NCBI GenBank assembly: GCA_951406725.2
Contig: OX597833.1
Span: 73,222,001-73,286,000 of the forward strand
Origin: Octopus vulgaris
Taxonomy: Eukaryota
Direction of reading: 5' to 3'
DNA: 64,000 nucleotides
The notes under the pieces are model-generated. The model worked only from the letters and a program-made list of their open reading frames with translations. It ran no database searches and was not told the DNA's origin. A program made the position numbers and the translations under genes. How positions within the stretch are numbered: the stretch's first letter is position 1; every line of letters starts with the position of its first letter. Positions 1 to 64,000 of this stretch are shown here, piece after piece.

Positions 1-569
1 AGAGAGGGCTGTGCTCCCAAATGCCCAGGACAGCTTTGCAGCCCCTCTTCCCCTATGTTCTTCAGAGAAAAGACAACCTTTATGGCAAGCCACATGGGAC
101 CACCATTGCCCATGATAACTTGTTTATATGAAATAATAAACGAGTTAGTGATGTGATTCAGGTCACCAAGGACAATGTGTTACAGTAATTAGATGAATAA
201 CTTTTCCAGCCTGTCAGCAAGTTAATTAAAAGCTCAATTAGTTTCTAGTCACCTTCAGTTTAAAATAGCCAAGCTCGTTAATGTCAATTACACACTCGAT
301 CCTTGCCAACTTAGCAGTTGCTTCTTTCTTTCCTTGCCTGCTTCTATATCTTGCGCTGACTATCATTCACACTCCCCCTCTCTCTTTCTCTCTACACACA
401 CATACGCATATATATATGTGTGTGTGTACATGTTGACACACAGACAAACACTTGTATATGTATATACATTACTGTTTGGTCTTAAATCAAGTTTTACACA
501 CACACACACAAACTGTTAAGACATTAAGCTGAAGGTTTACTCTGTATGTTTTAGTAGGATACCTGTTAA

Positions 570-703
570 TTAACTTCCCCAAGGAAAAGGTGGTCAGTGA
601 CTCTGAACTTTCAACTTGCTTCTTGCCATCATCAGACTAATGTCGTTGGCAAGAAAGCTGAAAGTTCAGAGTCGCTGTCAAACTTTTCCTTCTCAAAGTT
701 TAA
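570..703. repeat. ~130-bp imperfect inverted repeat (probable Penelope pLTR remnant)
   Basis: AAGGAAAAG..CAGTGACTCTGAACTTTCA..TTCTTGCCA / TGGCAAGAA..TGAAAGTTCAGAGTCGCTG..CTTTTCCTT; CTGATGA on the - strand at 629-635. Confidence 0.7.
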
Positions 704-1239
704 TACATCATTGCCATTTCTCGTTGTTTTCCATGTCTGCATGGGTTCGGTGGTTTGACTGGAGCTTCTAAGCTGAAGGGCTATAAAAGAAAATGGGGAA
801 GGAAAAATATAGTGGATACTTGGTTAAAATTTATTTGGATCACAATGAAAAAGACATACATCTAAGGTTCAGGATATAAAGGGATCGGATCTACAAATGA
901 AATAACCAAAAAAAAAAAAAATCCTACGTGTGTTTCAATCCGGCTTTAGGTTTGAATTATCAGCATTCAAGCTATTTTAGATGTAAAAAAATCCCACATT
1001 TAGTTGGATATCTTCAGAGATAGATGTTTCAGGTGTTGAACAATGAAATAAACTCAGTTTCGGACCGTGTTTTCAAATATTCAAGCATAAACAATAATTT
1101 ATTCAGATGCCGAGTTCATGCGAGGAGATACATTGAAATTATGCTAAAATACTAGAATGTATTTGGAAAATATACATATAAGGGATTAAGGGACATAAGT
1201 CTTTTAATTATAATATGTGATGTTACTGGCTGTTAATGG

Positions 1240-1360
1240 TACTAAAGACAATGAAAGTAGCAGGGGTGGATGCCCCGAAAGTGTAGCTGCTAGAATAAGA
1301 ATCGCCTGGGCAAAGTTCAGAGAGATCCTACTTCTGCTGGTGACAAAGGGCCTCTCGCAA
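1240..1360 (+). mobile_element. RTE-like LINE fragment
   Basis: SRGGCPESVAARIRIAWAKFREILLLLVTKGLS is the post-RT 'RI..AW.KF' motif of RTE-clade elements. Confidence 0.6.
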
Positions 1361-1591
1361 AAATTACAAAAGCTACTGATACATCCCAAAAGTACCTACT
1401 AGAAGGGACACACACGAATATTCACACCCTCTTACAAAGTTCTACATACATAAATAAATTCTAAACAATAATATAATCACAAATTTAACCAATAAAAAAT
1501 TAGCCCCAAACACCTCTCCATCACATCCCACAACCGAATCGCCACTCAAGCTCAACAGAGATTATATAAAGCCGAGATTAACTCCAATGCA

Positions 1592-1640
1592 TTGCCGTCT
1601 GATGATAGTTTAACTGGTTGAAACTTCGAAGTCTCTGTCA
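1592..1640 (+). ncRNA. Hammerhead-like motif, core intact, stem I decayed
   Basis: CTGATGA (1599-1605), GAAAC (1620-1624), perfect palindrome ACTTCGAAGT, GTC triplet (1631-1633). Confidence 0.45.
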
Positions 1641-1669
1641 TAATATTCTTGTTTAAAAAATGTGTGTGT

Positions 1670-1998
1670 GTGGCAACTTGGTTCTGGATTCAATCTCACT
1701 GCATGGCACCTTGGGCAAGTGTCTTCTACTATAACCTCGGACTGACCAAAGCCTCGTGAGTGGATTTGGTAGATGGAAATGTCTGCGTCTGTGTTCGTCC
1801 CCCACCCCACTGCTTGACATCTGGTGTTGATGTGTTTATGTCCCTTTAACTTAGTGGTTGGCAAAGAAGACCAATAATAGACCAGGCTAAAAAAAAAAAA
1901 TAAATCCTGGGATTGATTTGTTCAACTAAAAAAACCTTCATGACAGTGCCCCAGCATGGCCGCAGTCAAAAGACTGAAACAAGTTAAAGATAAATGAT

Positions 1999-2000
<2 letters not shown>
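1670..2000 (+). mobile_element. tRNA-derived SINE family C copy (others at ~9480-9700 -, 14820-14975 -, 15490-15660 +, 18160-18360 +, 39835-39930 +)
   Basis: Shared core GGCACCTTGGGCAAGTGTCTTCTACTATA...GGATTTGGTAGA and tail CCAGCATGGCCGCAGTCAAA.GACTGAAACAAG recur in the window. Confidence 0.75.
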
Positions 2001-2033
<33 letters not shown>

Positions 2034-3159
2034 CCTCATCATCATCATCATTTAACGTCTGCTTTCCATGCTGGCATGGGTTGGATTAATTGACAGGAGT
2101 CTGCACCAGACTTCTATGTCTGTTTTGGCAGGGTTTTATGTCTGGATATATCATTGTCATCATCATTGTCATTTAACGTCTGCTTTCTATGCTGGCATGG
2201 GTTGGAGAGTTCGACCGGGGTCTGGGAAGCCAGGAGGCTGCACCAGGCTCCAATCTGTTTTGGCAAAGTTTCTACAGCTGGATGCCCCTCCTAAACACCA
2301 ACCACTCTGAGAGTGTAGTGGGTGCTTTTTATATACCACTGGCATGGGAGCCAGTCTGGCGGCATGGTCATTGACCACACTTGAATGTTGCTTTTTACAT
2401 GCCACTGATATATATATACTATCAGCTAAGCCTGGTTTCACCCGGTCTATTTGGATGATGTGGTCGTGATGATTGATGTATTTGTACATAGTCTGTTTCT
2501 GAGAGCTATTCTATTGGACCTCTGTCTAATCATTAAAACATTGATTTGATTATGAACATAAAAAGAAATTATATATTAATCCTTATTTTTGTAAGCAGTT
2601 GTATCCTTAAAAAAATTTATTTGCAGAGAGCAGAAATTGAAAGAAGATATATGAAATGGATGTGTGTGCATGCATGCATGTGTGTATGTGAGAGAGATAG
2701 AGTTACAATAGTTGGTTTATGGAAAAGATTATGTTAAATTTTTGAAATGCAAACATGTGAATGAAAATTAAGTTCAGATCTGGTAGAAATAGCAACCAAA
2801 TCTCCCTCAAAACACCCTACTGTATTAATCCGACAATTCTGCCTATTATGTAGTTTGAATGAGAAATTGTAAGTAAAGATTAAGATTATTAACCCCACAA
2901 AAAGGTGAAAGAAGAGAGACGACATAGTGAAAGTTTTGGCTGACTGTCATCCTGTACTCCCCTTGTTGCTAGCGAAATGGTATATGCCGGCTGTGTGAGC
3001 AACTGGTTGTTTAAATGGCGGAACAAACAGGGGAATTCCATTAGAAAATGTTTTAATCGATTTTCTCGGTAACTATAGGGGCTAGGAAATAAATACAAGG
3101 TGCATTACAATTTATGCAGCCGTCTCCACATGTGTGCCATTTTTCACGCGAATCCACCC

Positions 3160-3732
3160 AGCTGTTTGGCTGTGTGAGGAAGTGCCACACCCTAACTGTG
3201 GAAGAGGTAGACCCAGGAAGACATGGGATGAGGTGGTGAAGCATGATCTTCAAACGTTGGGCCTCACAGAGGCAATGACTGGGGACTGAGACCTTTGGCC
3301 ATGCTTGAGAAGACCCATCAAGTCAAGTGAAATCGCAGCCATGGCTGATGTCAGTGTTGCATGTCCAGCCCTTTTAAAAGTACCCTTGATGTGTCGGGCA
3401 ATATGATATGCTTGAGAAGACCTGTTGAGTCAAGTAAAACCAAAGTCACAGCTGTGACCAGTGCCCCCCGACTGGCTCCCATGCCGGTGGCATGTAAAAA
3501 GCACCATCCGAACATGATTGATGCCTGGGCTGCTTGACTGGCTCTTGTGCCGGTGGTATGTAAGAAGCACCCACTTTACTCTCAGAGTGGTTGGCATTAG
3601 GAAGGGCATCCAGCTGTAGAAACATTGCCAGATCAGATAGGAGCCTGGTGCTGCTGCTGGCTTTCCAGTCCTCAATTAAACCATCCAACTCATATCAGCA
3701 TGGAAAATGGACATTAAACAATGATGATGATG
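3160..3732 (+). mobile_element. RTE-like LINE 3' end with (GAT)n tail; source of the most abundant repeat family in the window
   Basis: Encodes the relic RPRKTWDEVVKHDLQTLGLTEAMT.D.DLW. 3' core GTGGTTGGCATTAGGAAGGGCATCCAGCTGTAGAAAC...CCATGCCAGCATGGAAA...TTAAA(CGAT/TGAT)n. Further copies near 2035-2405(-), 12030-12238, 14025-14320, 19805-20025(-), 21720-22090, 23470-23660, 26683-26840, 35962-36540(-), 40810-41180, 48868-48920, 56650-56780. Confidence 0.8.
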
Positions 3733-4369
3733 TATATATATACAGAGTGAGATACACAATGTGTAAGTGGGCTTCCACACTGTTGCTCTACAATTGTTAT
3801 CACATGTAGCATAAATCTAGTTGTTGGTTGAATCCATTGTAAAGATCACCCTACCTTTATTCCTTGACAAAGATGGTCAAGCAATTTTCCTTTATCTAGG
3901 GGTGATTGCAAAAGTAGCTGCCTGATGAGCAATTTTAAAAGAGTTGAGGGCAGGATTCTGCTTCTCTGAGCAAACCCTCATTAACACCTTTAAGGCACTC
4001 TTCAGCTGCAAGACGAAGGTACTGGTCTCAAGCAAAATTCATAAAAGATGAATGCTAATGGTGAAACTTATATATTAGAGAGAGCTAGTCCTTGAATACT
4101 CTCTGCTAATTTGCAATGTTAATGGCCAGAAACCACCCAGAGCATAAAGTCCTTAATTTTCTATAAGTGACTCTTCCTAGCACTTTGTGAGTCCTTTTGA
4201 TTGCAATTGTTACTAATATTCCATCTGCTTTTATGTTATTATTTCTATTATATTCTGCCCCTTCCCTGTTTCTAAGTATACCTCAACATGTTTTGCAGTA
4301 CTTTTGTGTAAATTGATTTTGAATTTTAAGTTGTGGGCCCCAGTGGCCATTAAAGAAAAAATGCCACGC

Positions 4370-7300
4370 AACATTTGTTGCAGTTCTTCGTGTTTTGAGC
4401 TCAAATCTTGCTAAGATCTATTTTACCTTTCATCTTTTTCGTAGTTAATAAAATAAATATCAATCAAGTGTTGGGAGTCCATGTAATTGACTTGCCCCTC
4501 CTCCTAAAATTGTTGGCATTGTACCAAAATTAGAAACCATTATTATTATTATCATTATTGAGTGAGAGAGCAGTACATGCCATCAAAGTGACACTGGGGT
4601 AAAATATACAAAGCCCAGTATACCCATTATGACTACCTGTCTGATAAGGGTACACAAGGCACTTGCATCACAACCACATGTGCGCAACATGGTGATCTCA
4701 TATCAAGATAAACAGCACATGACCTTGCAGGTGGGGCTCAGTTAGAATTTTCTTCTGGTCGAGTAACCCATCCCACCCAAAAGGTCCCTGAATAAGGATT
4801 GTTTAAGGATGTTGAATGAACCACCCATGTTTCCAAAGGTGAATTATCCAAACCTCTAAGAATTCCTTTCAACACACAGCTATGATGCTCCCCCACTACA
4901 TCTGCTCGTGATCAGAGATGCACATATCGTCAGCCTCTAAGGGACATGCTCAACTGGTTAAGGTCAAACAACTGACAAGAAAATCTGTGGTATTGAGCAG
5001 AATATTTGCTGTAGCCCATCTTTTATACCAAGACAAAACAATGTACATGATAACACTTATTGTTGTTGTTATTGTTATTATTAAGGCAGTGAGCTGGTAG
5101 AATTGTGAGCATGCTGGACAAAATGCTTAGCAGTATTTCACCCATTGCTACATTCTCAGTTCAAATTCTGCCATGGTCAACTTTGCCTCTCATCTTTTTG
5201 GGATTAATAAAAAGAGTACCGGCCAAACGTGGGGTTGCTGTAATCAATTTGCCCCTTTCCACGAACTTGATGGCCTTGTGCCAAAATTTGAAACCATTAT
5301 TATTATTGTTTAGGTAGCAAAATGGTCGAATTCTGAAGACACTGACGAATTGCTTCATGGTATTTAGCCCATTGCTATGTTGTGAGTTCAAGTTCTGCTG
5401 AGGTTGACTTTGCCTTTCAGCTTTTTGGGGTTGATGAATTACCAGTTGAGTACTGGGATCAGTGTAATTGACTTACCTCTTCTCCTAAAATTACTGGCCT
5501 TGTGCCAAAATTTGAAACCACTATTATCACTATTACTTAGAATCACTTGAGCATCTAATTGAATGCTTAAGTGATATTTCTTGTCTCTAGGATCTGAGTT
5601 CAAACCTTGCCAAGGTCTGCTCTGGCTTTCATCCCTTCAAAGTTGATGAAGCTGATGATATACAGTACCAGTCATATAGTGGGGGAGTCACTGGTATCAA
5701 CTAACTTCTTTCCTCTCAGAATTGCTTCCCTATTGAAAGCCATTTCATGGCCAACATCACAAACAACACATTTTTGTTTTGCTGAAGATAAAAAAACAAG
5801 TTACTTCTGTGTACAAAATTATTAGCATTAATTTCTAAGACTGATTACTTGAGCTTCTTTGTGGTCCCTTGATTTCCTAGAAACAGCTGCCAAATTCCCC
5901 TACCATGTTGAAAAAGGACTCAATGTTGGCTGGTGCATGAGTTCCTGAAAGAGGAAAAGGCTGGAGTGGAATGGTTCACGGCTTGAATAGCTTTAATCAT
6001 CTGGTTTATAATAAACCTGCATGATCATAAGTCAGTGGGATTTGAACTCAGAATGTAAAGAGTTGCATCAAATACTGCAAGGCAACAACAATAACAACAG
6101 CAATTATGAATTTTCTTTTTTTTCTTTTTTTTTCAAACATCAGAAAGTTTCCTGGATGGTGGCTGGAGAAAAGTGTGGGTGGTACTGCATGATAATTCCG
6201 TCTTGAGATGGTATAAGAAACAGACAGATTCAGATTCCAAAGGAGATATTCTACTGAAGGTAAGTTACTTGGGTTCCAGATAAGGGGATTTGGATGTGGG
6301 TGAAGGAGGGTGGGGGTGGTATTGTAATTTGACCACCTCTGGACAAGGTCAAATTTGCCCTTAATCCTATCTTTCTGGCATCAACAAAAATAAGTACCAG
6401 CTGAGTACATATTTCTGTTGTTCACTTCTCCCCAAATTTGAGGACCAAGTTAAAGAATCATCATCTATAGGATATGAGGATGGATTAAGGAACTGTGACA
6501 CATTATCAAAGTGGGGCAGGGGACATGCATACAAAAAACAGATATGACGATGATGATGATGATGGTAGTTGGTAATGAAAGTTGTTATTATTAAGGTGGT
6601 GAGGTAAGGCATTGAGCTGGCAGAAACGTTAGCGCCCTGGGCAAAATGCTTAGCAGTATTTCACCTGTCTCTATGTTCTGAGTTCAGATTCTTCTGAGGT
6701 CGACTTTACCTTTCATCCTTTTAGGATTGATAAAATAAATACCAGTTGAACACTGGGGTCGATGTAAATCTACTCATCCCCTCCTTCAAAACAGCTGACC
6801 TTGTGGAGAAATTTGAAACTGTTGCTGCTGTTGTTGTTGTGGTGTTGGTGGAGGAGGAGGAGGAGTGAGCATGTTGATAAAATAGCTAGCATGTCAGAGA
6901 GATTGCTTATAAGCCTCTTGTGCATCTTTCTGTCCTGAGTTTAAATTCCACTGGTGCCAACTTTGTCTTTCGTTCCTTGAAGATTGATAAAATTGGATCG
7001 ATAACCAGTCAAGTACTAGGCTTAGTTCCATCAACTAACCCTAACCAACTCTAAAATTTCTGTCTGCTAAAATGTCAGAAACAATTATTTAAGGGCAGTG
7101 GATTGGCAAAATCATGAGAACAGAGAAAATGCAGCATTTCTTCCAGTTCTTTACCTTCTTAGTTCATGTTCAGCTGAAGTCGACTTAATCTTTTGTCCCA
7201 CCAAGGTCGATGAAATAAAATACTGATATTTATTATTATCTTTCTAGGGTTGATAAAACAGGTTGGGCTCAGTTATAATCAACTATTCCCAATTTTCTCC

Positions 7301-7920
7301 CCAACAAATTCCGGTCTTGTGCACTGGAGTCAATGAAATATTATTTAATCATTTTCCTTTCTCAAACTGCTGGCTTTGTGTCTCAATTCAGAAACAATGA
7401 TTGCTCAGGCCATAAGCTATGTTTCCAGCAAAGCTAACTAAAGACATTAAGAATCTGAGATGGAGAGAGCTGGCAGAATTGTTGGCACACTGGAGAATAT
7501 GCTCAACAGCATTTCATGCATCTATCTTTATGTCCTGAGTTCAAACTTTACCCTTCATCCTTTCCAGATTGCTAAAACTAGTAGCAGTTGAGCACTGGGA
7601 TCACTGTAATTGACTTGTCCCCCTCCTGCAAAATTTCTGGTCTTGTGTCTATAGAAGAAAGAATTTTTATTATTATTTTTTTTTAATGGTAAGCTGGCAG
7701 AGTCATTGGCATGCCAACAAAATGCTTCACAGCAGTTCTTTCAGCTTTACATTCTAAGTTCAAATTCTACTGGGGTCAGCCTTGCCTTTCATCCTTTTGG
7801 GGCCAATAAAATAAGTACTAGTTAATCCCTGGGATTGATGTAATTGACCATCCCTTTCTCCTGACATTTCAGGTCTTGTGCCTATTTTAGAAAGGATTAT
7901 TATTGTTGTTGTTGTTGTTA
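4370..7920 (+). mobile_element. Cluster of ~10 same-orientation copies of a tRNA-derived SINE (family B)
   Basis: Recurrent GAGCTGGCAGAA..GTTAGC...TGAGTTCAAATTC...GACTTTGCCTTTCATCC...AGTACCAGT...GGGGTCGAT...AAATTTGAAACC(ATT)n. Best-preserved head at 34581-34800; another copy at 33790-33950. Confidence 0.8.
6144..6259 (+). CDS. PLEKHB/evectin-like PH-domain protein, first identified coding exon (PH beta2-beta4)
   Basis: Pyrimidine tract + CAG acceptor (6141-6143) and GTAAGT donor (6260). Translates (x)SFLDGGWRKVWVVLHDNSVLRWYKKQTDSDSKGDILLK, the typical PH 'W+K+W.VL...L.YY' pattern. Starts in phase 1, so an upstream exon is needed; it was not located. Confidence 0.85.
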
Positions 7921-7966
7921 TTTGCCAGTGAAGTATTGAAAAAAGCTTTTCATCTGTGTCATAATA

Positions 7967-9232
7967 TTAGGTTGTCATGTACGAGATTTGAAGTCAAGTC
8001 TTTGGTAAACTCTGACAGCTGCTCATTTTGTGCCATTATTATACTTTGACAATCTTTACTTCTTTTTTAGAAAGCTGATACATATATTTCTTTATTCTAA
8101 CTAATTTTGCACTTTATAAATTATTCATAAATTGTTTTTCGCTATTTTTGTTTAGAGATGGATAAGTTGGAAATTCGTACAGTTTTGAAATATGAGTTCT
8201 TTCTTGGAAAAACAGCATCACAGACAGCTCGGAATGTTAATGGAGTGTTTCATTCTAATGTTGTTACACAGCAGACAATATTAAATTGCAAAATTTCGTT
8301 CTGGTAACTCTGACCTCACAAATGAGTAATGCAGTTGACCAGAAAAAAAAGGTCAATAATGACAAACTAAAAGCCACCGTCGAGTCAGATCCATCTCAAA
8401 GTGTCTGTGTATTATCGTTATTACTTGGTGTTAGCAAGCAAACAATATTGACTCGCTTAGTTCAAATTGGTAAAGTGAAGAAGTTGGATAAGTGGGTTCC
8501 ACATGAACTCAATGAAAATCAGAAACAGCAATGTTTGGAAGCCTGCATTATGCTACTTTCTCATCTCAAAAATGAATCATTTTTGAATCAAACTGTGACG
8601 TGATGAGAAATGGATCCAATACAACAACCGTAAATGTTCAGCACAATGGTTGGACAAAGACGAGCCACCAAAACACAGTCCAAAAAGCAAAATTCATCAA
8701 AAGCTGATGGTGTGTATTTGGTGATCTGGTACAGGTGTGATCCATTATGATTTCATTAAACTTGGCTCATCAATCATGGCCAAAGTATACTGCAGCCAAC
8801 TGGACCAAATGATGCAGAAACTTACAAAAAAACAGCCTAGATTAGTCAACAGATCCACTCCTATTTTATTGCAAGACAGCGTCAGACCACACATCACAAA
8901 AATGACATTGGCGAAACTACAGGAGTTGGAATTGGAACTTCTCTATCACCTAATCTTGCCCCCACTGACCACCTCTTCTTCCAGAATTTGAATAACTTTT
9001 TGATAGGAAAAATAATTGATTCCGACGATGCTGTAAAACAGTCCTTCCAAGATTTTAATGACTCTAGATTGCCAGGTTTTTACAGTTCTGGGCTGGACAA
9101 GCTACTGCTGAAATGGCAAAAGGGTATTGACAATATGGGTGCAAACTTTGATGAATAAAACTATTCCTTGTATTTATAAAACTTGAGCAAACTTTTTTTC
9201 TTTTTTACAAATTTCATCGTTGACGACCTTAA
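7967..9232 (+). mobile_element. Full-length decayed mariner (DD34D) transposon
   Basis: Imperfect ~26-bp TIRs (TTAGGTTGTCATGTACGAGATTTG / CAAATTTCATCGTTGACGACCTTAA) flanked by TA, ~1.27 kb. Transposase relic 8158-9158 (MDKLEIRTVLKYEF..., WVPHEL, VT*DEKW-like, LLQDSVRPH, LAPTD, GANFDE*) with stops and frameshifts. Confidence 0.92.
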
Positions 9233-9287
9233 TACCTTAGGCACATCTCTCACTCTTCTTCCTTTCATTCATTTTGTTTTAACACAG

Positions 9288-9451
9288 GAGGTCTGCAAAT
9301 GGTTTAGTGTTGGTCAGTACACAAATGGCATGCCGGATCAACCTGATTTGCCAGCCGGTGCCAAGCTGGAGCATCTCTTGGCTATTCCAGTCAAACCAAG
9401 CAGCCGTGCCAAGATCATATGGTTTCTATTCACTAATGACAATGAACTAAA
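9288..9451 (+). CDS. PLEKHB/evectin-like protein, exon (PH beta5-beta7)
   Basis: CAG acceptor at 9285-9287, GTTTGT donor at 9452. EVCKWFSVGQYTNGMPDQPDLPAGAKLEHLLAIPVKPSSRAKIIWFLFTNDNEL resembles the evectin PH segment (G..C.D..PP.G...D.LL.I). Phase 0 in, phase 2 out. Confidence 0.85.
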
Positions 9452-10054
9452 GTTTGTGTATTTCTTATTGTTTTGTTGTTTCATTTACCTTTTTATCTTT
9501 TTTACTTGTTTCAGTCATTTGGCACGACCCTGAAAGGTTTTAGTCCAACAAATAGACCCCAGTACTTATGGTTTGTTAGGTCTAGTACTTAGTATATTAG
9601 TCTCTTTTGTCAAACTGCTAAGTTATGGTGACAAACACAGACACTTATGCCATGCAGTGGAACTGAACCCCTAATGAGCTTCTGAAGCACCCTGCCACAC
9701 CCGTTTCAGCTGCTGATTGCTGCACATATTTTGAATTGCTTTATCATTGGTTCACTGCATTTAAGACAAATTCATGTCAAACTTGTTATTCCAAACATAT
9801 TGGGAGAGAATGAAGCAGCATTGAAGAAGCCGTCACTCCTCACCTGGGAACATACAGTTATTTCCATTTGATGAAATCCTCTTTTTTCTCTCTTTTCTGT
9901 ATTCCCCCTCCCACTACTTCACTCAACCTGTGTCTCATTGGTTATTCTCCATTCACCACATCCACCCTTCAACCTGATCTTTAACAGTTGTTACCTATTT
10001 TCCCTCATCCATTCTTCATCTTGCACTCGCCCATACATTCTTATAATCTTTACT

Positions 10055-11818
10055 CACCCACACTTCGGTTTCCTTCGTCCCACTCATTCCTACACACCCA
10101 CACTTTGGTTTCCTTCGTCCCACTCATTCCTACCCACCCACACTTCGGTTTCCTTCGTCCCACTCATTCCTACCCACCCACACTTCGGTTTCCTTCGTCC
10201 CACTCATTCCTACACACCCACACTTCGGTTTCCTTCGTCCCACTCATTCCTACCCACCCACACTTCGGTTTCCTTCATCCCACTCATTCCTACACACCCA
10301 CACTTCGGTTTCCTTCGTCCCACTCATTCCTACCCACCCACACTTCGGTTTCCTTCGTCCCACTCATTCCTACCCACCCACACTTCGGTTTCCTTCGTCC
10401 CACTCATTCCTACCCACCCACACTTCGGTTTCCTTCGTCCCACTCATTCCTACCCACCCACACTTCGGTTTCCTTCGTCCCACTCATTCCTACCCACCCA
10501 CACTTCGGTTTCCTTCGTCCCACTCATTCCTACCCACCCACACTTCGGTTTCCTTCGTCCCACTCATTCCTACCCACCCACACTTCGGTTTCCTTCGTCC
10601 CACTCATTCCTACCCACCCACACTTCGGTTTCCTTCGTCCCACTCATTCCTACCCACCCACACTTCGGTTTCCTTCGTCTCACTCGTTCCTACCCACCCA
10701 CACTTCGGTTTCCTTCGTCCCACTCGTTCCTACCCACCCACACTTCGGTTTCCTTCGTCCCACTCGTTCCTACCCACCCACACTTCGGTTTCCTTCGTCC
10801 CACTCGTTCCTACCCACCCACACTTCGGTTTCCTTCGTCCCACTCGTTCCTACCCACCCACACTTCGGTTTCCTTCGTCCCACTCATTCCTACCCACCCA
10901 CACTTCGGTTTCCTTCGTCCCACTCATTCCTACCCACCCACACTTCGGTTTCCTTCGTCCCACTCATTCCTACCCACCCACACTTCGGTTTCCTTCGTCC
11001 CACTCATTCCTACCCACCCACACTTCGGTTTCCTTCGTCCCACTCATTCCTACACACCCACACTTCGGTTTCCTTCGTCCCACTCATTCCTACCCACCCA
11101 CACTTCGGTTTCCTTCGTCCCACTCATTTCTACCCACCCACACTTCGGTTTCCTTCGTCCCACTCATTCCTACCCACCCACACTTCGGTTTCCTTCGTCC
11201 CACTCATTTCTACCCACCCACACTTCGGTTTCCTTCGTCCCACTCATTCCTACCCACCCACACTTCGGTTTCCTTCGTCCCACTCATTCCTACCCACCCA
11301 CACTTCGGTTTCCTTCGTCCCACTCATTCCTACCCACCCACACTTCGGTTTCCTTCGTCCCACTCATTCCTACCCACCCACACTTCGGTTTCCTTCGTCC
11401 CACTCATTCCTACCCACCCACACTTCGGTTTCCTTCGTCCCACTCGTTCCTACCCACCCACACTTCGGTTTCCTTCGTCCCACTCGTTCCTACCCACCCA
11501 CACTTCGGTTTCCTTCGTCCCACTCGTTCCTACCCACCCACACTTCGGTTTCCTTCGTCCCACTCATTCCTACCCACCCACACTTCGGTTTCCTTCGTCC
11601 CACTCATTCCTACCCACCCACACTTCGGTTTCCTTCATCCCACTCATTCCTACCCACCCACACTTCGGTTTCCTTCGTCCCACTCATTCCTACCCACCCA
11701 CACTTCGATTTCCTTCGTCCCACTCATTCCTACCCACCCACATTTCGGTTTCCTTCGTCCCACTCATTCCTACCCACCCACACTTACATTTCCTTCGTCC
11801 CACTCATTCCTACCCACC
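10055..11818. repeat. 40-bp minisatellite, ~44 near-identical copies (CACTTCGGTTTCCTTCGTCCCACTCATTCCTACCCACCCA)
   Basis: Directly visible tandem array with no spacers; intronic in the PLEKHB-like gene. Confidence 0.98.
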
Positions 11819-13846
11819 TCATAACTTGAAGCTCAAGGTTGACACCTCATTACCATTATTTATTTTATCTCTTTCCAGTGCCATCCTACTCACTCATCCC
11901 CTTTCTTCTAAAATGTGGGGAGCCATGTAACACCTCTACAGCAAAAATCTCATTTTGCTCTGGGCCCTTCCCTAATATTTCATCTCCTTGTATAAAGCCA
12001 TTCCCACAGAGTTTGTAGTATTGCAGGTTGCGTAGTGATCTCACTTCTGCTAGAGGTATGAAAAGAGTATCCCGCTCACGCTATGAAGTGGTTGGCATTA
12101 GGAAAACCATCTGGTCATAGAAACTACAGCAGCAAGACAAGCACTGGGATACGATGCAGTCCTTGGATCCATTGTATCCTGTCAAATTGTCCAACCCATT
12201 CTCAGCATGGAACATTAAATAGTGATGATGATGATGACTTATAACTACACACACACACACAGTTATGCATGTCATCATTAACGTGCATATATAAGCTTGT
12301 GTGTTTATGCTAACAATGCACCAATGCAGCTGCAGAGTTGCATAACTTGAGTTTGTCTATAATATTTGAGTAAAAGCTGGAGGTGTTTTTGTTTAATTTT
12401 TCTTCTTTCCTTTTTGGTGTTTGCGACAAAAATGGGAAGAACTCCATAACTGTTTGGTGTCTGTTACTGGTTCACAAATAGTTGACTGTAGTGGTGGTGG
12501 TAAGATGGGGTAAATCACCATTGCTGTTCTGTATTTCACATAGTGTTGGATTTTTCCCTTTGTCATAATATTTCTGTTGCAATGCAATGTCTTTGTTGTG
12601 GTGGGATGGTCATTGATGGCATGGTTAGAAATCATATTACTTTTCAAAATAATGAAAAATAAGTAAAATGCCTTTGTTATTTCAAAGCTGCTTGTTTGAA
12701 TCACTGAGTAACACGAGGGGCCGACTCTGGTGAGTTAGTTATTAAAAGAGTTAAGATCATTAATATCATAACTAAGAATTACATGACCTTTTAAAGATCA
12801 GCTTTTAGTGGTTTGATTTTGATTTGGTGGAATTTATGTGATGGTAGGTGTCTTATTATCAAACAGCATAATTCATCTCAGCTCTCCAATAATGGCACAT
12901 TCAGTGTCGTTCTTTTCACAGTCTGCCACTAAACATTTGTGACTGTCAGTCCCTAAATGCCTATGTCCATCTGGGGATGTTTTGTCATTGATGTTGAGTG
13001 GAATTGTGTTGGTGGAGGAGAGGAGTTCTGGCTGATGAAGGTGGGGGGGGGTTGTGATTTTGCTTTGTTTGAATGATGTTGGTGTGATGTGTTATACTGT
13101 TTGTGTGTTGTGTGTGTGTGTAATGTGCAGCATTGTGTGTTCTTTACCTTTTCTTTTCGGATTGATGAAGTAAATTGCTAGTCAAATCCTGGGGTTGATG
13201 TAATTGACTAACCCCCCGCCCTGCCCCACTTCCCCATGTAAAACTGCTGGCCTTGTGTCAAAATTTGAAACAATTCTTATTAATGCATTATTTCACATCA
13301 TTTGAAATTTCAGAGGGAAGGTTTTGATATTCTGGGGTGGGACGACTGGCCAAATACTTGAAAACTAACAAGCAGCAAAGCAGAGCTGCTAGAATCTCAT
13401 TGCAGTAAATTTGGAAACCCTGCTCTGGTTGGCATTTGTAATTTTTTTCTTTTTATATTTACTGTGAGGATGGCATCAACATTGTGACTACATTTTCTTC
13501 TATCCATTTCTCTCTTTTTGTCAGTAAATTCCCATTGATGGATACACATGATAATGAAAGGCCTAGAATTTTCCTTCCGTTTGTGTTAGAAAAAGTACTG
13601 ACCTTCAATTAATCCCCTTTTACTGTCACCTGCATTTTTATTATTGTCATTTGTTTAACAGGGAAATTTACTTAGAATGTGTAATTTATTGTTGTTCTGT
13701 TTTTAATCCTAACCCTAATTTATAGTACCTGCGTAACATGTAATTTTATAAAACTATTTTCACAGTCAGTCAACCCTCAGCTTTAGCATCCATTTGCATC
13801 AGTGGTGCTATGTGTTAGTTAATACCTGTTTTTTCTCTTTTTACAG

Positions 13847-13874
13847 TGAATGGATGAATGCCATTGTCAGTGTG
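13847..13874 (+). CDS. PLEKHB/evectin-like protein, 28-nt micro-exon (PH C-terminal helix)
   Basis: TTTTTACAG acceptor, GTAAGT donor. Completes AA|T=N, then EWMNAIVSV, which contains the invariant PH Trp ('W..AI'). Phase 2 in, phase 0 out, matching both neighbours. Confidence 0.85.
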
Positions 13875-14434
13875 GTAAGTATTACTTTTTGCCTCTTTTG
13901 TGTGTGTGAAGCTATGTTGTATGAGCACCCAGTTCTGGGTGCACACTTACCTCCAGCAGAAACCACTATAACAGGAGTTACACAATCATTCATGATTATA
14001 TAACTTCTGTTCATTTATTATCATCCAAACGTGGCCAATACCAGCACCGCCTTGACTGGCTTCTATGCCGGTGGCACGTAAAAAGAACCAACCAATTGTG
14101 GCCGTTGCCAACCTCCTCTGGCCCCTGTGCCGGTGGCATGTAAAAAGCACCCACTACACTCATGGAGTGGTTGGTGTTAGGAAGGGCATCCAACTGTAGA
14201 AACACTGCCAGATCAGACTGAAGCCCAGTGCAGCCACCTGGCTTCCCAGACCCCGGTCGAACTGTCCAACCCATGCTAGCATGGAAAACATTAAACGATG
14301 ATGACAATGATGATGATGACTCTCTGTACTGATTCAATCATTTACTGTAATGTATAAGTGTATTGAGTTCTAACAACTGGTTATTAGTAGTGGCACGATA
14401 TATTTAAATGGAATTGTAAAATACATGCTTGCAT

Positions 14435-14475
<41 letters not shown>

Positions 14476-15835
14476 GGATGATGGTTGTGATATGGTGATT
14501 GGTTGTTGTTGGAAGGTCATCCAGCCCAAAAACAAACAATGATACCAGAGACACCGGGAAACCAGTCCAGTACATATCAGCATAAATAAAAGATCTAAAA
14601 TTATAATCCTTTATCCACAGAGTAGTTGTAAACAGATTGCTGAGGTAGCAATGTGAATTAAATACAAAACTGCAGATGAGTGAGTCTTTTGATTACATTT
14701 AGAAGCACGGACATGTTTTCATGGTGGACTGCAGCAAGTGTAGCCATTGTTTACAATCAGTAAATGGAAATGTGTAAATGAGGAAATATGAACTCACTCT
14801 CACATAGACACACATACATATGTATATATGTTCTGGGCTTCTCTCAGTTTCCACCTACAAAATCCACTTGCAAAGCTTTGGTTAACCTGGGGCTGTAGTA
14901 GAAAACATTTGCTCAAGATGTTGTGCAATGGGACTGAATCCCAAACCTCACAGTTTGGAAGCAAATTTCGTAACCTCCCAAGACCTGAATGTTAGAAATA
15001 GCAGTGGATATTTATTCTATTGTCTTCTTCTTACCACAAGACCAGATAATGCAACTTTTGATCCAGCAGAGAAGACTGGCAAATATTTGGATACAGAACT
15101 GAGGTGTGAGTACATGTATACAAGCACACACACATGCATATATACAAACATATAAACATGCATATATGAACTATTTTCTCTTTCCAATAATCTTCAAAGA
15201 ATGTTGAATTTAGCTTATTGTATTTTATATTATTTCTTTGAATGATGCTGAGCTGACAATTCCAAAGGAAATGAAATAGCACTGTTCAGGCTACCAACGA
15301 CTACTTTAGGAACTTTACCAACTTTAGGAAGCTTGTGTAGAAAGAAAGAAAGAAAAGAAAATTTATATCTATGCTTTTCACTCTGATGTCAATTCCTCAG
15401 CCTCTCGTTTCACAAAACAGATTCTCTCCCTTCAATAATAAAATCACTGGAAGCCAAGCGTGTTCAATGTGTGTGTGTGTGTGTGTGTGTGGTAGGAAGT
15501 TTGCTTCCCAACCACTTGCATTTGAATTCAGTCCCACTGTGTGGCACCTTGGGCAAGTGTCTTTTACTATAGCCCCAGGCCAACAAAAGCCTTGCATATG
15601 GATTTGGTAGATAGAAATTGAAAGAAACCTTTCAACTGTTGTGTGTATGTATGTATATATATACATACACACACACACACACACATATATATATTGGGTA
15701 TGCCTCACCCTACATCGTTAATTGGTTCCAGGAGACACAACTTAATCTGAAAAACGACTTGAGTTGAATTAACTTGTCTCTAGGCTAGGCTGAATTTACT
15801 TGTCGGCTAAACTGATAATAACCATTCCCAGTTCT

Positions 15836-16315
15836 ATATTTAAGAGATGAGGAATTATGTACATTATTTACATTTGACAGATATTTGTCCTCCTCTTGTT
15901 GTTAACACAATGTTTCAGCTGATCTACCCTCCAGCCTTCATCAGGTGTCTTGGGGAAATTTTGAACCTAGGTTCTCATTCCTAAGGTATTTTTCGATGTT
16001 ATTATTATTATTCAGGTCACTGCCTGGAATCAAACTCAAAATCTTGGGGTTAGTGGCTCACGCTCTTAACCACTATGCCATGGGCATATGGCGTAGGTGG
16101 TTAAGAGCGCGGGCTACTAATCCCAAGATTCTGAGTTTGATTCCAGGCAGTGACTTGAATAATAATAATGATAACATCGAAAAATACTTTAGGAATGATA
16201 ACCTAGGTTCAAAATTCCCCCAAGACACCTGATGAAGGCTGGAGAGTATATCAGCTGAAACGTTGTGTTAATAACAAACAAGATGAAGACAAATATCCGT
16301 CAAATATAAATAATG
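15836..16315. mobile_element. Palindromic tRNA-head + hammerhead-bearing retroelement with 12-bp TSD
   Basis: Inverted arms ~15861-16081 and ~16088-16315. tRNA-like head (A box TGGCGTAG(G)TGG, B box GAGTTTGATTCC) at the centre. ATTCCCAGTTCT is repeated at 15824-15835 and 16316-16327. Confidence 0.8.
16224..16269 (+). ncRNA. Minimal hammerhead ribozyme-like motif (Penelope type)
   Basis: GACAC-CTGATGA-A-GGCTGG..TCAGCT-GAAAC-GTT-GTGTT. Stem I GACAC/GTGTT; palindromic AACGTT in place of stem III. Confidence 0.55.
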
Positions 16316-18577
16316 ATTCCCAGTTCTGTACTTTATTTACAAATGCACTTTCAATAATACATGGTTAATAAAAACCTATTTTAAGCTTACAAACAAATAA
16401 CTTTTAGTTTTTAATACAGAATTTTAAAAAAAAGTCATCTAAATTTATGAATAGAATTTGGCAGTGTTTACCATACATTGCAGACACTTTATTTGTGAAT
16501 ATGTTTGCAATAAGTTATGATGAAATATGAACTACAAAAGACGGATAAAAAAGACAACACATTTCAGGATTTTGTTCCCTAAGCTACACTACTTTATGCT
16601 GAATATCTGAACATTTTCTGTACATATTTTAATGTGATTTTACATGCTTTTATTCTTTTTTATTGTGCAATAACATGATTTTATGTGCTTTTAACTGTTT
16701 TTTAGTGATTTTATGATTCTAATATTTGTGGCAGACAGACACAAAGTGGAGTAAAATGACTTCACTTGATTTTTATTTATCCAGATATTATTTTCAGAAT
16801 GACTTAAATTGAAATGGCTTGAGCTGAGGTTTGCCTGTATATACATAAATATATAGAAAATAAAGTTATTTTATTTCACATGGGTAGAAATATAGGAAAA
16901 ATATAAGTTAAAAATGCACTGGGAATGGTTAAAATATTTTTTTCTATTATATTTTAAGATTTAACCAGTTTCATGATTTACACTGATTTTCCAAAAACTG
17001 AAGTAGAAAGATGGGCAAGTGTCTTGCTTCTGACTAGAGTTTGAAACTAGTTTTTGTAGGGAGTTCATGGCTCAAATCTGTACATGTTTTAAATAGAGTT
17101 TGTCTGGTAGAGGATAGTCTCATGATTGGTCTTAGAAATTTTTGTAGGTTCCCTGCTACGTCCGTGTATTAGTATCAAGTGACATTGTTTGGTGTCGTAA
17201 GTTAAAACTGACATGGTTGATTGAACAAGTCTAGTGGCAGTAGCAAACAATCAGTGCTCTGAATGTTTTCTGTCAAGTGTCTGTAGAGAATGAACGTGTA
17301 ATTAAGCCTGGAACCTTCTTTACATTTTGCACTATGACCATGCCTTAGGGTCACGTGGCAGTATAGTTTGTGCCTCAAATGAAGGCTGACACAAAGTTGA
17401 GTGAGCATGTTTAGTTGGAATCAAGGCACTCCAAATTTAACCTGTCTGGTGGGAGAGTGGACAGGAGTTGTTTGTATGGCGTCCAGTGACTAAAGTTTAG
17501 GTTGTTAGCTGTGCAGTTTCTTCATGTTAAGCGGCACAATGAGTTCTGTTGAAGTTATTATTTTCGTATGAAAGTATTGTCTTTGTTTATCCATGCTTCA
17601 TCTGTGGTATTCACTGAACATAGGTAGAGTGGGAAGACTTGGAATTTGGGAGGCTTATTTTTTGGAGTTCAGTCAACCATGTCAGCATTAACTTAGGACA
17701 CTAAACATCATCACTTGATACTAACACACAGACGTAGTGAGGAGCCTACAAAATTTTTGAAGACCAGTCATGTGACTATCCTCTACCAATCAAACCCTAT
17801 TCAAAACATATAATGATTTGAGCCCTGAACTCCCTATAAAAATTGGGCAAACTTCAAACACTAGTCAGAAGCAAGACAGCTGCATCATAAGAAACGTCTT
17901 TTTATTTCAATTTTTTTGAAAATTAGTGTAATCTGTGAAACCAGTTAAATCTTTAGATATAATGATAAACATTTTTAACCATTCTCAGTGCATTTTCAAC
18001 TTCTATTGTTCCTATATATATATTGTGACCTGACTTTTCTTCCGATGTGTTTTTGTCTGATGTTTTTTTTGTCCAACGACTTTTTATCCAATTTTAAATA
18101 AGCTCTTTAGAAAATAAGGTGAACATCAAAATCAAATAATCTTTCAGAATATTATTGATAGGATTTGTTGTTGTGTTTGTTTCCCAATCCTGCTTGACAA
18201 CCAGTGTTGGTTTGTTTGCATTGCCATTCCTTTGTCGTTCAGTAAAAGAGATTGATAGAATGAGTAACAGGTTTCAAATGTCCTGGGGTCTACTCCTTTG
18301 ACTAAAACCCTTCAAGCTGGTGCTGCAGTCTAATCACTGAAACAAGCTAAAGATAAAAGATGTCTGTCTGTCTGTCTATTAATAAATAAATAAATAAACG
18401 GTTGAAGGCTTGAAATAGGGAAGTGAGAATCAACCCGTGAAGAGTTTGGGTGGGAGTAGACTAAAAAGTGAGGAGAATGAGTTGATGAAGAGGAATGTGT
18501 GGGGAAATTAAGAGGGTGGAGGGACGTTTGGTGGGGAGAGTGAATTTATTAATTCAGTGAGTTTTGTAATGTTTCAG

Positions 18578-18692
18578 CTCCCTCCAGCCCCTCGCAAATC
18601 CCAGCAGCCAAGGGCGGCAGCTGTCTCAGCCCCGTATCCAACTGTGCAGGCAACCCAAGCTGGTACTGTAATGGCAGGAGCTGGATATGCAG
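18578..18692 (+). CDS. PLEKHB/evectin-like protein, exon (Pro/Ala-rich linker)
   Basis: TTTCAG acceptor, GTAAGG donor. LPPAPRKSQQPRAAAVSAPYPTVQATQAGTVMAGAGYA; 115 nt converts phase 0 to phase 1 as required. Confidence 0.8.
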
Positions 18693-19409
18693 GTAAGGTC
18701 ACTTATGAGTGAGAGTAGTGTGAGTGATGGTATGGATGTGAATGATTTTGTGAGTGAGTGTGTGTATGAGAGTGTGAAGTGTGAGTGAAGCTGTGCTCTC
18801 CCCATACAAAACAAAATTTTACTCGATTTGAGTTACTCCAGGCAGCAATCACTAAAAAACATAAAAGGAATGACTGATCTTGATTGATGGGACAACTTTG
18901 AAACATTGTAACCTTTAGTATTGCCCAAACGACCTTAATGTCAAATTCAGAATTCATCCAAAACTGGGATTTCATGCTATAAGCCCACCTACTACCCAAT
19001 TACTTTTCCTCAACAGGCCCTGCTCTATTTAACATTGTCTCAAAACAAATCAAAGAAGAAGGAGATCCTATTCCACTTCAAGCAATATCTTAACAAATTT
19101 CTTCATGTGATATGAGACAATCCATCTCTACTTGGCTACAGTCATCAGCTCCTTATTTGAATGGGCCATGGTGCCACACTTAATAGATTCTATCAAGTGC
19201 TGCTATTAAGATAGGTAAGGCCTGGGCCAATTTTTAGGCAAAACTTATCTAAATTCAAATGGTGGTATGTTGTCAACTTAATGTGACAGTCCCAAGAAAG
19301 GGAAGAATACTACTGCTATTTAGCCCTAGGAAGCACCACTTCCTGTCGGCCTTGACACATCTAAATTCATCTAAGTTTAAACACACCTGTGCACACACAC
19401 ATACAGATC

Positions 19410-19803
<394 letters not shown>

Positions 19804-20024
19804 TCATCATCATTGTTTAACATCTGTTTTCCATACTGAGAGCTGGCAAGCTGGGAGGCTGCATCAACCTCCAATCTGATTTGGCAAGATTTTTACAGCT
19901 GGAAGCCCTTCCTAATGCCAACCACTCCAAGAGTGTAGTGGGTGCTTTTTACGTGCCAGTCAGGCAGCACTGGCATCAGCCACAACTACAATCACTCGGT
20001 TCAACAGGTCTTCACAAGCACAGC

Positions 20025-20060
<36 letters not shown>

Positions 20061-20304
20061 AGATGTACCTACATATCTATCTATCTATCTATCTATCTGT
20101 GTGTGTGTGTGTGTACATATATATACATCAATATACATAACTGTGTGTGTATGTGTGTATATACACACAGACAAACTCATGACATGTTACCCAGTATGCT
20201 ACCCTGCTTCTGAACATTGAATGTAAGTGAATTTGTTATTTATTTCTGTGTTCTTTTTTTAAAAAAAATTGATTGTTTACTCTTGATGTATTTTCTTGTT
20301 TTAG

Positions 20305-20493
20305 TGCCATCTGCACCCCCTGCAAATGCACCCCATCCTTATTCTACTCATGCACCCAGATACCCACAACAGGCACCTTATCCACAACAGGCAAGTTACC
20401 CTCAACAACCTGGTTATCCTCAGCAAGCTGCCTACCCCGGTTATCCTCAGCAAGCTGCCTACCCACAACAAGCGTATTACCCTCAGCAACCAG
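20305..20493 (+). CDS. PLEKHB/evectin-like protein, exon (YPQQ repeats)
   Basis: TTTTAG acceptor, GTAAGT donor. VPSAPPANAPHPYSTHAPRYPQQAPYPQQASYPQQPGYPQQAAYPGYPQQAAYPQQAYYPQQP; 189 nt, phase 1-1. Confidence 0.9.
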
Positions 20494-22899
20494 GTAAGTA
20501 TTTATGCTCCTGTCTTTTTGAAGGTTTTCATTTGAAAAAGAAATCTATGAAATTGTCCTTGTCCTCAATTAACCCCATAGACACTCCATAAGCAGTCTCT
20601 AATGGTTGTTTAACTTGCTCAAAATAGCAGCCTAAATTCATTCAAATCACACTCTTCCATCGTAAACAAAGGAGGCATGCAGTGGCTCTTGACTCAATTT
20701 GTTAAGATTGATATAAAAGCAACTTAACTGGACAGTTATGGCAACAATGATTCTGATCTTAGTCCTTCATTACCCAGGGTTGAGTTGAGACTAAACAGCA
20801 ACAACATAGCACTTTACAATGAATCAACAAGCGACCCTGTATATGGGTGCTTGATTTCCAAGAAATAGGAATCAAATCTGCCTCAATTCCTACTTTTCCA
20901 TTTTCAGAAAATGAGCAACTCTTTGTTATAATGTGCTTCTAAATATTCTGTGTCTGACTGAATGATCTGGTGTTCAGGAACGGCAACAAGGACAGCCCTG
21001 TAGCAGCTAAACAGATTGGAAAGTATTAAAACTTTGGCAGCACCAAGATATATTTTGGTTGTATTTTTTAATCCTTCACCAAAGTCTGAGGAAATATTTA
21101 CTGCCAGGACAAATAACTAGAAATAATATTGTATTCACCCAGTGAAGATATGGCTGCAGCTTTATACCCACAACTTTTGACCCTAATCTTTCATCTCCCT
21201 ATCATTTATCCCTCCATCACTCTCCTATGTACTGTATTGTTCTTCTGCTGTAAATAAGGAAAGCAGAACCCATTGCCACATCACATATTCTCATCTCTTT
21301 CCTGCCAGTCACCATTCGCTTTCCTTTCTGCATCCATCCCTCTTACCCCACTCGAAATTACAATCACTGCCCTTATTCACCTTTTCTTTTCACTACATTC
21401 ATTCTCTCTATTTATGGAAGTGACCATTTCCACCTTCCATTTCTCATTCACTTCCCAAACTCCCTGGTTCTTCTTGAATATGTTACTTTGATAGTGGGTT
21501 CTGGAACCTCACCACCATATTTACTTCTTCTATTGGGGGTACCATTTCATCCTACCTCATCCACCCATTTGAGGTAGTCATGAATCTCCTTCACAACAAT
21601 AAACCTGTTCCTTCTCCTGCCAGCATACTTTTACCTCTCAACACCTTGTTTAAAACAACCACTCTATCTCCCCCACCCCCCACCCAGTCAAAGGAGTTTT
21701 ACAAATTACAAAATAACCTCACTGGTGCTGGTGCCATGGAATAACTCCTCAGTACATTCTGTAAAGTGGTTGGCATTAGGAAGGATGGCTAGCCATAGAA
21801 ACCATGTCAAAAGTGGGCCACATGGTCCCTGACATGCTTCATGCTGTTCAAGTGTCCAACTAATGGAAAGAGGATGTAAAAAAGATGATGATGATTGTTT
21901 AACATCTGTGTTTCATGCTGGCTTCAGTTGGATGGTTCGATAGGGTCCAGTGTGTCCAAGGACTGGATTAAGCTCCAGTGTCTGCTTTGGCAGGGTCTCT
22001 AGCACTGGATATTCTTCTTGATGCCAGCCATTTTACAGTGTGGACTGTATACTTTTTTCATGCCAGCTGCACTACTGCAGTTGCTATGCAGGACTACAAA
22101 CCCTGGGGTGGGGTCAGCTTTATTATTATTCTAAGGGATGAAGGCATTACTATGAGAAGTGTACGTGTGGCGGGACAGAGCAGGTTACCCATATCTTGTT
22201 GGGAAAAGGGTGGGGGGGAGAAAGAGAAATGATCATTAGGAGCTGCAAGAGTCCCATAAGGCACAAGTGGAGTAGAAGTGGGTGGTTGGTTTGTAGGATT
22301 GTATGGGAAGGAGAGGATAGGGGGCAGACTACAAAATTGGGTTGGGCTGAAGGGTGGATGAACAAAAACAGTGTGTAGGGGAAGATAAAGGCATGTAGAA
22401 AATAGGGTGTGGAGTGGAGGGTAAGCAGCATAAGTAGAAGATGATACGATTGCTAGTGGGGACAGACAGGAGATGACATTGTACAGTTGTCTGCAGGAGC
22501 CAATAGTGAAGAAGAGGCAGGCATAATGCATAAGAGATGGTGAGAGTCATTGTAAGATGGGTGGAGGGTATGAAACCTAGCAGCCCTTCCTGGACTCAGT
22601 TTCACTGAAGAAGACAAGTCTTTTCAAGAACCTTATCTAAACAGAGATCCTGGTCCTTAGTCAACTCTTCATTCTGGGGTCACCTTCATTACTTCTTCCC
22701 ATGTCTTTCTTATTCTTCTCTAGTTAAGTGAATAATTGCTCAATATGCTAGAAATAGCAACTAAAACCCCTTCAAACTACATCCATCTTAACAACAAACA
22801 TAGCACCAACCTTTACCAATCAGAAGCAATTGTTGCTGTTTTCTTTTTCTTTCATTTTTTATTTTCTTTCTTTCTTAACTGAATCCTCCTCCGTTTCAG

Positions 22900-22959
22900 G
22901 TTACCCTCAACCTTATGGTTATCCTCAGCAGGCTACTAATGCCTACCCACCAAATGCAG
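22900..22959 (+). CDS. PLEKHB/evectin-like protein, exon
   Basis: TTTCAG acceptor, GTGAGA donor. GYPQPYGYPQQATNAYPPNA; 60 nt, phase 1-1. Confidence 0.85.
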
Positions 22960-24051
22960 GTGAGACATGAATGCAACACATCCACCCATCTTCACTAACC
23001 AACATTACTTTCTTTCTTTTTCCCTTCCCAGTTTTCCTCTTTTTTTACAATTGTTCTCCCATCTTACCACCTGACCCTTTTTCTCTTTGTTTTTTTTTTT
23101 CTCTATCCCTTAGATCTTTTCTGATTACTAACCTTGCAGACTCTTTTCTACTTGTGACTCTCGCCTGCTGTTAAAAAACAAAAAAAGGGTCTTCACCTGT
23201 TTGCTTCTCACTGACATAAGAATTTCTTCATTCATTTTTTTTATCCTTTTCTCTTTTTTCACTGACTTTCTACCATTTCTTAAACGACTTCCTTTCATTC
23301 CTTAAAAGTTAACAATTTTTATGCCATTGTTTCCATTTGCAACAAGTAATACAGTTTTCTTTTTTCACTTGCGTATTTTTCATGCTAGCATGAGCATGTT
23401 TTTTCTTTTCTTTGTTTAGGGGCCATTTTAGGGCTTAGTCTTGCTTGCATGTTACAAGGTAATCATCACTAGTGCTGATGCCATAGAATAATAATAAAAA
23501 AAAACTGTGTGAAGTGGTTGGCCTTAGGAATGGCATCCAGCCATAACAACCTTACCAAAGCTGATACTGGAATATGGTGCAGTCCTTTGACTTTCCAGAT
23601 CCTCTGTAACTGTCCAACCCCTGCCAGCATGGAAGCTTGATATTAATCAATGATGATGATTATTTTCTTTTTTAACTGATGAATACACTTCCTTTTACTA
23701 ACCACTCAATTCCAGTGAGAGAGTTTCTCTTCCTTGCTGTGTTGCTCTGAACGTTTCTCTTTTTGTATTTCTCCTAAGAATCTCTATCACCTCTTTTGTC
23801 TAAAGAAAATCTTCTCTGAGAAATGGCAAAAATGGTGAAGAGTTTGACAATTACCTTTCACTGTTTTCTTTCTTCACTCTGTTCATATTCTGTGATTGTC
23901 TTTGCAATCCATTCCTCTGAGGGAGTGGAGGCTGTCAAGGAAATTAGTAACAGTTATACACTGAGATCGAGTCTACTTCTCCTCTACAGACTTGGCATCT
24001 TTTTAAAGTGTAAGAAATCAAAGAAAAGATTATCTTCTATTAATTATTGTA

Positions 24052-25500
24052 CCAGCTGAATTACCCGGAAAAGCGGGGAGGGGGTATTTTTCAGTTCCCA
24101 TTCTCATTCCACTGTTTCATGTCCTGTCCCATTCCTTGTTCAGTTGCCGTTTAAATCAGAAATAGATTTACAAATTCACGCTGACGTGGGATAGATCTAC
24201 AAATAGTGGCAAGTAACACAGTTGAATATCATAAAACTGATTGATTGTAATGGTAAGGTAATATCATCCAAGTTGGCTTGGTGGATGGTTGGACGGATGA
24301 GACGATTGACCATGGGCAACTATGAAACGATTGATGGTTGATTATTATCAATTTTGCAGAGCCTCTTGATATACTACAAATTTGGTCTTGCACTCTGGAG
24401 CATAAATAAACAAATGATTAGGATTGCCGACTCTTGGCATCATATTCTTGATTGTAAGTTGTGTGCCATTGCAAAGTTTAAGTGAGTCTGCGTTTCTTAA
24501 AAGCATCACTGGTGTGCCGGTCTTGAGGTGCAAGTTGTGAGGTGGGAGGCTTGCCGATGCCAGGCTATTCAAACCTTCAGCCAGCTCAACCCACCCTGGA
24601 TGGATGCTCTCTCAAGACAAGACAAAACTTCAGTGGGATGGTTCAAAACTTCCTGGGAGTTGAGCACAGAGTCAATTGATTTGTAACTGCAGTGTTCACC
24701 AAGCAGCTGATCCAGGAGTTGAGGTTCAAATCTTCCACTGCCACATTCTTTGGCATTGAGATGGCACATGTTCCCACCCCAGATTTGGAAACATTGTAGC
24801 CATTAGTTCTTGATATCTGATACAATGTGTCCAAAAGGCAAACTAACCTGACCACCCTGTTCACCAACCAGAGGGCCGTTACCAACGTCCAGTAACTTCC
24901 TCATCACCACTGAACTGCACTGTGCTCCTTTCCTCAGAAAAGGAAAAATTTGGCTGCTATTTCCAGCATGCCCTGCTACCACAAAACAGCTATTTGTGAT
25001 AAAGGACCCACCATTATCACAAATAGCTATTACATGGTAGCAGAGTGTGCTAGAAATAGCAGTCATCACTTTTCCTTTTCTGAGGAAAGGAACCATTTCC
25101 ATGTGATTTTGATGCCAATACGATAGTTAATTCATTAAAGCGTGTGTGTTAAATGATAGGTAAAAATTCAAGAAGCAAAGTATTAAGATTTGCTCTCCCC
25201 TTCACTAAACACATTCTCTCTCTCTCCCCTCACTAAACTTCTCTCTCTCTCTCTCTCATTCTTTCAGTCTCCTCCTCTTTGCTGATATCAGCCAACCCTC
25301 ATTATGCCACCACATTTCCCTCAACAGGCTCTTCACCTAACACTTTTTGCACCCTTTTCATTTTATCATATAATAGCACCCCACCACCTCTGTAGGGGGC
25401 CCGTTATCGATTTTTATTGAAATCCAATTACCCGATAATTGAACTGGATATTAGGTCAACATGTCTGCAAATTTTGAAGATTGGTTCACTAATAATATAA
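24052..25500 (-). mobile_element. Non-autonomous/decayed Helitron with PIF1-like helicase fragments
   Basis: Fragments KLLDVGNG, PKNVAVEDLN, LPPHNLHLKTGTPVMLLRN...LCNGTQL, TKFVVYQEAL. 3' end on the - strand: hairpin CCCG-CTTTTC-CGGG, then CTGG|T at 24052. The 5' boundary is approximate. Confidence 0.8.
24926..25091. mobile_element. Hairpin (MITE-like) insertion inside the Helitron
   Basis: TCCTTTCCTCAGAAAAGGAAAA..GCTGCTATTTCCAGCA..AGCTATTTGTGATAA / TTATCACAAATAGCT..TGCTAGAAATAGCAGT..TTTTCCTTTTCTGAGGAAAGGA. The GCTAGAAATAGCAGC motif recurs elsewhere (e.g. ~22748, ~30758). Confidence 0.75.
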
Positions 25501-25519
25501 TGAAATTATTGTATACAGT

Positions 25520-26180
25520 GCTCAGGTGCACCACAACTTGTCAGAAAGTGCATATAAAGTACATGCAGTAATGTAGAAATGTCTGGAAAGTGAACAATGT
25601 ATGAGTCAGATACATGCTTGTGTGTGTATGGAGGGGAGAAAATCAGGTGTAGTGTTGGCGAATCTCAGGAAGCATGGCAGTTTTGAAGGATGCAGTGCTC
25701 CGACAACTAACAACTAATGTCGGCAGTTTGTTCCACGCTTCAGCAACTCTCAGCGTGAAAAAATGTTTCCTGAAGTCATGGGAGCTGTGCTGTTTTCTTA
25801 CTTTGTAAATATGTCCACGGGTGTTAGATGGGTGGAGTTTGAAGAGGTGCTCAGAGTTATTGTTTGTGCGATGGTTGATAATTTTATGGGTGTCTGCCAA
25901 GTCAGCTGCCAGACGTCAGAGTTTCAATGTGTCCATGCCCAGGGAAGTAAGGCGTTCAGAATATGGCAAATGCCTGATGGAGGGTATTCTTTTGGTTGCA
26001 CGTCGCTGAACAGCTTCCAGACGATTGATGTCCTGGGCAAGATAGGGGTTCCAGACCGGTGATGCAAATTCCAGGCGAGGTCTTACCATAGCTATATAAA
26101 GCCGCAATAGATAGCCGGAGAGCGGCTCACAAAGGATTTGGTGAGTGATGCCAAGACACCCTCAGCCTCAGCAACAAGAT
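25520..26180 (-). mobile_element. CR1/L2-group LINE 3' end
   Basis: LYIAMVRPRLEFASPVWNPY..DINRLEAVQRRATK and TRGHIYK...FFTLRVAEAWNKLP are canonical CR1-group C-terminal motifs. Confidence 0.9.
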
Positions 26181-26336
26181 GCTAACAGGCAGAAATTGCC
26201 AGATTGTACTCTATTTCTATGTATCATTGTATATATGTATATATATTATTCGTTATATGCTATAAAGGTGTGGGGGGGGTTGTAGTTATAACTTTGGAAT
26301 ATTATCTAACATGCAATGTTGTTTTCCATTTCTCAG

Positions 26337-26492
26337 CCGCATATGGTCAAGTGCCACCACCACCTCCTGGTTATGCTGGAGCTTATCCTGGATATTACCC
26401 TCAGCAGGGTCCCTACTATGGAAACACTGGAAGCCCTCAAGTGGTACACATTAAGGAAAAGAATAAGAGTAACATAGGAGAGATTGCTTTAG
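26337..26492 (+). CDS. PLEKHB/evectin-like protein, exon (PPxY motif, pre-membrane segment)
   Basis: TCTCAG acceptor, GTAAGA donor. AAYGQVPPPPPGYAGAYPGYYPQQGPYYGNTGSPQVVHIKEKNKSNIGEIAL; the end resembles the evectin-2 'VII.E....D.D.ALG' segment. 156 nt, phase 1-1. Confidence 0.9.
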
Positions 26493-27199
26493 GTAAGATC
26501 TGTTTGTTTATTTGTTTCTTTTATGCTGTCAGAAGTTATGATGGCGGCTGAGGAGATAAGACCCCTGGTAGTTGTTGATAGTTTCTGCTGCTTCGCATAG
26601 GAGTAGCTTCTTTGGAGACTACCCTGGTCTTCGGTAGTCTTTAAGTTCATTCTACACATGTTAATTATATATTAGAGACTGGTTACACTCTCGGAGTGGT
26701 TGGCATTAGGAAGGGCATCCAGCTGTAGAAACTCTACCAAATTAAGATTGGAGCCTGGTGCAGGCATCTGGTTCACCAGCCCTCAATCAAAATCGTCCAA
26801 CCCATGCTAGCATGGAAAGGGGACGTTAAACGATGATGATGCTAGCTCTCCAGTCTGTCTTGGTCATCAGACCATCTTCTGCTATTTGGCCTATAACTGG
26901 AACCCTTTCCAGAGCAGACTTTCGGTGACTCAGAGTTAATGCTATACTCCTTGAATTCTCCAAAGTTGGAGTTTCATTGTCAGATGCAGTTTAATGTATT
27001 GGCCAGGGTCCAGTTAATACAACAGAGTCATATTGTGCAGTAACTGGACTATGTTATGTTAGGGTACCTATTTGTAGAAACCAGATTACATCATCAGTTT
27101 TCACTCTCATAACTGGTAACTAGAAAAAAAAGAATGAACAGGAAAAAGCATACTTTGTCAGTTTTGTGTAAATATGATGAAGTTCATCTGTCATTTTAT

Positions 27200-28180
27200 T
27201 CATTCCTCCAGGGGCATGATGCTAGTCATTCACAAATACATTTATCTTCATGCTCTTTGAGGACTGAAAGTGTAGTAGAGTAACTTTCTGATGTTCCTCA
27301 AAATTTCAGCCATTTAATTAAAGATGTTCAGCAAGTTCTGTTCACCTACCACTACTCTCTCTGCCTGACGTCATCTCTGTGTCCATTGAATCTTTCGTTT
27401 AATCCTGTTTTTCAACCAACATAAATTGTGTTCAGTGCATTCTGCTGCATATACCAAATGCGAATCTCTACACATCCCACTTTCTGTATAAATCATAACA
27501 TTTCTTTTATGATTTGTGATGGAACTGAAATGGCTCATGTTGTTGCACAATGAACAGGGCTTACCTCTCTTGTGGCTGTTTTTCAAGGTGCAGCATTCAA
27601 AAACTCTAATGGTAGTTTTCTTGGGGTTAGAGGTAATGGTTAATAATTCTTTTATATTTTTATCGCTTCTAAAAGCTACAATAGGCAGCTGAGGGGATAT
27701 TTGTATAAACGAAGATATTTTTCCGAAACATGTTAACTCTCATGCAACACTTTTAAAATGCTAACGAAACTTTGGTGCCAGTTAACGATTAAAGGAATTT
27801 TATCACAAATTTTACTAAAATTATGTGTGAAAGTTTGACTTTGCAAATAACAGAGCTTAAAATTAGCAATTCCCTTTAATTGGGATTCACTGTAACATTA
27901 TTTGTCATAATGTCGTACAAAAGAATTTGCATGTTTCCAGTAATCTCCTTTATCAGGACAAATCCGTTTTATCCTCAAAAACTGAGATTTCAGATTTGAC
28001 TTAATTATAAGTATTCTTTTTCACCAGTTATGAAAGTGAAAATTGATATCATTTATCTAAAAGGAAATGCAGGATTTCCTCGTTTAGATTTTGAATTTCT
28101 GTGTCTGTAATTTTTTTCATTTTACATTTTGAACCTGAAGAAGACAAATGATCAGTTGAAATATTATTCAATCCATTCAA
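27200..28180 (-). mobile_element. Penelope-like element relic (GIY-YIG region)
   Basis: GKPCSLCNNM...CRDSHLVYAAECTEHNL is the CxxC + GIY-YIG start. A CTGAAGA..GAAATATT hammerhead-like remnant lies at ~28130-28170 in the opposite orientation. Confidence 0.6.
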
Positions 28181-28468
28181 TAAACAAACGCTATTATTTT
28201 GGCACTTTTCTACCTTCGTGAAGAGTTACAGCAATATTCATAAATTATTTGTTTTTCTTCTTCCTTCAATTTTGTTTCCATTTCTTGCCAAGCGTCTTCC
28301 TGTCACCTAGGGCAAAGAAACTCACTCTAGACATTGATAGGCTATGAAAATAAATGCACCATTTACAAAATCAATGTTCTTCTCAGTATGTGATGTCCCA
28401 AACACTCTTTTGCATTCTTTGCAGAGATGCTAAGTCAGGCATCATTCTCAAATAAATCTCAGTTCATA

Positions 28469-28514
<46 letters not shown>

Positions 28515-28541
28515 AGCTACTATTCTATTCTATTATTTCAG

Positions 28542-28702
28542 GTGTTGCTGGAGGTGCGCTTCTTGCTCATGGAGCTACGAGTATGATGGGCGGTTGGGGT
28601 GGCGGCTGGGGTCTTGGCCGTTGGGGCAGTTGGAGCTCACTCAGTTCACTCAGCAGCTTTGGCAGCTGTGGAAGTTTTGGCAGTTTTGGCAGCTTTGATT
28701 AG
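28542..28702 (+). CDS. PLEKHB/evectin-like protein, terminal coding exon (hydrophobic Gly-rich anchor + GW/GSF tail)
   Basis: TTTCAG acceptor. GVAGGALLAHGATSMMGGWGGGWGLGRWGSWSSLSSLSSFGSCGSFGSFGSFD*; 'ALG..GGA' resembles the evectin C-terminal anchor. The eight exons total 989 nt (~329 aa, N-terminus missing). Confidence 0.88.
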
Positions 28703-29413
28703 GTGCAAAGAAGAGTGAATCAGCTGCAACAAGGAAACTTCACCCAGCAATCAAATAGCAATGAAATAAGGATTTTGTAAAAAACAAAAACAAAAAAGAC
28801 AAAAACAAAACCAAATAGAGCAAAAACAAACTGTAAAATAAGTGATAAGCTTAGGAATCTATCTATCTGTACATACACACACACACTCATACATACATGT
28901 GTATGCATACACGCATGTATGTATATATATATATATACATACATACACACACACACATGTATGTATGTGTGTGTATGTATATTTATATATATATATATAT
29001 CTCTCTTGTTCAGTGGATGGTACTGTGTTGTCCATCCTTGCTTCTCTGATTTCATTCACGTCTCTTGTTATCTCTAGATTTTCAAATTTTCAAAACTTGA
29101 AGGCAAGCGAGTGCGGGCCATGGACCTGCAAGGGTCTTCTTGTACGGCTGTGAAATGCAGGAACAGCTCACACTGTAGGTATACATGTGTACCTTGAATA
29201 AAATACTCACACACACACTTATAAACACTGTCATTTTATGTCTTTGTATACATTTAAATATACTATTTATATGTCTGTTTATCCGCGTACCTATCTATAA
29301 TATGTGTATTTATGTCATTCATGTGTTTATAAATATGTATATGTGTGAGTGTGTGTGTGTGTTGTATTAGTTTATGTCGTCATAACTTAACATCCATCTT
29401 CTATACATGCATG

Positions 29414-29457
<44 letters not shown>

Positions 29458-32400
29458 GGAGTGGGGGGAGAGTAACAGGTTGACTTAGATCTTTAAAGTT
29501 TCTCAGGCAACATTCAGGAGTGTTTGGAGGGATGGCAATGCTTCCCACCCCAAATAACCTCTTCCTCAATCAGCACAATTTCAACTGTGTGTTGAGTGTT
29601 ACTTTCTTTCAGTTGTTTGAATATATTGACTTACCTCCTCCCCTGAAGTTACTGGCCTTGTGTCAAAATTTGAAACCAATAATATAATAATGAAATATGT
29701 GAATAAAATAAATATAATAAGTTAATATATTGAAATATATTTATAAAATTTTGTTAACATTAAAATATTTTAAGAAGAGTCTTTTTGAAAAATTTAACAG
29801 AATGGAAGTTTTACACCATTTCAAATTCCTATTGGAAATTATGATATCAGGGATTAGAAATTTAGGATCAGAGAGGAAAGTAGGGCAACAAATATACTGC
29901 AGGGGTAGACTTGTGCAGGTAGGGTTTAATGGTGGTAGTGAGGGAGGGTTCAATTTAAAAACAAAGGAAAACTTTTTTTCTGTGCATTTTGTTCAGTGAC
30001 TCCATATTGAATATTTTGGATATATACACACACACCCACACACACATGTATATGGTTGTCCTGAATGCAGCTCATTAAAAAGTATTAAAGTATTAAAAAG
30101 CTCCTTGTCTGGAAAAGGGGTGAATCCCAACATTCAAAGCACTTATATAAGTATTCATACAAATATATATAACTATCTACACACAAACATCCACACATAG
30201 ATAGACTTATACATACATGAATACACATATTACATATGTCTGTCCTTCTACCTGTTCAATACATTTATATATAGTGTTGCTCTCTCAAATTCTGAAGAAG
30301 AAACCATAGACTAACCTAGTTTCTCTGTCTTTTTCTTTACTTTCTCCCTGACATACTCTTCCTCTCTCTCTCTCTCTCTCTCACATATGCATGCACATGT
30401 ATGTATGTTGTAGTTTTACAAAAAGAGTGGTGACAGTAACTTTGAAGTTTGGGCCAACTAGCCTTCTTTGGATTGTTAACACTTCGAGGTCACTGTCATT
30501 CGTCTTGTTGCAAAAGTCTAATAATTATTTACTTTATGAAAAGTATTGAGTAATTCTTCAGTTTTATATGAAATTGTTTTTATATGTAATTTGACATAAA
30601 AATAACAGTTATTAATGTGTGCGTATGTGTGTGCACACGTGCGTGTGTGTGTGTGCGTATACATGTTTGTTTGTTAAATAATATTTGCCAATCTGCTACT
30701 GTACAATCTCTTTACAAGTTTACTTGATATGACTGAGTCCAGTCACACGATCTGTCTGCTAGAAATAGCAGCCAAATCTTCAAATTACTCTGTCATTTTA
30801 AAGCAAAAGGGCACATTCATTGATATAGTCCTAGATAACCGTAATCATAGCAGGAATGCTTTTGATCATAAGTTTTCACAGTCAAACAGTCTTTATTTTT
30901 ACCACTGCCATCCTTTTACGTCTGTATGGGTGTGTATATGTTTGTTTATGTATGTATATATGTATATGCATACATATGTGTGTGTACACATACACACACA
31001 TATGTACTTTGTACTTGTGTTTGGTTTTGAAAGATTCTTGATGTGTATTTGTGTGTTGAAACAACTCTTCTAGTATCTTGGTAGGGTCATTATGCCAATA
31101 ATGATTAACATGCACACATGGTCTACCTCACACTTCGAAGGGAAGAGGTATGTGAGAAGTTACAAACAGTGATGAAAGGACTTTGAAAAACAAACAACCG
31201 GTTGATTAGTTAGTTGCTTAGATATCTAAGCAGGTGGCGAACAGTAGAGAAGGGATAGAGAACCAGTGCCTATGTTTATTGTTATTGACATAATGACCCT
31301 CCATAGATACAATAATAGATCAGGATTCGAGTGAATTAGGCACTTAAATGGTAAGGTACCAAGTCAGGTCAAAAAATGAAATAAAAGGAGAGGAATACAT
31401 AGGTGAGTACCAAAGTACAGGTGGCAAGATAGAGCCATGTTATGTCTTTGATTAACTGTACCCGACGAGGGAGCGCTCATTGCACTACTTTGGTTCCATG
31501 CAGGGAGCAGCAGGTTCTGAGTGAGGGGAATAATAAATAAATTTTAATTGATTTATGAAGAAATTACATCGTTAGAAAAAACTGTTTTCATCAAGTGAAT
31601 GCATGAATCCCAACATGAAAAAGGCCACAGTTTGTCACTGAATGATTCTATGACCAATTCCAGTCATAAGAATATAGTATTTAGCACCAGGCCTGTCTTG
31701 ACTGAGCGGACTTTGATGAAAGACATTCCAGTTTTGACTATCCCTTCTTACTCTATATCAGTAACTCCATTGTACTGTGTACTTCATTTTATTGAAGGCA
31801 TTAAGGTGTCGTTGAGGGCAATTTAGCTGCTATCTTCAGCAGATCAAGCTACCACGATGGAGCTCCTTCATTAACTTGTAATATTGAGTCTTGTTTTCTT
31901 TTGTTGAACTGATCTAAAGCATTCCAACCATGACTAATCCATCATTTTCTATATCAGAGATGATTTCGTTCATTGTATGGTACCATTTTTTATAAGATGG
32001 TAGCATGTGTCCTGAGAGAAATTTTGCTGCTATTTCTAGCATTAATAAGGGCAATAATAAATAGGTTTTTCTCCTAATATAATATGAAAGTTTATGCTTG
32101 CTCTCTGTGTGCAGATATTGCAGCCATTTGTGTTATTTTCTTGCCTCTGCATCAGTTTTTTAATTCTTATCCCATTGGTTTTGTTTTCTGGGTTTTTTTT
32201 TTGTCTTTAATTAAAATTTCAAATGTTCCAGCCATTGGATGACATTGATATCTCAACATGTTATCACCCTGCCCACTTCTTATGAAAGATGCCTTACCTA
32301 ATAGAATGTGTGTGTGTGTAAGTTGAAAAAGGAAAATAAAGCTTCTCACATGCAAAAACTCTTATATTTCAGGTGCAACAAAGGCTCAAATCAGTTCAAC

Positions 32401-35298
32401 AAATGCCTAGTCACATTGGTTTTGTTATTTTATTTTTAAACTGCCCAGCAACTCTTTCAAGTGACATATTTTCAGATAGTCAAAGTTGGTGGCATGTGTT
32501 TATGATGTTGCTTGCAAATGCTGTGATGAATTTGTAGAAGCCACTGGCCCAGCTCCGACTGACTTGATTTTGGGGTTGAGGCAGGTGGATCAATATAACT
32601 TCTTCTCCAAGACTAGTTTGGAGGTGACTATCTCTTTGGAGGCGTTGCAGCATTTGGGGTTAAGTGTTTGTGAAAGGGAGAGGTGGGTCAGTAGTGACAT
32701 ATCATGGAGTTGCTGGTCTGTGCATCACCCTGACTACTACCAGCATCCTAACATATGCAACCAGTTGGAGAGGTGCTGCTAAGCCGGATGCTGAGCAGTT
32801 TAAATAAAATAACAAAATTGAAGTATCTCCACATTTCTTGGATTGCTTTCTTTTGAGGATGGACCGGAAATAATAAAGCATTTTGTAAAACTTCCATTTT
32901 CTTTTTCTACTTCTGAACTAAAATACTTCAAGCAAACGACAACACTCATACATGTGTGTGTGTATCTATATATGATCTGAAATACTTCAACCAGTGCCTG
33001 TATGTATGTGTGTATTTCTTTTGTGTGTTGTGGCCATGCTGGAGTGCCACAATGACTTGGTACCGTTTTCAGAGCCCTCTTATGTCACACATTTGTTTCT
33101 GTATGTTTGCCTGTTTACACTCATACACACGAAAACACATACATAATATATATATATATATATATATAAAACAATCTATCCAGCATACACACACACACAC
33201 ACACACAAGAAACATACAGTGGAGTGTAAATGTGATGATTAATTTTAAAAATAAAATGTGTGCACGAGTCTGGGTCCTTTTCACATTGTTTTGTCTTTTG
33301 CCACGGCTTCACTGGTTGAAAAACCACCCAAAATATACAAACTTATTTGCTTTTTTTTTTTTACACTTAACGCATTTCAAATGTGAAACTGTGGCAATGT
33401 AAATGTCTAGTGGTGGCTGGGTCTGCGTATCCAGCTGGAAATATTCACTTAACTAACAATTCAACTAAATTTATATTTGGTTTTCTACATAATACACTCT
33501 TCTGTTAAGGCTCAGTGTTGTTTAATGCCTTTTTTACATGTGTTGTTATCTTTTCTTTTTTTTTATACTGTGATATTATTTCACTTTTCTCCTTCCATTT
33601 GTTTTTTCCTATAAATGTTAAACGTTGAATTAAAACTTAGCTCAAAATCACTGCCATATGTCAGTTTTTCTTTGTTTATTATTTTTATTTGGTGGGTTTT
33701 GCAGTATTAAGGACCAATTTCAGTTTCTCTTTCAAATTTATTTTGGGATATTTTTATTTCGTATTTGGTTGGTTCAGGCATCAAAGTAGCAAGCGGGCAG
33801 AATGGTTAGCACGTTGGACAAAATGCTGAACAGTATTTCTTTCAGTTCTTCACATTCTTAGTTCAAATCCTACCATAGTCAACTTTGCCTTTCATCCCTT
33901 TGGGGATGATAAAAGAAAGTACTGGGATTTATGTAACTGACTTTTCCCCCACAGAGGGAAAAAAGAAAAACCCCTTCACATGTTTTGATGTTTTATTGAC
34001 AAAACATCAAAACATGTCAAGTGAAAATGGAGGGTGGTCTTGGAAGGTGCTAGAAATAACAGACAAATCTCCTTTGAATAACAGCTTTTGCTCTGAAAAA
34101 TATTTACAACTTTTAAAAAAAAATTTTTTTTTACTGAAAAGGCTTCTCTCATGGTTTTTAAGTGCCAAAAAAATTGGCCAAAATCAGTCCAGAGTAGGAT
34201 GGTGAGGAGAGAGGAGTGAAAAAAGATCATAAACTTTTAAAACTTTTTCATTTTGAAGGTTGTGGTGAAAAAAAAACTGGAAATATTCCTGTCAAAACAA
34301 AATTCCAACTTAAGTGGTCTTCTTGATCCAAAACTGTTTTTCCGAAACTCATCTCCCCACCACCTTGGAAAAAATTTCCCCCATAAATTTCTTCATAATT
34401 GTAATCTGTGCTGTTTGAAAGGTATTTGTATAAACTTTCATTAAAAGATACCCACGAGGGGAAAAAAGTCAGGTCATGTGAATTTTCCAAAATTCCCCTC
34501 TCCCTTCAGAAAAAATTCTTTCTTATAAATTCCTGTATACTCTGAACCTACAGCATGTAAGCGGTATTTGTTGATTTTCAAGGCGGCGAGCTGGCAGAAA
34601 CGTTAGCATGCTGGGCGAAATGTGTTGTTACGTTCTGAGTTCAAATTCCGCCAAGGTCGGCTTTGCCTTTCATCCTTTTGGGGTTGATTAAATAAGTACC
34701 AGTTATGCACTGGGGTCGATATGATCGACTTAATCCGTTTGTCTGTCCTTGTTTGTCCTCTCTGTGTTTAGCCCCTTGTGGGTAGTAAAGAAATAGGTAC
34801 TTGTTGATAATTTTGTTAATATGTGTCCATCCTTTTGGTAGTTATGAGGCAATAAAGTGAAGGTGGGGTATACACACCTGTAGTTACCCCATTGATTGTG
34901 ATGTGCAAACCGGATGGTTGAATTGTTTTTCTGGAAATCCAAGCTTATCCAGACTAATCCACTTATTCATTTACTTAGAAAACCAAGAGCACCAACTATT
35001 ATTGGTATAAATGTAAATTTGTATTCTTGATATAGAAGCTGGAGGTTTGGAGGCAGTTTTCTATAGTTATCTTCTTTCTCTTTGATTTTCATAGAGATAT
35101 TCCCATCATCGGGACAACTTACCTTTATGTCCATTCCCTCTTGGGTTATATATGCATATTTAACTATGAAGCTATCCTTTCAATTCCTCCAACATGAAGC
35201 AGTAGCCTCTAACTGAATGCTGAGAATACTAAGCAAAGACTCTTGACCACTGTTGGAGGACAAGTGTCTCCACGTGGAATAGTGAAAGGAAATCTAGA

Positions 35299-35465
35299 AT
35301 GAGACATATGCTCGACATCGCTCAGCGCCAACAGCTAGGAGAAAGCCTTGATGAATATCTCAGTGCTTTGCGGTTGGTTGCCAAGGATGTAAATGGAGTA
35401 ATTTATCAACAGGAAATGATTAGAGATGCTTTTATCAATGGACTTTTATGTCATCCCATTCGAGA
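35299..35465 (+). mobile_element. Ty3/gypsy gag fragment
   Basis: RQQLGESLDEYLSALRLVAKD...EMIRDAFINGL is the retrotransposon gag 'Q..GES...Y...L' / 'IRD.FI.GL' motif. Confidence 0.75.
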
Positions 35466-35469
35466 GTTC

Positions 35470-35680
35470 AGGCCATTTCTGGTCAAGAGAGACTTTGATC
35501 CGAGCGGTTGTTGGCATCTTCACTATCTCGTCCGGCAGCTTATTCCATGGATCTGCAACCCGGACGGAGAAAGCCCCTCTCCTTCGATTGTGATGAAATC
35601 GCCGTAGTTAGAGCTTTTCAGAGTGACCCCGCAGCCTACGCTCTGGAGCAGGAGTGAAGAACAACTCTTTCGAGAGGTTA
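35470..35680 (-). mobile_element. CR1-group LINE 3' fragment
   Basis: The - strand reads RGHSEKL...RRRGAFSVRVADPWNKLPDEIV. Confidence 0.7.
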
Positions 35681-35879
35681 TATTATAGAGTTTCTTAAGC
35701 TTTGCGATTGCCGTGTCAGTGCAATCAGTGCCAGCAGAAATGAATTCTCATACTATTGGCAACACAAAATTAATAATGCTTACAAGTACACTGGCACGAA
35801 AACAAAAATCAACCTTTTTTTTACAAATTTTTTAGCAGATTCCTGTTTTCGATGACAGAGATTCTGAATATGCCAAAAA

Positions 35880-37428
35880 CCACATTTTCAAAATTTTCAA
35901 TTCCCCCCTCCTCACCCCAAATTTTTTTAATTTTCACTTTTTTTGAGAATTTTTTTTCAATCATCATCATCATCATCATCGTTTAACGTCCGTTTTCCAT
36001 GCTGGCATGGCTAGGACGGTTTGAAGCCAGGAAGCTGCACGAGGCCCCAATCTAATCTGGCAGTGTTTCTACAGCTGGATGCCCTTCCTAACGCCAACCA
36101 CTCCATGAGTGTAGTGGGTGCATTTTATGTGCCACCGGCACGGAAGCCAGTCAAAGCGGCACTGGCATCAGCCATGTTCGGATGGTGCTTTTTTCGTGCC
36201 ACTGACATGGCAGCCAGTCAAGGTGGCACTGGCATTGGCCACGTTCAGATGGTGCTTTTTACATGCTACCAGCACGGGGCTCAAAACTACAATTTCCATT
36301 TGATTTGATTTTGATATTGTTGATGTCAATAGGTCTCCTCAAGCACGACATGTCACCCTACAATCCAAGGTACTTTTGAGTGGACTGGTTATGCAACACT
36401 GGTGTAGGTTACAGCTGTGGACTCACTTTATTTGCTGAGTCTTCTCAGTCACAGCATACTTTCAGAGGTCTCGGTCTTTTGTCATTGCCTCTGTGAGGCC
36501 CAACGTTTGAAGGTCATGCTTCACCACATCATCCCATGTCTTCAATCTACATGGAAAAATATGGGGAAAAAAAAAAAATTTAATTTCAAATTTTCTATGA
36601 GGAAACTCCAAAATTGATTCATACACCCCTTGCCACCCCATCCTGTTGACTAAAAGTGAAAATGAACGGCTTGTGTGTTTGTGTGTGCGCATGCAAATCA
36701 ACAGAGAAAATACACCGAAATATGTTTTACATACCTGTTGTATACGTCGGTTTTACTTTTCGCTTTAAAAGTAAATGGTCCTGAAAGAAGCAATCACAAT
36801 ATCAGTAATATGTTTGTGTTCTTCATTCAGAAAGAATAAAAACTTCATGGGACTTCGTTCATGTGTATCCCCCACAAAAAAAGTTTGTATATTTGGAATC
36901 TAGATGATATAACAGATATTCATAGAAAATTTCATTAAAAAATATCCATTTTTCTGAAAATCATGATCATCCAAAGACGGGTGTGGGGGGCAAAAATCTG
37001 TAGTTATACCTGGATTTTAAGTGAATGGGGCCCACAAAATTGATCTCAATCACCCCAGAGAAGGGAAGACAAGTTTTTTGTAAAACAGATACTCCAGACC
37101 ATTTCCAAGAGCACAGTGAAAAGAAATCTGAAAAATGTCCGTCAAAACGGAGAAATTCCAACTTGCTGGTGCTTCTTAACTCCGAAGTCCGAGCTGAGAT
37201 TCGAAACCGAATCTAAAGATTCTTGCCCGTCTGATCCACCACTGACCAAAGAGGCATGAAAGAAATTTCTTTGACCTGTCAAAAAATGATGGATTGTTTC
37301 CCTTCGACGTCATTTAAGGTTCAAGTGGACAGGAGGCGAACTATATAGGTAGGAATTTTTCCTGTGGTATATCTGTCCTTCTAGCTGTCATGACCATTAT
37401 AAATACAGTAATCCGCCAAGGAACAGAC

Positions 37429-37524
<96 letters not shown>

Positions 37525-39820
37525 CCAGTACCTTCGCCAGTTAAACAGTCAACACAGATTCAGATATTCAGCAAGAACAGTAGCAGTTGCAGAACATTAA
37601 CAGACACCACCGAATGACCAATGCACACACATTGAGGGAATCGTTGACCCCCATCACATATTAAACGTGTTTCATAAAATTTTAGTATATTACTGGGCAT
37701 AACTACAGATTTCTGGGCGATCTTTCGATATGGGAATCCCTTATAAACCACGTGTGTTTCTTTACATTTGTGAAGATGATCGTCGGTATCTGTAAAAGAT
37801 TTTAATATTTTTAATATGGTTTTAGCATACCTTCAGCTTTCTCTTAGCTTATATTATTATAGTATATTCTCTATTTAGTTTTGTTACAGTAATGTAATGC
37901 TATTTATTGTTTTCTATTGGGAAATAGATTATTTTATTTGGCTTTTTTGAGTAAGGGTGAATATAATGACTGAACGTCACTTATAACTTAAGTGTTATCA
38001 TTATACACAAATCCGAGCTACAGTATATAATGCCATAGAGAAATATACTCATGAAACGCTATGAATATTAACGACATGTATGTATAATATTTTCTTCGTG
38101 TTCGTTTAACCGCTTTAAGAAAATATAATTTAATGATTACAGAAATGCATATTTATTTATACTCAGTTGAAAAAAAAACGTGAAGAGAAACATTTTCTTA
38201 ATTAGTTTTATTATATAAATATAACATTTTATATTATTTACATTAGAAAGGAAAGATAAGTACGACTATATATTCATTCGCTAATTCGTAAATCTAATAG
38301 ATTAATCAACAATTCAAAATAGACTTGTTGATATTTTCTTTGGACATGGCATGAAGATCACCAATGTCTCAAAGGAGTGAGTGTCGTGGAGTTCAGTTAC
38401 ATCCAACAAACACTAAAGTTTTTCCCAAAATCAACTTGACTTAAAAGAATCGAAATCCATTACAAATATTCTTTACGTAACTTTTTAGAATCTTTATATG
38501 AGCAGTTATATTAACCAATGGAAAAAGCAAAAATAATAATTCTTCGGCAATACATTACGTCATATTGCCAATTGGCGCCATATTTCAAAATAGCTAAAAT
38601 GGCAATTTGTTACAATGGCATTGGGGTGAAAGGGGATCTTTTGAAGTCAGCGTGAAAGCGAAAGAGACAGAGAGAGCGCGATTGTATGAGGGAAGTTCTT
38701 TTGAAGCTGACGTGAAGCGGAAGAATTTATGTGCGCGCGCGCGTTTGATGGGGTGGGTGGGGTGAGACAGAAAGTGTGGTGTGTATGTGAATTGCTTTTG
38801 TTGGGGTGTGTGAAGAGACAGAGAGAGCAATGGTGCTGGTGTGTGTGAGAGATAAATGAATTTTTTTGTAGTGAGTGAATGTGTGAGTGATTGACAGAGA
38901 AAAAGCGAGAGATAGAGAGAGAAGTTATGTATGTATGAATGGCTTCACTGATACACACACACACACACACACACACGCCAACTTCAAAAGAATTTCCCTG
39001 ATCAAATCGCGGTCTCTTTCGCTTGTCCCCCCCCCCTCACCCGACTTTGGATGATCATAACTTTCAGAAAAATGGACATTTTTCAATGAAATTTTCTACG
39101 AATATGTGTTATATCATGTAGATTCCGAATATACAAAATTTTGGTGAGATTGTGTTTTAGTAGGGAGTCGGGTGGAGAATTTTAGAAAATTCACCGGAGT
39201 CCACTTTAAAGCGTCTTAACTTTCAAGAAAATGGATATTTTTTAATGAAATTTTCTACAAATATACCTCGGACTATGTAGATTCCGAGGACATAGGAATG
39301 TGGAGGGAAAACAATTGGGGGCTATTTTAGAGAACCGTTCCCCACTCACGAGTGTTTCTGAACAAGTCCATATTTATAGAGAATTTCATTAAAAAATATC
39401 CATTTTCATGATTACGACGAATTGAAGTGGACTTCAGTGAATATGCCACATATTTTACGCACTTGAGAAATAATTTCTGATGGACAAGGGGCTTTCACAG
39501 TCTTCATATTCTTAACTACTGCCAAGAAGAATAGTTGGACCTTCACTTCTGTTCACATTAGGTCAGATCTCTCACATTTAGTAGCTTTTCATATTTGCAA
39601 GTTGTTCGTTTTGACATTAAGATAGTGGGAAGTAGTGACGAGGGGTGTATGAATCAATTTTGGAGTTTCCTCATAGAAAATTTGAAATTAATTGTTTTCT
39701 TTTTTCCATATTACTAATCTCCATATTTTTCCACATAGACTGAAAAAAAAAATTCGAAAAATAGTGAAAAATTTAAAATTTGGAGTGGGGAGGGGGAATT
39801 GAAAATTATGAAAAAATGGT
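35880..39820. mobile_element. Large foldback/TIR-type element with long inverted termini; left arm interrupted by an RTE-tail insertion
   Basis: 35880-35962 + 36541-36635 is the reverse complement of ~39636-39820 (e.g. AATTTCAAATTTTCTATGAGGAAACTCCAAAATTGATTCATACACCCCT). Internal motif AAAATGGATATTTTTTAATGAAATTTTCT occurs in both orientations. TTCAATC is duplicated at 35956 and 36541 around the insertion. Confidence 0.7.
37430..37521. repeat. (AG)n microsatellite
   Basis: Directly visible. Confidence 0.98.
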
Positions 39821-40589
39821 ACTAGTCTTACATAAAATAAGTCTTGTGATTGATTTCTTCGACTAAAACCCTTTTAGGTGATGCTCCAGCATGGCAGCAG
39901 TCAAATGACTGAAACAAGTAAAAGAATAATATATTTCAAACGACCAATCCTGTTAGCGTTCTGGAGCCTCCATAAGTTGGTATGACAAATTCTTTACAAG
40001 GGCTCAGAGTTTTTCATGAAGCCAAGTTATGCAGATCCTGCCTTTTCCCGAGAAAAATGAATACACAATGGAACCTACGCAACCAATGATGAACCGACCT
40101 GAATTATCGAAACGATGGATGAACGACAATTGACGGAACTTGTAATGTTTCTTGCTTTGAGCCATTGTACCACTTAACAAAGGAATAAACTCCCAATGTT
40201 ATGTTAAAGTTAGTTCCTTTTATTACAAATATGAACATGCAAAATATATTAGACAATGATGTACATGATTCTTTAGTAAAACCAAGGGAGACTTCATCAT
40301 TGTAAAAGGTGTTTTATGATGTCTAATATCATTAATTTATAACATTTGAAGAGAAACTACTGTCTGTATTGGAAAGAATCCTTGTATATAACAGGTTTGT
40401 GGTTTAATGGACATCTAGGAATGACAGGTAAAAATGAACCAGTTAAGATTAGAATTCACAATGCAGAATAAAAATAGTGTTAGGCTAATTGCGCTCATAC
40501 ACCCCTCTTGAAATACAACCATGTTAGAACCACTCTGATATATATATATATATATATATATGGTGGTTGTCAACTCCTTATGCAGAGAC

Positions 40590-40790
40590 AGACCTCCTCC
40601 TGTACTTACACCTTAAAGCCATCATAACGTCTGATGTGGCTTTTTAAACCAGACGATATTTTGGAAAGACATCCACACAGATTGCAAATTTGATTTGGAC
40701 CACCAAGAGTTCTGATCTTTGTGTGTCTTAAAATGTCTTTTGAGGCCTCCGTTAGATTTGCTGACCTTATGGCATTAAAAGGTGCACACA
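40590..40790 (-). mobile_element. RTE-like LINE 3' fragment with C2H2-like motif
   Basis: ICNLCGCLSKISSGLKSHIR; a similar relic lies at 57400-57700 (+): WEEVANDCPYW...CNHCLCDCHSHVSLYSH. Confidence 0.55.
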
Positions 40791-41649
40791 CACATATACA
40801 TATCTATATGTTAAGTCAAGTGAAGTCATTGTTGTGGCCGGTAACAGTACCGCATGATTGGCACTTGTGCCGGTGCTCGTAGGAAGCACCATTTGAGCGT
40901 GGTTGATGCCAGTACCGCCTGACTGGTCCTGTGCCAGTGGTATATAAAAAGCACCATTTGAGTGTGGTTGATGCCAGTGCCACTTGACTGGCCCTCGTGC
41001 TAGTGGCACGTAAAACACACCCGCTATACTCTCAGAGTGGTTGGTATTAGGAAGAGCATCCAGCTGTAGAAACACTGCCAGATCAGATTGGAGCCTGGTG
41101 CAGCCTTCTGGCTTGCCAGCTCTCAGTCAGACCGTCCAACCCATGCCAGCATGGAAAGCGGACGTTAAATGACAATGATGATATTTATATATATACATGT
41201 ATAAAAGTATGTCTGTCTGTCTGTTTGTCTGCCTGTATGTATGTATATTTTGTTAGGTCACTCTTAGTGCTGCTGATGGTATGTAGCCCAGTACAATACA
41301 TCGTATGGTTGGGCTCCTGGCAACTAAACCAGCAAACCTACCAAGCCTGTTTGATAAGGAGGGTAGTTTCCTTGAACAACCATCAAGACGAAAAACAAAC
41401 TCTGTCAAAGAATAGATGAGCTTAGCAGAGTCAATGGCCATCATACAACTGAGAGTGAGAAACCCCTAATCTTTGTTCAGACATCAATCTAAGAGAAGGA
41501 AGCTCCTAAATAACATCCACCTCATTGCAAAGCCAGAAGCCTTGCTTTTGCTTCTTTCTGGGCCACTCGAGAGTCCAGAAACAAGGTGAGAACCTCAGAA
41601 GAGCTGTGAAAATTATTATTGACCTGAAATTTCAGCACAGGCATTGTTG

Positions 41650-42520
41650 ATAAGGCATTAACTTAAGCATTGAGGATAAGATAATTCCTCAGTTATCCTC
41701 ATGATCATCTATGTATTGAGAGCCACCATGTATGTGTGCACGTATGCATGTATGTATATTGTTATTTCATTTTATTTCAAAATTTCATGCCAATAGATTG
41801 AAGGCTCCTTCACTGGAATTTCAACAATATCAACTGGGTATGTATGTATATGTAGATTTGTATGTTTTGCTTTAAGTACGTATTCTCATACATATAGCTA
41901 CATATCTAGACATGCTCATATAGACTTCAAGGCTAAACTTCTGGAAAGATTTACAGATTTCTATAATTTGAGGGATGGCTTGGATTTGTAGTCTTCGAAT
42001 CAGCTTTCTCCTTTCTAGTTTTGAGAAGCCGAATTTCTCAAGATTATTAGTTAGGTAATGTGTTACATATCCCAGGGCCCCCTTAAATACAGTTATAAAC
42101 CTGAACTTGTAACTTGAATAGAGTTACAAGATTCTTCAACAGTTTGGTGTAGATATTTTCTTTTTCACCAATCTTTATGTTAACATCCACTGGGCAGCTG
42201 ATTTCTTCCACAACTGTACACAGTTTCTCTTCTCTGTCCCAAATCATTATGTTTACATTTTATTGAGGTCTTCACCAGTACTCTTTATTATGAGTGGCTA
42301 TAGCTCCTAATTATTTTCGCTTCAGTGTTATCCTTTTGATGGATTTCATTATAATGAGTCTGAGCCACAACATCATGTCTCATCAATACCGTGATAATGT
42401 TTTCGGACAACTACTTATGATGTGGGTAATATCTTCGGTGTTAACTTCACAAATTCTGCATCAGTTGTCACATTTTGCTGCTTTTCCTGTGTCTCTCCAT
42501 TTTGTACATCAGGTCTAAGG
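41650..42520 (-). mobile_element. R4/Dong-like (RLE) LINE 3' fragment
   Basis: Colinear with 61860-62780 (shared GTAGATTTGTATGTTTTGCTTTAAGTACGTATTCTCAT...). Confidence 0.7.
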
Positions 42521-43183
42521 GCCCAACTTACTACTTAGGCTCTTCATCTAACACCAACCCCACACACTGCCCATATTCATTATCCCCTCCACCTACACAC
42601 CTGCATACCGCCTACCTCAGTACCCTCATCATATATACACCACTGTACAAACACCCATACACACTGTTCAACTCAATACTTACTTCACCCCCTCCCCACA
42701 GACACGCTCCCACTCCACTCACACTAGCAGCAAACACTTCTCCTCTGCACCTCCACCACTATCTACACACCCACTCACACTCTTCAATAGTGTCATTATA
42801 CACACCACCATATGAGCAGCCCGACACCCCGCTTAACTCTGTACACACACCATCATGCAGACTCCCACACATTATATCTGAACACAGACAATAAAATACA
42901 CACGTGCATAGACACATCATTTTCATCCACAAACATACAATATACATGCAATATACATGCACATCATTTGACCACAGATACACACACACACGCAAGCACG
43001 TAGACACACCACCTGAACAAGCACGCATCAATTGCTACACACAACACACACGTTAGCCTCACACATTCTTAGTCACATACTCGACCTATTCTCACATACA
43101 CACACGCACTTGTTGCTTTGTTAGCAACCGGCACTTTTTCAAGAACTTAAATTAGACTCAAAGAAAGCAATATACAAACATGA

Positions 43184-43222
<39 letters not shown>

Positions 43223-43691
43223 TGTGTGTGTGTTATGAGAAAAGTACAAATTTATTTAAACCTGTCTACATTACATGCATTTATGATCGAAGTGCTTACC
43301 GTTAAACTAGAATGTTACACCTGCAACCGTAGTGAGGCCTGACCACAATAAATGCCATGCAGCCAGGTACGAGACGGTAGTGTTAAGCTGCTGCCTAAGT
43401 ATTAGGACTTCAGTTGAGCCTAAACTATGCTACCCTACCTGACTTACAGGTATAGTATCTGTGCTGTTTCATGTCTAAATATTTCACCTGACAGGTCGGG
43501 CGCTGAACGAAATGGTTTATTCCAGTTACTATATCCTCGTACGGGTCAAATTGTGTTTATTTAAAATTTAAGTAAAACCAAAGAAATAAATTTGTTTTAA
43601 TATACTTAATGCTTGTTGTAAGAACTTCTGTTTTATTTTGAATCTTGAATTTCATTTTAGTGACTCTTAGCCATTTGATATCCAGATTGTT

Positions 43692-43889
43692 TTCGCGGAA
43701 GTGATTTTCTTTTCTACAAAACTTTCACTTTCACACTTTCACACTTTAACATCGTTTACTTCTGCCATTCTCTAAGTTTCGTTAAACAGTTTTTACTAAT
43801 TCTTCAGTTGTCTCACTTCTTCAGTCCAACTATATTTTTCGAATCCGTTCACAGTATCCAATATTGCAATCGGGTTTCGTTTCTGAGAA
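43692..43889 (+). promoter_or_regulatory. Cluster of IRF/ISRE, STAT(GAS) and ETS-like motifs upstream of the TPR-TIR gene
   Basis: TTCGCGGAA (43692-43700, TTCN3GAA); CGGAAGTG (43696-43703, ETS); ACTTTCACTTTC (43721-43732, reverse complement GAAAGTGAAAGT, IRF-E) followed by ACACTTTCACACTTT; GGTTTCGTTTCT (43873-43884, ISRE-type) overlapping TTCTGAGAA (43881-43889, GAS). Confidence 0.55.
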
Positions 43890-44096
43890 CAGACACTCAC
43901 TGTGTTGTTAGAAAATATTTGTTGATCGGACACATTCAACTGCATTGAACATTTTTATATATAATATATCATTTATAGAAATTTACATTTTCTTTTTGGC
44001 AAAATATACCAGAAAAAAAGTCGACAACAAGGAAACAAAACTATTTTGTTTAGTTTTATAAATTTGCTTTAAAGGATAAAAAAAAAGAGACAGAAA

Positions 44097-44147
44097 ATGG
44101 CTGAAGAAATCGAGGAAATTATTGAAAAATTGGATGGAATTCTACTT
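44097..44147 (+). CDS. TPR-TIR protein, first coding exon (MAEEIEEIIEKLDGILL)
   Basis: Good Kozak context (AAAATGG), 17 codons, GTAAGT donor at 44148. Phase 0 matches the acceptor at 50626. The acidic N-terminus resembles the TTC22 start (MAELE...LD.LI). Confidence 0.72.
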
Positions 44148-44348
44148 GTAAGTATATCAACATATTTACAAACATGAACAAATATTAACTCTGTGTTGTT
44201 TAGTGTGTAGGTATGTATATATACGTGTGTATGTATGTAAGTAGGCAGCTATGTATGTGTGTATAGATATGTATGTATAACAAGTTTATTTCAATAATTC
44301 TTTAAATATAACAATACTAACAAAAACATATAAAGCATAAAACAGATT

Positions 44349-44415
<67 letters not shown>

Positions 44416-44444
44416 CTGTGTATGCGTGTGTACGTGTGTGAATG

Positions 44445-44482
<38 letters not shown>

Positions 44483-45130
44483 GGTGACGGAAGCTGTGAA
44501 GAGAATGAAAGTCGGTCTTGGATATCAAAGTGTGCGTGGCAGATGAAAACAAGAAAGAAACACATAAAACACGCCATCAAAACAGCTGCGAAGCAATGAC
44601 AGATAAAATATTCTACCTGGAAATTGTGCCGATTTGGCATTTGTATGCATCTTTGTGCATAACACTTGCATGTCTAGACATGTGGTGCGTGTAAGTATGT
44701 GGGAAGAAATAATCGTGTGTTTCTAACAGGATTAGTGCCATAGAAAAGTTTGAAATGTCAAAATAACCAATCCACATCCTTTGCGCATTCGAACGCACGA
44801 AACCTTTGGTCTGTTGAGATTATCGAAGTAATTAGTAGACAGAAACTCCCCAAGAAGGAAACAACTGCACCTAACTGACTTTAACCAAGAAAAAACAAAC
44901 ATGAATGAATAAAGTTCCCGAAAGTTTACTATCGGAGCTGGTCATAAAATTCTCATTAGAATTGCCGAGGAAGACGAAAAAATATCTGACACTTGACAAA
45001 AGCAAAGTCAACAACAAGGAAGAGAAGAGAATCCATCCACTTTACACATTTATTTAGAACAAGTTTTCTTTAAATGTGTCCACTTCAAGTGTAAACAACT
45101 GGAAAATTAGAGATCCCCGTTTGTCTAATA

Positions 45131-45660
45131 GGGCCTTTTCGGGTCTGTAAGGGTGTTTTCGCGTCTGTAAGGGTGTTTTCGGGTCTGTAAGGGCTTTTCC
45201 GGGTCTGTAAGGGTGTTTTCGGGTCTGTAAGGGTGTTTTCGGTTCTGTAAGGGCTTTTCCCTGTCTGTAAGGTTGTTTTCGGGCCTATAAGGGCTTTTCC
45301 GGGTCTGTAAGGGTGTTTTCGGGTCTGTAAGGGCTTTTCCGGGTCTGTAAGGGTGTTTTCGGGTCTGTAAGGGCTTTTCCGGGTCTCTAAGGGTGTTTTC
45401 GGGTCTGTAAGGGCTTTTCCGGGTCTGTAAGGGTGTTTTCGTGTCTGTAAGGGCTTTTCCGGGTCTGTAAGGGTGTTTTCGGGTCTGTAAGGGCTTTTCC
45501 GGGTCTGTAAGGGTGTTTTCGGGTCTGTAAGGGCTTTTCCGGGTCTGTAAGGGTGTTTTCGGATCTGTAAGGGCTTTTCCGGGTCTGTAAGGGTGTTTTC
45601 GGGTGTGTAAGGGTGTTTTCGGGTCTGTAAGGGCGTTTTCGGGTCTTTAAGGGTGTTTTT
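45131..45660. repeat. 20-bp minisatellite (~26 units; alternating GGGTCTGTAAGGGTGTTTTC / GGGTCTGTAAGGGCTTTTCC gives a 40-bp higher-order unit)
   Basis: Directly visible; in intron 1 of the TPR-TIR gene. Confidence 0.97.
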
Positions 45661-45948
45661 AATCCTCTGCTTCAGGGGAGACAACCCTTCCTCATTACCA
45701 TTTTTAGATGTTAAAACTTAAATCTCGATTTCTGAGCTTTTCCTTAACGTCCGCCACGTAGAAAGTTAAATGTTTTTTGCCTTTGTCTAGTTTGATGAGC
45801 TGTCCACAAGGCTTTGGCTTTGTGGATAAGCAGCCTTTGGTAACTCTTTGTCTAAAATTAAAATATTTGTCGTCATAATTACTGCTCCATTCTTTAGAAT
45901 GTGCTTCCTTTCTGATATATGTTTTTATTGATTATATAGTTAATAAAT

Positions 45949-46004
<56 letters not shown>

Positions 46005-46833
46005 AGAAAGAAGCACACTTTAAAGAATAGAGCAGTAATTGTTACAGCAGAAATTTTATATTGGACACAGAGTTACCCAAGGTTTTGCATCCACAAAGCA
46101 AAGCCTTGTGGACAGCTCGTCAGACTCTACATAAATACAAAATTTTAAATATCTATGTCGCAGACGTGAGAAAACGCTCAGAACTCGAGGCCCACAATGT
46201 ATGTTACCACCAGTACAAACACCACACCTAGAAGTAATGACCTATTCAGGACCAGCAGCTTGGAGTAGGTATCCGCCTTTCCCAGTTTTGCCACCTCAGA
46301 AGATGACCAAATATTTATCTTCGACACTGATGGGATGACCAGACCCATGCCATATATTACCAAGGGTGTGAATAGTATATTGGTTCTGCTAGTACTTTGT
46401 TCAAGCAATGTTTTCTTAACCACCAGTCAGCCATCAGAGTCCCAGAAAGACGGTTTGTCACGTCATTGGCACCTCAAAGAACAAGGGACGCCATGTGACA
46501 TCAGGTGGAAATTAATCAATCATCTGGGGCCTGTATATTAATGGAAGTGGTCGTTGCAGAGAGAGCCAAAATTCTTAAGGACTATAAGAAACCTGGCACA
46601 TTAACTAGCTGTAAAGAAGTGTTTTCTAAATGCATCCACTTCAAGTGCTGCTTACTGGAAAATTGGATCTCTCCATTTCCTAGTTAGGCCTCGTTGGGTC
46701 TATAAGGGTTTATTTTGCCCTCTGATTCAGGGGAGTAACAAAAAACGTTATTGAAGATGGGTTAAGCTATATTCCTCAAGGTCTGAGTGGTTAGTCATGT
46801 CTGTGACGTAGATATTTAAAATTTTGTATTTAT

Positions 46834-46897
46834 ATAGAATCTGAGGAGCTGTCCACAATGCTTTCCTTTGTGGATACGAAACCTTGGGTAACTCTGT
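46834..46897 (+). ncRNA. Hammerhead ribozyme motif in Penelope pLTR copy
   Basis: ATAGAAT-CTGAGGA-G..GTCCACAA/TTGTGGAT..C-GAAAC-CTTGG-GTA-ACTCTGT. Homologous, more decayed copies at ~45785-45850 (+) and ~46065-46130 (-). Confidence 0.62.
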
Positions 46898-47399
46898 GTC
46901 CAAGATGTAATATATTTGTTGTAATTATATATGTGTTTATATATATATGTATATATATATAATGTACTGATCCGTGAAGAAAATTCAACAAAAAAAAGTA
47001 CTTCATCTGGTGAGAGATAAATATTATTTATTTAAAGGTCACAATAGATGCATTAAAACCCTACTAATAGTTTCATATGTGGAGAGAACTCAAACATATC
47101 CTTCAGGCACAAACGAACTAAAGAAATTGAATGATAGAAGAAATGCAAAATAAACTGAGAAGGCAGCTTATAGAAAACACAGACAGTAAACAAGAGAAAA
47201 AGGAAAAGAGAAAAACTGAAACTAAAATGTCCAAAATAAAAAGTAAAAAGGTAAAAGAGCAAACCTCCTCCTTTGACCTTAAAGGATAAGGCTGGAAAGA
47301 TATCAAGTCGGTCAGGAATAGGCAGAATTTTCCAATTCTTTAAAATGTATTTATACATATGCGTGCAAGCAGTGAAAATTCCTGACCTGGAGTTCAATA

Positions 47400-47950
47400 G
47401 AGAGTTAGGATCTTAGATCAGAACAGGATCTGTGCTCTTTCAGCCAAACAAAGTCTACATTCATTCGATCCCTTCACATCAAGTATGGATTACTTTCCAT
47501 TTAATCACATGAAGTGTTTCAATATCTTTCAAAGTCCATACGTAGCTAGCGAACTTTGTAGTTTTCATTTTGTCCCTATGTCAGGAGGAGGAGGAGGAGG
47601 AGGAGGCTATATGACTGGCATGAGTGATTTCTAAATTCTTTCACATAATCCAGTAGACGTCTTCTCATCAGTTGTATTATTGTTTCGGGTTGCAGAAACT
47701 TCTGCCTCATATAAGATAGGTTTAGTCGCACAGCGTTGGTTAAGTGGAGAGGATCCTGGGTCGTGACAGTTGCAGTTGGGGCTATATGATAATTTCACAG
47801 AAAGCCTATTAAATATTTTCCTGTATCTGTGAGTGGCTGAAAAGTGTTTGTCTAGGAATGATAGGAATCCTTAACCAATGTTAGTTTTATATTAAGGGAA
47901 CAGAGAGGGGTGAAAGTTATTTGCTTTACCTTTAAGAATAATGCTTGAAC
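47400..47950 (-). mobile_element. Penelope-like fragment (RT-endonuclease linker)
   Basis: The - strand reads FTPLCSLNIKTNIG*GFLSFLDKHFSATHRYRKIFNRLSVKLSYS. Confidence 0.7.
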
Positions 47951-48129
47951 AGCGATATTATGCTATTAACACTGTTCATGCTTTATTCTGCACTTGAAAA
48001 TATTTCTCTCCATATGTGTCTGTCTCAATACATCTCAACACTTCCAATAAAGCAAACTTTGTCTACATATAATGTAATCTGAATTTCACATGCAGCGTCT
48101 ATAAAAAAGCTAAGTTTATAAGTTTAAAA

Positions 48130-48244
48130 ATTGCAGAAAAATTTGTCACTGGGCATCTTAGCTTAAAGATAAAGTGCTTGACTGGTAATCACAGAGATGA
48201 GTGTTCAAGTCTCATGGCTGGCTGCTGACAAATTTTTCTGCAAT
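48130..48244 (+). mobile_element. tRNA-like sequence enclosed by a perfect 19-bp inverted repeat
   Basis: ATTGCAGAAAAATTTGTCA / TGACAAATTTTTCTGCAAT flank GCATCTTAGCTTAAAGATAAAGTGCTTGACTGGTAATCACAGAGATGAGTGTTCAAGTCTCAT, a decayed tRNA-Thr-like sequence. Confidence 0.6.
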
Positions 48245-48604
48245 ATAAGGATACGATACTTTTCATGCATTATTCTGTGCTTGAAAATCTTTATCTCCAT
48301 ATTTGTATGCATATATATATATATATATACATGTATTAAAATTAATCAAAGGACATACTAAGTATGTCTACCTGCTGATAACAACTACAGAAATCAACCA
48401 TCCAAAGGCAAACGGGCTAAGACAATCTCAGCATGCATTCAAGTATTTGAACTCACATGGACTGGTTTCTAGACTGGCATTATAGTCTCACCTTCCTCAG
48501 CATACGTTACCATGATATAGAGCCCCAACCCATCATGATTTGTTTTGCACCGAATCATGGCAGTCACCAGTGTGAAAATTCCTGGGGAATTATTTGTTCC
48601 ATAT

Positions 48605-48665
<61 letters not shown>

Positions 48666-48832
48666 GAAAGGGAGGGAGTGAAATCTATTTGTAAATTGGC
48701 AGTCCCAATTAGGACAATATTACTACCTTTTTTTATCCCCAGGAAAACATGTTTTTCAGCTGGCTTCCGGCACACAGCTGTGTCCTTATACCTCAAACAC
48801 CGACTCAAATGTTGGACAGTTTCTTTAGAGGG

Positions 48833-48866
<34 letters not shown>

Positions 48867-49540
48867 TACACTCACGGAGTGGTTGGTGTTAGGAAGGGCA
48901 TCCAGCCGTAGAAACACTGCCAGTATTAAAATATGCTTGACTACTTGAATATAATCCATGAATCTTATTAATATTAATTAAAGTCTATATTGTAGTGTTA
49001 TAGATATGTACATAGTGCTCAAAACTGGTTTATAGAACTGGTTTAAAGTATAAGGAAATTATAAAGATAAAACGTAGGCATTTGATTCTTAATGCAGCCA
49101 ATCTAGACTAGATTTTAATTTAAATGATTTTAAGATTTCCCACATTTCCAAACAGTAAAGATTGCAGTCATGTCTATCACTGACAAAAGGTTTAGCATTT
49201 AACTCCCAGACTTTTGTGGGAGTTGTTATCGTTTTATTCCCACTTTCTAAATGTATGAAGACGATTACAATTTAAAGTTGGAAGAAGTGGTATCTACATA
49301 AGTGAACGTGTGTAGATTAGTTTTAACATTACATTTCTATACAATGTTTTTGGTCAGATATCTATTTCCTGGTGGACATTTGAAGAAACTAAAAAAACTG
49401 ATGGTTAATCTGAAGGATCATAAAATAATTTCAGGGAGAATCCTTCATATTCGTTCTAATTATGTTTAATCCATTGCTTTGGCAGACTCTTTGACTGGGG
49501 CTATGCTTTCTAAGTAAAGATTTTGTATGATGGTCTAGAG

Positions 49541-49886
49541 TAGTGCTTCTCAACTGGGGTCCATGTGGTCCCTGAGAGTCCATAGAAGAATTTGGGGGGG
49601 GGGTGTCCACGTAATAAAATAGTAAATTTGGAATTCACAATAATATTTTAAGGACCCCTGAAAAAATTTTGATTTTGATGTATAGATTGGTATGTATTGT
49701 AAGAAATAGATAAGTTTATTTCTCTAACATTTTACATAGTTCCACTTACACAAGTTTATGTGAAAACCAAAATAGGAATTTTGAAAGAAGTTTCTATAAT
49801 TCTAAACATCGAATGGCTATGAGGCTCCACCAGAATAGAATAGTAATGAAAGGGGTCCATACATAAAATATGGTTGAGAACTCCTG
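49541..49886. mobile_element. hAT (Charlie/Buster-like) MITE
   Basis: TIRs TAGTGCTTCTCAAC / GTTGAGAACTCCTG; perfect 8-bp TSD GTCTAGAG (49533-49540, 49887-49894). Confidence 0.88.
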
Positions 49887-50625
49887 GTCTAGAGGATTGA
49901 TGTTCTAGAGAGGGAGGGAGGCTGGGCATAGTCAGTGTAGGACTTAGATATATATAGAGAGAGAGTATGACGAAGTGAGGAGGAGGAGGAGAGATGTGTA
50001 AGTCAGGTGGGCATGGATAGAAATAACAAGCATGGAAGAGCAGAGGTCTCAGTGGTGGTGGCAGTAGTAGTAGTAGTAGTGGTAAAGAGAGAGCCTTGAA
50101 TTATATGAAAACTGAAAACAAGAGTGTAATGAGGAATGGCAAGAGGAGAAGGGAGAGGAGCTATAACATTTTTGGATGAAAGACCAAAAAGAAAACATGT
50201 CTCTTAAACATGAGAGAAGGTTTTCTGGAATCTCATTGAAAGTATTTCTAGTGTTGCATCAGTTTGATGAAAAATGATGGTAATAGTTGCTGACCCTCTA
50301 CAAGACTCCGCTACTCAATGACCCCCTGACCTACATACATACAGAGCCATGTAGCAATTATGCATGCACACACACAGACGTTAGTGAGTACTAAACCAAT
50401 CCTTCTTCCACAAAACTGCTATCATCTGGAATTCCATTTCTGGTGACAGTATTTTTTTTTGAAAGGCATCAAACTCTGGAACCCCAAATGAACTTCCACT
50501 GCATCAGCCTTATCTAACTTGGAGGGTTTAGCCTTGTCTCAGTAACCTGGAATCTTGCCAACGATAATGGTGATGCTTTTTTAATACACATTTTATACAT
50601 ATTCACTATTTTGTTTTTCTTTCAG

Positions 50626-52800
50626 GATGACGAAAGCAGAAGAGAATTGTACAGAGAAAAAATTCAGAGATTTCCGAATTTAATGGGAGAATATTTTCAC
50701 TACACCAAAAATCATTGGTTGTCTCTTTACAAAAAACTGGAAAATTCATTAAGTAACGATACTGTGTCTGGTTTAGAAGATGAGATTCACCACAAGAATA
50801 CCTTGGTGTTTATTCAGTGGGAGCTAAATAAGAATATTGAAGCTGAAAGATTAGCCAATGAAGTTCGAGAAACTAATCCAGACAACCTCTTGGCATTAAC
50901 CAATCTTGCATTCATTCATCTGTACAATGAAAATATGAATAAGTTAAAAGAGGTTATGGTTTATCTTAACAATCTTGAAAAAAGAGAAGATTTCCAACAG
51001 ATAGAAGCAGAAGGTAAAATGAATGTTGCTTATTGTTTAAGAAGAATATCATTCAATGATTATGAGAGGGCTATCCTACTTTACAAAGAGGCTTCTAATG
51101 TTTGTCCAGACAATTATTCATGTCTATTTGGTGTAGCTTTGTTACAGTATCGTTGTTTAAGAAAGATCTCTGATGAAGAAAAAAAACGCAAAATTAGTAC
51201 AGAGGCAGTACAGTACTTAGAGAAAATACGATGTGCTTTTCCTCGCTGTATTGACAAGATCCTAATGGGGAAAACGTTAGCATTATTAGCTTTGTTTAAA
51301 TTGAGATTTTCAAGGAAATGTAATATTCTGAAGAATCAGGAATTCAAAGAAAAATATGTTCAAAGAGCTCTTCATTTTGCCCCTGATGACCGTTTTGTTT
51401 TGGAAAAGTGTGCTAAATTTTATAAGACTTTATATAAGTTTGATAAAGCAAAAGAATTGTTTGTAAAAGCAATCGAAATAAATGCAACAGCATTTTCTCA
51501 TCATCATCTTGGATTAACTTATCAAAAAATACATATTCCAGAATTCACATGTTTCACTGCAAAGAAGGAGTTTTCTGTGGAAGAAAATACACTTGGAAAA
51601 CTTATTAAATGTCCTAGAACTATTCCTGAATTGGAAAGGAATGAATTCATTGGCAAAATAGAATATCACTTTAAAGAAGCTCTTAAACTTTCTCCAGAAA
51701 ATGGAGCTGCTCTCTACGATTTGATTTTGTTATATTTGGCTTTGAAAGAATACGAAAATGCCCAGGAGTGTTGTGAACAATTTAAAACAAATATTAAAAT
51801 ACGAGACGTTAGTTTTCATATTTTGTATGGAAGATTATATTTCATACTAGCAGAAGAAGAAAATGATGAAGAGTTAAAACGAGAATTTAGAGACGATGGA
51901 ACAGATAGGTTCTTCCTTGCTATTAAATCTGCTATAGAATTTCTTCCTTTCCAGAAGAAGCTGAAAGACATTTGGGGAATAAAGGATATTATGACTGATG
52001 TGTATGAGCATGGGTATATTGAGTATAATGAAAAACTGTTGGAATTAATTGAGTCAGTAGAGGAACTCCGTGATGATGAAGAACTTTATAATAAACTTCT
52101 CGTGGATTGTGATAAAAGTGAATTATCACGAAAGTTACGAAAACTTTGTAAAAATAAGCAATATTTTAAAGCTTTTCTTTGTCTTAGGTTTTCAGAAGTT
52201 AAGCCCCATGAAGTTGATGTAAAGCTAATGAAACAAATTTATGTAAATTTAGGAAAGCATTTCACAGAAACAGAGCCTGACTGTAGCAAAGAGTTCTTCA
52301 GAAAATGTTATGAGCTTTGTTTTGGATTTGGCTCTGAAACCAATGCTAAACCGGGGTTAGCATGTTCAAAGAATGACATCGTAACTAACTTTCATTATGA
52401 TATCTATATTTTAACATCCCCAAACTCTGAAGAACTGGCTGAAAACATTGGAATGAATCTAGACAAATACTTTGGGTTAAAAGTTACATTTGGTAATCGT
52501 GACTATATATTGGGAAAATATAAAACTGTAAACCTTCGTACCATATTAGAAAACAGTTGCAATATTGGAATTTATTTAGAACATTCAAAGACTATATCAC
52601 CAGAGTTTTTAACCCACACTGAATATGCCAAACAAATCATGGAAGATCGACAACCTAAAATTGGTCAAATTTTTATGATCAGTAACCATGAAGATATAGA
52701 AATTCCAAAACATTTAGAAAGTTTTCCTCAATTGAAATGCCAAAGTGGACACAGAGATGACATTGTGAATATTTTTAATTTTCTTTGCAGTCTATCTTAG
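50626..52800 (+). CDS. TTC22/IFIT-like tetratricopeptide-repeat protein with C-terminal TIR domain, large second exon
   Basis: TTTTTCTTTCAG acceptor, 724 uninterrupted codons. TPR motifs: NPDNLLALTNLAFIH, AILLYKEASNVCPDN, ALHFAPDDRFVLEKCAKFY, AFSHHHLGLTY, FKEALKLSPENGAALYDL. TIR motifs near the C-terminus: HYDIYIL, GLKVTFGNRDYILG, NLRTILENS, SPEF..HTEYA. Confidence 0.9.
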   Translation, partial: DDESRRELYREKIQRFPNLMGEYFHYTKNHWLSLYKKLENSLSNDTVSGLEDEIHHKNTLVFIQWELNKNIEAERLANEVRETNPDNLLALTNLAFIHLYNENMNKLKEVMVYLNNLEKREDFQQIEAEGKMNVAYCLRRISFNDYERAILLYKEASNVCPDNYSCLFGVALLQYRCLRKISDEEKKRKISTEAVQYLEKIRCAFPRCIDKILMGKTLALLALFKLRFSRKCNILKNQEFKEKYVQRALHFAPDDRFVLEKCAKFYKTLYKFDKAKELFVKAIEINATAFSHHHLGLTYQKIHIPEFTCFTAKKEFSVEENTLGKLIKCPRTIPELERNEFIGKIEYHFKEALKLSPENGAALYDLILLYLALKEYENAQECCEQFKTNIKIRDVSFHILYGRLYFILAEEENDEELKREFRDDGTDRFFLAIKSAIEFLPFQKKLKDIWGIKDIMTDVYEHGYIEYNEKLLELIESVEELRDDEELYNKLLVDCDKSELSRKLRKLCKNKQYFKAFLCLRFSEVKPHEVDVKLMKQIYVNLGKHFTETEPDCSKEFFRKCYELCFGFGSETNAKPGLACSKNDIVTNFHYDIYILTSPNSEELAENIGMNLDKYFGLKVTFGNRDYILGKYKTVNLRTILENSCNIGIYLEHSKTISPEFLTHTEYAKQIMEDRQPKIGQIFMISNHEDIEIPKHLESFPQLKCQSGHRDDIVNIFNFLCSLS

Positions 52801-52949
52801 TTTGTTTTTTCATAATTGTGAAGAACATTTTCCTGTGTCTGCTGTATTTTGTCAGTGTCCCACCTGATAGTTACTGCTGTTATTGTGGTGGTTTCTGTGT
52901 CTCTGATGAAGTTGAACATCAGTGACATGTCTTGATAATGTTAATACAG

Positions 52950-54250
52950 CTAAATTTCAAAAGAATAAAGAACTGAATGGCATATCTGACTCTTCTAATA
53001 TCTTCACCATTTTCCTGGTACACAACTAAGCCAACAAAGACTTTCAATAGCATGGCCTTACGTGGACGTAGAAGAAATCGATGGAATAACTGTTTCAGAC
53101 AAAATACATATAAACTCAGCACCGGACCCTGATTGCTTCCCAACAATTCTCCTAAAAATATGTAAAAATCCTCTAACCAAAGTCCTTTAGTTTCTTTCCA
53201 AAATCTTCTGGAGAACATTAAAATTCCCATTAGCAATAAAAAAGCTGTTGTATATTCTTGCCATAAATGAGGATGCAGGACAAACACAAAACATTATAGA
53301 CATGCATCTTTGACTTCATCTACCAGTTAAATCACAGAATTCAGCATCAAACACAAATTGATTCTGTTCCAAGAGTAAAATAACTTGTGTGAAACCCAAT
53401 ATAGATTCTGTCCAAGAACAAATACTGCCACATTAGAATTGGATGTGAAAACAGCTACTTTACCAATCAAAAGTAGAAGGGATGTATTTGGACTTGACAA
53501 AGATGGCCACACAACAATATTCCATGAAATTTGTGACCACCATATTGTCAGAAAGATGGTGAATGGTTTTTTTTAATTTCCTCACTGACAGAAATCTTGT
53601 TTCTACTACCGATGCACCCTTACCTCAGTACCTTTCCAATATTTACATACCTGCATGCAATGAACGGTTAACCATTCTGCAGGTTTCCATAGAGGGGACT
53701 AGTTTTTGTTCTGGGGACATCGTTTGAAACTTCTATATCAGACTTATCCCCAGTTGTCCTCATGAGTTACAGCAAGGGTGCTACGATTGTGAAAGTAGTA
53801 AAAACCTCAAAGTTATTAAAGACACCAAAAGAACTTAAATGCCAAAAGAAATTGCTGTACCAGAGTGAAAAAATAGTGTTGGCCTTGGGAGTTGTAAATG
53901 GATTAAAAAAGACATCCAGGGGTAAATTACAAACGTGATAAATTTGTAAAAAATTAAGGGCGTAGAGCCAATGAATATTCCAAAGAACAGAAGAGATCAG
54001 GCTTAACCGTTGGAAGACATTTGTTTGCAATTGCCTAGATTATATTCCCCAACGATGATGTCCTCATAATACTGTCAAATTCACAACAAAACTGAGACTA
54101 TTTCAAAGGAAATACTCGAAAATCCATTCTCCAGATAAAGTGCTGGCAGAGGTTGAAAGTATATTCCTTGAAATGAAGAAAATTGTAGATATGCAATCGT
54201 TTATACTAAAAATCCTGAAATGCAGCATAAATGTCTATACAGTGCATGAT
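52950..54250 (+). mobile_element. Highly decayed CR1/Jockey-group LINE RT region
   Basis: Relics of 'W..NFLTDR' (~53560-53595), a GVPQG-like segment (~53680-53710) and 'QRKYSK' (~54100). Confidence 0.45.
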
Positions 54251-54696
54251 TGCAGAATTCTAAATGTAGCAACCGAATAAAAAGCTGAGTCTAGAAATAA
54301 TTTAAAGAATGCCAATATATATAATAATAATAATACATATATTTCAAGCAATTCATGACAATATGTTTCTTCGAGAAAGAGTTGCTCCTGGAAACCGAAA
54401 TAAAATTTGGTTTTTGCTGAAGGTGAAAGTTGGTAACAAAAACTGGACATACAACAAACGAAATGAAACAACGAAGACACATAGTGTTCTGAATTGCTCG
54501 AAATATGGAGTGGAGATAAACACCCAACAACTGATGAAGGGTCGTTCTGTATCTTAGTTGTCTTGTCTTCCATTTGTTTCTTTCATTGTTCGCATACCAG
54601 GCTTGCCTTTGTATTTCATGTTGTTTATGTTTTGTGATGTCCTGTACCTATATGTGCATATCTATCTATCCATCTATCTATCTATCTATCTATCTA

Positions 54697-54731
<35 letters not shown>

Positions 54732-55325
54732 CTTTTTCATCGGATCTCCAAAAAATCGAACTTATCTGCGATTCTTGTAAATTTCAATAACAATCTGTTC
54801 CTCTACACGATATGACAGTCACTATGTTTTTACTCAGACTTTCCTCTACATGATATGGCAGTCACTTTGCCTCTTACTCGGATTTTCAGAAATTTTGCAT
54901 GACTGTATCCGAAAATTTCTTCATACAACTTGATCAAATATTCAATATGAGCTATATGTAGACATGCATAAATTCTATAGGTTTAAAACCTTTAATTGGA
55001 TCTCCATGAATCGAACTTTCTTCAATGCAGTTAATCTTACAACCTCTTTTGTATCTACCCCTTTTGATGTTTGGGAATTCTCTGATATTTTTTCGGCTGA
55101 CGAGTACGAGCCATCTGTATTCACTGCATTTTTTGTAGCTTATTAAAGATGTCCTCGTACGAAACGATCGTACCGAGATTTTAATCCATTCTTGTTGCTT
55201 TTTTCCTATTTGTAATCACCCCACTTGTCGTATGGTTAACACCATATAGATATCCGGTGCATCCTAGTTAAGGACCATATTCATGTGAATTCTTTAGAAT
55301 TCACTAGAATCTCAATTACTTAACC

Positions 55326-55369
<44 letters not shown>

Positions 55370-55448
55370 ATATATATATACCAGAGTAAGCACATAAATG
55401 TGAAAGAAGGTGGAAAAAATAGTACTCGAGTACCAGAGGTTGAGGAAT

Positions 55449-55620
55449 ATGCTTTATTAAAAAGCAGCAAAAATATTACAAAAACTGTCACTCGTAGTTT
55501 CATGTTCCTGTTTGCTGGATTGTTTTGTTTAGAATGTAAACAAAACTGTCTGATGAATGGTAACGTGAAACTCTGAGTAACAGTTTTTGTGATATTTTTG
55601 CTGCTTTTTAATAAAGTATA
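55449..55620. repeat. Inverted repeat (Penelope pLTR-type) between (TA)n tracts
   Basis: CTTTATTAAAAAGCAGCAAAAATATTACAAAAACTGT / ACAGTTTTTGTGATATTTTTGCTGCTTTTTAATAAAG. Confidence 0.85.
55542..55587 (+). ncRNA. Minimal hammerhead ribozyme (type I, Penelope type)
   Basis: AAAACTGT-CTGATGA-ATG(GTAA)CGT-GAAAC-TCTGA-GTA-ACAGTTTT. Perfect 8-bp stem I, short stem II, near-palindromic stem III, GUA cleavage triplet. Confidence 0.72.
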
Positions 55621-58479
55621 TACACACACATATATATATTTATATATATATGTATGTATATATGTATGTATATATATGTGTGTGTATATAAAATAAAAGA
55701 AGGAAAATGCACACACTTTATATAGTTCTAATATATGTTTAAATATATTTTATATTGTGGTTATAGTAAGGTTTGGCTTCCCAGTTTCAAAGATTGACAT
55801 AGTTTAAAGTTTCATGTAGTGTGTGGAGAAAAGCATTCCCTGGACAACGTTTGACTCATTGGCCTCAGATGGAATTGAACTTCTATGTCTATTGTGTAGA
55901 CAAGGCAGCAATGTTTTGGAATGTTGTCGTCAGCATCATCATCATCTGCACCAGTTCTTGATATTGTAATTACCTTTCAAAATGAAAATAAGGATTCTCA
56001 TGGTCCTTTACCTCCAGAAAATGACAATCTCGACAACCCATCACCTCAAGACACGTGAATGTGTTTAATTGTAAATTCCAGTTCTTTGCAAGTAGCAGTG
56101 ACGTAATTTTTGTGCAAAAGCCATTAAAATTTCACAGGATATTTCAATTAATGTTTATTCTTTCTCCATTAACCAATTTGTATTGATTTACAGGGAATAT
56201 TTTGAAGTGAAGATGTGGTGTGTTAAGTGTATTCAAACTGAAATACTGTGTCCTTTGATAAAGCCCTTAATCTGATACCATGTAGGTACCACTGCCTGCT
56301 GGTTTCAAGGCAGCCAACCTGTGTATATGATGAATATGTTGATGTTGTTTGCTAAATATTGATAAACAAAACTAAACAAAAAAAGAAAATGATTTGTATT
56401 GTTGTTCAATCTCGTTTATATATTTCTTTCTATTTTACTGAATTGAAAACAAGTTCCAAAAGAAAGGAAAAATTATAGTAAACAACAGTTCATTTTTGTG
56501 GTATGTACTTTAGGTACCCTAGGTGGATTTATATTTCACACTATTCTATATTACTTCACATGAATGTTATAATGAAACAATGTTGAGGATTGCCTGTATG
56601 TCTACAACATGAATTAGGGGTACACTTAACCAATTTTGCAAGTTAGATAGTGGCCTCGCGGTTACCGGTGCAATAACAAAAGCACCCACTACACTCTACA
56701 AAGTGGTTGGTGTTAGCAGTTCCTGTCTAACCGTTTAACCCATGCCAGTATGGAAAACAGGTGTTAAATGATGACGACTTTCCTCCAGTGGAAAAGAACA
56801 TAACTGACAAAAGCAAATAGTAAGAAAAATGAGAAAGAGAAAAGAAATCAGTGAATAACCAGGGGTATACAGACACCCCACTCAAATATAACACATGCTA
56901 GAAACAACCAGGTGACTTCCCAAACACCATCTGATGTTTGAAGTAGGACACTAACAAAGTCAAAGACCTTGTCTGTTATCCGCAGACCCTAGAATGTCTC
57001 AAAAGCCACAGATTGGAAAATACAATCTAGCAGATTCTACAAAATATTTCAGTGTTTCACTTCATTTATTTACTGTTGCAGTAACTCCATCCATCATCTC
57101 TGCTGTGGCATTAAGGATGTGCCACAGAACAGATGAGTTACAAACGATGCTGAGCCATATGAGTCATCTGCCTTGAAATCAGGAATTTAAAAATGTGCAA
57201 AAAATGGTTTTGATTTGGTAAACTAACTGTATCCATTCCATCTTTAGTAATAAAACATTTGAATTATCAATAAATTAGGGGTTTATTCTCAACTTCAAAT
57301 AACGAAGGACTACACTGATATTAGTTAATAGATAACACAAAGCGCGTGCACACACACACACAAAACTAGCTTTTCTTCGGACAAGGACATCAGCAAGAGA
57401 GAGAGAGATGAAGTTAATAGATGTGGACATCCAGAAATGGGAGGAGGTTGCAAATGACTGCCCATACTGGAGCCAAAAACTGCAAAAAGAGAATGAAGTG
57501 AGGGGAAGAGAACCTGGAACTTACCACAACGGATCAATAGTGATGGCAGAGGGCTTCTTCGAATGCAACCATTGTCTGTGTGACTGCCACTCGCATGTAA
57601 GCCTGTACAGCCACCACAGCAGATGTGGCACCACTATCAACAGCTAACACAAATTCTCAGGCACACATCCGTGGTCCCTTGAAATCAACGGATGCCTACT
57701 GCAGTGGGAGCACAGAAGCTATTGACCCGTCCACACTTGTTAGTTTGAGAAAGTGAAACTGGTACATTTAAAAAGTATTATTTGTTCGTTCTAAACAGTA
57801 TTGAACTGCTACAGTAACTGACCATGTCAAAACTCGTTACAAATGTACACTACACGTACTTCAATTAGTTATATGTGCATGAATGGAGGTTAAGTGTGCG
57901 GGCTTTGATAATTAACACTTCGTTGGAATTTCCCAGTAGTTTGGCTGGCTGCATGTGAAGACAAGAGGGACCAAATATTAATATATTTCAGTTTTCATAT
58001 ATTTTTTACATCGCCGGCATCGTTAGTGATTAAATGTCTTCATGGAAATAATTGAATGCAATAACATGAAGCAAGGAGCTTGGTGGTTAGAGATCTTCTG
58101 TAATATAACTTAGTACATAATATAAAGAAAGTAGTTCATAGTTATTGAAGAGGAAATACGTAGAAAGTGTTTAAACTATTTTACGTAAGTAATGTGTTTG
58201 TGATACAATGGAACAATGGAAGATTGGTGCCTTTTGTTAAACATGACAAATATTTAAAATAAGAAAAAGTAAAAGTAGGTGACACAAATGCTGTTTTTAT
58301 TTGAATGTACATTAGTTCTGCCCACGTATATTTTGCTCGTGAATTTATTTGAAAAAAAAAAAAAACCCGGCTTGGACCTTTTCTGTTTCCCTTCACTTTT
58401 TGAAATTTTAAAATTAAGTGAAAATGTTCAAATTTGGTATATTAGACACCTTTGAGATTAGACCCGAGGAGTGTCGTTA

Positions 58480-58840
58480 GTTTTAACTAGTTTAATGCCC
58501 CATTTGTATATACTCTGTTGTCAGTGTTTACTGAAGTTGAGAAAAGTTATACACGGTTAACGAGCCGACTGCTTCCATACCATTCCTTACATGTGGTAAG
58601 AAAAATACAAGAAAAGGATTCATATGGATCGTTGATGTGAAGTTTGGAAATCTGGTATCCAAGATACACGTTTAACTTCGTACCTGTTATTGTCGGTGCT
58701 CCAGGTTATATCGCAACCAGACTGGACCAAAGTATCACTTGGATTCGTGAAGGAGGAACATGGCTCCTTAATTCATAAGCTTCAAAAGACTGCGACAACT
58801 GGAACCTTCAAAATTTGTTAAACATTCTGATGATACAAAG
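58480..58840 (+). mobile_element. RLE-type LINE C-terminal relic
   Basis: YPRYTFNFVPVIVGA.GYI...LIHKLQKTATTGTFKIC matches the restriction-like endonuclease C-terminus of R4-type elements. Confidence 0.55.
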
Positions 58841-59279
58841 GATGACCATTTACACAAGAGACGACAACAATTTCCTTTTCTTTACTCCCCTTGTCACTGG
58901 TGACAATTAAACTAAAAATTAAGAGAAAAGGAGTAGACACACACACACGCACACACATACACATGTATGTGTATGTGTGGTTATATATATGTATATATTA
59001 AGTCAAAGCCATTTAGATGGGGGTTTTCTGGTGAAATATACAAGATTTCATTTCCCGTTTCAGGTAGTTATTCCTTATACTTTAGTTCCTTCTCCCTTAA
59101 TTTGATTTTTTTGTTTATAAAAGTGGTTTGTTTCCCATATAAGCCTGCATATAAAAAAGAGATAACTTTCTGGATAAGGATCTTGGTGTGTGTGTGGGGG
59201 GGGAAGCCACACACACACACACATACAACAGCATTAACAGTGAAGCCAAACAGCTAACAATCTGGGTACAGCTGACATG

Positions 59280-60280
59280 GTAGAAAGTTAAAACCAAGAA
59301 GAATGCTTTTATCACCATTATACACCATAAACCAGACTTTGTCTCTCACAGCAAGTGCCACCTGATCAACCCAGCCAAATTAGAGGTTGGTCTGGTGTGC
59401 AAACACATACTAAGAAAACTCAACGATCACACAAGGTGGGGCTTCCAATCTCTCCTTATGGCGGAGCACCAATGAAGTAATTTCATGGGATAAAACCAAC
59501 CAGGCTAGAGGCAGGGCAAGGTTCACCCAATTCGATACAGTCGATTTTACCTGCCTATATTGAAAAGGCGGCTGGTAAAGGTATTTACTTTTGCTAAGGG
59601 CTTCATTGACATTAATGATAGGGACATTGGTGCAGTTATGCAGGCCAGAGAAGCACTGCTGTTTAAAAAATTGATTCAGGGGACTCTTTTGATGTAGTGA
59701 TGGGAGCCTACGACAGCGTGGACATATGCAACATTATAGGGCTATATATTTTAGACACCTTAAAGAAAAGCTTCCTATCCATTCTCTTTGGTCTCTATAG
59801 AGATGATGCTCTAGAGGAGCTAATGGGCATACTCTTGATAGGATTAGGAAGGACCTAACTAGCACCCTTAGCTCCATGGGGCTCAAGATAACACTAGAGA
59901 CCAAACTCACCATTGTAAACTTTTTAGACGCTACATTAGATCTGAGCTCCTGTTCTTACAAACCCTACTATAAAACAAATGAGACGCTGTGCTCCATTAA
60001 AACAAACTCCTGTCACCTGCCTATCGTGTTCAACAACCTAGTGAAGGATGTTGGCAAGGGAATCTCGAATTTGTCCTCAAGTCAAGAGATTTTCGATGCT
60101 GCAGCCCCATAATACAAAAACGCTCTAGCTTCCAGTGGGTTTCAGGAACACATCTATATGCCAGGCCCTGGCACCCCTACCCTTGTCTCTAAATGTTAAA
60201 ACCTGTGTGAGAAGAATATTCCTTACATTGGTGGACAAACACTTCACACAGTCACCCAGATGCAGACGTTTTGTTTAGTT
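59280..60280 (+). mobile_element. Penelope-like reverse transcriptase relic
   Basis: FTQFDTVDF, FDVVMGAYDSVDICNIIGLYIL, GLYRDDAL, GLKITLETKLTIVNFLDATLDL...YKPYYK, ISNLSSSQEIFDAAAP. Confidence 0.88.
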
Positions 60281-60519
60281 AATGCAACTTCAGTTTAATT
60301 GCTTATAAATAAATAACACATATCCAGGGGCTTGAAAAAGCAGGTCTATATACATATCAATAGAAAGGAAGAAATATCTGGAAATATATATATTCTGTTT
60401 GTTACACTTTTGCAATAATTCAGTGAAAAGGAATATATTTTACAAAAGAAAAAAAAAAAAGAGAGAAAACAAGAAGAAAAACACCAATGCAATGCCAAGT
60501 GCTTCAATTGGTCTCACAC

Positions 60520-61620
60520 CACAAGGTTCAAAGGAACCTATTGAAGCGAGCCAACATACTTGCAGCATTACCACAGGCGATGGCGAGGATAAGGCGTTGG
60601 AACAGCCAAGCACCCTCACAGGCATCATCTGATACCTTGGTAAGGCAAGCTGCGAACGATGACAAGAACTTTGCCATTAGCAGCCCAGACCCTCCAAATG
60701 TCTCCAACACCACAAGCTGGAAGAGACAGTTCACCGATAGGTCGCTACACTTAAAGATTTTCTTCCATTCAGCTATGGAAGCAGTGATCGTCCCATTTAC
60801 TGCAGCATCCAGGATGTGGGAGGAAGCAAAGGAGTCAGACTATGGCGTCCCAATTGAGACACCTACCTTTTACCCAGGGACAGAGAGTAAGACCATTTGG
60901 ACTTTTCTCATCACTTCTGGATAATCCAGACAGCTCTAAAACTAATGGGATAGTAACCCAAGCTAGGACCCACTGAATGATTAAGTTTAGCATGGTGTGA
61001 TGTGCAAAATGGCCAGCATTTACATGGCAAGACAAACTGTGAAGACTTGTGAAATTGAGGAACCTACCACAATGACATCTCTGTCCCCTACAGACAGCAG
61101 CTCCCATTCTGAGTGTGATGGAGATGTGGAGCTCATCTAGACTGGATAGATCTCCAATGTTGGCCACAGACAGAGCATCAATCAAGTCCCCTGGAAATTT
61201 TGCAGTAGCAGAAAGTAGGTGACGCCTTGAAAATTGATTAGATTGATCAAGGAGAGAGTTTAAAAAGTAGCACCCGAGTGCAGATTGCGCCATACTCTCT
61301 GTTTCTGTCTATCATCAACTGTAACAAGAACCGAGAAACCTAATTCTCTCCATTGCAACAAAGCTTTATCCATCTCCCTGTAGGAACTAGTCCATGTTAG
61401 AGAGGAGAGTATGTTGCTTACTAAAGGGGATCAAATGTGGGTGGAGGAAAGAAAACAGAGAAGAGATAGAGACAAGCACTTGTGCAGACCTAGACCCCCA
61501 AGCAATTTGAGCAAAGCGGCCTGGTTGTGGGATTCTGGAGAGAGTCTGACCTTGATCAAGCATTCGAGTTTGCTGAAGGTTAGGCCGTCAAAGCATTAGA
61601 GAGACTACGTGCACGCCCAA
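60520..61620 (-). mobile_element. CRE-like non-LTR retrotransposon 3' region (Zn-knuckle + RLE)
   Basis: LRMGAAVC..QRCHCG..LHSLSC..AGHFAHH..LN; ELSGLSRSDEKSPNGLTLCPWVKGRCLNWD (decayed RPDG); ETFGGSG; LFQRLILAIACGNAASML. Confidence 0.8.
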
Positions 61621-61859
61621 CATTAAGAAAATTTTAGTGAGCATCCGTAAGCTGCAGGTTGTTCATGTAGGGTGTACAATGACTACCCAGTGGGGTGGGG
61701 TGGGGGTCGATGTGGTGGTCGTATATGAGGCTGAAGTAGTAACTGCCACTGGTAGCCAGAGTAACAGCCTAAAGAGCAGCAGTACAGCTGATAACAGCAA
61801 TGACAACAATAATAGCGGCTACAGTGATGGTGACAGTAGCATTTCAAGCTGATAGACAT

Positions 61860-62070
61860 TGACTGAAGCATCTAGGACAAGATAATTTCTCAGTGATGGT
61901 CATCCTCATCTGTGTGTTGAGAGCCACACTGTACGTATGTATATATGTATGCCGTTATTTAGTTTTATTTTTTCAAGATTTCATGCCGAAAGATCCAGGG
62001 CTCCTTCATTGGACTTTCAACAATATCAACAGGATATGTATTTATGTATGTATGCTTGCATGCATGCATG

Positions 62071-62112
<42 letters not shown>

Positions 62113-64000
62113 GATTTGTATGTTTTGCTTTAAGTACGTATTCTCATGCATATAGCTGCATGTCTAGACATGTTCATATAGACTTCAATGCTAAACTTCT
62201 GGAAAGATTTACAGATTTCTATAGTTCGAGGGATGGCTTTCTCCTTTCTAGTTTTGAGAAGCCTAATTTCTCAGGATTGGTAGTTAGGCAGTGTGTTACT
62301 TATTCCAGTACCCCAATAAATACAGGTTTAAGCCTGAACTTGTAATTTGGGTAGAGTAACTAACTCCTCAACAGTTTCTTTTTCACTAATCTTTATGCTA
62401 ACATCCACTGGGCAGCTGATTTCCCCAACTGTACACGGTTTGTCTTCTCTATCCCATATCCTTATGTCAGGTCTATTATGTTCATATTTTATTGAGGTTT
62501 CCACTAGGACATTCTACCAGCACTCCTCATTATGAGTGGCTATTGCTTCCACTGTAATGTGGGTTCTTATTTCTTTGGCTTCAGGGTTATCCTTAAGATG
62601 GATCTCATTATACAGTGTCTTAGCCACACCATGTCTCATTGGAAGATAATACTGTGAAGACATTTTCAGACAACTGCTTATGACGTGGGTGATATCTTTG
62701 GTGTTAACTCCACAAGGTTTGCTTCGGTTGTCACATTTTGCTGCTTTCCCCATGTCTCTGTCCATTTTGTGCATCAGGTATTTGGTTGATATTTCCTCTT
62801 CCTGGATTGCTAATACATACCTTTCAAGGTGGGAGTAGTAATCCAGTTGTTGCTCTATGATAGACTGTTTTGATGATTAATATTATTATCATCTCAGAGC
62901 TTTCTTCAAAAATATCCATGTATGTTCTGCTGATATATGCTCATCCTCTCATCTGATGATATGTCGTGCAACTCTTTTGGCTATATATTTAAGGTTATCA
63001 GACAAGGAATGCTGCTCAAGGAGCTGCTTTACAAATCTTGTGATGTTATCAGCCTTATATATGCGAACTTGGTCAAGGGATGCACTTCGACACTTGATGG
63101 TTAAAAGATGTTGCCAAAGGGATATGATAGAACATTCAAAGCCAGTCTGGTTCGATGTTAAGTCTTTGCTACCTTGTTTTCAGTTTAGGTAGAGGCAGTC
63201 TATGTTGCTGTTGATGTGGAAGTTATGTGTGCTGGTTTGTATCTTCTGTATTTTCACAGGAATGGCTTGAATCTCATCAAGTGTCCAATCAAGTAGCCCA
63301 AATGCTGGTATTCCACCTGGCACTGCAAACACATTGTGGGCCAGTTTTATTGAATGCAGAGAGTTCCGAGGTCCATATTTTCCTTATCTGGCTGTAATAT
63401 TCTTTAGTGACATGTGTCTTGTTTCAGGTGCCATTGTAAGATATGTTTTCATCCACCCCAATGTACCTGTAACATTCCTCGTCAGATGCAGGGGAAACAG
63501 TTAAGTCATTGATGGTGTTGTTAGCCTGGTTTACTCTTTTCCCTCTTTTCACAACCATATAGCAAAAATTATTCTGACCAAACTTCAACCCTCTATCCTT
63601 TGAAAATGTTGTAACCTGGACAAGGCTCTTTTCATCTCATGCATAATTTTTGCAGATAGTTTCAAGTCATCCACAAAGAAACGGTTTGTAATTTTGGTCT
63701 TTCTGTTTCTTTGTGAACCGGTGAGATAACCTTCAGACTTCCTTAACATGAATGACCAGGGTTTACAGAAAGTATAAACAACATCACAGAAAGGCTGTCC
63801 CTTTGGAATACACCTCTGCAATACTGGATTCTATCAGTGATAATACAACTACTCCTTGCATCATGAACCACCATCCTTCAAGATGGTGGTCCACGATGAA
63901 GTCAGGTCAGCTATAGCTTTGACTATTCTCACAGAAACTGGATCACAGCTACAAGGGTATCACTATCAATGCTGTGTGACCTGGGTGTAATGCAGGAATA
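61860..64000 (-). mobile_element. R4/Dong-like (RLE) non-LTR retrotransposon relic, continues past the window edge
   Basis: RT motifs (RCIPKG, FFVDDLKL, YRYIG) and CCHC region (HVISSCLKMSSQYYLPMRHGVAK); many stops. Confidence 0.78.

Follow-up and report, generated by a model that had tools for sequence, protein, structure and literature searches.

IFITs are the textbook ISRE-driven gene family, and in vertebrates the Mx-type ISRE is read by ISGF3. According to passages in PMC3688568, mammalian IFIT genes have two exons and promoters that carry at least two ISREs in the same orientation, no more than about 200 bp from the start, and IRF3 and IRF7 switch on vertebrate IFIT promoters independently of interferon. 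The same passages report IFITs solely from jawed vertebrates, where they arose with interferon and gained their ISREs at that time; the survey excluded matches from acorn worm, amphioxus and cyclostomes and, in those passages, lists no mollusc (PMC3688568). The ISRE consensus, as quoted in part of PMC7245633, is RGTTTCN(1-2)TTTCY.

ISRE-based control has also been described in invertebrates. Passages in several reports state that molluscan IRFs bind ISREs (PMC13524488), that the oyster IFNLP promoter is activated by molluscan IRF1s, which bind ISREs, and that a shrimp IRF drives Vago4 (PMC13524488; bioRxiv 10.1101/2022.12.18.520954; PMC5869526), that sea anemone genes induced by poly(I:C) have IRF, STAT and ETS motifs in their upstream DNA (PMC8476169) and that Aplysia has seven IRFs and one STAT (PMC9334734). 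ISRE-driven invertebrate genes and a combined IRF/STAT/ETS logic are known already (PMC8476169), and the idea of an invertebrate antiviral regulon is not new in kind. A molluscan 'TIR-TPR' class shares the TPR and TIR architecture of the protein considered here, a comparison made by class name only (PMC4346834, PMC9334734); unlike the present case, the passages on this class contain no IFIT fold, RNA pocket or promoter. The literature searched, largely outside subscription journals and without supplements, yielded no cephalopod IRF or ISRE target, no ISRE-bearing IFIT-fold gene in invertebrates and no paper dealing with IFIT-like genes of octopus or other molluscs, or with the promoters of such genes. 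The gene identifiers occur in 0 papers, and octopus is mentioned solely for RNA editing in the relevant part of PMC12737575.

In this study, we analysed a cluster of transcription-factor motifs in a 64,000-nucleotide stretch of Octopus vulgaris DNA (the window). What is new is the presence of ISRE/IRF-type sites before a predicted IFIT-fold gene outside the jawed vertebrates. The segment 43692-43889 is, in our assessment, probably an IRF-driven promoter, inducible by virus or dsRNA, of an octopus IFIT-like TPR-TIR gene.

Gene structure and predicted protein

The gene lies on the forward strand and its coding part consists of two exons:

44097-44147, plus strand: first coding exon, 17 codons, followed by a phase-0 donor GTAAGT at 44148
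44148-50625, plus strand: 6.5-kb intron; the junction keeps the reading frame of the proteins of O. sinensis and O. bimaculoides
50626-52800, plus strand: second coding exon, the remaining 724 residues
50647-52176, plus strand: predicted IFIT-fold TPR region, residues 25-534
52390-52788, plus strand: predicted C-terminal TIR-fold domain, residues 606-738

The N-terminus of the O. sinensis protein confirms the ATG at 44097, and exon 2 shares 97.5% identity with O. sinensis LOC115221491 and 85% with O. bimaculoides LOC106878804. The best sequence matches in the PDB were IFIT5 (E 2e-8) and IFIT1 (E 8e-7). Structural comparisons used a model of the O. sinensis counterpart (97.5% identical; mean pLDDT 77.8), for which the top 12 Foldseek matches were all IFITs. 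This model aligned with the whole of human IFIT1 at Z 26.4 (rmsd 4.6, 412/430 residues), against Z 20.4 for the best non-IFIT chain. A profile of 22 sequences, comprising two octopus proteins and 20 long ones picked from 150 listed, was collinear with IFIT1 from IFIT1 residue 7 onwards (E 4e-25); in the profile search, no vertebrate names appeared among 12 matches of 7,999 candidates.

The C-terminal domain of the model shows a five-strand alpha/beta TIR fold, residues 606-738 matching the TIR of IL-18Rbeta (Z 13.4, rmsd 2.5, 127/143 aligned) and that of SARM1 (Z 12.8). Pfam gave no TIR in the window protein and TIR_2 in 2 of 35 long relatives, among the best five families listed for each; NCBIfam returned generic TPR matches only. 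Folding the C-terminal domain from one sequence gave a poor model (pLDDT 41.6), which was set aside. For the label 'TPR-TIR', under which the gene had been described from its sequence, the TIR is supported by structure but not by Pfam, and the label is too narrow, the TPR region having a predicted IFIT fold. In the alphaC region of the family alignment, a position set by eye, no acidic column is conserved; if the catalytic glutamate of NADase TIRs lies where we take it to lie, an adaptor-type TIR is favoured.

The pocket of the IFIT fold was compared residue by residue. In passages of PMC3950709, RNA binding requires K150, K257, R260 and W147, and the bound RNA lies next to R186/R187. The three most conserved of the 73 basic positions in the TPR region are R193, R157 and K284 (20, 17 and 17 of 20 relatives; median 4), which match IFIT5 R186, K150 and R260, while K281 (IFIT5 K257) is conserved in 15/20 and Y153 (IFIT1 W147) is aromatic in 20/20, figures inflated by the choice of the 20 relatives for their similarity to this protein. 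The positions of IFIT1 R255 and R263 are occupied by E277 and T285, neither of them basic.

Compared with vertebrate IFIT1/ISG56 and IFIT5/ISG58, the octopus protein shows a full-length fold match, in the model, a collinear profile alignment and several retained residues of the putative RNA pocket. The gene resembles vertebrate IFIT genes in its short first exon, an intron of some kilobases and one long exon, as far as the coding part is concerned, and in having several paralogs per species. It differs in a first exon of 17 codons instead of about one, and the protein in its 18% identity, in the acidic residue at the R255 position and in the predicted C-terminal TIR, IFITs being TPR-only proteins. 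We do not class it as an IFIT: it carries a predicted TIR domain and may belong with TIR-TPR or TTC22-like proteins, and its likeness to IFITs is one of fold and sequence profile.

Its TPR-TIR relatives form a large expanded family in molluscs and echinoderms, which may be linked to vertebrate TTC22. Clusters of similar proteins are likewise molluscan and echinoderm, and scallops have several uncharacterised members of both lengths. Seven shorter octopus paralogs (451-510 amino acids) without a TIR were among the matches listed, five of them named 'IFIT-like' by NCBI; the position of K151 is T in all seven. Short TIR-less forms of about 450-510 amino acids stand beside long TPR-TIR forms in both octopus and scallops (P0004-P0010, P0014, P0170, P0171), and one of them, P0010, retains a piece from just before the TIR. 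This distribution suggests that the TIR domain was lost repeatedly in the octopus and scallop short forms.

Several other elements were noted in the window. Transposon remnants comprise a mariner-type transposase fragment at 8725-8988 (plus strand) and, at 24351-24611 (minus strand), a fragment of a Pif1 helicase 2B that may come from a Helitron. Long minisatellites upstream (9871-11913, 80-bp unit) and in the intron (45130-45659, 20/40-bp unit) yield spurious long open frames. An interspersed repeat of about 900 bp flanks the gene in two copies (41650-42514 and 61850-62779; about 76% identical, same strand), a pair that could promote duplication of the locus.

The motif cluster

The cluster had been described as lying 200-400 bp upstream of the ATG, and its measured span is -405 to -208 relative to 44097. 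Its elements and the features around them are as follows:

43692-43700, no strand: GAS-like palindrome 1, TTCGCGGAA, at -405 from the ATG; pattern at background frequency in the window
43696-43702, plus strand: ETS core CGGAAGT, overlapping GAS 1; four CGGAAGY sites in the window
43721-43732, minus strand: IRF element GAAAGTGAAAGT, at -376 from the ATG; sole exact copy in 64 kb
43726-43751, minus strand: 8-bp tandem repeat (x3.2), adding GTGAAAG half-sites to the IRF element
43775-43783, plus strand: additional single ISRE half-site AGTTTCGTT, absent from the earlier note
43804-43826, plus strand: two TCAGTY hexamers, at 43804 and 43821, possible but weak start sites flagged by what we take to be an initiator-like pattern (2.2 per kb)
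43873-43884, plus strand: Mx-type ISRE GGTTTCGTTTCT, at -224 from the ATG; exact match to the consensus in PMC7245633
43881-43889, no strand: GAS-like palindrome 2, TTCTGAGAA, with four bases in common with the ISRE
43956-43964, plus strand: weak TATA-like AT run about 70 bp past the ISRE (pattern 4.9 per kb)

Both TTCN3GAA sites, the IRF element with its partial tandem repeats, the ISRE sharing four bases with the second GAS and the ETS core over the first were all found as the earlier note had them. The IRF element and the Mx-type ISRE have the same orientation and lie 213-376 bp upstream of the ATG. The TTC of GAS 2 is part of the ISRE, and the GGAA of the ETS core is part of GAS 1; sharing bases with their neighbours, GAS 2 and the ETS core are therefore not independent events. 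The IRF array at 43721-43751 doubles as a small tandem repeat. We also take GGTTTCGTTTCT to be the OAS-type form. Its assignment to the Mx type is confirmed in print, the chicken Mx ISRE AGTTTCGTTTCT being identical at 11 of 12 bases and differing at base 1 only, as given in parts of PMC7245633 and PMC6794983.

Departure from chance

The published ISRE consensus has two matches in the 64 kb (43873 and 57748; expected 0.39+0.31), and the IRF-E consensus, in the form assumed here, also has two (43721 and 57749; expected 0.13). Together these are three distinct strict sites, two of which fall within 380 bp of the ATG; by hand arithmetic, the probability of two of three falling in a given 500 bp is about 2e-4. 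As a background test, the 500 bp before the ATG were subjected to 20,000 dinucleotide shuffles. An ISRE appeared in 209 shuffles, an IRF-E in 123 and both in 22, two GAS sites in 797, any IRF site together with two GAS in 15, and the full motif set in none (0/20,000). In Markov simulations two tandem IRF sites per 500 bp occurred in at most 0.12% of blocks, and a set of 3,282 decoy tandem motifs, similar in frequency, had 23 members that matched twice in the promoter stretch, seven of these being the IRF word, ten GTTT/AAAC words able to overlap the ISRE and six AAAT/ATTT words. The tandem pattern behind these last two tests was devised after the sites were known, and more weight is given to the published consensus.

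The GAS sites behave differently. They are not enriched in the window as a whole (27 observed against 24.0 +/- 5.1 expected), and five GAS pairs within it lie no more than 200 bp apart. The earlier caution that short motifs arise by chance in AT-rich DNA applies to the GAS sites, which stand at background in the window, and much less to the IRF sites, both of which occur in only 22 of 20,000 shuffles; likewise, the comparison of motif density with background that had been proposed places the IRF-type sites above it and the GAS sites not. It is the IRF-type sites that carry the excess of the cluster over chance, and the GAS and ETS parts are weak.

These figures bear directly on the reading that the whole cluster is accidental: short motifs in an AT-rich, T-rich leader, multiplied by slippage of the 8-bp repeat and singled out post hoc because the gene looked immune. 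The background frequency of the GAS sites with their five close pairs, the tandem repeat within the IRF array, the second strict ISRE at 57748 and the TTT/TTC-rich composition of the region are what such a reading would predict, and a genome scan tests many genes. Composition-keeping local shuffles nevertheless seldom reproduced both IRF patterns, and the gene was recognised as IFIT-like without recourse to the motifs, an identity that predicts just such a promoter. We consider an accidental cluster unlikely.

The second strict ISRE/IRF-E site, AGAAAGTGAAACT at 57748-57760, lies 5 kb past the stop codon in non-repeated DNA with mildly raised CpG (0.7-0.9). An NF-kB-type site, GGGAAATTCC, is found 170 bp from it (57925-57934), and GAS-like sites at 57555 and 58039 flank it. 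No recognised gene start adjoins this ISRE, and no paralog first exon is present there. The possibility that 57450-58150 is homologous to the main promoter was rejected (score 33 against a background mean of 33.6). The site may act as a 3' enhancer or as promoter for a gene that went unrecognised. As an equally good ISRE without a recognised gene start, it indicates that strict sites occur away from the cluster promoter. Since, in addition, a predicted ISRE from dog that shares the GTTTCGTTTC core is outside the three named as responsive, of ten tested, in the relevant passage of PMC11871823, a match to the core is not proof.

Putative promoter context and candidate start sites

The cluster is embedded in the following region:

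43612-44096, plus strand: ATG-free, CpG-enriched, non-repeated promoter- or leader-like region

The 485 bp of this region contain 0 ATGs against 4.9 in local shuffles (P 0.002, post hoc). CpG o/e at the cluster is 0.8-1.15 compared with 0.37 for the window, in the top 4-10% of 500-bp windows, and the peak spans the cluster and exon 1. Repeats within the window cover 0% of the region against 20% overall, and derivation of the cluster from a repeat was rejected on this lack of self-repeat coverage inside the window. Ownership by another gene was likewise rejected: 148 of the 159 open frames of at least 70 residues were scanned, with three matches and no host gene near the cluster, although small exons would escape such a scan. 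An Rfam scan gave 0 matches. A search for paralog promoters in the window, by tblastn with ten proteins and a scan for similar first exons, returned only this gene. Another CpG-rich stretch, at 37600-38800 (o/e up to 1.5), may be a separate or alternative upstream promoter; words near 38555-38620 were read by eye as what we presume to be CRE-, CCAAT-, E2F- and YY1-like motifs.

Functional sites need not make an antiviral switch. They might instead support basal or haemocyte-specific expression through IRF1/2- or IRF8-like factors together with ETS factors, or a response to bacterial signals, and the ETS core adjoining the IRF array and the CpG-rich promoter would suit such a role. Passages in two reports also fit it: IRF1 and IRF8 of oysters take part in haemocyte proliferation driven by LPS (PMC13524488), and the ISRE of human PNPT1, which has the same core, is functional in the basal state (PMC9570217). 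The spacing found here differs, however, from that of the GGAANNGAAA composite, which has no local match around the cluster, and the predicted IFIT fold and pocket point to RNA sensing; such a role appears quite unlikely. The weakest alternative, and to us a very improbable one, has transcription start from a more distant upstream promoter, with the acceptor-like site at about 44074 ending a 5'UTR intron in which the cluster would be an intronic enhancer or inert DNA: donor-like AG|GTA sites at 43365 and 43448, the CpG-rich stretch upstream and the 'isoform X1' label of the O. sinensis record would allow it, but an intron has no need to avoid ATGs and the CpG peak covers both the cluster and exon 1, so that this caveat of the earlier note is weakened, though not removed, by the ATG-free stretch.

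Discussion

The reading we prefer is that of an IRF-driven, virus- or dsRNA-inducible promoter. The earlier note had assigned the gene to an invertebrate interferon-like antiviral regulon, and this proposal is strengthened because the gene proves IFIT-like, the IRF sites exceed chance and the DNA is promoter-like; its GAS and ETS side is weak, and membership of a regulon is here drawn from one promoter. Viral or double-stranded RNA would activate an IRF factor, by analogy with oysters through RLR-MAVS-TBK1/IKKe, and IRF dimers would turn the gene on by binding both to the array at -376 and to the ISRE of Mx type at -224. ISGF3 would not be needed at the octopus promoter, because IRF3/IRF7 drive vertebrate IFIT promoters without interferon. 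A second, cytokine-driven wave through a STAT homodimer at the GAS sites can be put forward only tentatively. Given the single STAT of Aplysia, molluscs are unlikely to form an ISGF3-like complex, and a STAT homodimer would have to supply any input at the GAS sites; since GAS 2 and the ISRE overlap, binding by IRF and by STAT at that point would alternate and not be simultaneous. More speculatively, the induced protein may bind the 5' ends of foreign RNA in a predicted basic pocket of the IFIT type and signal through its TIR, and the shorter TIR-less paralogs may serve as plain IFIT-like binders.

The promoter resembles vertebrate IFIT promoters in its two IRF sites of the same orientation, with the octopus distance counted from the ATG. 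The octopus is, to our knowledge, a host without type I interferon, and unlike the vertebrate Mx-type ISRE a molluscan version would need to be read by IRFs alone. In this it is like oyster CgIFNLP, shrimp Vago4 and the poly(I:C)-induced genes of Nematostella, which show IRF-ISRE logic without interferon and IRF, STAT and ETS motifs together; the validated targets CgIFNLP and Vago4 differ in being cytokine-like and not IFIT-fold.

An evolutionary extension can be drawn, although we regard it as somewhat unlikely: IFIT-fold genes and their IRF/ISRE control would predate interferon and reach back to the bilaterian ancestor, in which an IRF-induced IFIT-TIR receptor sensed foreign RNA 5' ends with feed-forward TIR signalling. 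Such a receptor would survive in molluscs and echinoderms as a large family still uncharacterised, and vertebrate IFITs would be its TIR-less descendants.

Should the sites be inert, the IFIT-TIR protein would still be of interest alone. If the ISRE/IRF promoter of this octopus IFIT-fold gene is functional, the pairing of the two would be possible without interferon, whether by descent or by convergence. It would provide cephalopod immunology with a ready reporter for antiviral signalling, and it would make the members of a large invertebrate family, so far uncharacterised, candidates for sensors of RNA ends that are coupled to signalling through TIR.
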